From: Heteronotia binoei | Lineage: Eukaryota | Assembly: GCF_032191835.1 (NCBI RefSeq) | Contig: NC_083239.1 | Coordinates: 16,306,001-16,370,000, forward strand | Direction: 5' to 3' | Length of the DNA stretch: 64,000 nt | Part shown: positions 1 to 64,000 of the stretch, piece after piece | How the letters are laid out: each line of letters begins with the position of its first letter | Position numbering within the stretch: the stretch's first letter is position 1 | Notes under the pieces: generated by a model | Seen by the model: the letters and a program-made list of their open reading frames with translations, nothing else | What the model was told of the DNA's origin: nothing | The model's database searches: none | Program-made: the position numbers and the translations under genes

Positions 1-483
1 TGCTGAGCTTGAGGCTCCAGAACAATAGCTACCTGGACTTTGGGAGGTGGCCAATCAGGAGTCAGTGGGCCAGTACTTGTACCTATAGTTAAGAGTTTAC
101 ACCATCCACCAGGCTGTCTCTTCCTTTGAGAACGCACGCATAGCTGGTCTTGAGGACAAAAGGAGATTGAGGAAGAATCGCACTGCTACAGCACCAACCC
201 CAAATCAGACTTTTCCCTGCAGCCACTGTGGCCGGATCTGCCTGTCCTGCATTGGTCTTGTCAGCCACCAGCGAGCCTGCAGCAGACGTGGACTACTGCA
301 CCCTTCTTAAATCTTCATTTGCGAAGTCAAGCCGAGAGAGAGTTAAGAGTTGACAGGCTTAGGGTGGGGTCATTTGCATGTATATAAGCAGGGCCGTTGG
401 CCTGGGTCTTCAGTCTTGTGCTGATTTCACTAAATAAAGCAGAGCTGTTTCACTGCAATGTGTCTTGAACCCAGTATTTAATA
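1..483 (+). mobile_element. 5' LTR of Gypsy element 1 (starts just before the window; interrupted by an RTE fragment at 98-340)
   Basis: Aligns with 4557-4785 (about 19 differences in about 229 bp by eye). Contains TATATAA and AATAAA. Ends ...TTTAATA where the 3' LTR ends ...TTTAACA. Followed by PBS-like CTGGTGATGAAG at 484. Confidence 0.9.
98..340 (+). mobile_element. 5'-truncated RTE-clade LINE 3' end inserted in an LTR
   Basis: Near-identical to the 3' ends at 7500-7739 and 17420-17660. (GA)n tail. Perfect 11-bp TSD AGTTAAGAGTT at 87-97 and 341-351. Confidence 0.95.
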
Positions 484-539
484 CTGGTGATGAAGGTGGG
501 ATCCTGTTGAGTGGAGCCCAGCATCTATCTGCACTGCAC

Positions 540-1112
540 CACACCGCCCATTGAGCTCCATTGCCATCACACATTGCATTGCATCAGAACCAGACCTGAC
601 CATTGCTGCCACTCCAGGATACTTCAATGAATTTGAAGCTACCGCCAAGGACTGGGAGTCCTGCACCACCCAGTTTGCCTTCTTCTTAGAGTCCTCTGAC
701 ATCACAGACAATGCAAGATCGCCCCTTTCACTGCTGGCTCCAGCCGACCTCAAAGACACTCCGTAGCGGAACTTTATGAATCGTCTACAAGAGCACTTCG
801 CTCCCAAACCCTCCATTATAGTGGCCCATCACGCATTCTACGCAAGGAACCAGGTAGCCAGGGAGTCAATCACTGCCTTTGTTATGGCTAACCAGAGGGC
901 GGCCCACCACTGCAATTTCAGCAACCTGGAGGAAACACTCCAAGACCAGTTGGTGTGCAGCAGTTCACACCATAGTCAATGCTCCTGAACCCAAGTCCAA
1001 GCAGGAGCTGCAGGCTTTTCTGGGACTCCTGAACTTTTATCATTCTTTCCTGCCCCTGAAAGCAACCACAAGCCCTTCCTGGGTCTCCTCGCCTCAGACC
1101 AGCAGACCCTCC
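540..1112 (+). pseudogene. Internally deleted Gypsy gag plus short RT/RNase H remnants
   Basis: Gag-like LQEHFAPKPSII..HAFYARNQ..ESIT..AAHHCNF..LEETLQDQLVC, then NAPEPKSKQELQAFLGLLNFYHSFLP (RT-RH connection), then an NHKPFLGLLASDQQT-like RNase H piece. Stops and frameshifts are present. Confidence 0.85.
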
Positions 1113-1541
1113 TGTGGAGAAACGCCATTTTAGGCTATGGTTATCTGGGAGTTGTCAGGAAGAGGCTGTCAAACTTGAGGCAGGCTTTGGCCTAGTCTCT
1201 TCCTCCTGCCCCCTCCCCTCCAGCCTGGAACCAGCAATTTTTTTGGGGGGGGGAGGGCTCCTGGAGAGACAGGAAGTCCTTGTGGCCTGTCTCCCAGAAT
1301 GCTGTGTTCAGTTAGTTAGTATGGAAACCGTCAGAGGAAGGTATGGTCAAGCTTGCAACAGTCTAAGTAAAGTGCCTGCCCTGCATGTCATCCAGTTAGG
1401 GCAAGTATTATAACAGGGAGAGAAGGAGTGGTTTTCCCCTACTATGATTTGTTTTTTCTGTTTATTTTTTTTAAATGCCTGTAAATAGTTGTATACTTTA
1501 AATAAATGTTGTTTGTTTAAAGTGGAGTCCCTCTGTACCAC
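1113..1541 (+). mobile_element. Unclassified LTR-like segment interrupting Gypsy element 1
   Basis: Begins TGTGG where Gypsy homology stops and ends ...TACCACA. AATAAA near 1501. No TSD seen. Confidence 0.35.
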
Positions 1542-1614
1542 ATAGTTCCCCTAACCACTTGGAACACTAGGAGTGGGTTGGGGAATCCCTAGGGTGAAGA
1601 GAAGTGGCACAGTG

Positions 1615-2011
1615 GCTGGTTGTCAACTCTCCAGGGGAGCCCCAAAGGTCCAGAGGGAGGTTAGGATAGGCTTCCCAATCCTCAGGTCACAGCGGGGGAT
1701 CCCCCAGTTTTACAGGCTTCCCCCCACCCCCAGCCAGCTGGCTGGCGGGGGAAGCCCAGCACCCACAGCTACCATGCAGCTCTAGATCTTGGGCAGGTTT
1801 AGAAACCTGCAAAGAGGTCCATTTCAAAATGTGTGTGTGTCTGTGTGCCTTTAAAGTTGAGCAGGAAGTACTTCATGGGAAGGGTCAGCAACAAAGTCCC
1901 TTGGTTTGTTTTGCTTTCATTTCAGAGCAACTGTGTGTGTGTGAGAGAGAGAGAGAGCAGCACAGCCCCTATTCTTTTCAGATGTCGTTGTGGAAGAAAC
2001 AGACCCAGTAA

Positions 2012-2052
<41 letters not shown>

Positions 2053-2552
2053 TGTTGCCAATCCCCAGGTTTGGATCCCCCCCCCCCCCGCTTTGGGGTC
2101 ATCAGAAATTGGCCATGCTGGCTGGGGCTGATGGGAGTTGAAGGCAAAAAACATCTGGAGAGCTACTGTTTGCCACCCTTGCCATAGGGAATAATGGGGA
2201 ATTGATCCACGGATATCGGGGGCTCTGGAGGGGCCCTGTTTTTTTTAGGTAGATGCACTAAATTTTCAGTATAGCATCTTGTGCCTCTCCCCAAAATACC
2301 CCCCAAGTTTCAAAATGTTTGGATCAGGGGTCCAATTCTATGAGCCCCAAAAGAAGATGCCCCTATCCTTCACTATTTCCTATGGAAGGAAGACATTTAA
2401 AAAGGTGTGCTGTCCCTTTAAATGTGATGGCCAAAACTCCCTTGGAGTTCAATTATGCTTGTCACACCCTTGCTCCTGGCTCTGCCTCCAATGTCTCCTG
2501 GCTCCACCCCCAAAGTCCCCAGATATTTCTTGAATTGGACTTGGCAACCCTA
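1615..2552 (-). mobile_element. Composite non-autonomous hAT (TAGGGTTGCCA-type TIR) with internal (TG)n(AG)n microsatellites
   Basis: TTGGCAACCCTA TIR at 2541-2552 and a degenerate TIR at about 2050. 2183-2552 is the reverse complement of 54808-55190; 1700-1790 resembles 55200-55290. Microsatellites at 1828-1846, 1932-1957 and 2012-2052. Confidence 0.7.
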
Positions 2553-3274
2553 GGTTAGGAGGCTGTTCTGCCTAACTAGAGCCCAGAGAGGGACAGTGGT
2601 GGCAGCGAATATCCTGAGGCAGCAAAGTGGAATGGCCCTTTCAGGTCAGTGTACAAGGAAGGGTTGGGCAGGATTGGGGCCAGCTAACAGATGCAAGACC
2701 AGTCTGCCACACCCCCAAATGTTGTCTCTTTGGGTGCTGGTTGTGCTGGTCCATTTTCCTGGCAGGCTGCCAATACTCCCTCCAGTGCCGTCCTGGGAAG
2801 GCTATGGATTATGCTGATGCCCTGTTGCATGCTGCTTCATGCCAATGACTCAGATTGGGGCTGGGGGCTGCAGCCCCCCCCCCCTCGGATTTTCCTGCCC
2901 AGGGCTAAGCCCCTGCTGGGCAACCAACACAGGATTTGGGGCTTCAAAGGCATGAATGGAGTGATAAAGGCTATGTGTGATTTTCCCTCTGAGCTTCAGA
3001 GTCAGTGAATGACTTTATGAATGACTTTACAACCCAACCTTAGCTCCTTAGAAATGCTAATTGAGCTTCTCCCGCCAGAGGCTAGATGTCAATATGCATA
3101 TTAACCAGTGTTGGTAAACTCTAAATTGGTAAATCAATACATTGGCAGACAAGAGTCAAGGGGGTGAGGAGATCATAGCTTTTGCAGCACACATGAGATA
3201 CAGACCTCTCTGAGATCCATCCAGCCGATCCAGAGTGTTGAAGGACTCTTGATTTTGTAAGGTAATTGGGATAT

Positions 3275-3793
3275 TTAGGACCTGCCTACCTAAAGGACCG
3301 CCTCTCCCCATATGTACCCCGGAGAGCACTGAGGTCTGGTTCCCAGAATTTATTAACAATCCCTGGGCCAAGAGAAGTTAGGTTGAAGGCCACTAGGGAG
3401 CAGGCCTTCTCGGTGATAGCCCCTCGTTGGTGGAACGACCTTCCAGAGATGGTGCGAGCCCTGCGGGACCTGAACCAATTCCGCAGGGCTTGCAAAACAT
3501 TTCTTTTTCAGTTGGCATTTGAGACAGAACCTGATTAACTAACGAACAGACGCTTAGCCATCTTATGTACATCAGGATTACATCATTTTAGCACCTATTT
3601 TTATATGTTTTATCTATTTTAATTAATTTATTTGTAATTGATATTTAAACTGTTATGTTTTATGTGAATCATGGGACTCCCATGTCTGTTATACTGTTTA
3701 ATGTGAATCATGGGACTCCCATGTCTGTTAGCCGCCCTGAGCCCGCCTGGCGGGGAGGGCGGGATATAAAAATAAAATATTATTATTATTATA
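3275..3793 (+). mobile_element. L2-clade LINE 3' fragment
   Basis: ORF2 C-terminus LGPAYLKDRLSPYVPRRALRS..AFSVIAPRWWNDLP..FRRACKTFLF, the 3' stem-loop TTAGCCGCCCTGAGCCCGCCTGGCGGGGAGGGCGGGATATAAA, and an (ATT)n tail. Confidence 0.9.
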
Positions 3794-4034
3794 TCTGCAA
3801 AAGTTTTCACTTGTATCTTTGGATTCTCTGGATTAATTACTAAAGTATTGATATCCAGCACATATCAATCCTTATAAGTTTGGTGTCTGTTGGAAAAAAA
3901 AGCCTGGCTGGTGGCTACACCCACTTTTAATGTACCAACAGTCAGACTGCAGGCTCTCTTTGGTGGATTCAATATACTTGCTTGGTTCCAATTCACATTT
4001 GGGAGGAAAGTGAGATTGAGTGTGGGTGGACATG

Positions 4035-4145
4035 AAGATCAGAGGCCTTTAAGAACAAAAGTTGAGGCCACTGGCACCTTTAAGAACCAACCAAGTTTTA
4101 TTCTGGGCATCAGCTTTTCTGTGCATATACACTGTTTCATTTAGA
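4035..4145 (-). mobile_element. Penelope-like terminal fragment
   Basis: GGCACCTTTAAGAACCAACCAAGTTTTATTC motif shared with 24235-24420, 51995-52150 and 60640-60806. Confidence 0.55.
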
Positions 4146-4239
4146 TTGCACACACACTTATTTTATCTGACATGAGCTTCTTTTTTTGCTATTAATCATT
4201 GATCTTATTTATTGTTTTCCTGCTGTTGGTTTTATGATG

Positions 4240-4509
4240 TGAGCTATCCTGAGCCCATTTTGTGGGTCGGGCCGCCAACACACAGCCAGACAGCCCAGAG
4301 CCAGAGGTATCACCTCCTGCTGCCACTGACTTTCTGGTGTCTGCTCCTGCTCCTTCACTACCTGCTAGCACAGCTTCATCAACCCCAACCAGAGTTCCTG
4401 GTGCCTTGCCTGCACTGAGTGTGCTCCAATGGTCCAACCGAGAGTGGTGCAAGCCAGCACACCTCAAGGACTATGTTTGTTAGCTGTTTTGGGACTTAGA
4501 GGGGAGGAG
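4240..4509 (+). pseudogene. Gypsy element 1 integrase C-terminal tail and polypurine tract
   Basis: Ends SNREWCKPAHLKDYVC*, matching the pol end of element 2 (RRSNREHRKPAYLNDYIS*). PPT AGAGGGGAGGAG lies immediately before the LTR. Confidence 0.85.
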
Positions 4510-4785
4510 TGTTATGTATTGGTACTGGAATGTTCAGGGTTGTGCTACCAGAAACTTGCTGAGCTTGAGGCTCCAGAACAATAGCCACCTGGACTCTGGG
4601 AGGTGACCAATCAGGAGTCAATGGACCAGTACTTGTGCCTATAGTTAAGAGTTGATGGGTTTAGGGTAGGGTTATTTGCATGTATATAAGCACGGCTGTG
4701 GCCCTGGGTCTTCAGTCTTGTACTGATTTCACTAAATAAAGCAGAGCTGTTTCACTGCAATGCATCTTGAACCCAGTATTTAACA
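4510..4785 (+). mobile_element. 3' LTR of Gypsy element 1
   Basis: TGTTATG...TTAACA termini, preceded by the PPT, and a direct repeat of 1-97 plus 352-483. Confidence 0.92.
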
Positions 4786-4894
4786 GGCAGCTTTACCTGT
4801 ACTTCAGATTCCTGGTGAAGTGAGCTTTTTAACACTCTCCCCATAAAAACTCTTAGCAAATGAATAAGGAAGAAAGGTTGGGATGGTGCTATGA

Positions 4895-5035
4895 GTCGGG
4901 TGCTTTCACACGTGCTCAGCAATGCACTTCCGATCCATTTTACAACTGGATTTTACTGTGTGAAATGGCAAAACCCACTTGCAAATGATTGCTAAGGTGC
5001 ATTGAAAGTGGCCTGAAAGCTCATTATTCACTGTG
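4895..5035. mobile_element. Old palindromic MITE (Harbinger-like)
   Basis: TGCTTTCACAC start; internal sequence shared with 62589-62722. Confidence 0.55.
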
Positions 5036-5641
5036 CATGAAGATTTACAGGGATTTATGAATAGAAGGAAACTCCAATTTTGGTTAAAGCTGCACTAGCA
5101 GGAGCCACAGCCAGTTTAGCAATATCTTCCAGATGAACAGAGTTATTGTGGCAGAAACCTTTTGTGAAAGAGAGCACTGTGGACAAATTATATCTGACCA
5201 AATAGGCCAGGGATGAGCATCTTGTTCTGTTTCTGTATTGCTCCAGAAGGTTGCTCCGCACTGTATTTCAATCTCATTCTGGTTAAACTCAGTATATTTA
5301 TAAATTTAATTCCAGATCTGGAGTGTATGTACTGCACTGAAGCTTTTCATTCCTGCATTCCATTTTTATCTGTATCCCCCTTCTGTGTTGTCAGTGTGCA
5401 CGTACATCTGGACAATACAATGTGCGTGCAGGAGAGGGAAGCAAACAGATATGATTGTACGTCAGGCTTATGATATTTTACTAATGCACACAAGTGCTCT
5501 TAAGGACTGGTTAAAAACATCACGCGTACAAAGAAGCATCTTGTTTCTGTACTCAGCTCCCAACTGTACTTTCAATGCTTTATCAAAGTGTGCATGATGC
5601 AGAAGAAGGAGAAAGAAACCACAGAACTGAAAGCCAGAAGT

Positions 5642-5815
5642 CTGCTGTGGTGTCATGGTTAGAATGGCAGGTCAGGATGTGGAGATTAGGGTTCGGATCC
5701 CCTCTATAAAGCTCACCGGGTGACCTTGGGTCAGTCCCACTCTCAGCGCAGCCTACCTCACAGGGTTGTTCAGAGGTTTACACAAGAGGGAAGAACCAGC
5801 TATGCTGCCTGGAGG
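5642..5815 (+). mobile_element. tRNA-derived Sauria/Squam-type SINE (old)
   Basis: A-box-like TGGTGTCATGGTTAG, B-box-like GGTTCGGATCC, body GGGTGACCTTGGGTCAGTC..CCTACCTCACAGGGTTGTT. Confidence 0.7.
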
Positions 5816-7240
5816 ATGAACAGAATTTTTAAAAAAATGGTAGACAAGCTCTATGCGGAATGTAGGAATATGACATGAAGCAATGGAGGGAGAGTTGCCA
5901 CAGCACTGGGCTCCTCCTCGGAGAGCTAATTTCAGAGGCATCCCTAAAAGAAATGAGTTCCTGCCCACAAAAGATTTTTTCACAGCACATTTCACAACAT
6001 ATTGTCTCTCTGAGTTCATCAAGACTCTTTGCTGTTTTTAAATAATAATATATAGCAAGAATCCTGCAAAGATACACCTGCAATTTCCAGGAACTTGGAC
6101 AGATCTCAAATTGCAGCACACCATCTACCAATCAAATATTTAACTGTGACAATTCTGCACCAACATCATCATCAATCATCCTTTTTCTTTTGACAACAAC
6201 TGCAATGATAAATAATTACAATTATTCATTTACGTTGACTAAGTGCAAAGGTTTATTTTGAACCAAAATAAATGGATTATCCCTTAAGGTGCCACTTGGT
6301 TCTTAATGTAAAACCCAGAAAGTATGGGGAGCACACAAGCAGGAATTCCTATTTCACTCCATCTTCAGTTCTCTGGAAACCCCCGCCCCGCCCCCCTCCG
6401 CCAATAACTATCTCCATCCCTAGGCTTCTTGATTGGGAGCAGGTTCGCTGACTGAAGTCACTTTGTTGTTGTTTTATCTTTTGACTGTAGGTGGCAGTGC
6501 AGAGCACATGTTTCCGCTGCAATTTTTGAAAAAGATAAAGGGGGTTTAAAGAAGTTCTCTTTGCAAGAGGAAAGACCTTACCAGTGTGTTAACCACCACA
6601 ACCCCCACCAAACTATAATCCAAAACCATTATTTGGAACATATGCCAACTAGAAATGTACGTATGTGTATTTCTTGTTTCTCTTAATTTTCATGGATATT
6701 TGGGAAGACATTATTCATCCTGCCAATTTCTTTGGTAAATTTCCTGCTTTAATTCACTTCTGTCATGCATTTTTGCATCATTTATGTACAATGGACATGA
6801 AAGCACTGTTGACAGCATTATTTCCAGCAAATTTCATTGATTTGGTCTTGGAGAGAAAAGATTTGGAGTGCAAAGAAGCCATAAAAGGTCTTTGATTTTT
6901 CCCTGCAAAGCCAATTACTTCACTGTTTCTTAAAGGTATTATTTATTTATTTATTTCCTTTACCTATAGCCCACCTTTCTCCCCTAGACTTGAGGCGCAT
7001 TGCAAAATATTAAAAATATATATATTCAGGTAGCATAAAATATCCAGGAAATGATGCAATGCAACTAGGATTACAGAATTAGAGAACAGTGCAAAGAAAA
7101 AAATGGTCTAAGAAATTATTTGTCATAAACAATGAAGAAAATGGATTACAAATGTAGAGGAAAATGCAGTAAATATCTGACACAAAACAAACATTGCAAG
7201 AGAATACAGTCCTATTCCATTATAAAAGTGCCCTCATGAA

Positions 7241-7739
7241 GTCCTCAAGCGGGGGGAGGTTACCAGCATCGAGGCACTGCTGTTGAAGACGCAGCTGCGC
7301 TGGGCAGGGCATATTTCTAGGATGGAAAACCACCGCCTTCCCAAGATTGCCCTGTATGGCGAACTCTCCACCGGCCATCGAAATAGAGGGGCACCAAAGA
7401 AGAGGTACAAGGACTCCTTGAAGAAATCCCTTAGCACCTGTCACATCAACCATCACCAGTGGTCTGACCTAGCCTCAGATCGCAAAGCATGGAGGCACAC
7501 CATCCACCAGGCTGTCTCTTCCTTTGAGAACGCACGCATAGCTGGTCTTGAGGACAAAAGGAGATTGAGGAAGAATCGCACTGCTACAGGACCAACCCTA
7601 AATCAGACTTTTCCCTGCAGCCGCTGTGGCCGGACCTGCCTGTCCCACATTGGTCTTGTCAGCCACCAGCGAGCCTGCAGCAAACGTGGACTATTGCACC
7701 CTTCTTAAATCTTCGTTCGCGAAGCCAAGCCGAGAGAGA
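7241..7739 (+). mobile_element. 5'-truncated RTE-clade LINE
   Basis: KTQLRWAGHISRMENHRLPKIALYGELSTGHRNRGAPKKRYKD...CSRCGRTC..HIGLVSHQRAC, a (GA)n tail, and a candidate TSD CATGAA (7235-7240 / 7740-7745). Confidence 0.93.
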
Positions 7740-9116
7740 CATGAACTGTTCCATTATGCTACAATTCTAATCCCTTTATTTAAGAAATGCTCTCCTGAAC
7801 ATTACTGTGCTGTGCATGCTGCAGAGTGGCAGATGCTTGGAAGCCTTCCTGTGGTCCTCAGGCAGGCTGTTCCAAGAGGTGGGAGCCACAACAGAATAAG
7901 GCACACTTGTGGCCATTTGCCAGTCTTACCATTTGCAGGGTGGCACCTGCAAGCTTTGCTCAGATTATGGAGGCTGTTGCAGTGGAGCAAAGCAAGAGAG
8001 GAGGTCCTGCAGGCATGTTGGTCTAAGCAAGCAGCAGAAGAAAGATGCACTACTGCAGACACCAGATCCTTATACGTTTTGCATGCTGCTTCATCAGGGG
8101 ATTGTAGAGTAGCAATTGTAGAGTAGAGTTCCCATTGTGATTGAGGTATCAGTCCAATGTCATGAAGTCTTTCTAGAAATTATAGAACACTCCTACTGCA
8201 GTCAACAGGATAGCTCAGGAGGAAGATTTGTAGGCTTGACACAAACAGAAAACTAGTGAATGTTCATTTTTTTCCCCTCCCAATTGTCACTGTTTAGCAG
8301 GTAAATATGTTTATGCTTCTGCAAGCCAGGAATTCATCCCAAGCAGTGCATTAGATCATTCGCTTAGATAGTTTATACCTTTTGCAAAATGTATTTTCAA
8401 GGCTGGGGCACCCTTCTGTGATAACTAGGACGGATGAGCTTGTACAGTAGTCAACAAACCCAATCTTTCTCCTATCCTACCTTGGTTCTCTCTCTTTTAT
8501 GGGGGGGGGGTCACTTTGAACAATATAATTGGTATGAAGGATAGTCTGGAGGTCTTCCACTTTTCTAGACCCACTGAGCTGCAACCCTGTCATTTGCCAG
8601 GAAGAGGGGACCCAGGCTTCTATCACATCATTTTCAGGCTTCCCTCTGGTCACTGCAGAGCCATTCCTCCTCTGTAGAGATTGCTTCCTCCACCACTAGC
8701 ATTTCTGCATGCATAAAGGCTTCTTGAAAAACATTGATCTTGCACAAGGGCAGAGGAAGTTTGCACCACAGTGAAGGAAAGACTCTGCAGCGACCAGGGA
8801 GAAGCACAAGGTGAATGACATCATAGGATCCGACTAACAAAGGTATGTGACCACACAGGGGTAAAATCAAGGACAGTCAACTGTAGACCAAAATAATTGG
8901 GGATAGAAACACAAGCCAAACACCGGAAGGTGTACTGCAGTGCTGAGCAAGTCAAGGGCCAGAGTCATGGAGGAATCTTCTGCACTGGGTGACCCCCCTT
9001 CACCAACAAGATGCTCCTCTTAGTGTGTGTGCAAATACTGACAGAAAGTATGGTGCCCTATTTAGGATTGCTGGCTTATTCAGTGTAGGACATTTCCTGC
9101 TGCCTCCTTTTGACCC

Positions 9117-9437
9117 TATAATATAGTGGGTTCTATACATTAATGAGGCGAGGTGGTAGTGAACATAGCTCTTTTATTGAATACAGCATGGTATAGCGCT
9201 GCCTATGAAGACTGAAAACTAGGGCCGTAGGGCCCACTATATATGCACACCCAAAGTTCCCGTGCTGCCTGTGACTGGACCATTCAAACCAGTCGGGGGC
9301 TCTTGATTGGAGCAGGGCAGCAGGATTTGGATCCTGCTGCCTATTGTTCCTGAGTCCCCCAAGCTCTGTCCTTCAGGCCCCAGTGAGCCATGCAGGAACT
9401 CCAGCTTATAGATACAATTCTAAGCACATATACAACA
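9117..9437 (-). mobile_element. 3' LTR of Gypsy element 2
   Basis: Minus strand starts TGTTGTATATG, contains TATATA and AATAAAA, and ends ...GAACCCACTATATTATA (analogous to element 1 GAACCCAGTATTTAACA). The PPT reverse complement TCCCTCCCCCCT is at 9438-9449. Confidence 0.85.
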
Positions 9438-9461
9438 TCCCTCCCCCCTTAGTTTGCAAGC

Positions 9462-12357
9462 CTAGCTGATGTAGTCATTGAGGTAGGCTGGCTTGCGATG
9501 CTCTCTGTTGGACCGCCTGAGCCCCGGAGGGGGTGGTGGAGCGGATGCAGTTGCAGCGGCGGTGAGTGGAGGGGCTGCTACAGTATCACTCTCAGTCAGC
9601 AGTTCCCGGGCCTCTGTGACCGCCGGCTCCACCTGAAGGGCGGGGCTCTGGGTCCCTGCCTCTGCTGTGGTGGTTGGGGAAGGAGTGGAGGTGGCGGTCT
9701 GGTTGTCAGAACTGTAATCCTCGACTTCTACCTAGGGGCTCTCGTGGGACCTCAGCTGGTCGATGTGCCTCCTTATGGTGGTCCCCCCCTCTGTTGTAAC
9801 CTCGTACATTATGGACCCCAGCACCCTGGCAACCCTTGCCAGAATCCAAGTGCCCCCCCAAGTTCTTAGCCATAACCCGGTCCTCTGTATCTAGCCCCCG
9901 AGGTGCCCAGATCGATTCTGGAACCTCCTGCAGGTCGAGGGCTCTGTCTGGGTGCAATCGGTCTAGTAGGGTGGCTCCCTGGCAGCCCATGAGGTGTTTG
10001 GCAGGGCTGCGGCCCATGGCTGAGGAGGGGATACTGTGCTGTGATAGTAAGAATTCTGCAATGTGGCCCTCCCAGTCCCCCTGGATGATGCAGCGGAGCG
10101 ATTCTTTAGTCGTCGGCACCACCCTTTTGGCCTGGCTGTTGGTGGCCGCGTGGAAGGGGGCTAACCTGATATGCCTAAAGGGGTTGCGGGCGCAGAAGTC
10201 CTGGAATTCTCCCAACATGAAGGCCTTCTTGTTATCCGAGACCAGCATGTCCGGGAGGCTATGCGTGGCGCACACCCGGCGGAGGCCGCCAATGGTGGCC
10301 TGGTGGATGCCACCGGGAGCACCTCCAGCCATTTCGAGTATGAGTCCACAATTAAGAAAAACGTTTGTCCCTGGAAGGACCCCGCAAAGTCCAGGTGCAA
10401 CCAGGACCAGGGTTTTCCTGTGGATTCTCAGTGGTGCACCGGAGCCCGGAGAGGTGCCAGCCGGGTCTCCTGGCAGGGCTGGCATCGAGCAACCCAAGAC
10501 TCGATCACATCAGCCATCCCGGGCCACCATACATAACTGCGGGCGAGTGCCTTCATGTGCACGATCCTTGGGTGCAGCGCCGTGAGGACTTGGTGTCTCA
10601 GAACCGGGGGCACCACCACCCTGTTCCCCCATTGCAAACACCCCTTATGGAGAGAGAGCTCGTCCCTGAGGGACGCGAATGCCCCAAACTCCGGTCCCAC
10701 CTGGCCCGTGGGGCATCCCCTCCATACCCAGTTCAGAACTCGGGAAAGTATTTTGTCCTTGGCCGAGCAGTGTGCAATGGGTGGTCCGGGAGGGACTCTA
10801 GAAGCAGGATCTAGTGTGCTGGGGCTGAATCCGGATCTTCGGACGACAGTAGCAGGAGGCTGAGAGCGTCCACGTGGCCCATGGCTTTCCCCGGCCTATA
10901 CTAAAGACCATACTGGTACCCTGCCAAGAAAATGGACCACTGTAGTACCCTGAGTGACAAGATCTGGGGCGTTTGTCGGTCAGGGGCAAAGAGGCCAAGT
11001 AAGGGCTTGTGGTCTGTATGCTGGTGAAGGACTGGCCATATAAGTAATCATGGAATTTTTTTACTCCTGCCATGATTGCCAGGCCCTTCTTGTCTATTTG
11101 CACGTAGTTGTGCTCCAGTTTCTGCAATGTTTTGGAGTAATAGGCCACCGGGACCTCCCTGACATCTGGCAACACATGGGCCAGGATGGCACCCACCCCA
11201 TAGGGGGAGGCGTCGCAGGCCAAAACAACGGGCAGCCTCTCATCGAAGGGTGCAAGCTGTTGGATGTCAGGAGGTCTTTAATGGCCTGGAAGGCGGCGGC
11301 TTGCCGGCGGCCCCAAACCCACAGAGCCCTTTTGTCTAAGAGCCTATGCAAGGGTTTTGCTACTGCCACCTTGTGGGGGAGGAAGGAATGGTAAAAGGCA
11401 TGGTGAGGACACCGCGGAATGATTGCAATTCGGCTTTGTTAGTGGGAGCTGGCGCATCGCAAATGGCTTTGATTTTGTCCTTGGATGGGTGGATCCCATT
11501 CACATCCACCATGTACCCCAGAAAGTCTATTGTAGGGACCCTCAGCAGACATTTTTCCCTCTTTACCTTGAGCCCTGCCTCACTGAAACGCTGTAGTACA
11601 GTGCGGAAGCAACTGGCGAATTCCTCTTCCGTTGCTGCAGTGATCAGCACATCGTCAAAGAATGGCTGGACTCCGGGAATCCCTTTTAAGAGAGAATCCA
11701 TTAAGCTCTGAAAAATTCCCGGAGCCACGCTGACCCTGAACTGGAGGCACTTTACCCGGAAAGTGCCCCGATGTGTGACTATGGTTTGGGCCTCGGCCGT
11801 GGCGGCGTCCACCGGCAATTGCTGGTATGCTTGGGCCAGATTCAGCTTCCAAAAAAATTTGGCACCTGCAAGGGATGCTAACACATGGCTGACCACCAGG
11901 ACCGGGTAGGCGTGGTCCTGCAGCACTTTATTGATCATGCATTTGTAGTCTGCACAGATGTGGATGCTCCTATTTGGCTTGATTGGGCTTTCCCATCGTG
12001 TGTTGGCGACCGGCTCCAGGACCCCTTGTGCCACTAGGCGGTCTAGCTCCTCCTCTATCTTGGGTTTCAAGGCAAAGAGTACCCGCCGGGCCTTTAGACG
12101 TATGGACGGCACGTTGGGGTTTATTTGTAACAACATGGGGGAACCTGTGTATGTTCCTAGTGTCCCATCGAAAACTGCCGGGAACTCTCCAGATGTCCTC
12201 AAAATCCATGCTGGCGGAGGCATGATGGATTCCCTCTACTCGGATCCCCAAGGGTGCAAACCAAGCCCAGCCCAACAGGCTACTCAGGTCCCCTTGTGCC
12301 ACCAGCAAGGGAAAGTCTCTCAAAAATTTCCCGTATTGCACCTTGACTACCCCTCCT
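9462..12357 (-). pseudogene. Gypsy element 2 pol (protease end, RT, RNase H, integrase), frameshifted; gag and 5' LTR missing
   Basis: RT ICADYK..DHAYP..KLNLAQAYQQL..PFFDDVLI..FLGY; RNase H ACDASPYGVGAIL..VAYYSKTL..YVQIDK; integrase H..H..MKALARSYVWWPGM..C..C, LDFAG..FLIVDSYSKWLEV, LVSDN..FHAATN. Split over several frames. Confidence 0.95.
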
Positions 12358-14224
12358 GTGTTAATAGAGACTAAAAGATTAAAAGCCAAGTTATACCTCT
12401 ACACTAATATAACCTGGAATAGCCTGAGGAGTGAGAAAACCCTAGTAAAAACAACATTGTGATAACCAGGGACAAGGGGGGGGGTGAACCTGAGTTTAGT
12501 ATAGTAAGTCATTTCAGGGACAGGGCTGAACTAGATTCAAGTCCTAGTAGGCTGAGGAAAAATCTACAGTGGCAAATTATGTATGACACTGTTTACAAGT
12601 TTGCCCAGTTTCCAGTCAAACTAGTCATACCCTGGCAGTTCTGAGTTTGGAGCGCTCAGTGATTTTTGAAACTTCTGTGTGAGGATTTGCAACTGGGCTC
12701 TGAGTGCACATAGGTGGCTTAAAGCCTTTCTCCCCATGCTGTTGCTCCTGACCCAAAATGGCTCAGGGAAGCTGTTGTTTGCCCTGTGGGATGCTGCACG
12801 TATCCTGATGGACTACAAATCACATTTCCAAAATGAAGCCAAAAACTGGCTTCATGGGGCCATTTTTGTTTGGAAAAATGATGTGTGGAGGGGAAGTCTA
12901 GGTCCCCTCTGCCCACATGAGGCCCACTTGTGCCTGGGAAGCACCCAACCCCTTAAGATGTCCCTTTGAAGCAAAATATGATGTTAGCCCTGCAGACCTT
13001 TCATCAGTTATGTGAGAAATGCCTCCACATTGGAATGGGACATTGGTACCCTCCTAGACCATGCTAGAAGTTTCAGCTAAGCTCTGCAGTTCATTGCTAT
13101 CAATCCAAAATGTCTTGTCAACCTCTTTCACCATTACCTCAGCACATCCATGAGGCAAATGCATGTTGTTGGATGGAAACTTTTCCTCTACAGTCCAAAG
13201 CTTCTAGATGCTTTCTTTGGGTGATAATCTAGTCAATTCTTAACATACAGGATTGCCAACATCCTGTACAGAAAGAGCCCTGTCTCTTTAAAAACTTAAT
13301 GAGGTGTTGTTTACTTCTATGCCATGAAAAGTTTCAGCTACCTATTTTCACCCTGTAAGGGCCAGCACTTATAGATCTCAAGGCTTTCATTAATTGTGGT
13401 CAAGCTGCATGTTTTACAGGTTAGTTGCAGCCTGTTTGAGCTGAGCATTAATTAAAAGCACCCGGTGGCCTTGACCAACTGATATAGGATGCTCTGTGTT
13501 TTTGTGTGTGTAGAAAAAGTCCAGCAGGAACTCATTTACATACTAGGCCACACCACCTGTCCTGGGAGCTTGTGACTGCTGCATGGCTGGTCGGTCCGTC
13601 CCAAATCCTGGCCAGCCTCCACAGAGCTCTGCTCCTGTGTGCTCCAGCAGGGGGGGGGGGCAGGATGCTCTTATCTGGTTGTGGTGGAGCATCAGGAAGG
13701 CAGAGGTTCAGGCCTCCAGGACTTCAAGCTGGAATGGCAAAGACTGCTTCAGTAGGAATGGACTTCCTTTCTTAAACCTCTTGGTGAGAAAATCACTGTG
13801 GGATTATCCCAGAGAGGAAAACCAACAAGCAATTAATGTTTTAGTGACTCAGCCTCTACCCAGCACAAATATATTGTCATTCTCTTCTGCACCACTGTTG
13901 TGATTTGAGAGTGATTTCTGCTCCGCATACATTCTTCATTATCTGGAAGACTGAATAAAGGCAAAGGTAGCTTTTAATTTACTGCACCAGGAGTACTGCC
14001 GAAGGTCTGTTCATGTCCTCAAAGCAAACCCAGAAGCTAAAAGGCCTCAGTAAGGGACTCAGGACCTGGTGAGTCCTAGGTGGCTGGGGATTCAGTGCCT
14101 GAGAATAAGAGTAGGGGTCATCATTGGTCCAGACACACCCCTTTTGCAGGGCAGATTGTTTATCGCCAGGCCTGTTGACAAGCTACTGGTAGGGCAGTGG
14201 AAAATGCAGCCTAGTCACAGCTGA

Positions 14225-14395
14225 TTTAGGATGACCCCATAGAGTTTTTCAAAACATAAGACAAGCAGAAGTAGCTGCCTCTGTGTAGCAGCCCTGGCCT
14301 TCCCAGTCCCGTCCAAATGTTAAGCAGGGCTGACCTTGCTTAGCTGCTGACATCTGATGAGACTGGATTAGCCTGGGACATCCAGGTCAGAGCAA
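14225..14395 (-). mobile_element. 5S rRNA-derived SINE
   Basis: Reverse complement contains a degenerate 5S box A/box C head and the body shared with 16455-16650, 28114-28275 and 63795-64000. Confidence 0.6.
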
Positions 14396-14721
14396 CTACC
14401 AGTATAAGCCCCTCTTTTTGTTATGGAGCCCTGTATGTTCTTAATCAACTGATGTCTCTAAGGACCTCTTCCTTGGGATTGTGTTGCCACTTTGTCCTCT
14501 CTAGGGACTTTCCATAGTTCCAAAAATGTTGAGTCCCCCCCCCCCAGGTTACTCTGAACTTTTTGTTTTTTACTGCATTTTACAACGAATTGAACATAAG
14601 GAGAGGAAGATAGAATAACAGACCAAAAATCTAGTTTCCTATAATAAAGAATTGAACATTTCTGTTCAGTTGGGGGAATACTGTCAACGTAACCTGAGGA
14701 TGCTATTTTCCCCACTGGGGA

Positions 14722-14836
14722 AGCACAGGGCTTTTTTTGAGCAGGAACACAGTTCCGGCTGGCTTGGTGTCAAGCGGTGTAGCCTAATATGCAAAGGAGT
14801 TCCTGCTGGACTTTTTCTACAAAAAAGCCCTGTGCT
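14722..14836. mobile_element. Non-autonomous DNA transposon (MITE)
   Basis: 16-bp TIR AGCACAGGGCTTTTTT/AAAAAAGCCCTGTGCT. Related pieces at 13505-13570 and 34110-34215. Confidence 0.7.
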
Positions 14837-15225
14837 AAACAATGGTGGCCTCAGAGGGTGTGGCCTAATAAGCAAATAGTTTCTGCTAGGCTTTTTCTAC
14901 CAAAAAAACAACAACCCAACCCTGGGGAAATGTATTCATATCGGTATGTGAGTCCCCTCCCCTGGGCAAATGGTGGTTCCAGGGGCCATTTCAGGTTAGG
15001 AAAAGGGTGGGGGGATTAACTTTGCTCTCCCTGTGTGGCATGATCCCTATCTGAACTGGTCTTCCATATGCCTGAGAGTGAAGTTTTGACACAGAATTCC
15101 CAGCACAGATCTGGTTTTGTTGGACATGGGACAAACTCAAGCAATGTAACATGGAGTTAGTAGGGTTTGGATTTTTTAAAAAACTCCTGTCTCCTTAACA
15201 GAGGCTTAATAGGATGCTCTTTACC

Positions 15226-15389
15226 TGGGGCCGGATCTAGGGGGAAGCAGAGGGGGCGCTTGCCCTGGGCACTGCCGGAGGGGGGATGCCAAATTGGGTA
15301 TGGAGCCCATTCTATTCTATGGGCCCATAAGGGGTCATCATTTTTAAAATCCTCCCCCCCCCCTCAAAAAACATGTAGATCCGGTCCTG
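15226..15389 (+). mobile_element. hAT (Tip100-like) MITE
   Basis: GGGCCGGATCTA...TAGATCCGGTCCTG termini; same family as 51796-51946. Confidence 0.7.
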
Positions 15390-16454
15390 TGATGTGATTT
15401 CCCCGCATAACACAGAATGCTGCAGCTATTCCTTTCCTCACCTTAAAGGAACACAGCATTTTTATCCTGGCCTGCTGGCAATTCCACCTCTCTGCCTCTG
15501 TCCACTCTTTCCACAAATGTTGGCTTTGTGCACTTCTTGCCTAAATAGAGAGTGGTAGTCCTAGCCTGTGCCTCTGAATTTTTAATAGCCATTAATGTGA
15601 GAAATATAAAATGAGCAGGAGACAAGTTACACAATTGCACGGTCTGCCTCCATACATTTTTAAATTAGCATTTTAACATGTTTTATGAAGCTGCCTTAAG
15701 TAACTCCAGTATCCGGCTGACGCAGGCCTCTTCAGAAGTAACTCCAACCATGTCCAATGAGGCTTCCTTCTGTGTAAGTGCACACAGGATGGAATGCAAC
15801 CTGAATGATGGAAGTTGCTACAATAATCACAATTCTTAGTATTAATGTAGTGCTATTAGGGATCAGAGTGCTTGAAACATGTGATTTTGTAATCTTCAGC
15901 CCTGCAGGCCCATAGCCACAGGGGGCTTGTGGGGGCACTGCCCCCTGACTTCCAGGCAGGGGCACCCAACCCCAGGGAGCCCTTTGAGGCACAGCCTCCT
16001 TTTTTATTTTTGCCATGGCTGAGCCAGTGAAGTGTCATCAGTGGCAGCCAGAGATGGGAGAGCTGAGCAGGGCACAGTGCGCAGCAGCAAAAGCAGCAGG
16101 TGGAGAGGAGGAAGGCAGAGGAAGCTGCATGGAATGGGCTGGGGAGGTGGGAATGGATGGAGCTGCTGGCTGCAAGGCACAGGGGTGGGGGAGAGGGAGG
16201 TGGAAGGAACTCCTCCTATTTGCACACAAAGTGAAGTCCCTTCCAGACTCCAAAGTTTTAGGCTTTACTGCCTTGACTTGGCCACATTCAGAGCCTCCAG
16301 TTTTTGCCCCTACCCCAGAAAGCTTCTGAGAAGTGGCGAGCCCCAGAGTGGATGGCAAGGGGTGCCCCCTGACCTGAAAAAAGCCCCCAGATGGCTGGGA
16401 AGAAGACGTGAGTTTGTTTGTGGAGGTGGGATTAGAACTTGATGATGGTGGAAA

Positions 16455-16650
16455 ACTCTGTCAAGTCACAGCCGACTCATGGCATTCCCCGTAGTTTCCA
16501 AGGTAAGAGACGTTCAGAGGTGGCTTGCGATTGTTCGCCTCTGTGCAGCACCCTTGGACTTTCTGAGAAGTCTTCCATCCAAGTAGCAACCAGGGCCGAT
16601 AATATTTAGCTTCCAAGATCTGACAGGACTGGGCTACCCTGAGCCACCCA
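16455..16650 (-). mobile_element. 5S rRNA-derived SINE
   Basis: TCTTCCATCCAAGTAGCAACCAGGGCC...TTAGCTTCCAAGATCTGA is the reverse complement of the 5S internal control region. Confidence 0.7.
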
Positions 16651-16920
16651 AATCAGCACAGAAACCTGCACCTCCTGGATGAAAAAAAAGACACATTCTC
16701 TGAGCCTCTACACTGCATCAGAAGAACACTGGCTCTCAAGTTGTTTGCCCTTCAGATGATTTTCTGCATTGGTCCAAATATCGCTGTTCATGAAGAACAC
16801 GGGCTCCCAATTGCTATTGCTAATGGGCAGTGATGTCACATTCCACAGCCTAGTAGAAATTTTGGCGCCGTCAGCTGCCCATTTCTCAAGCAGCAGCTTC
16901 AACAGTTACCTGTGTTTTCA

Positions 16921-17661
16921 GTTGGCAAAGGCAAACCGTGCATTTGGCCGACTGCACAAAAGAGTGTGGAGCAACAAGCATCTGAAAAAAGGCACAAAGA
17001 TCAATGTTTACAAAGCGGTTGTGATGACAACCCTCATCTACGGCTCCAAATCGTGGGTTTTATACCGTCATCACCTGCGACTCCTTGAGCGCTTTCATCA
17101 GCACTGCCTTCGCACCATCCTCAACATCCACTGGAGTGACTTTGTGACCAACACTGAAGTCCTCAAGAGGGCGGAGGTTACAAGCATCGAGGCACTGCTG
17201 TTGAAGACGCAGCTGCGCTGGGCAGGGCATATTTCTAGGATGGAAAACCACCGCCTTCCCAAGATTGCTCTGTATGGCGAACTTTCCACCGGCCATCGAA
17301 ATAGAGGGGCACCAAAGAAGAGGTACAAGGACTCCTTGAAGAAATCCCTTGGCACCTGTCGCATCAACCATCACCAGTGGTCTGACCTAGCCTCAGATCG
17401 CAAAGCATGGAGGCACACCATCCACCAGGCTGTCTCTTCCTTTGAGAACGCACGCATAGTTGGTCTTGAGGACAAAAGGAGATTGAGGAAGAATCGCACT
17501 GCTACAGCATCAACCCCAAATCAGACTTTTCCCTACAGCCACCGTGGCCGGACCTGCCTGTCCCGCATTGGTCTTGTCAGCCACCAGCGAGCCTGCAGCA
17601 GACGTGGACTACTGCACCCTTCTTAAATCTTCGTTCGCGAAGTCAAGCTGAGAGAGAGAGA
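16921..17661 (+). mobile_element. 5'-truncated RTE-clade LINE, ORF2 C-terminus uninterrupted
   Basis: LAKANRAFGRLHKRVW..TKINVYKAVVMTTLIYGSKSW..LRWAGHISRMENHRLPK..KKRYKD; (GA)n tail. Confidence 0.95.
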
Positions 17662-18369
17662 CTGCAAGCAGCACCATTTTTTACCGCAAAAAAACACAGC
17701 AGCTGCCACAAGAAATCTGAGGAGGACTGCTGCCTTTGGCCCAAAGTCCATAAAAACCTTACTTAGATGATTTATAAAACATGTCTAGGCTGGTGGTATT
17801 TTAGAATAATTAGGGGGAGAGAGGCCTACTGCCATCTTGTCCAGCTTCTCCAGAAGCATCTCCTGTGGAGAACTAGATGGATGCTGCTTCTGATCCAGTG
17901 GGGTCTTCTCATGTTCTAAACCTGCAGCCAGCCATGGAAGCAGAAAGAGAACACCGTCATAGTGGAGCAAAGATAACTCGCAGGGAGTGTATCCGGGGGG
18001 GGGGGGGAGGACCCAGCATATTTTAGCAACTGCAAAATAAGGGGATAAGGGGAGTGGATATGAGAAATGGCATGTTGTAAAATTAAAGATTGGGGAGACC
18101 TGGGTCCCAGTCCCGTGTTTGTGTGGTGTACGGAGAAGATGACACAGAACAATACTCTGGGAGATCGAGGTTCAGCTCTGCAGTCTGCCAAGGAAGTTTG
18201 TTGGGTGACCTTGGGCCAGTCACAGACTCTCAGCCTAACTTACCCCCACAGGCTTGGTTGCAAGTTTAAAGGGACTTTCTTCAGGGCTGGTTCCCCCCAT
18301 ACCTATTCCCTCCTGGTCCCTGTTGCTCCCAGCTGGGTCCAAGCCCAGGGTTTGGCTTGGCCTGAGCTG

Positions 18370-18570
18370 GGGCTGCCAACCTCCAGGCTGGGATTTGGAG
18401 ACCTCCCAGAATTACAGCTTACCTCCAGACTAGAGATCAGTTCCCCTGTGGGAAATGGCAGCCTTGGAAAGCAGATTCTGTGGCTTCCAATCCCAGCTGA
18501 GTTCTCTCTTCTCTCCAAATCAGGGGCTTCCCTGAGGAAATCTCCAAGCCAGACTTGTCATCCCCAAAAA
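18370..18570 (+). mobile_element. hAT MITE (TAGGGTTGCCAACCTCCAGG family), degenerate
   Basis: Shares body with 25840-26058, 35872-36095, 36492-36689, 37000-37282 and 49065-49280. Confidence 0.7.
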
Positions 18571-18699
18571 GGCTTAGTAGGGATGCCAGTCCCCTCTTGC
18601 ACCACCATGGATTGCTAGTAGCCCATGGGGCATCAGCACCTGGTGGCTCTGCTGGGAACCATCCCAGACTTGGACGTGCTTAGGACAGGTCTTCTAAAT

Positions 18700-18908
18700 C
18701 AGGGGTCCCCAACCCCCGGTCCGTGGCTTCTTAGCAACCAGGCCACGGAGTGAGGCAGAGACATTTGCCTACTCCTCATTTAAAGACTCCCATAGGGGGG
18801 CAGGGATGGAGTGTAAGCATGGGGGAAGCCCCAGCACCCCCACCAGTCCATGGAAAAATTGGCTTCCACAAAACCGGTCCCTGGTGCCAAAAAGGTTGGG
18901 AACCGCTG
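18700..18908. mobile_element. hAT-Charlie-type MITE
   Basis: TIR CAGGGGTCCCCAAC/GTTGGGAACCGCTG and a perfect 8-bp TSD TTCTAAAT. Confidence 0.92.
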
Positions 18909-18984
18909 TTCTAAATAAGCCTGCAACAAATTGTGGGTTTCCCCTTCTGCACATGAAAAAGAGGAACAGTGTCCAAGATCATTA

Positions 18985-19080
18985 ATTTAGGGAGAAGGTA
19001 TTTGTGAGTTTCCTGCATCATGCAGGAGTTGGACAAGATGACCCTGGAGGTCCCTTCCAACTCTATGATTCCATGAAAAG
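18985..19080 (+). mobile_element. CR1 LINE 3' tail
   Basis: TTGGACAAGATGACCCTGGAGGTCCCTTCCAACTCTATGATTCCATG, the typical CR1 3' end. Confidence 0.8.
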
Positions 19081-19339
19081 GGGAGGGGGGAACCATTCTG
19101 GAAGATAGTAGGCGGAGAGACAGGGTGAGTGCGCCTGAATCAAGGTCCTGCTCCGTAGGTCACATGAGAAAAGGAGCATTTCCCTCTCTTCTCTTGGCAC
19201 TTTTTCCCTACAGGAAAGGGTGCATGTCGGGAAGGTGGGGGGAGCTTTATGGATGCAGCTGGGCTGGCAGGCCTGCCACAGACACAGCCTGAGCCTATGC
19301 ACTTTACTCGGTAGTAACTGCTCTTCATCTCTTTGCGAC

Positions 19340-21110
19340 TACTTACTTCCTCCAAATCCACAGGACTGCAGCCTCCCCACCGCTTTCTCCAGCAAACCTG
19401 CGGCCCTGTTGTCTGGCATAGATGCGTCGTCTGGAAGCCAAGGCAGCCGGGGGAGGGGAGGGGGAATTCAGGCTCAGGAGTTTCCCGGCTCTCTGACTCT
19501 CACGCTGGTTTCCCTCGCGCATCCCTCCCCCCTTTACATCGCGGAACTGTTGCGATCTTCCTTTTCGCCCCCTCCAAATTGCTACATTATTTCCCCGTTG
19601 CCACCCCCCGCGCTTTGCAATAATGATCGCTAGGCTATAAGGGTGATGGGGGGAGGGGCTTTCATTTGGGGGAAGCATCAGAAGATTCACTGCAAAAGTG
19701 GAGTGTCTGGGAGATACTTGGAACCTACCCAGAACCGGGTAGGGGGGGGGGAAGGAGGTTGCATTCATAGCGCGATTCATTCCAGCCCCCGCCCTGCGCA
19801 TCGCTGCCAAACCTAATGAAGCCTCGAAATGTGGTGGGTCTATTTAAATTATATTGCAAGCTTCCTCCCCCCCCCCCCATTTTGTTTTGCACTGCGTGCA
19901 ATTATAAGGGGCACCTCTGAGGGAGACTTGCAAGGAGATATTTCAGAGACAACACCCCCCACCGCAAAGCTTTCTCGCTCTTCGCTTCTTGGGCCAAAGG
20001 CCCGCAACAGCCAGTCCCGCAATGGGCATGTAAAAACTGCCGCTGGGAAGAGTGTCGGTGAATGGAGAAAGATTATAAATCGTCGTCCCCCTTTTCCAAC
20101 ACCCCCCCCCCATGCTTGTCCCACCCGAAGCCGTTCGACCAAATCGTCAGAAAGACTTCTCTACGACGGCTCTGCTTGATTGTGGCAAAGGAGAACTACC
20201 TGGTAATTCCTAGCGAGCTTTGTAGGAATTGGCTTTGCAAGAGCTTGCAGATTGCTCACTATTGCAGACAAGCTCCCCCCCCCCCCGCCTTTCCCTTACA
20301 GAAAAAAAGAGGGGTGATTCTTGCCGCTTTCTCCATCTAGGGATTGAGTCTTGTCAATTTCACTCCAAGATCTGTGAATTGTTCATCAGAAGAGATGGTT
20401 AAAAAAAAAGGACTTTTTCCCTTTTAAGGTGCGCGAGGAAGATCTTTGCACAGGTTTTATACACGGAATGGAAGGGGGAGTGTTGCAGAATGGGGAAACC
20501 AGTGGTGGTGAATTAACGTAGCATAGAACAGCAATCCAAATCCCCCCTACCAGCATTTTAGCAAAAAAAAAAAGAAAGAAAGAAAGGGTACCATTAAAAA
20601 AAAACAACCCTAAGGATGCAGCAATTATTAATCACTTGGAATTTAAACGTATAACACCCATGGGAGTTTTTGCTGTTAATCCTTCAAAAGCTCGATCCAA
20701 AATAGGCGACGTTGTTTAAAAAAAAAATGCAAGAAGAGAAAGGAAAGGGGAGACAGAACCAGTTTTCCTTTCTCCCCAGCTCTTGTGCGACTTGGTTTAG
20801 TCCGGCTGCAGCCGCTGGAAAGTGGGGGGGAGATCTTTGGATTTCTTGTTCCCTGAGCAAAAAAAAAAATACAAATAATGTATAGACGACATTAAATAAT
20901 AGCTATCCCGCCCCCCGCCTCATTTTATTTTTAAAAGGTAACCTGATTTTCCTTCCATTGTAGATCATTCCACTGAGCAAAAGGAGGGGGATTTTTTTTT
21001 TTTTAAAAAAAAAATCCAAACCAATCATCCTCCGCTCCCTCCCTCCCCCCCTCCTTCCCCTCCCTCCTCCTTCTCCTCCAAGCAAATCAACCCCCCAGCC
21101 CCTCTTTGAC
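19340..21110 (+). promoter_or_regulatory. Putative CSMD2 promoter and 5'UTR (CpG-enriched, TE-free)
   Basis: About 1.8 kb without recognisable repeats, CpG clearly higher than the flanks, TATA-like TATTTAAA near 19841, directly upstream of the first coding exon. The TSS cannot be fixed from sequence. Confidence 0.6.
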
Positions 21111-21267
21111 ATGCAACCCTCTTTTGGCTGGGACAAGCCGGCATGCCGCTGCAGCTTTAAACGGAATTGGGGGAAATTGGGGATTTTTGCTCTCATGACG
21201 GTGGAGGTGAGCTACTGGAGCCGGATTCTTCTGCTATCGGTGGGGGTTCTGGCAACATCAGCCGCCG
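21111..21267 (+). CDS. CSMD2: First coding exon (signal peptide) of CUB and Sushi multiple domains 2
   Basis: 157 nt = 52 codons + 1, followed by donor G|GTAAGT. Peptide MQPSFGWDKPACRCSFKRNWGKLGIFALMTVEVSYWSRILLLSVGVLATSAA-G aligns ungapped with human CSMD2 as recalled from memory (MPRSRGRELGRCGCPAGRARGETGISALVPGAGSRWGR...LLLLLGCGLLSVSAAAG): shared S4, G6, C12, C14, R18, G21, G24, I25, A27, L28, S34, W36, R38. Needs BLAST confirmation. Confidence 0.8.
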
Positions 21268-24200
21268 GTAAGTGCAACTAGCGAAAGGAGGTTAAGTTTC
21301 GGGGAGCGTTCTGTTGGGTATGTGTGTCTATTGCATGGGTAATGTTTGCGCTTTGGTTGGAGGCTCCCCCACCCCCTGGGAGAATCTCCAGTTATTTTGC
21401 ATTTCCCCCCAACTTGGGTGTGTGTATGCGGGGGGGGGGGGGAGTCATTCTGTTTGGGTCTCTCTCTGGAAGGAGAGCCTCTTCGTGGCAATTGTTTAAA
21501 AGCATGATGTTAAAGTTTGCAAGAATGTGGAGTAAGATCAACAAATATGAAAAATAGGTTTTTTTTTTGTTTTGAAGGATGGGAAAAGAAGGGGGGGGGC
21601 TCTGCTTCTTACGAAGAGTATCATTTGGCTGTCTTTCTGGGGGAGCCACTGTGTGAAGTCATCAAGGCTGGGGAAATAAATATTCTAATAGCTTGCCCCC
21701 CCCCCCCCCATTCACTACGTACCTTGGACCATGTTTTTTCTGGAGATGTTGCATTCCTATGGAAACACTGTATGAATGAAGCACACGCCTTGCCCTGCCT
21801 GTGATAAGAAAAGCAGGAGTGAGGATTTGCCCCCAGCTTTCTGATGCTAACAGAGCCCACCTGCTTTCTGAAAAGGGACCCAGCTAGGTGAAACAGGAAG
21901 GTTATTTCCTTAGTAAAGGCTCCGGTATGCCCTTGCAGCAGAACCCAAGCAAAGAACTAATCTATTGCTGAAGTTTCATTTCTTGATGGAGTGACATTCC
22001 GGCAAGGAGGGGGATATGGGTCCTCCTGTCCCTAGGAAGGTTTTTTTGCAGAGCTTTTGGTGTAAGGTTTCTTCCTCGCTGGATCTTTTTGGCAGATTCC
22101 CTTCAAGAATTGGGGGGGGGGGGGGGTCTCCCTTCCATTTCTCTCTCTGTCTGTTTTAAAAGAAAGTGAATTATACATGGATGTAATCTGTCAACTTCGT
22201 GATTCCAATTGAAATGCAAGTCTGTTGTCTCTCATCATGGGGAGATTCTCTCCAAGAGGTCTTTGGCTGACAATTGGCTGTTTGTTCAAGGACATCTCTT
22301 GGAAACCCTTCCAAGGATGGAGGTGGGGGGGAGAGATACAGAAAGAGAATGAGAGTTAATGAACTGATTAGGGCTGAAATATTCCTTTTGACTCGCTGCA
22401 TACCATTTCCTGCCTCAAGGAACCTTTGTGACTTTATGCATGGTTATCCTACAAGTGGGACACTGGGCCAGAGTTGAAAGTGGTTGACGGATTATCTGCT
22501 CTCTTTGACTACCAACAGGCTGCTAAAAATTGATCTTGGTTTTGAAGTCAACAGAAATGTCAGATGATGGCCCCTGATGGGTACTCCATCTCTGTTGGTT
22601 CTTGCCCCCATCCGGGCTTGGTTTTGATGGGCGGTGGTAGTGTCAGAGAGTCTTTTTCTTCTTCCCTGCAAACCTTTTCCCTTCTGTGCATCAGCTGTAT
22701 TCATCTGTGTCCCTCTTTACTGAACCTGATTATCTGTTTTTCCCCTTCCTCTAACGCAAGTCAAATCCTCAGACTTTCCTTTTCTAGGGCAAGTAACTAG
22801 TGCTTAATGAAAAATAACACTGGGATCATTGTATGCCCCATTGGCTGCATGAATACTATTGTTTCTAGTTTGTAGACTTTTAACAAAATAGATTTTGGTA
22901 GAATGATGAACAATTAATGAAAGGTTGCTGTTTTGTGGTGGATCGGAAAATGGATCTTTGGCGATGGGTTCCACATTGTCATACAGTGCCCGCTCCAACC
23001 CATTTCTTTGCTTGGAAAAAAGGTACAGCGCTGGAAGTAATAACCCGCAGTGCCCAAAGAGTGGCAGTACAGCTGTGCAGAAAAAAATTGCTGGGGAGTA
23101 GTTATAGCCTGTATTAAATATATACATCCAGATGTATACCTAAATCCACCTACCTTTGCTGGTCTTCTTTGCATCTGGTTACTGAAACTTGCCAGTAAGT
23201 CTTGTTGATTGACAGAATACCTTAAATGAGGAGGATTTAAAGGTGGGGGGCAACAGATTGCTGCCAACATCTGTACAGATGTTGTTATCTTGGAGAAAAT
23301 CATAAGCAACAATGAGGTCCCTGAGCATGCTGGCAGTTCAGGCTGCATTAGCAACCAAATTCACTATCAAAAGGGCTTTTCTGTGAAGAAAGAAGAGGAG
23401 ATTGCAGCCAGTTTCCAGTGAAATACCAGGGTTCTGTTGTGCTGGGGTATTTCCAAAATAAAGTGCATTAAAAAAAAAGTTTTCTCAAAACAGGCTAGCC
23501 ATAGCGGTTGGTTACTGAGCCCAGTTTTGTGTCCTAAGACACATATTTAAGCTCTCCGCATATCTCTAGCTTCTTGTTTCCCTAACCTTCATGTTCCATT
23601 GCTGAGTTGCTTCTGACAGCATGCTGTCCAAAGAAGACTAAGCAGCTTTAAATCCCCTTGAAATCAATGGGTGTTGAGAGTATTCTTAATATTAAACTTC
23701 AGCTTACTTTCCTGTGATTTGAATTAAAGATGTGTGGAGACACTTTGCACATTGTGAGAGATTCAGATAGCCTTGTCAACATTCTTTTTTACTTCCCTCC
23801 AGATTTTTCAGACGTTTTCTCTCAGAAGGAACACAGCCCCTGGCCTTCAGTTCTAACCCTTTCCTTTTGTGCCAAGTTGGCCTGTAAAATTTCTTTTTCC
23901 GCTGCCTTTTTGGGACAACATTGGTGTGTGCCATTAGTCTATCATTAGTTTAAGGAACCTGGAGGTTAATAGTATCTCCTCATGGCAGCTCTAAGATCAC
24001 CACTGAGCTTCATGGCTGAAGGGGGATTTGAACACAGTTCTCCAAGACTAGTATTCCATTCATGTCACCCCACTGGTTCTCTTGTTTAGACCTGGAAGAC
24101 CAGAGGTTGTAGGTTGTCTTCAGCCCACTGTATCATGTGGCTGTGTGGGGCTACCATAAGGTAAACAGCTTTTCCATATCACCTCTTTGACCGCTTTGAA

Positions 24201-25839
24201 AACGTTTTGTAAACCATCAACTGATCTACCATCCTCCATCTTTTCTGGGATAAAACAACACGTCTCTCTCTGTAGACGTCATTTGTGCCTCTCAAAAGCT
24301 CATATTGATACCATATGTTATCAATAAAATTGTTTAACAAAAAAAGCTCATATTGATATAAATATTGTTGGTCTTTAAGGTGCCACTGCATTTTTGTTAT
24401 AAATGCAACAAAACATCCTCTGGCTATCTGTATTGTGAGTGTGAGTCCTCTTGCAGACAGAGAATAAACCAGGCTTTAGTGACTGGTGTTCTGTTTATCT
24501 TGTGCACTTTTATCCTTCCCCCATCCTCTGGAGCTTTGAGTGGCATATGCCTTTATCTCTTCTTTGTATTCTCACAACAACCCTGTGAGGTAGGTTTGGC
24601 TAAGACTATGGATCTGCCAAAAGTCACTAAGTGAACTTCATAGCAGAAGGGGCTTCTAAAACCAGGCCTCACAGATCCCAGGGCAGTGCCTTAAATATTG
24701 TATCATGCCACCTCCTTTTTAAGCTCAAAGGGAAAGTCTCCCCCAGAAATATTTGTACATTGGTCCTAAAGTGAGCTGTTTGGTGATGGTGTTTGGGCAG
24801 TTTCTCCCAGCTTCAGATTGCCGGGGATTTAAAGCATCTCTTTTCAGAGTCAATGGCACAGGACCTGAGCTCATGCTGTAAATCTTTATGTCAGGGGTGC
24901 CCAACTTTGTGATGTCCTTGAGCACTTCTGGCTTTTTGAGAACATTTGGTGAAGCAATAAGGGGGCCAGGAAGCACCTCAGCGAGGGCCATGGCAGAAGG
25001 CACCATGTAGCGAATCTTTGGTCTATATGAATGCCAGTTCCTAAGATTCTGTCGTGATTTGCTATGACCAGCAAATTGGTGGTGCTATGCAAGTGATGGA
25101 GTGGATGCTGTATCATCTTGCAGGATGGAGTGGAATCTGTATCATCTTGCAGGGTCATTCAGATGTGCTGCACCTCTGAGGATTATTTGCCTTGCATTCA
25201 TCATTACTATATATTTTTAAAAAGATATGCTGCACTTTCTGCCCCCCAAAATAGGCCCTTGAAGAGAACTGCAGTCATGAAAACATTTAAAACTGCATGT
25301 CCTCCCTCCAAGCAGGTATTTTGCTAGTTACATATAAAGGTCATTTTCTGAATTCCTTATCTCTTAGTTTTCCTAGAAACTGTATGGCACAAATAGGTGG
25401 GCTCTGGCTTCATAATAAAAAGGGTGTGGCCTGTTGCGCAGTTAAAAAGAGGGAGAGAGACCCTCCTGCCTTGGATAACACTTCTAGGAGTTCTTGCAAG
25501 GTATGCTGATCTTGGACCCCACTGGGAGTCTCAAGTCTGTTGTGGACAAGAAGCTCTGTTCACATGTTACAGTGAATGTGTGCACATCTGTTATAAGATA
25601 CAGCCAATGTTCATTTGGTTTGCAATTGAACCTAGGACCTGCAAAAACATGTGGTTTGTTTCACACATTCATGTTCAGGATACATGTGTTGAATGTAACA
25701 TGAGAATTACTCTATACATGTATTTTTTAAAAATCAAATGTACACTGAATATGAATTGAATGTGTATTCACTGTAATGTTAACAGGGCTTCTGACTTGAA
25801 AGGTTCATCGTTTTTGAACCTGCAAATGATGCCAATAGC

Positions 25840-26058
25840 TAGGGTTGCCAACTTTCAGGTGGCACCTGGAGATCTCCCATTATTACAATTAATCTTCAGA
25901 CAACCAGTATCAGTTCCTCGGAAGAAAATGGCTGCTTTGGAAGATGGACTCTGTGGCATTATACCCTGCTGAGGTTCCTCCCCTCTCCAAACCATGCCTT
26001 CCCCAGGCTCCACCCCCAAAATGTCCAGGTATTTCCTAACCTAGAGCTGGCATCCCTA
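25840..26058 (+). mobile_element. hAT MITE (TAGGGTTGCCA family)
   Basis: TIR TAGGGTTGCCAAC/GCTGGCATCCCTA; family body. Confidence 0.8.
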
Positions 26059-27711
26059 AAATGCTGCTTTTGGTGTACACATAATGGACATGAGAGTGGA
26101 CAGTTGTGTATTCTGTCTGAAGCAGATTATATGCATACTTGGTAGTTAAACCTGAAGCAGTAGTTGATAGAAATGAGAAAGAGATCCTGATATTTCAGGG
26201 ACTTTTTCTCCTGCTACCTTTGTGGCATCAAATCTTTATAAAATGTAGATTGGATACAACTGGAGATATGCTCCCAACTTGATGAAGGCCCTGTTGATAG
26301 GCCTTCATTGTGCCAGATAATGAATAGTTAATATTTTTTTTAATAAACTATGGCGTTTTTCTCACTGTAAGGCTAAATGGACAGAAGCAAATTCAGGGTT
26401 ATGTTCAAATGAACATGGTATCTTTTAATCAAGTGTTCATGTTTTATGGTGTGCTGGACAGTCTAGAGAAAACATCTGGATGGATCTCCATCTTATATTA
26501 GGATGCCTATTCAAGAGAGAGGGCCAACTCTTAAGGAATCTCCTAAGGGAGGTGTTGAATTGATGAAACAGCAGGAATATGATTTCTGCTCTAAAAACCA
26601 TTATGAATGTACCTCTGTTCTTAAACTGTTCCTTCATGGCAATACCACCACAGTCTATAAGAAAGGAAGGACTGCTTTGCTGCATAAAGCAGCTAAGGTA
26701 TCATTTGAAAATGCTCAGGGGAACGGTAATAGGTTTCCAGTATTGCTTATTTGTGAGTGTTCTTCTAGTGCTTTTGTCTACATTGATTCTGAATTTGTTT
26801 GTGCTTGGACAGAAATAACATTCCTTTGATTCTCCACCACCTCTTCTCCCCAGACCTTGAAGTGTATATATAGGCTTTTCTTATTATCTTTCTTATTATC
26901 TTCACAACAACCTTGTGATGCAGATCAGGTGAAAGAAAAATTGTCAACTCAGATTAGATCATTGAGCTTCTGGGGTGAAAGGGAATTTGAATCTGAGTCT
27001 GCCTAATGTTTTTTGGGTCCTTTTTGACATATAGAGTAATACCATTGGCTAGTGTAACCTTCTCTGGTTTTGTTGGTCATATATGTAGGGGTCATTGAAT
27101 CCCAAACCATCAGAAGTCTGGTGATATTCAATTTCAAACATTTATATCTTTTACCCAAAGACTTGGATTCTAGGCTTGCTTCTGGTTGTTCCCCTCTTTG
27201 TGGTGGAGACGATGCATAGCACTTTTGTCTGGTACTAGGTGCTTTTTGTTTTATGGAAGGTTTCGCAGGAATGGAATTTCCTAGTGGTGGAATAACACAT
27301 TTTTCAACAGGACAACTGTCTCCACCATTGGAAAGCATGCAGCACAAGCTGAACCAAAGCTTAAGCATTACCGAAGCAGGTAATATGAGCAATAATTAGA
27401 ACAAGAAAAAAAATGCAAAGTCAGTGATAATTATAAAGCCTGCAGTGAAACAAATTCAGGTTAGGAGTGTTAAAGTATATATTTTTCTTGTTTCTTTTTT
27501 TACATTTTTACTTTGCTTCCCCCCCCCCCTTGGGGACCCAACATGGTTTACAATATAGTTACCCCCTCTGCCATTTCATTCTCACAGCAACAACCCTGTG
27601 AGATCTAGAGTGATTGGCCCAGAATCACCCAGCAAAATTCATGGTGGATCAGGGATTCAGTCTGATACTCTGGGTCTCAAGTATGTCCATGAACTCTGTA
27701 TCCTGTCCTGG

Positions 27712-28275
27712 ATAGCCCAGGCTAGCCCAATCTTGTCAGATATCAGAAGCTTAAGCAGGATCAGCTAGGGCTGCCAAGTCCTTACCTCTTGCTGGTGGGG
27801 TGGGAGGGAGCCTTCTAAACGGAGAGCAGTGGCATCGTCAACGCAGTGATGTCGTGCAGAACTGATGTAATCACATTGGGGGTGTCACATGAGGGCATTC
27901 TGGTTTGAGGGCAAAACTGTATGGTAAAATAGCCCTCAAACCATAGAATTTTGCCCTCAAACCAGAGCATCCCTGTGTGACGTTCTCCAGTGTGATGATG
28001 TCACTTCCTCCTGATGTCGAGTCAGTGATGCCACTGTTTGGGGATGAGGTTTCCCTGGCTGGCAGGTGGTGGAGAGAAGCCCCCAAAAGTGGACTTATGG
28101 ACTGGGAACCCTAGGGTCAGCCCTGGTTAATATTTGGAAGGAAGACCACCAAGGAAGTCCAGGGTTGCAATGCAGAGACAGGTAGTGGCAAACTACCTCT
28201 GAATTGAATGTCTCTTGCCTTGAAAACCTTATGGAGTCACCATGTCAGCTGTGGCTTACAGCAGAACAAAAAAAA
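27712..28275 (+). mobile_element. 5S-derived SINE split by a MITE
   Basis: Head GCCCAATCTTGTCAGATATCAGAAGCTTAAGCAGG (27725-27759) resumes at 28114 with GGGTCAGCCCTGGTTAATATTTGGAAGGAAGACC. Confidence 0.8.
27766..28113. mobile_element. hAT MITE with internal palindrome
   Basis: TIR TAGGGCTGCCAAGTCC/GGACTGGGAACCCTA, 8-bp TSD GGATCAGC/GGGTCAGC, internal inverted repeat TCTGGTTTGAGGGCAAAA...TTTTGCCCTCAAACCAGA. Confidence 0.85.
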
Positions 28276-29744
28276 TGAACTCTGTGATAGTTTGAAGATG
28301 CACGAATGTGCTCTTTCTTTGTTTTCATTCTGCGCATTGTTATTGTCAGTGTTTGGACAATACAGCATTTTTATGGCATTTATATACCACTGACAATTAA
28401 GACAGAAGAAAGAAAACACATTGGACCTGAGAGGGATATTATTTCCCACCCTTGTATATGATGAGTAGTTTGCGTCTACATGAGGAAACTGTATCAGGAT
28501 GGATGTCTATTCAACTGGGCCTAGTTATGCCAGTCTTTGAAATCCTAAATCCTTTGAAATCCTAATGATTCTGAACATGGTGCCCAGGGGCACCATGGCA
28601 CCTGCCGACATGATTTCTGAAGCCTGCCAAGTGTTTTTTTATAAAGTGGGTGGGGACAGGTGGGGCTTTTGCTCAATAAGGCTTCTGATTGGCCACTTCT
28701 GATATTTGCTGTGCAGATTTTTTTTTAAATGTTGCTTTCGCAGCAGCTGATGCCACAGCACAAGGATCTTCACTTGTGACTAAAGGTAATCTGGGACAAC
28801 CATTTTGTAGATGGCTCTACTTTCTGCAGCAGCCATTTTAGTGGCAGTCATTTTTGTGGCTGTGACCAATCTCAGCATTTGTAATTCTGTGACAGAATTA
28901 CATTGTTGTCCTCAGACTCAGAAAGGTTGGGGATGTCTGCCCTAAAGCAGTCTTAGAGAATTATTTTGAAAACAGAGTGAGAGGCTGAGGTTCATGTCTT
29001 CCCTTCTCATAGGGATGCCAGGTCCAACTCAGGAAGTATCTGAGGACTTAATGGTGGAGCCTGGAGACTTTCCCATTCCCTAAATAAAAATATAGCAGGC
29101 TGTCCCCCTGAATACAGTCCATTTCCTCATCCTCTCTTTACCTTCAGATGTTTCCCCAGCACCTGCACTTCCACTAAATGAAAGTATAATTGTCATACCC
29201 CCACTTGTGAAGTATAATTGTCATACCCCCACTTGTGATGTTGCCATCCCCCTTGCCAAGCTCTGGTAGCATTTCCGAGTGTGGCTTTATTAAGGGGCAT
29301 ACATACACACATAGCAGCCAAAAAAAACAATTAATCCTTTTCCAAACACAAATAGTTTGCAAGTCTGCACTTTTGTGATCTCATTTGGGCAATGGTATAA
29401 ATTGCTTTACTCATGGGAGTTGCTAAATGTATCCAGTCTGTTTCATTTCAATCAACTTCAGACTAACACAGAAAAAGAATAAGGAAGAGAGTAGTCTAGG
29501 GGTGGAGTTTTCCTCCATCTCATAATCAGATTCTAGTTGACTCTTTACTATCCATTTTAATATACACACACAACTTCTGAAACAAATGCAAACCATAGAG
29601 GGACTCTGCTCACTTCTCTCTCACACACTTAACACACTCACTGGGAAGAGCCATGTGACTTGTGCCTGCTTGCCCCACCCCATGCAGCTTTTATCCTGTT
29701 GAAATTTAAAGGCATACACACATCCCTAAAACAAGCAGTTTGCT

Positions 29745-30256
29745 AGCTCCTATCTACGGGACCGCCTTTCTCCGCATATTCCCCAGAGAGCACTGCGTTC
29801 AGGGGCAAAAAACCTACTCTCGGTCCCCGGACCAAAAGAAGCCAGGCTATGCGTGACAAGATCTAGGGCTTTCTCGGTGGCAGCACCAGAGCTTTGGAAT
29901 GCTCTTTCAGAAGCCATACGGGCCCTGCGGGATCTGTCTGCATTCCGCAGGGCCTGTAAGACCGAGTTGTTCAAGCAGGCCTTCTAGGCTTGACGAAGAT
30001 GGCTGCCACCGGACATCACACAGAACGCCGGTGTTCACGGCTTGGAATTCTAATGCCGCTATAATGTATTCATCACTATATAATGGTTTTAATAATCTCG
30101 AATTGTAATACGTTTTTAAACTGAAAATGTAAATTATGGTTTTATATATTTTATTTGTTTAATTGTCTAGATACTGTGAGCTGCCCTGAGTCCGCTTGCG
30201 GAGAGGGCGGGATATAAATCAAATGTAATAAATAAATAATAAATAAATAAATAAAA
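29745..30256 (+). mobile_element. L2-clade LINE 3' fragment
   Basis: YLRDRLSPHIPQRALRS..AFSVAAPELWNAL..FRRACKTELFKQAF*, 3' stem-loop, and (TAAA)n tail. Confidence 0.9.
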
Positions 30257-30525
30257 TATCCTGCCCAGATTTAAAGGCACATTATGGCTGTTGGGGTGGG
30301 GAGGAGCCTGCAAAATAGGGGGATTCTCTGCCCAAACCTGGGACTGGCAAGCCTACCTCCTCAAAGTACTACAAACACTCCTTCTTTATCCCTTTTGGCC
30401 TCTGGATTGGTAACTGCTAGTGGTAACACTCACTGATTGCCCCAAAGCAATCAGCCTGGTGGTAACTCTCACTGATTGCCCCAAAGCCCTCTCGTTACTG
30501 ATCCTTGAATGAAAAGAGAGCAAGA

Positions 30526-30627
30526 ACTTTTTTTGTGTATGAGTGGGTGTTATGTGCTAAAAATGAGTTAATCAGGACTTTTTTTGTGTATGAGTGGGTG
30601 TTATGTGCTAAAAATGAGTTAATCAGG
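30526..30627. repeat. Perfect 51-bp tandem duplication
   Basis: ACTTTTTTTGTGTATGAGTGGGTGTTATGTGCTAAAAATGAGTTAATCAGG x2. Confidence 0.95.
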
Positions 30628-31264
30628 AGGTTTGGTATTTGAGGCAAGTAACCAAGTTAATCTGCTGAGGCCCAGTAATATGTGCCAGTGCCTTCCCACT
30701 TTATAGGATGAGATAGGTAGCTTATCAGGGGCATTACCTTCTCTTCTGTAGCACTTTGACTCCAGAACTCCCTTCGCAGAAGCATTTGCTCAGCACAGGA
30801 TCTCTTAAAATTCAATTTAATTTCAACATCCAGCAAGAATGTGAACTTTTTTTATTGTTCTAGCTGAATACTGCTAGGGACCTTGAGAATATTTTAATGA
30901 GAGAATGGGATCTGTATATTAAATTAAAATGCTTCTTTTCACATATACTTGGTTGTTGGTTGTTTTTCCCCTCCCCGTTTCTGAATCTTTAATAGCGGTC
31001 AAATAACTTGTTGCTGTACAGGTTTTAATGCTGGTTTTATAGTCTAATTTTAAAAAAAAACCATCCTTGTTAGCCAATTATATGAGCACTATTGAATTTC
31101 TCATCCCAGTTGGTTCAACTGAAAAATACTCGTTTCAGTTTTTCTTCTCCCTTGTGCAAATTGAACCCATGAATCTTTATTTTAAACCCATGGTGTTCTC
31201 TCATGTTGAATTTTTCTGATCCAGTGTATGCATTTCTCAACATTACTGGTGTGTCAGTGGTATA

Positions 31265-31800
31265 TAAAGGTTGAAAGAATTGCAGCGTTAGTTGATCACA
31301 AGCTGAACATGAGCCAGCAGTGTGATGCAGCTGCTAAAAAAACGAATGCTGTGTTAACAGAAGCATTCATTTCTAGGCTGCAGGAAATGATTCCATTCTG
31401 TTCTGTGCTGGCCAGGGTTCACCTGGAATACCATATCCAGAACTTGTAGGTCCCGTTCTGGGCCCTGCATTTCAACAAGGATGTTGACAGACTAGAGTGC
31501 ATGCAGACAGTGTGACCAGGATGGTGAAGGTTCTGGAAACCAGAGGAAAGCTAGAAAGACATGTTTAGTATGAAAGATTAAGGAGATACACAATTGCTGT
31601 CTTCATATATCTAATTATTAGGCTTTTTGTTGGCTTGGTGCCATATAAATAAACTGACTGGCATATATCTAAAGGGACATCATATAGAAAATGAAACAGA
31701 ATTTTTCTGTCTTGCTACAGAGAACAATGTATGGAAATTACACTGGAATACATTTTGGCTAAATATTAGGAGAAGCTTCCTAATGCTAAAAGCTGTTCAG
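31265..31800 (+). mobile_element. Old CR1 LINE RT 3' fragment
   Basis: GATCACAAGCTGAACATGAGCCAGCAGTGTGATGCAGCTGCTAAAAA and CCTGGAATACCATATCCAG, typical CR1 ORF2 (LNMSQQC..AAKK). Confidence 0.8.
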
Positions 31801-32959
31801 TAGTGGAAAACCCTGCCTTGGGGGGTGGTAGATTCTTTTTCACTGAAAGGCTGTAAGCAGAGGATAGATGACAATCTGCTAAGCAGTGTACATAAAATAC
31901 TCTTGCAGTGAACAGTTGGATATATTAATGTCTCAAAACAGTTTGATATCTTCATGTTAAGGTCAGGCAGTCCTTGTTCCATAGCCAGGATTTGGTACGG
32001 AGGTCAAGCCAGTAATACAGGTGTCTTTATTATTTTTAATTTGGGGTGAAAAGACAAATTACCTTCTTGACAGATAAGTGTCAAAATTTCAGATTTGGGT
32101 ACTTGTTTCTTCCAGGAGTCAGCTTCATTTCTGAGTACTTCCAATCCAGTCCTTGTTGGGTTACCCATGCAAACCTGGAGCAGTTGACAGTCTCTTTGGT
32201 AGCTGAGCTATTCTGCAGAGCTGCTGCTTGAGGGAAGGGAGGAGGGAAGATCTGGCTGCCTTCCAATTGTCTTGGAGTTCTGTCAGAAGGAAACATGCAT
32301 CAAAACAGGTGCATGGAGCATGATACAGGCAGTCTGCCATGGACCTTGGTCCTGCACGTTCACTGTCAAGTTGGTTCAATGTTGAGAGCATCACTGAGCA
32401 ATTTGCCAGAGTGTGTTTTTCCTCTCTGTGCATTTTGCAGTAAGCTCTCCTCCATTAAGGCTGTCTGAAACAGTGCAGAGAGTGATGAGGTCCTCTTTGC
32501 CACCGGTTGCTGGGCCAGTTAAAAAAACAAACCTGTTATTTAGGCACAGTTAATATAACTTCAGATGTGGTCCCTGGTATGGGGCAATGTTTGTGGAAGA
32601 ATTCATATATAAACGAAGAGAAGTTCTTGCAGTCTGTAACTAAAAGTGGAATTCTAGGTGTGGCTATGAAGATGAAAGGAGTGGAGCTGTGCAAATCACA
32701 TGGACTCAGTTCTGAGATTCTCTGAATCTAAAGTGATCACCCTTAGTGGCTTTTTCTTGAAGACCTCCAAGGGTAGTGATTTTATGCCATCTCTCTTAGG
32801 AGCTCGTTTTGTTTCTATGCTGCCTGGAATGTCCTGTCTAGAGTTTATATAGTTGTTTCAAATGTTTTTAAGCCCAATTTATTCCCCCAAAACAAATCTG
32901 AGTCAGCGGATGATGACAAATTTAAAACAATAAAATAGCCTCTCAGTTTAAACAAAATA

Positions 32960-33290
32960 CAAATCCAGCTTGGATGATTGGAGCTGATGTACAGGTATAT
33001 ACAGGAAGGCAAAGTCATTGTATGTGGCTTGCAGGTTGTGGGGGGCTTTTAAAGATAGGTGCAGGCACCTTGAATTGAATCTAGAAGCTTGTAGGTAGCC
33101 AACATAAGAATCTGTAATGATACTAGCATAACAACTTACTCCTGATGGCAAATGGCTGCAACATTTTGAACCAAGTGCAATTTCAGGATACCTTCAAGAG
33201 CAGCTCCATGTACAGTAGCCAAGCCTAAGGGCCATCTGACTTTATCTGAAGCACAATGTCAAGGCCTGCCCTAGTCCAATCTGCACTTGG
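32960..33290 (-). mobile_element. Old L2 LINE fragment
   Basis: Degenerate antisense L2 ORF2 motifs (CTTCAAGAGCAGCTCCATGTACAGTAGCCAAG; GCACCTTGAATTGAATCTAGAAG). Confidence 0.55.
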
Positions 33291-34463
33291 GAAGAAGATG
33301 CCTCAGAAGAGGAGTTTCTTGCTATGTGGTCCACCCAGAAGCTCCAGGGTGGACCACATTTCTTGTTCAAGTCCCCTTGGAATCAGCAGGCCAGGAAACC
33401 CCTCTGAATAGATCTGGCCACCTCTTGCACCTCCAGAGTTTTTTTCAGGTTTGAAGAAAGGTGGAGAGCCAGAGGCAAAGTCTGGAACAGGCAGAGAACT
33501 GCATACTTGGCAGATTAAAGTCTCCATTTCCACTCCAGTCTCTTGGCAAGATCAAGGACCCAACACTAGAACTTAAAAGGAAGAAAGACCTAGGTCTCGC
33601 TACAGGAAATGATGGGACTTTCTGTTCCATATCTTGAAGATAAGTCTAAAACTTAGTTGGCTCAGAATTGATGCAAACCTGGAGTTTCTTCCTGGATGAA
33701 ACGTTAGCAAGAAGCTTAAAGAGTGCTTTGATGACCAGTGAAATTGTTCAGGAAGGTTTTGTGTATTGCTAACCAACACTAATTTTAAAAACATACTGGG
33801 GTTGGAGCAAGAGAAGAATTGCCCACATCTTTTTGTTAGTGTGGAGTAGCACTGTTCTTTTTTTTTGTTAATGGGAAGAAAAGCATACAAAGCTTAAAGG
33901 ACCTGTTGAATTTTCCCCTCACTTCCAGTTATTCAAGGCGTGGAAGCCATCTTACAAAAAACAATGGCAACTTCCTTTCAACTAATTCCAACTCCAGATA
34001 GCTCCCCTTGCCCTTCCATGGTTGAGCCATTTAACAAAATGCAAACTCCAGGGCATGCATTGCGCCTGCATTCACTGAACTTGTGAAAAAGGCATTGGTG
34101 TACACAGGGGGGGGTTTTTTGTAGCAGGAACTCCTTTGCATATTAGGCCACAGACTCCTGATGTAGCCAATCTTCCTGGAACTTAGTACAGAGCCTACTG
34201 TAAGCCCCTGGGTGTACGGTATATATTTGATTTTTTTTTATTTGTGTGTTGGGTAATTCTCATGTTACATTCAATGCATGCACACTTATTCAGGACCTGC
34301 ATTCATTGCTACTTGTTAATAGAGTTACTGTAAGTCCACTTTATGGGGAACATCAGTATTGATGATCAACATGGTTTTCAGGGAAGCTGATTCTTTGTTA
34401 CTGGTTTTGTTATTGAAGCTTTCCCATAAGCTTCCTGGGATGCCAAGGATCTCTTGAGACACA

Positions 34464-34750
34464 GGGCATTTTCGCACTGACCTTTTACTGGCGCGACCAC
34501 CCTCCTCACGCCGGCGGATCTGCAGGGATTTCGCACCAGAAGCGCCGGCGCAGCCAAAAGAGCCGGCTACTTCCGTCGCGAAACCCGCTCAAACGTTTTC
34601 CTGCTTCTTGGCGGTTTCCGTTTGAGGTGGTTTCAGGACGGAAGTTGCCGGCTCTTTTGGCTGCGCCGGCGCTTCTGGTGCGAAATCCCTGCAGATCCGC
34701 CGGCGTGAGGAGGGTGGTCGCGCCAGTAAAAGGTCAGTGCGAAATCAGCC
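34464..34750. mobile_element. Young fold-back MITE, PIF/Harbinger-like
   Basis: About 108-bp inverted arms with 1 mismatch, CpG-rich, termini GGGCATTTTCGCAC/GTGCGAAATCAGCC, 3-bp flanking repeat ACA. Confidence 0.85.
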
Positions 34751-35871
34751 ACAGTTTTGGGGGGGAAAACCCACTTGTGTTGTGGATAGACTGTTGGCCT
34801 TAGATTGAGGAAACCTGGGCTCAGATCCTTGCCCAGCTGTGAAGCTGGACCTGGTGGGGTGGCTGTGAATGAGTCATTTTCTTTCAGCCTGTTCTACACC
34901 ACAGGCATGTTGCAATGATAAAGTGAGATACCCCTCATAAATGCTTCTTGTGGTTCCTTAAAGAAGAGATGGGATATAGTTCTGGTGTGAACAAAAAGAA
35001 ATATTAAACCATTTATATCATCTGAAGCCGGTGAGAATTAACGGGTCTGCTGCAACTGTGCAGGATTGCACCCAGAATCAAGGAATGACAGTGGTCGGCC
35101 AGAATGGTGTTTCTCTTGAAGATGGAAAATCATTGATAATGCTATTTTGTCAATAGTCACCATAAATATTCATAGCTTGGCAGAGTAATTTATGCCCTAT
35201 GGTAAAATGCTTGACCTCATAAGTCTTTTTTTTCTCCATGGCTCTTTCACACGGAAAAGCAGGTTTTAATGTGCTTAATAGAAAGTCAGCAAAGATTGTA
35301 AGCATAGACTTCAATGTGCTTGTATCAAGTTCAGATTTCATTGCAAACCAAGCTATTTAGTCACTTAAAATCACAATTCCAGCTAGATAAGAGTCTGTAA
35401 CAGCAAAGTAAAACAGATACCTTCAGGTCTAACAAAATTGATACCAGCACAAGCATTTGCGAATCAGCTTGTACTTCCAACAGATGTGTTGGGGTATATG
35501 TCTGTTAGTTGGATGTATCTGTTAGCTGGATATACCTGTGTTTCTTTTGTGTATATAAAAAACATTGATTTAATGGATATACACTAAAAAGCATCTTGTT
35601 GCATGTATGCTGTGACTTGGAGCAAAAAAAAAAAAAAAGCTTATGCTGCAATTAATATTAGATTTTTGTCTGGGTTGGAAGTCCCTCACATTCACCTACT
35701 CTAGAGGAGACTGGAGCAAGAGATGTCCTTACCCAGGCACCTCTGAGGCAGGCAGCCCAACCAACAGTTGTGGGGGGAGGATCAAGGGCAAGGCCATGCT
35801 CAGAGATGAGCCAGCAGCAGCACATGCCTCAGAAGAGAGGTGGTAGGCCCAGCTCATGCCTCAGAAGGAAA

Positions 35872-36095
35872 TAAGGTTGCCAGGTTTGTGTTGGAAAATA
35901 CCTGGAGATGTTGGGGGTGGATCTGGAAGAGGATGGGGTTTGGGAAGGGGAGGGGAGGGGCCTCAGGATGGTACAATGCCATAGAGTCCACCCTTCCAGG
36001 CAGCCGTTTTCTCCAGGGGACCTGACTTTTGCCAGCTGGAGATCAGTTGTAAAAGTGGGAGATCTCCAGGCCCCACCTGGAGGCTGGCAACCCTA
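35872..36095 (-). mobile_element. hAT MITE (TAGGGTTGCCA family)
   Basis: TIR TAAGGTTGCCAG/CTGGCAACCCTA; degenerate TSD GAAGGAAA/GATGGGAA. Confidence 0.85.
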
Positions 36096-36491
36096 GATGG
36101 GAAGTGGGGATCAGGCAATAGGCTGTCCCTGGGAACAAGCCAGGGGCCTGGCAGCAGCTGCAGTCTCTTGGGGGCCTGTGCAGGCAGGCAGAACAGCCTC
36201 TTAAGACCTCATGGCAGGGCAGAAGGGAGGGCCTAGCCAGGGAGGCCGTTGGCTCAGATTGGGAGTCAGCCAACCCCCAGGCAATCCTTTGTTGGGCTTG
36301 GTCAGAGAAGGCCAAGGAGGAAGGGCCAGACTGCTCCCATGATGCTTGGATGGAGAGGGTCAAAGGTGAGCTAGAACACCTGCCTGGATGACAGGGTGGA
36401 TGGAGCGGGTCAAGGGAGAGCTAGAACCCTTATCTCTCTATACTTGAGGCTTAACCAAGGTTGAGCCAAAAAAAAAAGGAATGCTGGAAGA

Positions 36492-36689
36492 TAGGGTTGC
36501 TAACCTCCAGCTGGCACCTGGAGATCTTCCACTCTTACAGGATCTCTGGATGACCAAGATCAGTTACCCTGGAGGGAAAAAATGGCTGCATTGTAGGGTG
36601 GACAGGCATTATACCCTGCTGGGGTCCCTCCCCTTCCCACGTCCACCCCTCCTCAGGCTCCACCCCCCAACCCAGTGTTGGTAATCTTA
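36492..36689 (+). mobile_element. hAT MITE (TAGGGTTGCCA family)
   Basis: TAGGGTTGCTAAC...GTTGGTAATCTTA; family body. Confidence 0.75.
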
Positions 36690-36999
36690 CTAGAGGGTGC
36701 TTTGTCCCTGAACTACAACCTGCCACTGAGGGCATCTGGCAACTTTAAGGTGCCACAGAACTACTGCTTTATGTTACTGAACGTGGCAAACTTTTTGATT
36801 TTTTTTAAATGTTAAAATAAGTTGATTTTATTTTTTAATTACACTACATGCCATTTTTTAGCTCTGTAGTATTTATATGGGTTTTGATGTGTATTCTGCC
36901 ATATTCAGGCAAGATTATTGTTCTTATGATTGGCTGCTAGCTGCTATTCCTTTTGCTAAGTGTGCAGTCTACTTGTTTGAGCAGTGATGCAGCTGTGTG

Positions 37000-37282
37000 G
37001 TTGCCAGGTCTGGGTTGGGAAATACTTGGAGATTTGGGGGCGGGGGGGAAGAAGCCTGGGGGAGGGCAGAATTTTTGGATGGAGGGACCTCAGATGGTCT
37101 AATGCTCTTTTTTAAAAAAAAGTATGTCCCATTTTTTTTCTGATTTGGAAATCAGAGAAGCTAATGCGATAGAGCCCACACTCCATAGCAGCTGTTCTCC
37201 AGGAGAACTGATCCAAGTAGCCTGGAGATCAGTTGTAATTCTGGGAGATCTCCAAGCCCAACCTAGACACTGGTAACCCTAG
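37000..37282 (-). mobile_element. hAT MITE (TAGGGTTGCCA family)
   Basis: GGTTGCCAGGTCTGGGTTGGGAAATA...CTGGTAACCCTAG; family body. Confidence 0.75.
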
Positions 37283-40089
37283 TTTATGGCTCTGATGTAG
37301 TGAGTGGTGATGGAGCCGTGAATTTATGGCTCTTATTATGCAGCTCTTGTGAATGAGCTCTTTTGGGGGGAGGAGGGGGGAATTACCATAAATCAGTCTC
37401 AAGCACACATCATCAGAGGTGAACACTGTACTAGGGAGTCCCTTGGTGTAGCCTTGCTTCAGTGGTCCTACCGTTTTTGAAATCACCTGAAAGCAGTTAA
37501 GAGAGTGTATGAGGACATTGCCTAGCAACGGCACAGTGCTGGTTTGTTGATCTCCTCCTCCTCTGCTTCCCAGGGACAGACACTCATTCAATAATAATGG
37601 TGACAGAGAAGGTGGGTTGTGTGTGCTGAATGAGGACAAGGGGGGAAGTGGTAGGCGTTTTCCATTTGCCCTCTTCCCCTTTTCTCTTGCTCACATCCAT
37701 TTCTGCCCTTCATTGGCTAGGTGCATTACAAGCATCCCCCCCCCCCCCCCATATGGGAGGACCACACCATTTGACAGTGTATGCTGACCCACACATGGAA
37801 GCCCTTTTGTTATCTGTTTGTTATGTTTTCCCCAACAGACTACTCCCAGAATACCCTCCCCAGATTTCTCTTGCAATGAGACAGTGCTGCTTCTGTGGTA
37901 GTGTGAAATCTCTGCAGATGCCTTCTCCATTTGACAAAAAGCAACTTTGCATGTTTGGGACACTTATCTGCAAGAGCCACGGTTTACTTTTTGCAAGAAT
38001 AAGAAGTTCCTGTGTGATATTCATTCCTGTGGGATATGGGAACAGGTTTGGATAGTTTATCTCTTATGGCTGCCAGTACAGCCCAGTGGCAATGGAGCTC
38101 CAGCAAAGCAGGCTTCCCTGCATTTTTCTTGCATCAGCCCCTGGCAACAGCCCTTCCCCCATGTCACCATGGACTTTTCCAGATTTTTATTAAAAAATGG
38201 CTCATAAATATTTTACACTGCTGTAACATTTATAGCAATCTGTCTGTCAGGTTCTCTGAGGCCTTAGTTTTCATGTAAAACAAAAAGTCTCTGCCCCATT
38301 TCTTTGTGGAGATATAAGGGGTAAAGCATATGTCAGCATTAAAAGGAACTGGAGCCTCTTTAAAAAATAAAATCTGAGGATTCAGAGAACATAAAATACA
38401 GATTGTTATGATATTATCTTATGCCAGTTGCTGTGTGTGTGTGTTTTAAAGGCCTCTGCTGGTGAAATGATACAGAAGTGGGTGGAATCAAGAAGATATG
38501 GACTTTTGCATCCATATGGGTGCAAGTCCAGCTTCACAAAACATCACAGCAAAGCAGGCTAGCAGAAATTATGAGAACAGACATGGAAATGTACAGAAAC
38601 AGCATGGTGTTGTGGAGCAGGGGTGGGAGGGAAGATTCACCAGTAGTATCCAAGCTGTGGCAGGTATAGTCTTGCTGATCAATGAAGTCTCAAGACTGTT
38701 CAGTTTTCTTTTCACCACTCCTTTCTTTATGAGATCCTTCATGAGAGCTTGGTAACCTGTTGCTATATCTATGATACTTGTCCATAACAGCAAATATGGG
38801 GTCTTCATTCACAAATTGCAGTAACTGGTTGTATCTAATGATAACCTTTCTATGTATAATATTCCTCTAAAATAAGAAATGTCATTGGATATTTTCTCTG
38901 AGAAGAAACCTGACTGGCCAAATACAAAGATAAAGGGGTATTGTTTCTGGGTCTATTTTTAGTGAAAAGAATACTGAAAGGGGGGGTGGGAATGTTAATT
39001 ACTCAACAGGTGCTGAGGAATAAAAAAACAAAAAACCCCAAGCTTCCTCCACTACAGCTCCAGCAATAAAAGCAGAGATGACCTTATTAATCCTGCATAT
39101 TCGACTGGATTTCCCCCCTATATTCTAGTTCAGTGATTTTAATGAACTCCCATATATAGGTATGAATATTAACGGGGCACTTAAAAGCTTTGATTTGTTC
39201 AACTTTCTCTTTTGCGAGCATGTCGGAATTTACTTCCATTTTCCCTCCTCAATAAATTGGTGTTATATTCTATATGTTGGCTCTCAATGAATGTGATGAT
39301 GGTCAATCCACCCTGAGCCCGTCACAGGAAAGGGCAGAATATCAATTTACTAAAATAAATATAGTTGAGCTCTGAATGTTGTAACATTTCAATAAAGTGT
39401 ATGTGTAAATTTGTCAAACATAATAAATACTACGATTTTTGTATTGCTTTATTGTTTACCCAGAAGTAGGGGTGTGCAAAAAACCAAAAAAATTCAGTAG
39501 TACACAGATTTGGAAATATACGGGGGGGAGGGGGGAATATGGAATCCTGTATATTTCTGAATTCTGTAGTCGGAATAGCTGCATATACGGAAGATGCGCA
39601 GCTATTTCCAAATATATGGCCCCATTATACCCTATGGGCCATTGAAATCAATGGCAAATAGGGTATATTTGAAGCCGCCTGGAGTGGAGGGGGTTTGAGG
39701 GAGAGCCCCCAAATTTGCAGGGGACCTGCAGGGGACTCTCCCCTACAAACCCCCCAATTCCCAAAAAGATTGGGCCAGGGGGTCCAATTCCTGGGGCACC
39801 CAAAGCCAAACCTAACTTCACACCACAGAATCTCTATAGGACCCAAATGCACTATATACATCTATCTACTCTATGAACCCTGCCACACAAAACACAATCT
39901 GCTCAAGGTCTGTAGAGCAAACTGGCTGCAGCAAACCCAGATGCCAGCTCTCCAGCCCTGCCCCAAAGAACGCAGGGAGAGCTGGCCAAGCACAACAAGC
40001 ATGCTGGCTCTGGGTCTCTCACCCAGGTGCCAGCTTCCCTGTCACAGAACACAATCTATAGATGCCAGCTCTCCAGCCCTGCCCCAAAC

Positions 40090-41635
40090 CATACCATACC
40101 ATACCATACCATACCATACCAAACCTTTAATGGCATAATAGATTCAGATAAAAATACACAGAATATAAAAATTTAAACATTGGAGATAAAATCAAAATAA
40201 AACCGAGCTTACAGATACATTCAAACATGCTCAGAATTAAATTTAAGGATGTCAGCCAGAAATTTTGCCACAGCCTCACTAACCACCCCCTCAGTATCAC
40301 TCAATAAATAATAACAGGGTGGCAGAATAGACAAATCTGGAGAAAAAGAAAGCTTGCCAAATAAATCTTTACGGAGGTTATGGTAAAAAGAACAATCAAG
40401 CAATATATGCTGGATTGAGTCAGGGGTATTCGCTCCACAGGAGCAAAGTCTGTCGGCTAAAGGGACTCGCTGATATCTCCCTTGTAAAACTTTGGAGGGA
40501 AACGCGTTTAGTCTGGCCAACATAAATGCCCTGCGATGACTTGGAGTGGTTAGGTCTGATAGATAATTGGGCATTTTGCCACAAAAAGCATAAAGACCTA
40601 AGGAAGCTGGAGAGCAAGTATAAGGGAGAGTTGGCCGTAATTTCGTTTCCTCCAATTCCCACAGTCTCAGTTTAATACATCTGAAGATATATGACTCTTC
40701 AGAGGTAGAAAAATCATCTACCTCTAACCCCAATTGATTGAGTTTAGACAGAAGCACTGCTGTCCAGGACGAAATATATGGGTCTCTTTTCATACAATCA
40801 AGAAGGCTGTTGGGATCTGTTCTAAAATGAATTTTGAGCCAGAATTTAAACACTGCAATCCAGGCTTTTGTCTCCACCAAAGACTGACCCACTTCAGAGC
40901 AGAGAGCAAAGTAGGACACACATTTTGGCAAACCAAGAATTTGTCTAAAGAATGAGGCTTGAATGCCCTCCACTTTCCTGGTAAAAGCTGAGATCCATAT
41001 AGGGATACCATAGAGGATTTGGGCAAGCGTTTTGGCTTTGAATACTTTAATAGCTGCTGGAACTAATTGGTTGCCCCTTGCAAAGAAAAACTGTTTAATT
41101 TGAGCAGCTGAACACTTAGCCAAGTTGATGGTGTTGTTACGATGTGAAACCCAGCTTAACTTGTGGTTAAAAGTGATCCCCAAGTATTTAAAATTTTTTG
41201 TTTGCTCGATTGTTGAATTGCCAATAAACCATCTCTGTGGGCCCCAGCAATTTGAAAAGACAACTACTTTAGATTTGGTATAATTGATAGTAAGTGAATT
41301 ACAATTACAGTAGTCATAAAAGGCGTTCAAATACCTTTGCAGGCCCACTCTTGTACAAGAGAGGATGGTAGTGTCATCGGCATAAAGTAATAAGGGGACC
41401 GCTCGGCCTGCAAGTTTAGGCGGATGACCATTGATAGGGGTCAAAAATTGTGCCAGGTCAGTTAAAAATAAATTAAAAAGATGTGGGGCCAGCACACAAC
41501 CTTGTTTTACCCCCTTTAACACTGGGATTTTACTAGTCAAGTCACCGCTAGAAGAAAATTTCACTTGGCAAAAGGTATTAGAATGAAGTTTCCTCAAGAG
41601 AAACAGCAAACGAGGGTCCATTCCCAGGTAACCAA
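40090..41635 (-). mobile_element. 5'-truncated non-LTR retrotransposon, probably RTE-X clade, with an intact ORF2 C-terminal part, nested in the hAT
   Basis: Uninterrupted ORF 40221-41635: GVKQGCVLAPHLFNLF, LLYADD, FKYLG, ILYGIPIW, C-terminal CSCG..HILLDC. The 3' end ATGCCATTAAAGG is followed by a (TGGTA)n tail. TSD GCCCCAAAC at 40081-40089 / 41636-41644. Confidence 0.88.
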
Positions 41636-42305
41636 GCCCCAAACAACACAAGAGAAGCGGTGGACCGCACCTAGCTCCACATCATTCTGTATCTGACACA
41701 AAGCAAGAAGCATTTAGACTTAACTTGAGTGATCGATGTTGGCTGGTCTAGGCTCTTTTGCGTTACCCAGGGTGCACCACGAGGAGGCGAGCCAGAGTTG
41801 CACCCCAAATGAGGAAGATCACTGGGAGGGCCTCAAATTGTGTGAGAGGAAGGCAACCATTCCTTCTCTTTCAGCTCAGCAGCAACACACCAGTTATCAC
41901 TGTCCCATTAGCGGGACCTCAGCATTGGTATGGCTGCTGGCTGCCTGTCATCATCAATGGCACCTTCCTCTTTCCTCCTCCTGCCCCTGAAAAAAAAAAA
42001 CTGGGTTATCCTGGCTGGGCCTGTGGGTGCTGTCGGTTACAGTTGGGGGCTGCAATGGCCCTTTCTGTATTATTAGGCATGTGTGGATGGGGGACTGGGA
42101 AAATTTGGATTGCTTTGCAGATTTTAAACCAGCATTCACTTTTGATTTGGGGAGGGATGAGGGGTGGGGGATGCACTGCCAATCAATTTGTGAGTGAGTT
42201 TTTGAGCTGTCTTTGGACTCTAGTCTATTTTTAGTGGAGGAGTGTTTTACACCCACCTTCCAAGCACGGGCCAAGAGAGGATGCAGGCACAAGTAGGTGC
42301 TCACT

Positions 42306-45050
42306 TCATTCACTCTCAAACTCTACGTTCGAGGAGCCGAACAGAGGCAAGTTGACCTTCAGGAAGACCAACTGCTCAACTGTCCAAGGTTGCAGGCGAT
42401 TGCGATGTGGGCAGACAATGTCGCCCATATGCGAAAAGACGTGCTCGCTCTGCACGCTTGTCTGTGGGCATGAGAGCAACGCCTTGGCCATGGAGGAGAG
42501 GGCTGGCCAGACCTCCTCCTTCATGACCCAGTAGTCCAAAGGAAACGTTTCCTGCGGCTCGAGGGGCTCCAAAAGATAGTCCCTCACCATCGCAGCACCT
42601 GTCTTTGCTCTTGGTTCCCTACCCACTCCTAGAGGGGCCAACGACCAGCCCGATGAGTGTCATCTCAGGACTCTTTGTGGCATGAGTCTGGTGGGAAACA
42701 CTGCCTAGGAGGTTGGGGATGAACAACAGCAGTGGAAGTGGCAGATGAGCTGCTTCCACCCCTCTCCTCCTCACCTACCAGCACTGGGCCTGCCCTGACT
42801 CTGGAATGCTCGACCTTCTGGGAGAGCTCGTCTCGCCAGTGATTGAGCTCGTTGGCCCGCTCGGCGACTGTGCCCTTAAGGCATGGGTCTAACATGGTCG
42901 CCATCATGTTGACCTGATCCTGGGTGAAAGTCTGAAAGTGGGCCTCAAGCCCTTCCTGCAGCCTAACAACCAGGGCATGCACAAGTGGAAGAACGTCTGC
43001 ATGGCCTTGAGCTGGCACTAGAAATGAGGCCAGGTCCTCACGCACCATCTGGACCATGGGGACGACCAGTGTGATGCTCGCCGTGTCAGACGAGAGCATT
43101 TCTCTGTGGGTCTTGAAGGGCTGAAGAACCTCCACAGTCTGAGAAATGACCACACAATCCTCTTGGGTGAGACGGTTCTCATCCCGAAAGACCCTCGTCT
43201 CAGAGACAAAGGCATCCAGGGCTGCTCTCTGTTCCACCATGAGCTCCAGCATGGCACAGGTGGAGTTCCAGTGTGTGCTGACGTCACCGATCAGGTGGTG
43301 CCCTGGCACGCCTGTCAGTGTCTGTTTCTCACGCAGCCGATATGAGTCCGTATTGCTGCGTGAGAAGTGAGCCGTAATGTGCCGACACTTCTGGAGCAGA
43401 AGTCGGTACTCATGGGTCGCGGCTAGATACCGACGATCCTGGCTTTTCGTCTGGCCCAATGCGTCCTTAACCACGAGGTGGAGAAGGAGGGCCACGCAAG
43501 GAAGGCGTTTTAGGCCCTGACGCTGGACAGCCGCCTTGATGTTGGAGCCACCATCAGTCACCACGAAGCCCATGGTGACGTCCCCGCTGCCTACCCAGCC
43601 CTCTAACTGCCATGAGAGGATGGCTCTGAGAGTGTCCGCCGTGTGCGACATGTCGACTGCTTCGGCGTGCAGAAAGGCCCAGCGATAGCTGGCCTGGCAA
43701 CCCTGACCCTGCCTGCTGCTACTGCTGCCACCCCCACACTGCACTGCCCCCAGCTCTCTGGGTTGCCACCAATGCGCAGTCAGGGAGAGATACCCCTTGA
43801 ACACATGTTGGGAGCTCCAGATATCTGAGGTGAAATGAACAGTCCCCCCGGCAGCACGGCACAAATGCTCCTTCACAGATCTGGTCGCCCTGAAAACAGC
43901 TGGCACAATCGTCCTGCTAATGGTGGTTCTCACAGGAACTTTGTACCAGGGCACCAGGTACTCGAGCAACCCTAGCTCCCCAGGATTCTCAATCACTGAA
44001 AATGGAAGCCCATGGGTGATCGACCTGGCAAGGTTCCAGGCGATCACCCTCCTGCCATATCTGATTCCCCCTCCTAGCACACAGGTGCGTCCCCCACCAA
44101 ACATCTCAGGCAGAGATGCCTGGTGTCCCTGTACTCCCACGGAACGCTCCTGGAGAGCGGAGGTAGTCGCGATGGGACGGACCTCCTGGCTGGGTGGTGT
44201 TGGCCGCTTGGGCACCACAGCACCAGCCTGCTTCTCCCCCTTAAGAAGCCCTGAAAACACCCTTAAGGGTGGTGCTTCTGCAGGTGATTCCGCATCTTCC
44301 CTGGAGTCAGGTGGGCAGGGTCCTGCCCACGACTGATCCAGGCCCTGCTCAGCTGGCACTGCACATAGCGTGGATCCTCCATAAGTTGGAAATGCTTCCA
44401 GACTTCGGAGGTGAACGGATGCCCAAACTGACTGGCAGCTTGGGTGTCCTGAGACACCTCCTTTGAGGTGCTCGGGGCAGACATATCGTGTGTCGGGGTG
44501 GCAGGAGGGGCTAGCCGCTGGGGGGAAGTGGGCAGAGATGGAGGCACCTCGTGTGTCTCCATCTCTTCCCCCTCCATTCCATGCGGCCTCCACTCCTGGT
44601 CACCCCCTGAAGGACTGCTGGTGCCTGAAGAAACCGAAGAAGGGGGCTGGTCCTCCTCAACCTGCTTCTCCTCCAGCTCCTGCACGACACTCTGCACCCT
44701 CCTTGGGGTGATCATTTTGGACAGAAAACTGTCCCCAAAGCTCATCTCCAAGGAAGGCTGCTCTTGCTGCCCCTCTTCCGGCTGCTGAGGCCAAGTGACA
44801 TCAGCTGGAGGAGAGACTGCCCGAGCAGCAGACCCCTGCTCAGTGCCAGTATCTACCCTGCTCAGTGCCAGTATCCAAGGCGGGCCTTCTTCATCGCACT
44901 CTGGCCAGACGTCGGAGTGCTGGAAGGCGGCTGTGGAGTGGCCCCACGCACAGGTGGGGGGGAGACCTGGGTCCTCCCCCTTCCCTCCACCCCTCTAGTC
45001 TTCTCCTTGGCCTTGCCCCCAAGGCCCCTCTTCTGCTGCCTGTCACTCAT
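42306..45050 (-). pseudogene. hAT transposase pseudogene (BED finger, DDE core, hATC dimerization domain)
   Basis: SEVWKHF..YVQCQL..MRNHLQKHH (BED), VHFTSDIWS..YLSLTAHW, VTDGGSN, CVALLLHL (CxxH lost), THWNST, PLDYW..WPALS..LLSCPQTSVQSEHVFS (hATC). Several frameshifts. Confidence 0.93.
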
Positions 45051-47499
45051 GTCACCCTTGGCCAGTCTCACACAGCCTGAACTGAGAATGGGGTTTTTTA
45101 CAAACAGTGGCCCTATACACAGGTGGGGGGGGGACTGGGTCCTCCCCTCCACCCCTCTAGTCTTCTCCTCGGCCTGCCCCCAGGGCCTCTCTTCTGCTGC
45201 CTGTCACTCATGTCACCCTTGGCCAGTCTCACACAACCTGAACTGAGAGTGGGGTTTTTTACAACCCCCCCTCCCAAGAACCAGAAGTGAAAAGGAACAA
45301 CAGCAGCACAACACAGCAGCAGCAAATCAAACACATAATCATTTTAAAACAGTAAAAAAATTAACTTTTAACAATACAGGAACTTTACCAACCCCTCCCC
45401 CCCAAAAAAAACCCCTTCACCCTAAGCCCATGAAATCCAAGCCACCCAAATCAGGAAAAGTAAAAGGACACTGCACTTTTAAAAGTCCTCTCACTAAAGT
45501 AAAGTCAAACCCTAACCTCAAATAAGCTACCCATCCAAATCTGGATAAGTAAAGGGACTCTGAGTCTTAAAAAGTCCTTTTACTTTTAGCCGAACTAAAA
45601 TAAAATCAAGAACCCCAAGACTGTCTTACCTTAGATGTCTTCTCTTCTTCAGGCAGGTCAGGCAAGGCTGAGAGAGAGCAGCAGCAGCTGAGGCCAAGGG
45701 CCAGCACAGCACAATCTCTCTCACACCAACACAGCAGCAATGGAATGGAGTCCAGTCAGGCAGACTCCTTAAAAATGTTCTCTGGCGCTACACAGAGCAG
45801 TTTCAAAAAAATACCACTGCTCTGTGATTGGCCAGAGAACAGTGTTTACTTGGATACCCAAGTAAACAAAAGAACAACAATGTTGCTGATGGCTGGGGGA
45901 TTAGCCCAGCCATCAGCTACACAACAGCCCTGCGAAGCATGCATTTGCATTGCATTTTGCCAATGCATGCTTTGGATTGGCTGCTGGGGCTCCTCTCCCC
46001 CTCCCCCTCCCTTCCTGATCCCATGGAGGCTATGGGAGATGCGGGAAAAGGCTTCCAAAGGCAGGAAAGGAGGCAAGCAGCTTCCCTGAGGCTGCAGAAG
46101 CTCCTTTCCCGCCTTTTACATTGACTTCCGAATACTTCCGAATATTGATTTGGAAGTATATGGGAGCCGTATATGGCTCCCGTATAATGCTTGCAAATTG
46201 GATTTGGAAGTATACGACACCATATACTTCTGAATTGGGGTATTCGGTGATCTATTTGGTTCGGCCGAACTGAATGCATACCCCTACCCTAGACTTGATG
46301 GTGTTTTACACACACACACACACACACACACATGCATGGAGGCGGAGTGTGTGTGGCTTTTAACACACATCTGATTAAAGTCTTTGCAGAGTATGCTGTC
46401 TCAGCCTGAGGACTTGGCAATATGTAGTTAGGTGCAGTAACTGAAACAAAGCCTTCCTAGTAACTGTTTGGTGCCTTAGCTGCTAAATTACAGTTGTGCT
46501 GTATCAGGCACCAGGTCAAACAAGATGAGTTGTTAGAAAATCTCTGAATATCCAGTGTATGTTTAATAGCTGCAGACCAACCAGAACATCAGAAAAGAGT
46601 AAGTTTGCAGAATTCTTTACTGTGCTAGAGAATCTTGAAAAAAATGAGGTGTTTCAGGAAAAGTTCCAAGGTTGTTGTTTGTGAAGTTCTGCAAAGGGAG
46701 TATCAGCACATGCTTAATTCAGGCTAACTGTGCAAAATACATTCCAGGTTGTACAACAGGTTAAGGGGGCAGTGAAGTGTGTAAGAATCATAGGAAAAGA
46801 GATGTTAATTTAATAGGAAGTCTTCAAAGACACAGGTAACTATGGCTAGAAGCTGTATTAGTAGATGAACCAGCTAAAGCTTTAGTTGACAGATTAACTG
46901 TGCTGTGATTTAAGTAGGACTTTCCTTCCTAACAATGGGGAGCACCTTTTTTTGAGGCCTTGGAAGAAGAATACCAAGCTCACAACTAAATAGAGTTTTC
47001 TTAATTTGTATTTATTAATCAAATGCCTGATTTGATTCAATACAAATACTTATTTGAATCTTCCTCAGTATGTAAAAGGTAACTTGTTCATGTGAAAGGT
47101 AAAGGTATTCCCCTTGCAAGCAACAAGTTATTACCGACCCACAGGGTGACATCACATCGTGATATTTTCTTGGCAGACGTTTTGTTATGGGGTGGTTTGC
47201 TATTGCCTTCCCCAGTCAACTATGCTCTACCCCCAACAAGCTGGCTACTCATTTTGCCTACCTTGGAAGTCTGAGTCAATTCTACGCTAACTACCTTGAA
47301 CCCAGCTTTCACTGGGACCAAATTCCGGTTGTGAGCAGAGCTTGAACTGCAATACTTACTACTCTGCACCACAGGGCTCCTCATAAAAAATTGCTCATGT
47401 ACATTGATGCAATTTGGATGGGAGAGGAAGAATACAGAGAAAGGAGGGATTATCCCTATAACTCCTGCCAAGTTTTTGCTACAAGAAACTGGCCTTTCT

Positions 47500-47660
47500 T
47501 CACCATTTAGCTTCCGAGATCTCCTCTGATCTCGGAAGCTAAATAGGGTCAGCCCTGTCTAGTATTTGGATGGGAGACCTCCAAGGAATACCAGGTTTGT
47601 GATGTGAGGCAGGCAAAACCATCCCTGAACATCCCTTATCTTGAAAACGCTGCAAGGCAC
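47500..47660 (+). mobile_element. 5S rRNA-derived SINE
   Basis: GATCTCGGAAGCTAAATAGGGTCAGCCCTGTCTAGTATTTGGATGGGAGACCTCCAAGGAATACCAGG matches the 5S box A/IE/box C and is followed by a non-5S body. Confidence 0.75.
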
Positions 47661-47846
47661 ATTCCATCTCCAGTGTTTTGAAGGGAAATGGTAGGATTTA
47701 AAAGGACACATCTTTAAGGCTGTGATAACTGTTAAAGGGAGCCAGTTCATGACACTGGAACCACTGAGTGTCACCACTTTCCAATAATTAGAACAAAATT
47801 ATCACAGAATCTGGTAGTTGTCAAAAGGCCTGACAGTTCACTAGGG

Positions 47847-48613
47847 CAGAGGTGTCAAACTCATTTGTTATGAAGGTGTCAAGCATGAGATCTCAAAATA
47901 ACCAGTCCTTGAATCTTGAAACAAAGTTTGGTTTATTGATAATCCATGTGGCTCATCCGAGCTGGGAAGAAATTGGAACTGATACTTTGTAACAGTAGAA
48001 TACAGGCTTTAAAATGGCACATCAAAGGTTCTATAAACAATTCTACATTCACGTGTGAAATTCACACGCTGGGTTCCTTATCTATCTTGTGGCTAGCACA
48101 TCCTGGGTTCAGGATGTTGTAATGCCAGGTAGCAGAGATATGAACTTTATAATGGACACAGACAAACACAATTAAATATTTTTTTAAAAAAAATATTTAA
48201 ACATGCTTAAAACATTAGCACTTGTTGGTCTTAAAGGTGCTTTCTTTGTATCTCTCCCTTGGGATCCAGGAGCTCGTGCTCTTTACTTCCTTCCCCAGAG
48301 GACCAGGAGGGGGAGGAGCTTCAGCCAATAGAAGGAAGAGAGGCTTGGCTCAGTAGCTCTGCTGTGTGATTGAGGGAGCCTGGCAAAGCAAGCTCCCCTC
48401 CCCCCTTCCTCTCCAAGGGAGGAGCATCAGCCATTGGAGAAAATAGAGGTTTTGCTCTGTAACTCCTGTGGGATTAAGCAAGCCTTGCAAAGCAAGCTGT
48501 TATGCAGAAGGAAGCAAGAGAGGGAGAAGGAAGCAGGCAACAGCCAGTTGCTTGGGGGCCTGCTGGAGTCCTCTGGCCTGATTTGGCTCCTGGGCTGCAT
48601 GTTGACACCTCTG
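47847..48613. mobile_element. Non-autonomous hAT-Charlie-type element
   Basis: TIR CAGAGGTGTCAA(A)C/GTTGACACCTCTG and a perfect 8-bp TSD CACTAGGG. Confidence 0.9.
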
Positions 48614-48687
48614 CACTAGGGGGTTGCAATGTTGTGGTGATATGCTTGAACCTTGGGGATATGGTGGAAATGATGACACTGGCACAA

Positions 48688-48890
48688 ATGGGGCCATGGC
48701 CCAGTGGTAGAGCATCTGCTTGGCACACAGAAGGTCCCAGATTCAATCCCCGGAATTTCCAGCTTTAAAAAGGATCAGATAGTAGATGTTCTGAAAGACC
48801 TTGGACTGAGACTCTGGAGAGGCTTTGCCAGTCAGGAGGCAAGACAGCCCTTGATACAGTGATCTGGCTATGTACAAGGCAGCTTCATGT
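48688..48890 (+). mobile_element. tRNA-derived SINE (second family)
   Basis: GGGGCCATGGCCCAGTGGTAGAGCATCTGC..GATTCAATCCCC head. Antisense copies at 59040-59250 and 60930-61130. Confidence 0.75.
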
Positions 48891-49064
48891 AGGAGGCAAT
48901 AATTATAGTACTGAACATTTACAGTCCATTTTAAGTCTTCAGAGCCTTTCATGTTGGTGGACTGATTCAGTTCATACGTTGCCCCAAACCATTTGTTATG
49001 GAAACTTAATTATTTATCAGTTTAGAAGCAACAAGTAAATTCAGGTTTATTTAGACACTTTGTA

Positions 49065-49280
49065 GCATTGCCAACTCCAGACTGTGAAATTCTTGGAGAT
49101 TGGGAGGTGAGGTGGTGCTTGTGGAGGGCAGGGTTTGGGAAAGGACCTCAGTGGGGTATAACAGTATAGAGCCCACCCTCCAAAACTGCCTTTTTCTCCA
49201 GAGAGACTGGTCTCTGTAGTCTGGAGATAAGCTGGAATTTTGGGAGAACTTCAACCTCTGCTTGAGGTTGGCAGTCCTAG
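49065..49280 (-). mobile_element. hAT MITE (TAGGGTTGCCA family)
   Basis: TAGCATTGCCAACTCCAG...GGTTGGCAGTCCTA; family body. Confidence 0.75.
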
Positions 49281-51795
49281 ATGCTTGTCCACTCAGGAAT
49301 ATATGTTTTGTGAAACAGGACACTGAGCTCCTAGGCCATTAGCATGATCCAGAAGGGCTGTTCTTACTGTCTTATGCAGCCTGGAACTTTTTATTCTTCT
49401 TCAACCCCAAATCTGTCAGTATAAATAAATGAATTTACTGCTGTGCCAGGATGGCATGCCACTGCTCTGCTGGGGATGAAAGCGCATGCTTGAATGCATG
49501 GCTCCCTGTGTTAAAAGCCTTGGTTAAAAAAGAGCATCGCTCTTGGAACTGATCTAATGAGAGCTGCAATTGCAATCCAAAGAAACCTGCTGCGTTTCAC
49601 TTTGTTCCCTCTGAACTCACTCTGTCCTTGCCTGGTGTGAACTGCTCTGTATTGGGCCCTGTGCTTTTGTAAGATTTGCCTTGGTGTTTGAAGAGAGATG
49701 CAGGGGCCTTGCTGGGAGACTAGCTGTTCATCAGTGCAAGATTGCGCAAAAGTTCTTGTTGAGGTAATGTGGGAATCTGAGAACTGCTTGAATCTGAAGC
49801 TTTGCACATTGAAAGAAACTAGGAAGGAGGGGTGTGTGTTGCTTTTGTAAAATATTTGTGGGTATGTTTGCGAATTTGAACAAAGGAAGAAAGAGATTAA
49901 CCAAATGTGGCCATCCATATTGCCTATTTATGATCTACTTTAAACAACCCCCCCCACACACACACACACACCTCTTTTTGTAATGTGAAATTGAAACAGA
50001 GTTGTGGAGATTTATAACTTCTGCTTCTGGTAAACATAGTGCAGTGTGAGATTGGGATGCATGTATGCACACACACAGTTCCTGTTGTGCACTGCTGCAG
50101 TGGGCTAATTCAATGGCATTTAATGTGAAATGGAGAAAATCCAATTGATTAAAAGAATCTAATTAGCGTGCTTTAACTGCCTCCCCCCCCCCACTACTGT
50201 GGGTGTGCTGGTCAATTGGGTAGAGATTCTCTACTGCTGTTCAAGGTACACTGAAGCTTTATCTGCTTTCTGACATGTGGAAGGATGCAGACTGAAATGG
50301 GATGTCTGCTTGTTGAGTCTGCTGCTGAGGGTAAAGACAACAGTATGTGTATACCTGAATTCTCTCTGTTTGTGTATGCATTGCACAGGGCTGCTGACTC
50401 AATGGTAAGAAGTCACCCTGCAGTGCCCTTCTTCCTGTCCATGGTTTGCTTGGAGTGTGGGTGAGTGTGTGTGTAGTACAAAGCCGTGGAAATTGTATTG
50501 TGCTCAGTTTCGTGGACATGGCCTCTGTGCTTAGGAGACAAAATTCATCACAATATTTATCCTGTTTGGAAGAAGATGATTTCCGTCTGTCAGGCATTTG
50601 TGAAAAGTTCCAAGCATCAGTCCATGAATCGGATGGAAACACTGAGTGGAAAAGCTGGGCTCTCCTTCCATAGCAGCTTTTGACAGACGCCATTTTCTTT
50701 CAAGAAAATTATAATGTTGTTCATATTGTTTAAGAATTCTTTGTGTTACACTTTCATGCATATGTTTATGGACACTGGTAGAATGTAAGCAGATGCTTCC
50801 TGCTCACTGTTGGAGAAGTCAAACCAGCTCCAGCTCTGGCTATGTGGAGTGTTACTCAAGTGCAAAAGGACTGATGTCTAAATGGTTTAGGAATATGCCC
50901 TGAGAAACTTCTGAAAATGCAGACTTTACATATTGAAATCTGTGTGTTATTGGGGGGCAGGATATTTCACCCAGATAACCAGGTTTCTGCACATCAAAAG
51001 TGAATTCAGAACGGTAAATGTGTATCATTTGGCATAATTCTGCTTTTCTGAAATATAAAGAAGGAGCAAATTTCATCCCCTGACTGATAGGAGGAATTAG
51101 TTATCCCTCTGGTGTCTGAGATTTCTCTAGGTACTGCACATTTTCTAGCGCATATTTTCCAACCATGAGGGCTAGAAACTTGCTTGCGAAATAGTAAGAC
51201 AAAAGTAAAATTGAGTTTCTTGAGAAGCTGGAAATATGTATCCAGTGTTGTGCTTGTATGTTTAGTGCCATGTATGCAGCCCTGGCTTATAGCATCAATT
51301 TGGAGAGGGAGATTTATAATTTAAGTGTAGTCTTAGAGAACTCTGCAATGTTTCCCTCTTCTAAAATCACTGGATTTACAAGACCTTGTTCCTGAATTTA
51401 CTAAAGTTAGTGTAATCAGAACTGCCACTGCTTCTTTGGATGGCATTTTATGGGTTAACAGAGCTCCTCCAGTTTGGGGCATTTAAAAATGTGCAGATGG
51501 TTAACCCATTTGTTTTTTTGTCACCATGCTATTATCCAGCAATTCATGTGCCTTCAGAGCTGTACTTGCAGAATTTGGCATGGGTATTGCCCTGAAGAAT
51601 GCTGTATAGGCTAGGATGGGGTGAGGCCTATCACGTCTGACCCAGTTTCTACAAGAACTGAAGATGACCTGGAAAATATGCTCCCAGGGCCTAGTACATC
51701 ACACTGGGGTCCTGTGACAGATGTTCAAGAGTCCCTTGACAAGATGCATCAGTGTAGAAAAGATTTCCTGAAACTAGATGGAAAGAATCATTGCC

Positions 51796-51946
51796 CAGGG
51801 CCAAATCTAGGGGGGAGCAGAGGGTTTGTGTGCCAAATTGGGTATGGAGTCCATTCTATTCTATGGGCCCATAAGATAGAATGGCCCATAAGGGGGTGTC
51901 ATTTTTAAATTTTGTCCCCCCTCAAAAACATGTATATCTGGTCCTG
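51796..51946 (+). mobile_element. hAT (Tip100-like) MITE
   Basis: TIR CAGGGCCAAATCTA/TATATCTGGTCCTG and a perfect 8-bp TSD TCATTGCC. Confidence 0.9.
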
Positions 51947-52429
51947 TCATTGCCCCCTTGAAAGCCTCCATGGTGCAAATTAGATATGAAATGAGAAGGA
52001 ACATCAAAGTGACCAGAGCAAGATTCGAGTCCAGTCGCACCTTTAAACTAACAAGATATCCAGAGTATAAGCTTTGGAGACGCAAAGCTTCCTTCATCGA
52101 ATACCAGTAGCAAACTGACAAAGGGAGCTTTCACTCTTCTGCTACAGAACAACATGGCTACTCACCTGAAAATAGAAAACAATCAGCCTGTGATCCATCT
52201 GCAGCAGTGCCCTCCGTAGTGCCTGCCAATGAGCTTCCTGCTGCCCTTTTCCAACAAAGTGATCTCTTCTCCAAAGCAAAGAGCCTGTCTTGGATTTCCT
52301 GCACCTCATGGTGGGGGGGGGGTGCTTTAGAAGAACCCAGGAGGTTGCACCTTTGTTTCCACAGGGAACTCACATTCAGGTTGAAATGGCTGCCTTTGTT
52401 GATTGGCTTTTAATGTTTCTCTGTGTTGT

Positions 52430-52899
52430 GATTAGCTCCAGCACCTAGAATCAAAAAATATCTGGGGACTTTGGGGTGGAGTCAGAAGCAAGGGAACAAG
52501 CATGATCTAACTCCAACGGGAGTTCTGGCAATCACATTTTAAGGGACCGCACACCTTCTAAATTTGGAAATAGTAGATAGGAGCACCTTCTTCTGGGGCT
52601 CATAGAACTGGACCCCCTGGTCCAATTTTTTTTGAAATTTACATGGTGTTTTGAGAAGAGACACTAGATGTTATGCTGAAAATGTGGTGCATCTACCTAA
52701 AAAAACCAGCTCCCCTAGAGTCCCAGATACCCACAGATCAGTTCTCCATTATACCTTATGATGGGAATCTGTCTCCATAGGGAATGGAGTGCCCAGCAGA
52801 CATTTCCCCCCTCCTACCCACTTTCTGATGACCCTGAAATGGGGAGAGGGCTTCCAAACTGGGAGATCTCCTGCCCTCATCTGGGGCTTGGCAACGTTA
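52430..52899 (+). mobile_element. Old copy of the 54808-55326 hAT MITE family
   Basis: Colinear with 54830-55326; ends TTGGCAACGTTA. Confidence 0.75.
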
Positions 52900-54807
52900 C
52901 CAGCACCCCTTGGCAGCCATTTTGTGGTGGTGCCTACTCCTCAAAATTATAAAAGTGTCCACAGAATGACAAGATTGGGGACCTTTGCTCTACATACTGT
53001 ATAACAGGAGTCTTATTTCCTGAGAAGAAACATTTCAGAAAATGGGAAGTTTATCAGGATACAGTGCATATTCTTGCTATGGCCCTTCTATATTACCTTT
53101 GCTTTTGCAGAGCTGCAGTAACTGCAGCCTATGGACATCTGATAGCAAAGCACAACAAGGGCTGTTTGTGTAAAAGTCAAGTACCATTTTGCAGAACGGT
53201 GACAATAAAGCGGCATTACTTAGAGGAATCCAGGGAGATTTTTCGTGAAGTTGCCCCTTAAATGTTAAAGGCTGTTAAAAAGGAGTTGACGTTCAATAAA
53301 GCAGAAATGAATTTGCAGCCTAATGTTTGAATTCCCTCATGCCAAAGCCAAATGTCATGGAATTCTGGGGTTGTTTAGAAAGATTGCATTTGAGAAGCTC
53401 AGCTTATTTTGTTCCAGCTAGGCATGGGCAGACTTCTTTCTTTCGGTGGAAGGTTAAAAAGAGAGGTGACAAGGGGCTGCCTCCATCTAGAATCATCCTC
53501 ATTCCTTCATTCAGTTTTAGTGGAGAATGCAGACCACAGTATTGACAACATTTTATCTGAGTATTTCCCCCATTGGCTTCCTTTCTCTTGGTCAGATGTG
53601 ATTTGTGGTGATTCCCCCCCACCCTATACAATGGCAGCAGGCTGCTTGGTGTGCACAGTGGTACTGAGGGTTTCGCAATGCTGCTATCTGTTCTTCTGTA
53701 CTGTATTTTCAGGGCTAAATTACGATTCATTCTTCCTGCCGCTGTTTCTGTTTTTCATCTTTAGTCATTAATACTTTTTTTTTTAACTTTCTGCAATTAA
53801 TCCTTTGTTATCCATTCTTATTCTTAAGTGGGTGCTATTCTCTGCCCTTAAGCAAGTTATTAACCCTTCCATGAGGGGGAAATGATGATACTACCTTAGC
53901 ACAAGGGTCAAAGTGACCCCATATTACAGCAAAAAATAATGGAAGCTTGATAGTGCTCTCAATCATGGCATTCGCTACTAAGAAAAAAATCAGGCCTTAA
54001 GAATGACTTTTTTAGCAATGCAGGACAAAGAGTGAAATTTGGAACTGGGGTCAAAAATCTCCCTCATTGAATGCTGCTGTCTGTCTTAATGCTGCAGATG
54101 GCTGTACCATTTCACCTTTGGCCTAACGGGTCATTTGACATTCAAGGAAGTGATGCCTTTTCTTTGTTTTGGATCAGTGAAGCTGTGAACAATTCGTAAT
54201 ATAGCTCTGTATGGTCTCTTTTGATTGGTTGTGGCTCTCCAAGAACTCATGGGGAGAGAATTCTTTCCCACCTCTGCTTCCTGAGCTCTTTCATCTATCC
54301 AATCAAGATGGCTTGATAGAATATTAGATGCTCCTACCGAGTCATAGTTAACATAGTGTGAACCAATTTGGGAAGAACCACTTAAGCAAATGAGCTGATA
54401 TAGACACAGCATCATTGGTAGTTTAGGGGTGTTACTGTGTATGGATGCTAAACTTAAATAATTCATTTGATGGTGTTAGAAAGTGCTGCCAAGTTGCAGC
54501 TGATTTATGGTAACCCTGTAGGGTTTTCAAGGCAACAAGCAATCAGATGTGGTTTGCTATTACCGTCTCTGTGTAGCAGCCTTGAACATGGACCCCTGTC
54601 ATGATCCTAGGTCTAGTGAGGCCTCCAGGGAAGCCTATATTAAATTAGTTACAAGGCCCATATTTCTCAGGATCCCTTCTGTCCCTCTGATTGGGTGGGC
54701 AGCAGTTTTGGAGGGAAAACTTGCCCAGACGGCTGGGACCTGGGAGAAAAGCATAAAAAGGCTAGCTACAGAAAAGAGAAGTGTTTTCAGTAAAGGCTGG
54801 GCTGGAG

Positions 54808-55326
54808 TAGGGTTGCCAAGTCCAATTCAAGAAATATCTGGGGACTTTGGGGATGAAGCCAGGAGACTTTGGGGGTGGAGCCAGGAGACATTGGGGGCGG
54901 AGCCAGGAGCAAGGGTGTGACAAGCATAATTGAACTCCAAGGGAGTTCTGGTCATCACATTGAAAGGGACAGCACACCTTTTTAAAGCCTTCCTTCAATA
55001 GGAAATAATGAAGGATAGGGGCACTTTCTTTGGAAGCTCATAGAATGGGATCCTCTTGTCCAATCGTTTTGAAACTTGGGAAGTATTTTGGGGAGGGGCA
55101 CTAGATGCTATACTGAAAATTTGGTGCCTCTACCTCAAAAAACAGCCCCCCAGAGTCCCTGATATCTGCGGATCAATTCCCCATTATTCCCTAAAACTGC
55201 CGGAGATCTAGAGCTGTGGGGGCTGGGGGGGTGGGACTTCCCCCTGCCGGCTAGCTGGCTGGGGGGCGGGGGGACACCTGTAAAACCAGGAGATCTCCCG
55301 CTGGGACCTGGGGATTGGGAAGCCTA
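54808..55326 (+). mobile_element. Non-autonomous hAT (Blackjack-like TIR)
   Basis: TIR TAGGGTTGCCAA/TTGGGAAGCCTA and a perfect 8-bp TSD GGCTGGAG (54800-54807 / 55327-55334). Confidence 0.92.
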
Positions 55327-55604
55327 GGCTGGAGAGAGGGGTGGCCAGACCGTCCCGGTCTCCCGGGACATTCCCGGATCTGGCCACCCAATCCCGGATC
55401 CCGGGCTGCCTATACCGGGACCATTAAAGGTCCCGGTTTAGGCAGCCCAGGAGCCGGTGGGCCGCGGGCGCGGGCGGGGAAGGCGGGGAGTGAGGGAGGG
55501 AGCGTCCCTGCGCCTGCGCAGGGCCCCTGCGCACGCGCAGGGACGCTCCCACCCTCACTCCCCGCCTTCCCCGCCCGCGCGCGGGGCCCGGCGGCAGTGG
55601 TGGA

Positions 55605-56298
55605 GGCCTCTCCGTGGCCTCCGCTGGTCGCTGGAAGCCCTCCAGAGACTCTGGAGGGCCTCCAGCGACCAGCGGAGGCCGCGGAGAGGCCGCGGGGCAC
55701 CCGGCGCTGGTCCCGGAAGGCCTTCCAGAGCCTCTGGAAGGCCTTCGGGGACCAGCGCCGGCCAGCGAAGGCTTCCCCGCGGCCTCCGCTGGTCCCTGGA
55801 GGCCCTCCAGAGTCTCTGGAGGGCCTCCAGGGACCAGCGGAGGCCGCGGGGAAGCCGCGGGGCACCCGGCGCTGGTCCCGGAAGGCCTTCCAGAGCCTCT
55901 GGAAGGCCTTCCGGGACCAGCGCCGGCCAGCGAAGGCTTCCCCGCGGCCTCCGCTGGTCCCTGGAGGCCCTCCAGAGTCTCTGGAGGGCCTCCAGGGACC
56001 AGCGGAGGCCGCGGGGAAGCCGCGGGGCACCCGGCGCTGGTCCCGGAAGGCCTTCCAGAGGCTCTGGAAGGCCTTCCGGGACCAGCGCCGGCCAGCGAAG
56101 GCTTCCCCGCGGCCTCCGCTGGTCCCTGGAGGCCCTCCAGAGTCTCTGGAGGGCCTCCAGGGACCAGCGGAGGCCGCGGGGAAGCCGCGGGGCACCCGGC
56201 GCTGGTCCCGGAAGGCCTTCCAGAGCCTCTGGAAGGCCTTCGGGGACCAGCGCCGGCCAGCGAAGGCTTCCCCGCGGCCTCCGCTGGTCCCTGGAGGC
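55605..56298. repeat. 165-bp tandem repeat (about 4.2 copies), each unit = 85-bp palindrome + 61-bp palindrome
   Basis: GCTTCCCCGCGG recurs at 55771, 55936, 56101 and 56266. Arms checked base by base. Confidence 0.97.
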
Positions 56299-56825
56299 AC
56301 GCTGAAGCAGCCTGTCGGTCACTTCCAGGTTCCTGTCCTGCATCTTGACCGGTGTTATTAGTGACAGGCTGCTTCGGCGTGCCGCTGCGCCGGCCCCCTT
56401 GGTCCCACAACGATGGGACCGATGCCACAGGGACGGGCTCGAAACACTCTATAACCCCTCAAAAGAACAGCAGTCTAGCTCGCTTCCCCCGAGCCCTGCC
56501 GCCATAAGCCTCAAGGGGGCTCATTTTGCGGCATCTCCCGGCGGGAGGGTGGCACCCGCACGGGACACATATCAAATGAAAGAGGGGGCGCAGGGCTATC
56601 AGAAACAGTCGGCGGAGGGAGTCGGGAGACCACCCCACTGGGGGATCCACACCCCGAAAGTGATGAAGGTGGCGCAGATAGAGCCAACAGAGCCAACAGG
56701 ACAAAATAAATAGGCTGCATTATGCAGCACAGTTGAGAAAGTGCCTTATCCCATATACTGATGAAGTATATACAGGATTTGAGAACAAAATTGTTTCCGG
56801 CGGTGATATTTGGGGGATTTTTGGG

Positions 56826-56981
56826 GACGTCACAGGAAGTGCTGTGAAGTCACTTCCTGTTTCCGGCAGGTGACGCGGGGGAAATGATGTCACAGGAAGT
56901 GATGCCACTTCCTGTTTCCGGTGGTGGCATGACATCACCGGAAGTGACGTCACCGGAAGTGACGTCACTTCCTGTTTCCGG
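56826..56981. promoter_or_regulatory. Cluster of ETS (GGAAGTG) and CRE motifs, including two tandem CCGGAAGTGACGTCA
   Basis: Seven GGAAGTG cores. Exact ETS-CRE composites at 56938-56952 and 56953-56967. Function not shown. Confidence 0.45.
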
Positions 56982-57429
56982 CGGCGCGCGCGCTTCGAGC
57001 GCGCGCACCCCCCCCCCCCCCCCCAGTGTCCCTGGCTGGCCTTCAGACATTATGGTCACCTTGGAGGTTGCAGCTAGAAGTGATCCCTCACCCAAGGGGG
57101 TGGTGAGTCTGTAGAGGAAGGAAACCTTTAGTTCGTCATCTCAGGGCTATTATTTTCTTTGCATCACCTTTACTGTTTCTACCTTTCACTGTTGCACTAA
57201 TAATTAAAACTGAGTCATTTAGTTTTGAGCACCCACAATAAAATGATTGTTATACTGCCTGGGTCCTCACGTCTCTTTGGTCACGGATAGAAGGTGCTTT
57301 GTAAAGAAGGAAGACAGAGGTGGGTGGGTGGTCTGGGCCCTCCCACACAGACTCTTATCAGAGTGGTGGCAGCCAGTAGAAGCCCCTCTCCGGTCCCCTG
57401 CTGCGTGACAACTTTACACTTTCTTTACC

Positions 57430-57525
57430 ATTGGTGGTGTCCCATCCAAGTACTAACCAGTACTGTCTCCTTTATGAGATCTGTCAAGATCAGGCTGGTC
57501 TGCTCATCCAAATCAGGGTAAGAAT
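57430..57525 (-). mobile_element. 5S-derived SINE head
   Basis: TGTCCCATCCAAGTACTAACCAG...GAGATCTGTCAAGATCAGGCT, reverse complement of the 5S head. Confidence 0.65.
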
Positions 57526-59817
57526 TCATTTCCTGTATAATATACATTGCTGTGAACATTTAAATGTTTTCCGAGGTTTAGGAGATTGTCAATTGCAATT
57601 GTTTGTTGCAGGATAGTCTCTGCTTGCAGAATGTGCGTTTTCCAGTATGGACTTTAAAGTTAATCATCGGCTAGACCAGGCTGACACAAGAGCATGTTAA
57701 TATGTTAAACTGCTTTAACGGAAATCATTAGCAGAGCTGATAATGTGTATGGGGACTAGATGGATTGTGAGCTTGTTAATGTTCAAACGATAACGGTTTG
57801 GGGTTGTTTAAACAGATGCTTTATTAAACAGAATTGATATCCCTGCTATTGTTATGCTGTAGCTGTCGTTCCAACTTGGCTGTCCTTTGCAGAGAAGGCA
57901 ATCCAGGAGGGAAAAGAAGGCTATAATGCAATATCCAGTGTGGATGCCACTATAGAAACAGGCAGTTTGTATGGTTTATGAAATGAGAGATTTCAAGTTT
58001 ATGTCAGGGCTTATGCATTTTTCTCTTCGATTTGTGCTTTCCAGGCTTTATTAAGACTTTTAAAAAGTTTTTCTTTACACTTTTAAAAATAGGAATAGAA
58101 TTAAAAGAAATATTTGACTAATAAAAAGCCCCATACTCGGAAGACATAATTGTAGCTGAAGTTCACTGTACAGCTGTATGCCGGAGCAAAAGTAGATCTC
58201 CTCCCCTCTAAAATAAGCTTAGAGCACCTTAATTATCCTGTGATGGAAACCACAGGGGGAAAAATGATGGATCAGCCTGAACCTGCTAAGGAAATGGGTA
58301 GTAAATAGAGCTTGTTTTTTAAACTGAAGGCTGTAAAATGACAGTCATCAGCAAAGGTCTTCCAACTGGCCTGTTCAAGAAAATGACTTTGCTTAGCTTT
58401 GAAAATGAAGGATGGCATAGAGGAGACCTTCTAGCAGCCAGAGAGACAGAACAGCTGCAAGGAAGATTATGTAGACAAAGGTTTAAATAAGTGTAGTGGC
58501 TGTTACAAACCAGTCCAGGTCTGGCAGGGAAGTGATGAGTTTTGTCAAATTATAAATGACGTGAAGCAAGACTGAGAAGCATTCTTCCTCCCCACCCCCT
58601 TCTAAATACTCGAATGTGGGGTCACCCAAGAAGATTTACAGCAAATGTCAGGCAGACATGGTGTGTAAAGACCTCAGCCTTGCGAATGGATCTGCAGAAG
58701 TTGCTGCTAGCTCACAAATGCTTTTATTAACCTTCATGTTCTTATGTTAGCCATATATTTATTTATTTAGATATTCATACTCTGCTTTCCTCCCCAGCGG
58801 GGACCTAAAATGCCTTACATCGCTCTCCTTGCTTCCATTTTATCAACAACCCTGTAAGGTTGGTGGGGCCGAGTGTGAGTGCCTAGCTAAAGGCCTCCCA
58901 GGGAGTTTCCATGACAGAGATTCGAACCTGGGTCTTTCAAATCCTAGTCCAGCACTGACTAATATACCAGTAAGGCATATCGAGAGCCGCAGAGAGAAGA
59001 ACCCTGTTACCTTTGAGATTGCATGAGCTTGCCTAGCTGATCAGTCCTTGCTTGCTGCTGTTTGAATCAGACATGAAGCTGCTTTATACTGAATCAGATG
59101 TGCCTTGGTCCATCAAGGTCAGTATTCTCTGTTCAGATTGGCAGTGGCTTTCCAAGTTCTCAGGCAGAGGTCATTCACATCACTGCCTACCCAATCTGTG
59201 TATTGAACCTGGGACCAAGCAGATGCTTTACCATGGCCCGTTGGCCAATGAGTGGCTGCTTGGAAGCCTGTATTAATTTGTTCAGTGTATTGTCACAAGG
59301 AACTGTGAACCCTGCTGATATAAGCCTGCTTTACCTAGAGAGCAGAATGAGAAGTAGAATCCTGAAGTATACTGCACCAGTTCAAGGTGCAGGTGAGGAA
59401 AGACTTTTTAAACGTCCCCCTCCCCACTTAGGAATGACAATCCTCTGTGTTGTTAAAACAGAATGCAGCACTTCTGGAGGAGAGATTCTAGTCTAGCATA
59501 TTCCCCATTGTGCTAGTTTTCTATTTGCAAGGAGTTTTTCAGATAGGGGAGCAATGAAAAAGTGGCCCCAATGTGCAGCTTTCAGTCTCTTTGGTGACTG
59601 TTAGTTATGGTATATCAATGAAACCTCTTGCAGTGTACTCCTGAGTAACATGTAAATAAGAACCGTCCTGCTGAATCACTGGGTCTCCAAGAATCTCTTC
59701 CAACAGCAATTAGCTTGGTGCCTCCAGGAAATTTCCAAATGGGTTAGCTGGCCTGTTTGGAAAGCTTCTGGAAACATATGGCTGCTTGCTTAAAGGGGGG
59801 GGGGTGGAGAGGGGAGA

Positions 59818-60049
59818 TTGGATTTACCCCATCCTTCACTACCTGAAGGAGTCTCAGAGTGACTTACAATCTCCTTTCCCTTCCCCTCCCCACAACAGAC
59901 ACCCTATGAGGAAGGTGGGGCTGAGAGAGCTCTCCAAGAACTGCTTTTGAGCAGAGCAGCTCTGAGAGAGTTATGACTGACCCAAGGTCACTCCAGCAGT
60001 TGCATGTGGAGGAGTTGGGAATCAAACCTGGTTCTCCCAGATAAGAGTC
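59818..60049 (-). mobile_element. Sauria/Squam-type tRNA SINE missing its first ~30 nt
   Basis: Reverse complement reads GGACTCTTATCTGGGAGAACCAGGTTTGATTCCC...GGAGATTGTAAGTCACTCTGAGACTCCTTCAGGTAGTGAAGGATGGGGTAAATCCA. Older copies at about 18130-18260, 23960-24075, 24500-24700, 26830-27000, 27490-27670, 34800-34980, 58760-58960 and 61210-61420. Confidence 0.85.
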
Positions 60050-60639
60050 CTTTGGGTAGTGAAAGGTGGGTATAAATCCAGTATCCTCCTCCTCCCCCCA
60101 ACCCCAAGGAATTGATGCAGGTCATGTCCCTGACCCACTACCTCTTACTTTTTTCTCATCCTCCAGAATACATATTTTCCAGATATGAATAATCCAGGCT
60201 GCAGTTTACCACATGGAGGTGATCACAGACAAATACTTTTGGATGCCTTTGAAAAGTGGCGGGATGTTGCTGTGCAAAGTAGTTTTCTGATGGGTAGTGT
60301 GTTGGGGCTAGTGGATAACACAAGGGCAGAAGAGCTCATGACCTGAGAAAAGCTTGGTTTTGTAGCTGTACTAGACTGTAACCACAAGGAAAGACTCTTA
60401 CCTCTGGTGTAAGGTGACTGCTAGCAGAACAGATCTGTAGGATCTAACCCAACCGAGTGGGAAGCATTTATTTGAAAACTGGTTTTGCTTGCCTCTAAGT
60501 TTCTGAGCTGGATAACAACAAGCAAGAATTACAGTTCAGATGGTATTAAGCAATTACCAGTAAAAACTGCAGTACTAATCCATCAGTAACCAAACAGTAA
60601 TATAGATCCAGGTGGGTAACTGTGTTGGTCTAAAAGCAA

Positions 60640-60806
60640 TAGAACAAAGTGAGAGTCCAGTGACAGCTTTAAGACCAACAAAGTTTTATTTAAGGTATGA
60701 GCTTTTGTGTGCATTATATCTGAAGAAGTAGGCATGCACACGAAAGCTCATACTTTGAATAAAACTTTATTGGTCTTAAAGGTGCCACTGAACTCTCACT
60801 TTGTTC
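60640..60806. mobile_element. Penelope-like inverted terminal repeat pair
   Basis: About 70-bp inverted arms (AACAAAGTGAGAGTCCAGTG..AAGACCAACAAAGTTTTATT..ATGAGCTTT) around a short spacer. Confidence 0.65.
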
Positions 60807-62588
60807 AAACAGTAACATGTCGGGATAAAACATTTCAGCAGTCAAGAACAGTGCAAGTGTGGTGAAGGCGGTGAATCCAAGCTTGGATTGTGAGGTTGCC
60901 TCTCTTCTAGTACCTTCACACAGACACACATTAAGCTGCTTTATTCTGAATCAGACCACTGGTCCATCAAGGTCAGTATTGCGCCCTCTGACTGGCAGCA
61001 GATCTCCAGGGTCTCAGGTGGAGGTCTTTCACATTCTCTACTTCCTTTTAACTAGAGATGCTGAGGATTGAACCTGGGATCTTGTGCATGCCAAGCAGAT
61101 GCTCTGCTTCTAAGCAGCGGCCCCTCCCCAGTCCATGTGAAAACTCTACATTCTGGCCTTGTGTGTGGTTTCAAGAGAAACCACAGGAGTTCCATCAAAT
61201 GGTACAGTGAGACCCAGTGTGTTGTAGTGGTTGGCAGGTCAGAATAGAATCTGGAAGACCCAGGGTTGGGTCCTGATATGGCCATGGAAGTTTGCTGGGT
61301 GACTTTGAGTCTGTCATACACACTTAGCATAACCTATCTCACAGGATTGTTCTGAGGATAAAATGAAGGGGCAAATGATGTAAGTTGCTTTGGGAAGAAA
61401 AATGGTGTATAAATATCTCAATAAGTAATAGCCAAACAAATCTGCAACTTATCCCTGCCCCAATTCATTAGACAATCTACTGGAAGGAGGGATTCTTTCC
61501 TGCTCTCTATTGGGGTCATGGGCTCTTGTTTCCATTAAAAAAATAATAGAAAGAGATGGTGGTGGAGGCACTGTATGACTCCTTGCTACCTTGCAAATGG
61601 GGACTTCTCTGGAATATGGAAGCCTATGAAAAACTAGTTACAAATCTACCAGAATTGTTTTGGCCCATCTGGGTTCTATTTTTCTCGTCCAGCAGAGGTC
61701 TCCTTATATCTTACGTAGCACATACACAGTGAGGCATTCATATGTATGTGTACATAATGGTATTTGCATATGTTATGCATGCAATGCATATGTTATGGAC
61801 AACCATGTGGAAAACCTGTCCTTTCAGTAAGGAGTGCTTGCAAGTGGCTGATACTATTTCAGAGGTGTGTTTGTTGTGATTGCATACATACATGTTCATG
61901 TAACTGTCACTGTTCAGACAAGAAAGCTATCTTTGGCCAAAAATGAAGGGGCCCCATTCATATGCTCAGCTTGTAATGGAGATGCCGATAACTGCCTCTT
62001 CACTCTCTGTTATGTCAGACTTTTGCCATTTGCAAGGGGATCTAATAATGGGATCATTGTGAATAGCGAAATCCAGAAGTCTTGGTGTCCCCCAGTAGCA
62101 AATAACCAATTTCCTTTAATAGGTGACAATTACAATGTAACTGAGCTGGAAATAGGACAAGAAAAAATTGATGGAAATTAGTTAATCCTGAAGTAGGCAA
62201 GAGATGGCTGCGTCAGTTTTCTGGTGTTGTTATAATGACGATGTTGATGCAGCAGGACAGAGTTGTGATGGTAAGGGACCCACCAGAGGTGATTACAGAG
62301 ACAGTTTTGAAAGGGGAAAAAATTGAAAAGGTAAAACTTTGTCCTTAGAGAAGAATCTGTGGATGAAACATGGAGAGTTCTCTGATATTTGCTGCTCATT
62401 TAGAGGAAGGAAAGTATCCTTGACCCAATTCATCCATCCACCAGAGGGCAGTGATACCTTCCCTGTTTCAGCAGTTATGGTCTGTGTGGAGTTCCTGGCT
62501 GCCTTCTGCCCTGCAATTCCCAAAGCAGCATTACATCCCCACTGGAAGTGACTGCCTGACTGGGGTGTTCTGTGAAATCTAAACATAA

Positions 62589-62722
62589 TGCTTTCACACA
62601 CACTAAACAATGTACTTTCAATCCACTTTCAGTGCACTTTACAATTGGATTTTACTGGGTGAAATGGCAAAATCCACTTGCAAACGGTCACTGAAGCTGC
62701 ATTAGTTATCATGTGTGAAAGC
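62589..62722. mobile_element. Old palindromic MITE (Harbinger-like)
   Basis: TGCTTTCACAC...TGTGTGAAAGCA termini; family shared with 4895-5035. Confidence 0.65.
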
Positions 62723-63477
62723 ACATTAAACTTGTTATGTCTAGAGCACAAAGCCTCAACTGTGAAGTAACACATTTGACTCTGGTGTTTGCATTGGGAG
62801 TGGTGAGTGTCTGGAGTTACTGGGGTTTAGAACTGCAGGCTTCCTGATCCCTGTGTTGCTACTCCTTTGAATGCTTGAGCCATTCAAGTGAGAAAGCTGA
62901 AGCAGCTGTATTAAGCTCCCAGGCTTCACTTTGGCTCTGTTTATTCAGGAAGTTTTGTGGGCTGTCTTCAGGATAAATGCACCTGGATCGGGTCTGGGTC
63001 TTTGCCTTGGAAACAGCCACAATTTGACCTTGACTGTGTTGCTTTCTAGGTGCCATTCAACAGCCTCTCCCTTGATTCAGCTCCTCTTTGTTTGCTTTCT
63101 GTGGTCTACTGTGAGATTCATTTCAATATTTTCCTGTGAGACAACTCTGTTGGGATTCAAACCACCTTGTGCCCCTGTCTGCAAGTTACAGACTGCATTG
63201 GATTGCTTTGTCTGTAGGAAAACTTTTTCAAACAAAGCTCCCAGCTTTCCAGCAAACTGGACAGCCAAATAGATGTCTAAAGGCTAGATTGTGGGTTAAA
63301 CTGGTTAAGTGGACTCTTAACCTCTGCCCACGTTGTGTGGTTTTGGATTTTGTAACTTTTCTGAAGCATTTGTCTCACCAGGATATTTCTACTTGGGGTT
63401 CAAATTTATGCAGTTGGGGTTGCAAAGGTAAGAGAGGGGCATTGTCCCAGAATACTCCAGCTTGATAGGTTCCCATT

Positions 63478-63560
63478 TTCATAGAATCATAGAGTGGGAA
63501 GGGGCCATATAGACCATCTAGTCCAACCCCCTGCTCCATGCAGGATCAGCATAAAGCATT
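63478..63560 (-). mobile_element. CR1 LINE 3' tail
   Basis: CATAGAATCATAGAGTGGGAAGGGGCCATATAGACCATCTAGTCCAACCCCCTGC. Confidence 0.8.
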
Positions 63561-63794
63561 TCCCATTTTAAAATCATCCCATTTTAAGGCATGTGGACAA
63601 AAAAAAAATTGGGTAATGGAAAAGAACTTTCGATAATTTCTAAAGGAGTTTCTTTACAGGACTTTGGGAAATATAGGTGCTTTTCCTTGTTTGTTTTTTT
63701 TTCTCATTTGATATTGTCCTGCCTATAATACTCTCTAGTACTATTCCTCTCCTCCCCAGTCTTATTAGTTTTCACAACCTCAGTGAATGTTAAT

Positions 63795-64000
63795 CATGGC
63801 TGCTGGAAAGCACTGGAACCATATCAAGTCATAGCCAACGTATGGCAACCGCATAGGGTTTTCAGGGCAAGAGGTGAACAGAGGTGGTTTGCCGTGGCCT
63901 GCCTCCATGTAGCAACTGTAAACTTCTTTGCTGGTCTCCCATCCCAAGTACTCATCATTGCTGTCCCTGCTTAGCTTCTAAGATCTGTTGAGATCAGGCT
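63795..64000 (-). mobile_element. 5S-derived SINE
   Basis: GGTCTCCCATCCCAAGTACT...GCTTAGCTTCTAAGATCTGTTGAGATCAGGCT plus the family body. Confidence 0.75.

Follow-up and report, generated by a model that had tools for sequence, protein, structure and literature searches.

Foldback-like transposons such as the FB elements of Drosophila and Galileo of the P superfamily (PMC4168063) consist of repeat-rich, hairpin-prone DNA with internal tandem repeats that vary in number; in them the repeats prolong two long arms at the termini, and these arms pair with one another. The block of DNA described here, which comprises 1742 bp (positions 55335-57076) of non-coding sequence with a GC content of 67% in a 64-kb stretch of contig NC_083239.1 of Heteronotia binoei (hereafter the window), shares the repeat-rich and hairpin-prone nature of these elements, but its palindromes are local and follow each other head to tail. 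With non-autonomous hAT elements, here represented by MITEs of the TAGGGTTGCCA type, it has in common that it is non-coding and lies among hAT MITEs with 8-bp TSDs, and that the GGTCC(C) words found just inside several termini of these MITEs recur in dyad form in nearly all palindromes of the block. In contrast to them, however, it is far richer in GC and CpG, contains a palindromic minisatellite and has no demonstrable TIR or TSD. Vertebrate CpG-island housekeeping promoters with their ETS/GABP, CREB/ATF and NRF1 sites form a third point of reference, as the block lies within the range usual for such promoters in its length, its GC content, its CpG o/e and the motifs it contains, whereas most of this island is made up of perfect palindromes, and no exon or ORF with a family match adjoins it. 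Finally, in quasipalindrome correction and arm-to-arm conversion, as known from template-switch mutagenesis and from the palindromes of Y chromosomes, differences are mirrored on both arms and palindromes thus stay perfect, and the same kind of mirrored differences is seen here, albeit on a scale of tens of bases, in a tandem array within a repeat, and with the process itself deduced from the pattern.

Taken together, we give a probability of about one in two to the reading that the block represents interior sequence of a family of non-autonomous DNA transposons, equipped with a palindromic minisatellite and with a promoter module resembling a CpG island; the transposon class would most likely be that of cut-and-paste elements of the hAT type. 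A description of the family to which the block belongs was not found in the literature on the MITE terminus, on hAT MITEs of geckos or on palindromic minisatellites in transposons.

As judged from alignments, the CpG-rich block sits in a stack of nested insertions that interrupt an old SINE (Table 1). BLASTN comparison with other copies in the window revealed a Sauria-type SINE copy of which the left part ends at position 54587 and the right part resumes at 57431, while in the three intact copies of the window only 4 nt lie between the equivalent points; the 2.84 kb from 54588 to 57430 are therefore considered to be inserted DNA. Within it a CpG-poor stretch, a MITE, the CpG-rich block and another CpG-poor stretch follow each other in this order, and over 54300-54807 the CpG o/e is about 0.13. 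Sauria-type SINE copies, 65-80% alike, are present in the window at 63825-64000, 28118-28263, 16443-16656, 14200-14296 and 47467-47584 in addition to the split copy (54479-54587 and 57431-57550).

Table 1. Features of the interrupted SINE and of the DNA inserted into it (positions in the window; strand given where assigned).
Feature	Position	Strand	Remarks
Old Sauria-type SINE, left part	54479-54587		BLASTN to four other window copies, all ending at 54584-54587
Outer left inserted DNA, CpG-poor	54588-54807		Between SINE break and MITE; TATA-like stretch near 54752
Complete TAGGGTTGCCA-type hAT MITE	54808-55326	+	Perfect 8/8 TSD; end profiles E 1.8e-19 and 1.6e-15
First hairpin, 51 bp	55335-55391 (55339-55389)		11-nt outer arms; GTCCC...GGGAC dyad; 'left TIR' of the first-pass annotation
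64-bp palindrome	55394-55457		32-nt arms, 88% complementary; GGGACC/GGTCCC dyad at centre
143-bp palindrome	55453-55595		71-nt arms, 92%; -102.4 kcal/mol, z -16
Tandem array	55604-56298		TRF: 165-bp period, 4.2 copies, 97% matches
Hairpin	56296-56383		21-nt outer stem, imperfect interior; -30.7 kcal/mol, z -9.0
Unique CpG-rich spacer	56384-56820		CpG o/e ~0.69; without coding signal; one small GGTCCC/GGGACC hairpin at 56400-56421
Promoter-like module	56821-56985		Three 55-60-bp units; ETS-type hairpins at 56830-56975
GC palindrome (56986-57006), then C run (~17 nt)	56986-57025
CpG-free tail	57026-57076		Holds the 'right TIR' (57046-57063) of the first-pass annotation
Outer right inserted DNA, CpG-poor	57077-57430		AATAAA near 57238
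Split SINE, right part	57431-57550		BLASTN to other copies, starting at 57431

With respect to the limits of the inserted units, the best flanking repeat found is the exact 7-mer AGAAGTG, which occurs at 54777-54783 inside the outer left inserted DNA and again at 57076-57082. Read as an 8-bp TSD, AGAAGTG(T/A), the two copies match at 7 of 8 positions and would delimit a unit some 1.76 kb long, inside which the MITE would lie 22 nt from the left end. Since zones as wide as those searched should share about six exact 7-mers by chance, the pair is a mere candidate TSD. For the outer insert as a whole, CTTGAACAT and CTTTACCAT were also considered as a TSD, but their agreement at 7 of 9 positions is not significant given the number of registers tried. 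Nor can the outer flanks be read as LTRs: a TATA-like word and an AATAAA are present but prove nothing, there is no TG...CA pair with a TSD, and, for a solo LTR covering 54588-57430, no TG/CA pair with matching 4-6-bp flanks is found at the SINE break. A 'primer-binding-like' TGG word and a 'splice donor' at 57517 were discarded, both lying inside the SINE copy. Direct reading likewise did not reveal the combination of 5' TC, 3' CTRR, a hairpin 10-20 nt upstream and insertion between A and T that characterises Helitrons, the only CTAG (57074-57077) being located about 70 nt from the nearest hairpin and followed by A.

The first-pass annotation had described the block as a chain of hairpins, and repeat tools, a reading of 54900-57500 and DNA folding bear this out at the positions where it had placed them. 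When folded as single-stranded DNA, seven of the nine segments tested had z values between -4 and -16, with none of 200 shuffles folding as well; the fold of 55335-55460, for instance, has a predicted energy of -54.3 kcal/mol (z -9.65). The two weaker segments are the hairpin at 56384-56445 (z -1.5) and a short hairpin at 56690-56730 (z -2.8). Within each unit of the tandem array, the 87-bp palindrome A is separated by a 9-nt spacer from the 61-bp palindrome B, which is followed by an 8-nt spacer; both spacers are invariant. Palindrome A is present in four copies with 43-nt arms, three of these copies being perfect, and palindrome B in four copies with 30-nt arms. The words GGGAC and GTCCC occur 27 times in the block, at about eight times their background density, and in nearly every palindrome a GGTCCC...GGGACC pair is placed symmetrically. 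The unique spacer downstream of the array (56384-56820) has no repeat elsewhere within the window. A second CpG-rich fold-back of the window, a near-perfect 275-bp palindrome at 34470-34744 with 126-nt arms (96% complementary) and a 23-nt loop, has a CpG o/e of about 0.9 and GACGGAAGT-type words near its centre, and it is without sequence similarity to the block.

The way in which the palindromes differ from each other is informative with respect to their upkeep. Copies A2, A3 and A4 are identical, while A1 differs from them at nine sites, seven of which are mirrored (three arm pairs and the centre), and all 11 sites that distinguish the 61-nt core of A from B are mirrored as well. Mismatches within the stems are few and mostly of the G:G, A:A or C:C type, with G:T and A:C types equally rare, and there is no G:U bias on either strand. 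Because differences are mirrored on both arms and a strand bias towards G:U is lacking, the pattern points to a re-symmetrising at the level of the DNA and not to selection on RNA. According to the mechanism we propose, slippage would expand the array, and arm-to-arm correction, by template switching at quasipalindromes or hairpin-templated repair as suggested by the pattern of changes, would keep the palindromes perfect, such that selection on an RNA fold would not be needed for their maintenance.

In its base composition, too, the block stands apart. Its CpG o/e is 0.72 versus 0.24 for the rest of the window and 0.13-0.21 for the immediate flanks, and all of its sub-segments except the last 46 bp reach at least 0.65. 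The first-pass annotation had stated that CpGs are retained here in otherwise depleted surroundings; the retention is confirmed, whereas the surroundings turn out not to be uniformly CpG-poor, as positions 34251-35000 have a CpG o/e of 0.89. Measured against the usual definition of a CpG island (>200 bp, GC >50%, o/e >0.6), the block exceeds all three values. Moreover, seven ETS-type sites (CMGGAAGT, in both orientations) and two full CRE sites (TGACGTCA) are found at 56833-56975, and a perfect NRF1-type site (55528-55539) occupies the centre of the 143-bp palindrome. ETS sites reach a density of 4.0 per kb as compared to 0.06 per kb outside, and in the remaining 62 kb of the window sites of the ETS, CRE and NRF1 types hardly occur. 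Judged by these motifs and by its CpG-island values, the block has the motif set of a housekeeping promoter. The survival of its CpGs could mean either that the copy is young or that the ETS/CRE/NRF1 module keeps the block unmethylated in the germ line in the manner of a housekeeping CpG island.

The termini are less telling. A pair of hAT-Blackjack-like TIRs had been proposed, made up of 55340-55354 and the reverse complement of 57046-57060, but the match of 11 out of 15 positions is no better than chance: an inverted match at least as good turned up in 107 of 300 shuffled versions of the border zones and in 98 of 300 pairs of random genomic windows, and Smith-Waterman alignment of the wider border zones yielded a score at or below the shuffle mean. 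Since the sequence proposed as left TIR belongs, as one of its arms, to the local 51-bp hairpin and the match does not rise above chance, the two ends cannot be taken as a demonstrated pair. Short TIRs of the hAT type (about 10-25 bp, starting with YARNG) were not found at the borders of the block; a GGTGRCCA-like word is common to both. The first-pass annotation had also failed to find a TSD, and rightly so, there being no fitting 8-bp repeat at its limits or nearby; at 55337 and 57063 the flanks read CTGGAGAG on the left and GAGGTTGC on the right. The candidates GGCTGGAG with GGCTGGCC (6 of 8 positions matching) and CTGGAGAG with TTGGAGGT (5 of 8) were rejected as not significant given the registers tried. 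Profiles built with nhmmer from seven and eight true MITE ends recover every MITE end in the window with E-values from 1e-12 to 1e-21, and they had no match at the borders of the block, even when the target was reduced to five short pieces; a resemblance of the right tail (57008-57076) to both TAGGGTTGCCA MITE end types, seen by eye, was withdrawn after this search. Transposon-like ends of the block are thus not demonstrable at this locus. A 33-nt match (85%, E 0.028) links the left border at 55322-55351 to 42481-42513, a span coding for a hAT dimerisation domain, and is probably due to chance.

That another MITE directly abuts the left edge of the block was, on the other hand, correctly seen: the right copy of its TSD GGCTGGAG (55327-55334; left copy 54800-54807) ends 2 bp before the start proposed for the block (55337). 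A sibling MITE at 1667-2552 is likewise flanked by a perfect 8-bp duplication, GGTTAGGA, and because of the 8-bp length of the TSD, perfect in two copies, the TAGGGTTGCCA-type family is regarded as hAT-like. Both copies are 83-97% identical across three aligned pieces, which span nearly all of the shorter MITE, the copy at 1667-2552 having about 380 bp of extra sequence. Altogether, at least nine hAT MITEs, of which two have perfect 8-bp TSDs, were counted in the window, along with a hAT transposase remnant. Copies of the TAGGGTTGCCA type, ranging in size from 217 to 1346 bp and with end types A and B that differ between the two sides, are located at 54808-55326, 1667-2552, 25840-26058, 35872-36095, 36492-36747, 36996-37281, 29010-30355 and 49063-49279. 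The transposase remnant at 42306-44751 on the minus strand (CpG o/e 0.65-0.68) is split over at least three ORFs, comprising a BED zinc finger that narrowly misses the cut-off (E 1e-3), a 642-aa middle ORF without a Pfam match and a Dimer_Tnp_hAT domain (E 2.8e-17), and two tandem units of about 162 bp (44937-45264) are found just upstream of it on the same strand. No termini could be located for this remnant. Other mobile elements in the window include an ORF for a LINE-type reverse transcriptase (40221-41651, minus strand; RVT_1, E 1.3e-17), two near-identical C-terminal fragments of a LINE ORF2 in a repeat spaced at 9.9 kb (7283-7708 and 16769-17626, plus strand) and, by eye only, ORFs resembling a pol of the Ty3/gypsy or ERV type (~9700-12400, minus strand).

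With regard to the coding content of the block, the first-pass annotation's view of it as non-coding is upheld, since none of eight ORFs reached the gathering score of a Pfam family. The repeat itself is open to reading on both strands, which accounts for the long ORFs over the array, and for one of these ORFs, coding for 348 aa, no homologues were found in a word search. No tRNA genes were found. A cmscan search returned no Rfam family at its gathering threshold, all 98 matches falling below; the best one reached 57.8 bits as compared to a threshold of 97 (mir-3158), with E-values down to 2e-9 for miRNA models. Nearly all of these matches are to miRNA-precursor models and mostly occur on both strands, as is the case for any perfect palindrome. 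The structured-RNA cassette suggested earlier thus finds no backing, the Rfam matches being only to generic miRNA hairpins far below gathering scores and the stem mismatches lacking a G:U bias. Exact-pattern scans yielded one chance match in an AT-rich contig of IMG/VR and none in the JGI metagenomes.

Several other explanations have to be weighed against the reading of the block as a transposon interior. It might be a CpG-island promoter resident at the locus, or an orphan CpG island, that belongs to a host transcript such as a lncRNA; built from repeats, it would now be under selection, with no recent insertion being involved. The island-like composition over 1.7 kb, the dense ETS/CRE/NRF1 set typical of housekeeping promoters and the contrast between decayed or absent ends and a pristine core would all be in line with such a scenario; however, there is no adjoining exon or ORF with a family match, and the apparent splice donor that might have served such a transcript belongs to the SINE copy, which makes a resident island rather unlikely. 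An intact young non-autonomous hAT element with exact limits at 55337 and 57063 and with its ends as TIRs would in turn account for the high CpG content and the perfect palindromes by its youth, would draw on the word shared by both borders and would fit a window in which hAT elements are active and abundant. Yet its end match is equalled by a third of random controls and no 8-bp TSD is present at its limits, and if the 141 CpGs had been kept by youth alone, the TSD should still be visible as well, so that we regard this version as quite doubtful.

Alternatively, the ETS/CRE module could drive an RNA from which the eight hairpins of 61-87 nt would be processed into small RNAs in the manner of a miRNA cluster. 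While the hairpin sizes are within the range of pre-miRNAs, a promoter-like module lies beside the array and low E-values are obtained for miRNA models, the same Rfam matches stay far below gathering scores and appear on both strands, the stem mismatches show no one-strand tolerance of G:U, and the stems are perfect and have a GC content of about 75%. Perfect stems with such a GC content are unlike typical Drosha substrates, and a hairpin-RNA cluster is accordingly deemed very improbable. The most remote of the scenarios considered, a relic of the terminus of a DNA virus whose ends, like those of parvoviruses or adenoviruses, would have abounded in hairpins and GGAAGTGACGTCA-type motifs, starts from the fact that in erythroparvovirus and adenovirus termini clusters of ETS and ATF/CRE motifs adjoin terminal hairpins. 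The juxtaposition of ETS and ATF/CRE clusters with hairpins in the block is a resemblance only, the scans of IMG/VR and of the JGI metagenomes speak against a viral source, and there are no viral ORFs anywhere near the block; this origin thus appears extremely improbable. The idea of a new class of fold-back element, put forward in the first-pass annotation, finds no support either, since one half of the block is not complementary to the other and every palindrome is local; the long terminal arms of mutually pairing repeats that define foldback elements have no counterpart here, as no inverted repeat joins the left and right parts. In sum, support is lacking for a new element class, for a relic of a virus and for an RNA with a conserved structure alike.

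The interior of a non-autonomous transposon, presumably of the hAT type, remains our preferred interpretation, despite the fact that it has to cope with the lack of a TIR above chance, of a fitting 8-bp TSD and of a match to the local MITE end profiles, and that the block has no similarity to the hAT transposase remnant of the window when the pieces of the latter are compared to it by tblastn. Within this framework, amplification of sites bound by the transposase of the family may have given rise to the GGTCCC dyads, an origin that is conceivable but unproven. A more far-reaching proposal is that of a 'mobile CpG island', i.e., a non-autonomous transposon that spreads a hairpin array along with a self-protecting, unmethylated ETS/CRE/NRF1 promoter, and in which the GGTCCC dyads of the array are kept perfect for a function, be it as docking sites for transposase or as a source of hairpin RNA. 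Although it would explain why a pristine core is found between unrecognisable termini, we consider this proposal unlikely. If it were true, the ends of old copies would decay, but CpGs and palindromes would be retained in them.

If the family does carry a promoter module that is unmethylated, it would serve to spread CpG-island-like promoters through a reptile genome, and its palindrome array would offer a natural test case for the question of how short DNA palindromes stay perfect.

Follow-up and report, generated by a model that had tools for sequence, protein, structure and literature searches.

A tandem array of nested palindromes within a multi-copy block of GC-rich hairpins in a gecko genome

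Among mobile elements, the closest described systems are the tandem-repeat MITEs and Helentron-associated elements, such as DTC84 and pearl of bivalves, or DINE-1 and HINE of insects and mites. In bivalves and insects, the palindrome in each repeat has been proposed to make the array especially prone to changing its length (PMC3879986, PMC4067079). Helitrons are recognized by TC at the 5' end, CTRR at the 3' end, a hairpin located roughly 11 bp before that end, and insertion between A and T (PMC4067079). As for palindromes themselves, template switching is an established process that turns imperfect palindromes into perfect ones (PMC7202029, PMC3820800, PMC7954356), and the palindromes at known fragile sites are several hundred base pairs long and AT-rich (PMC7999016).

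We analyzed a 64,000-nt stretch of the genome of Heteronotia binoei (NC_083239.1, positions 16,306,001 to 16,370,000, forward strand), which we call the window; all of our coordinates are positions within it. A first-pass annotation of this DNA described an array of palindromes and considered it unusual for such an array to be maintained. We found that the array does not stand alone. It is a tandem segment inside an interspersed block that is multi-copy and young, with about 1% divergence outside of the array. Probably, the array is a variable internal minisatellite of a young, non-coding, GC- and CpG-rich interspersed gecko repeat of about 1.7 kb, which consists almost entirely of hairpin-forming palindromes. 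The repeat family is real, young, and uncharacterised, and it is not a new system.

Anatomy of the array

Tandem Repeats Finder reports an array at 55604-56298 with a period of 165, 4.2 copies, and 97% matches, and also a secondary period of 83 (74% matches). A repeat finder identified direct-repeat copies at 165-bp spacing as well as perfect inverted repeats within the array. Together with an inverted-repeat search, Tandem Repeats Finder thus confirmed that this is a tandem array whose 165-bp unit is made of two palindromes. As a head-to-tail array with a unit of 10-200 bp, it can be classified as a minisatellite (VNTR). The parts of the array, none of which is assigned to a strand, are:

55604-56298: tandem array of the 165-bp unit, in the order A1-B1, A2-B2, A3-B3, A4-B4, truncated A5 (from Tandem Repeats Finder and direct repeats)
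55605-55691: palindrome A1, a diverged first copy with 2 arm mismatches and centre A
55701-55761 and 56196-56256: palindromes B1 and B4, which have the same single G.G arm mismatch and centre C
55770-55856: palindrome A2, with perfect 43-nt arms and centre T
55866-55926: palindrome B2, with perfect 30-nt arms and centre C
55935-56021 and 56100-56186: palindromes A3 and A4, identical to A2, perfect, centre T
56031-56091: palindrome B3, perfect, centre G
Ending at 56298: A5, a fifth copy of A that is cut off after 34 nt

A register-by-register check shows that the unit comprises palindrome A (87 bp), whose 43-nt arms surround a single centre base, and palindrome B (61 bp), whose 30-nt arms likewise surround a single centre base. 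The linker that leads from A to B is 9 nt long, and the one from B to the next A is 8 nt long. The first-pass annotation had recognized that A is palindromic but made it too short (85 bp, with 42-bp arms), and it made each linker one nucleotide too long (10 nt and 9 nt). It placed and sized the four copies of B (61 bp, 30-bp arms) correctly, but it described all of them as perfect, and only B2 and B3 are. Its three copies of A are real but incomplete as a list, as they are accompanied by the diverged A1 and the cut A5.

The arms of A and B are similar to each other: 25/30 of the inner nucleotides are identical. Along with the period of 83, this bears out the proposal that A and B are homologous and that the unit is a higher-order dimer. 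Each arm also contains a smaller palindrome, as had been claimed; the one in A measures 7+1+7 nt, and the one in B measures 12 nt. A and B are diverged copies of one palindrome, and the unit is a dimer of them. The ancestral palindrome would already have had a small palindrome in each arm.

The 61-87-bp palindromes are 75% G+C, and they are predicted to form very stable structures. The predicted DNA fold of one unit has an energy of -110.4 kcal/mol, versus -43.7 +/- 3.3 in 200 shuffles (z = -20.3), and the RNA fold has an energy of -179.5, versus -89.7 for shuffles (z = -18.4). So, the idea that either strand would fold into a row of hairpins agrees with the predictions. The idea that a pre-mRNA would form this comb and be edited gained no support from the raw RNA reads, whose depth is 0-1.5 on the array, versus 15-50 on the right part of the block described below.

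The host block and its family

The array lies within a larger block that runs from 55340 to about 57024. This block is 1685 bp long and 68% G+C, with a ratio of observed to expected CpG of 0.73, as compared to 0.18-0.29 in the flanks. In its length and composition, it qualifies as a CpG island (>500 bp, G+C >55%, and CpG observed/expected >0.65). It is almost entirely hairpin-forming, it is non-coding, and it harbours the array. Besides the array, its features (again without an assigned strand) are:

55340-57024: multi-copy GC-rich hairpin block; the left limit is exact, and the right limit is within 56994-57033, which was masked in the alignment of reads and contigs
55340-55389: terminal hairpin H1, a 10-bp outer stem around small sub-hairpins, whose first base is the family boundary
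55403-55448: hairpin H2 (from the fold and the sequence)
55453-55595: palindrome H3, 143 bp, with 71-nt arms that are 92% complementary and two central sub-hairpins with 8-bp stems
56296-56383: hairpin H4, predicted from the fold, with arms of about 25 nt and a 38-nt loop, which begins at the array's cut end
Between H4 and the motif block: about 400 bp of unique sequence
56780-56985: block of repeated ETS and CRE motifs, arranged both palindromically and in tandem (Tandem Repeats Finder period 15)
56986-57006: hairpin of G+C only, with a 9-bp stem, near the right end of the block
57008-57024: run of 17 C at the right end of the block

For every large palindrome of the block, there is an alternative fold in which a stem bears two small arms. 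Around H4, one sequencing run (X7, described below) has a joint between opposite strands at 56303/56377. The arms of H2 resemble outward-facing hAT ends (a right-end-like 10-mer, 26 bp, and a left-end-like 10-mer), and we found no partner ends for them elsewhere near the block. Directly after the C run, at 57052-57113, there is an ATG in good context, followed by 19 codons and a GTGAGT site that resembles a splice donor. This stretch is probably due to chance, and the depth of RNA reads there is about 0.

The rest of the 64-kb window contains no other copies of the block or of the array. The window is repeat-rich and includes open reading frames for LINE reverse transcriptases, and there is no sign of a gene at the position of the array. 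LINE remnants are at 40221-41651, 42665-44593, and 11360-12223, all on the minus strand, with a reverse-transcriptase domain in two of the reading frames. A 642-amino-acid reading frame adjacent to these has no match in Pfam.

Parts of the sampled sequence were found in 18 sequencing runs from 7 studies. No run contained more than half of the sampled words, and 4 runs were aligned. X1 and X7 are DNA runs with two other organism labels, from different studies, and X2 is an RNA run. Contigs from these three runs extend over 55340-55517 and 56308-56892 and also include pieces of the array. In all three runs, contig depth is 0 across the unique right flank (57025-57125) and is far higher within the block, as expected if the block is multi-copy. 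In X1 as well as in X2, contigs begin at precisely 55340, which is the first base of H1. This is how the boundary of a repeat should appear in a de Bruijn assembly, and the left boundary of the family is sharp.

These data also show that the array is real. Contigs from the two DNA runs match 55645-55762, 55796-55888, and 55641-55744, across the linkers from A to B, with 4-8 differences. (These contigs show A followed by B; the junction from B to A is absent among them.) Contigs from other runs fit the diverged A1 variant. Because contigs from other runs match both, the array and the A1 variant are features of the family, rather than of just this one assembly. It could be argued that the array is an artefact of assembly, as GC-rich palindromic repeats are hard to sequence and the contigs cover the array only thinly and in fragments. 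But independent runs, with other organism labels and from other studies, contain contigs that match segments of the array across the linkers, and we are nearly certain that the array is genuine. The first-pass annotation had named two findings that would undermine it, an assembly artefact or a common repeat unit. The contigs that cross the linkers speak against an artefact, while the other is essentially what we found: a multi-copy family in independent DNA data.

Outside of the array, about 11 sites differ from the majority of the contigs and reads, or about 1% of sites. This low divergence, along with the CpG ratio of 0.73 (versus 0.21 in a neighbouring old MITE), implies that the family is young. 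(The CpG richness could alternatively reflect hypomethylation in the germline, which would hint at activity, rather than just youth.) Since the block is young and multi-copy, an account of long-term maintenance is not required.

The family also has a short form. One contig from the X2 RNA library joins 55464 to 56478 and lacks 55465-56477, that is, the 143-bp palindrome, the array, and H4. Two other contigs from RNA libraries join 54705 to 57246 and 54728 to 57141, which skips 2.4-2.5 kb. The flanks match at only about 87%, so these contigs represent paralogous repeats and not an empty allele.

Six long open reading frames cross the array, and all six frames are open. This is an effect of composition, as 6.8% of palindrome-preserving shuffles are equally free of stop codons. 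Every match of these reading frames to Pfam was below the cut-off and appears to be noise, so we rejected a coding role. We also rejected a known RNA family: at the gathering thresholds of Rfam, there were no matches, and at E <= 1, there were generic matches to miRNA hairpins on both strands, with a best score of 77 bits (versus a threshold of 197). Overall, nothing that we found supports a function for the array, and it seems that no host function is needed or indicated.

Origin and spread of the block

Just upstream of the block is a MITE of the hAT type. The window contains these copies:

54808-55326: complete hAT MITE, 519 bp, with a perfect 8-bp duplication GGCTGGAG (54800-54807 = 55327-55334)
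2552-1667, minus strand: second copy of the hAT MITE, flanked by a perfect 8-bp duplication TCCTAACC and enlarged by 383 bp of internal filler that includes CT/CA microsatellites
52470-52758: partial copy of the hAT MITE

Both full copies have the same 16-nt start and an imperfect inverse of it at the finish. This MITE is extremely abundant in the sequencing runs that we aligned. Allowing for the 8-bp duplication, only 5 bp separate the upstream copy from the left limit of the hairpin block. Because it has terminal ends and an 8-bp duplication of its own, this MITE is a separate insertion and not a shell of the block. For the same reason, we rejected the idea that the block is part of the upstream repeat.

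At this locus, the block is not enclosed by transposon ends. Between its two ends, the best inverted match is 7 nt. A brute-force scan for outer inverted ends with an 8-bp duplication that enclose the block found only pairs at the level of chance, and target duplications of other lengths, with a left boundary at 55335-55345, were not found beyond chance either. We considered the 7-nt sequence GGGGTGG (55338-55344 and 57097-57103) as a target duplication and rejected it: it is at about the chance level, and it conflicts with the depth profile. So, the block has neither the 8-bp target-site duplication nor the short terminal inverted repeats of a hAT element. On a larger scale, two halves of a SINE-like repeat (54490-54592 and 57395-57500) bracket about 2.8 kb that contains the MITE and the hairpin block, and other copies of this SINE-like repeat are at 28123-28243 and 63841-64000. 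The two halves share the same ~25 nt of the SINE, at only ~65% identity. They could stem from a long duplication that is old, or else they are separate copies.

Near the right end of the block, at 56936-56968, the ETS<->CRE composite motif is matched twice, over 18 nt each time and with an overlap between the matches. In cellular promoters, the overlapping ETS<->CRE motif is bound by GABP-alpha and CREB (PMC3464117, PMC4555227). The terminal repeats of a contig from a B19-like parvovirus (L001, 5.6 kb) contain four occurrences of an 18-nt sequence from the motif block, and a local alignment of 56936-56968 to positions 256-289 of this contig has 31/33 nt identical. A 15-bp unit of ETS and CRE is tandemly repeated in both. 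When we used tblastn to compare proteins from B19-like parvoviruses to the window, we found nothing below E = 0.06. The array pattern and one pattern from the right end were absent from the viral contigs, and two scans of metagenome contigs gave no matches. The window contains no viral protein remnant and the DNA match is limited to a common ETS<->CRE motif, so we rejected a viral origin for the block and do not classify it as an endogenous parvovirus. The economical reading is that the likeness to parvoviruses reflects convergence on a host promoter motif. As these are promoter motifs, the block may do something at some loci. Insertions of a CpG-rich block with perfect ETS<->CRE motifs could seed promoters or CpG islands; if this were shown, it would matter for gene regulation in geckos.

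How might the block have spread? It could be cargo or filler of a hAT cut-and-paste transposon and have no independent role. There is a complete hAT MITE at a distance of just 5 bp, and the MITE family does take up internal filler, as illustrated by the extra 383 bp in the second copy. But the nearby MITE is closed by its own duplication (54800-54807 = 55327-55334), with the block outside of it; the block is not surrounded by inverted ends that have an 8-bp duplication next to them, and its own ends are not inverted repeats of one another; the similarity between the MITE and the block is at the level of shuffled sequences; and the family's contigs stop at 55340, which is not a hAT end. We therefore view the hAT explanation as unlikely. 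Alternatively, the block might be a non-autonomous element that a Rep-type (HUH) enzyme moves or copies via DNA that is single-stranded or forms hairpins, much like Helitron or Helentron passengers or the terminal hairpins of parvoviruses, with palindromes that are selected as structures for recognition or priming. Such elements would lack inverted ends and target duplications, as the block does, and here the family boundary is the first base of a terminal hairpin, the opposite end also finishes in a hairpin, and each large palindrome has the alternative fold with two small arms. Also, the general layout of the block resembles that of Helentron-associated elements and of the tandem-repeat MITEs of insects and bivalves (PMC4067079, PMC3879986): central tandem repeats (the array), a simple run at one end (the 17 C), and a 3' palindrome (the hairpin at 56986-57006). 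Nevertheless, the diagnostic ends of those elements are missing. The TC...CTRR of Helitrons is absent at 55340 and at about 57024 in both orientations (the left end is GG after G), and so is their insertion between A and T. We did not find the marks of Helentrons and tandem-repeat MITEs, which are subterminal inverted repeats of ~13 bp and flanks that are T-rich or AA; instead, the block is flanked by G-rich sequence on the left and by the C run and AGTG on the right. The 31/33-nt match to a parvovirus terminal repeat might seem to favour a Rep-type enzyme, but convergence suffices to explain a standard cellular motif (PMC3464117, PMC4555227), no remnant of parvovirus NS1 or VP coding sequence is in the window, and the array pattern is missing from the collection of viral contigs. 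Finally, the two linkers (9 and 8 nt) are not reverse complements, which rules out a rolling-hairpin concatemer as a model for the array. Movement by a Rep-type enzyme is quite improbable in our view.

We considered two other proposals. If the array were transcribed, its long perfect hairpins might be processed to small RNAs or edited, so that this would be a hairpin-RNA locus. The predicted RNA hairpins are extremely stable, RNA libraries include parts of the block, and the array has weak matches to many models of miRNA precursors. But those matches fall far under the gathering scores and are on both strands, which would be the case for every perfect hairpin. The raw RNA depth per direction is 0-1.5 on the array, versus 7-32 on 56318-56923, and it does not differ between the two directions. 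(The low depth on the array is weak negative evidence, as palindromes are hard to sequence.) Furthermore, the asymmetries between arms are mostly of the complement type (G.G, C.C, A.A) and not of the G:U type. We think that a hairpin-RNA locus is highly improbable. We also see just a very slim chance that the block is a new kind of vertebrate mobile DNA, which lacks inverted ends and generates no target duplication, with hairpin ends, an ETS<->CRE promoter module of its own, and hairpin-primed fold-back copying. If this were true, the nested perfect palindromes and the flipping centres would be direct traces of replication and not side effects of repair. Our preferred explanation is still a young interspersed repeat with a variable minisatellite inside it.

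Mirrored changes and comparison with known systems

The copies of the palindromes differ from each other in a characteristic way. Between A1 and A2, there are 5 changes in the left arm, and 3/5 of these are matched, at the mirror position, by precisely the complementary change (P about 2.5e-5). Altogether, A1 and A2 differ by 3 mirrored pairs of substitutions, 2 unmirrored changes, and a flip of the centre. Between A and B, all of the arm differences (5/5) are mirrored. The centre bases are A, T, T, T across the copies of A and C, C, G, C across the copies of B, which are complements only. A contig from X1 has G at the centre of B1 (55731), where this window has C. If we consider the arm asymmetries and the centre changes together, 8/10 are to the complementary base (binomial P = 8e-5, with a background of 0.2). 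Arm mismatches at 55457-55591, 55715/55747, and 56210/56242 are mostly G.G, C.C, or A.A, with transitions in the minority.

The mirrored changes and the flipped centres suggest hairpin-templated copying of DNA and not selection on RNA. During DNA synthesis or repair, a strand would fold back on itself, and one arm would be copied from the other (quasi-palindrome template switching). This would either erase a new mutation or copy it onto the opposite arm, and it would invert the unpaired base at the centre. The number of units could shift by replication slippage or by unequal exchange. Because mirrored changes would equally be expected under selection for the hairpin, template switching is something that we infer. 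In a young family, the persistence of palindromes needs no special explanation.

The first-pass annotation also held that cruciform instability makes the array unusual. Our analysis does not support this argument for these palindromes: at 87 and 61 bp, and with G+C-rich centres, they are far shorter than the AT-rich palindromes of fragile sites. Strong fragility would therefore not be expected for G+C-rich palindromes of 61-87 bp.

The family is of modest value as a clean natural example of palindromes within palindromes, where a new mutation on one arm has its mirror image on the other and the centre base inverts. Its variants across the genome could be used to measure the rate and the direction of template-switch correction in the vertebrate germline.

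Of the known systems, hAT MITEs with filler are represented in the same window, where one copy of the MITE contains filler; the hairpin block differs in that it has no enclosing hAT ends or 8-bp duplication. AAV-type terminal repeats form T-shaped hairpins. Like the terminal repeats of the B19-like parvovirus contig, the block has long terminal palindromes with small inner palindromes, and tandem 15-bp units of ETS and CRE. Unlike a parvovirus, it is not accompanied by viral genes in the window, and its two ends differ from each other.

The block is more similar to the tandem-repeat MITEs and Helentron-associated elements, which are also short and non-coding, with a central array of repeats of ~150-170 bp, variants in a fixed order, a simple run at one end, and palindromes near the ends (PMC3879986, PMC4067079). 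It differs from them in that the entire unit is palindromic, in its lack of subterminal inverted repeats and of T or AA flanks, and in having a vertebrate host.

At the level of the palindromes, PATRRs and other fragile long palindromes are also spacer-less and capable of forming cruciforms (PMC7999016), but PATRRs are ~200 to ~595 bp and >90% A+T, while the palindromes here are 61-87 bp and 75% G+C. Quasi-palindrome hotspots, whose arms are made identical by copying from one arm to the other (PMC7202029, PMC3820800, PMC7954356), fit the mirrored substitutions and centre flips that we observed. Those hotspots are single experimental or genomic sites, whereas here the process is deduced from a repeat family and would act at two nested levels of palindromes.
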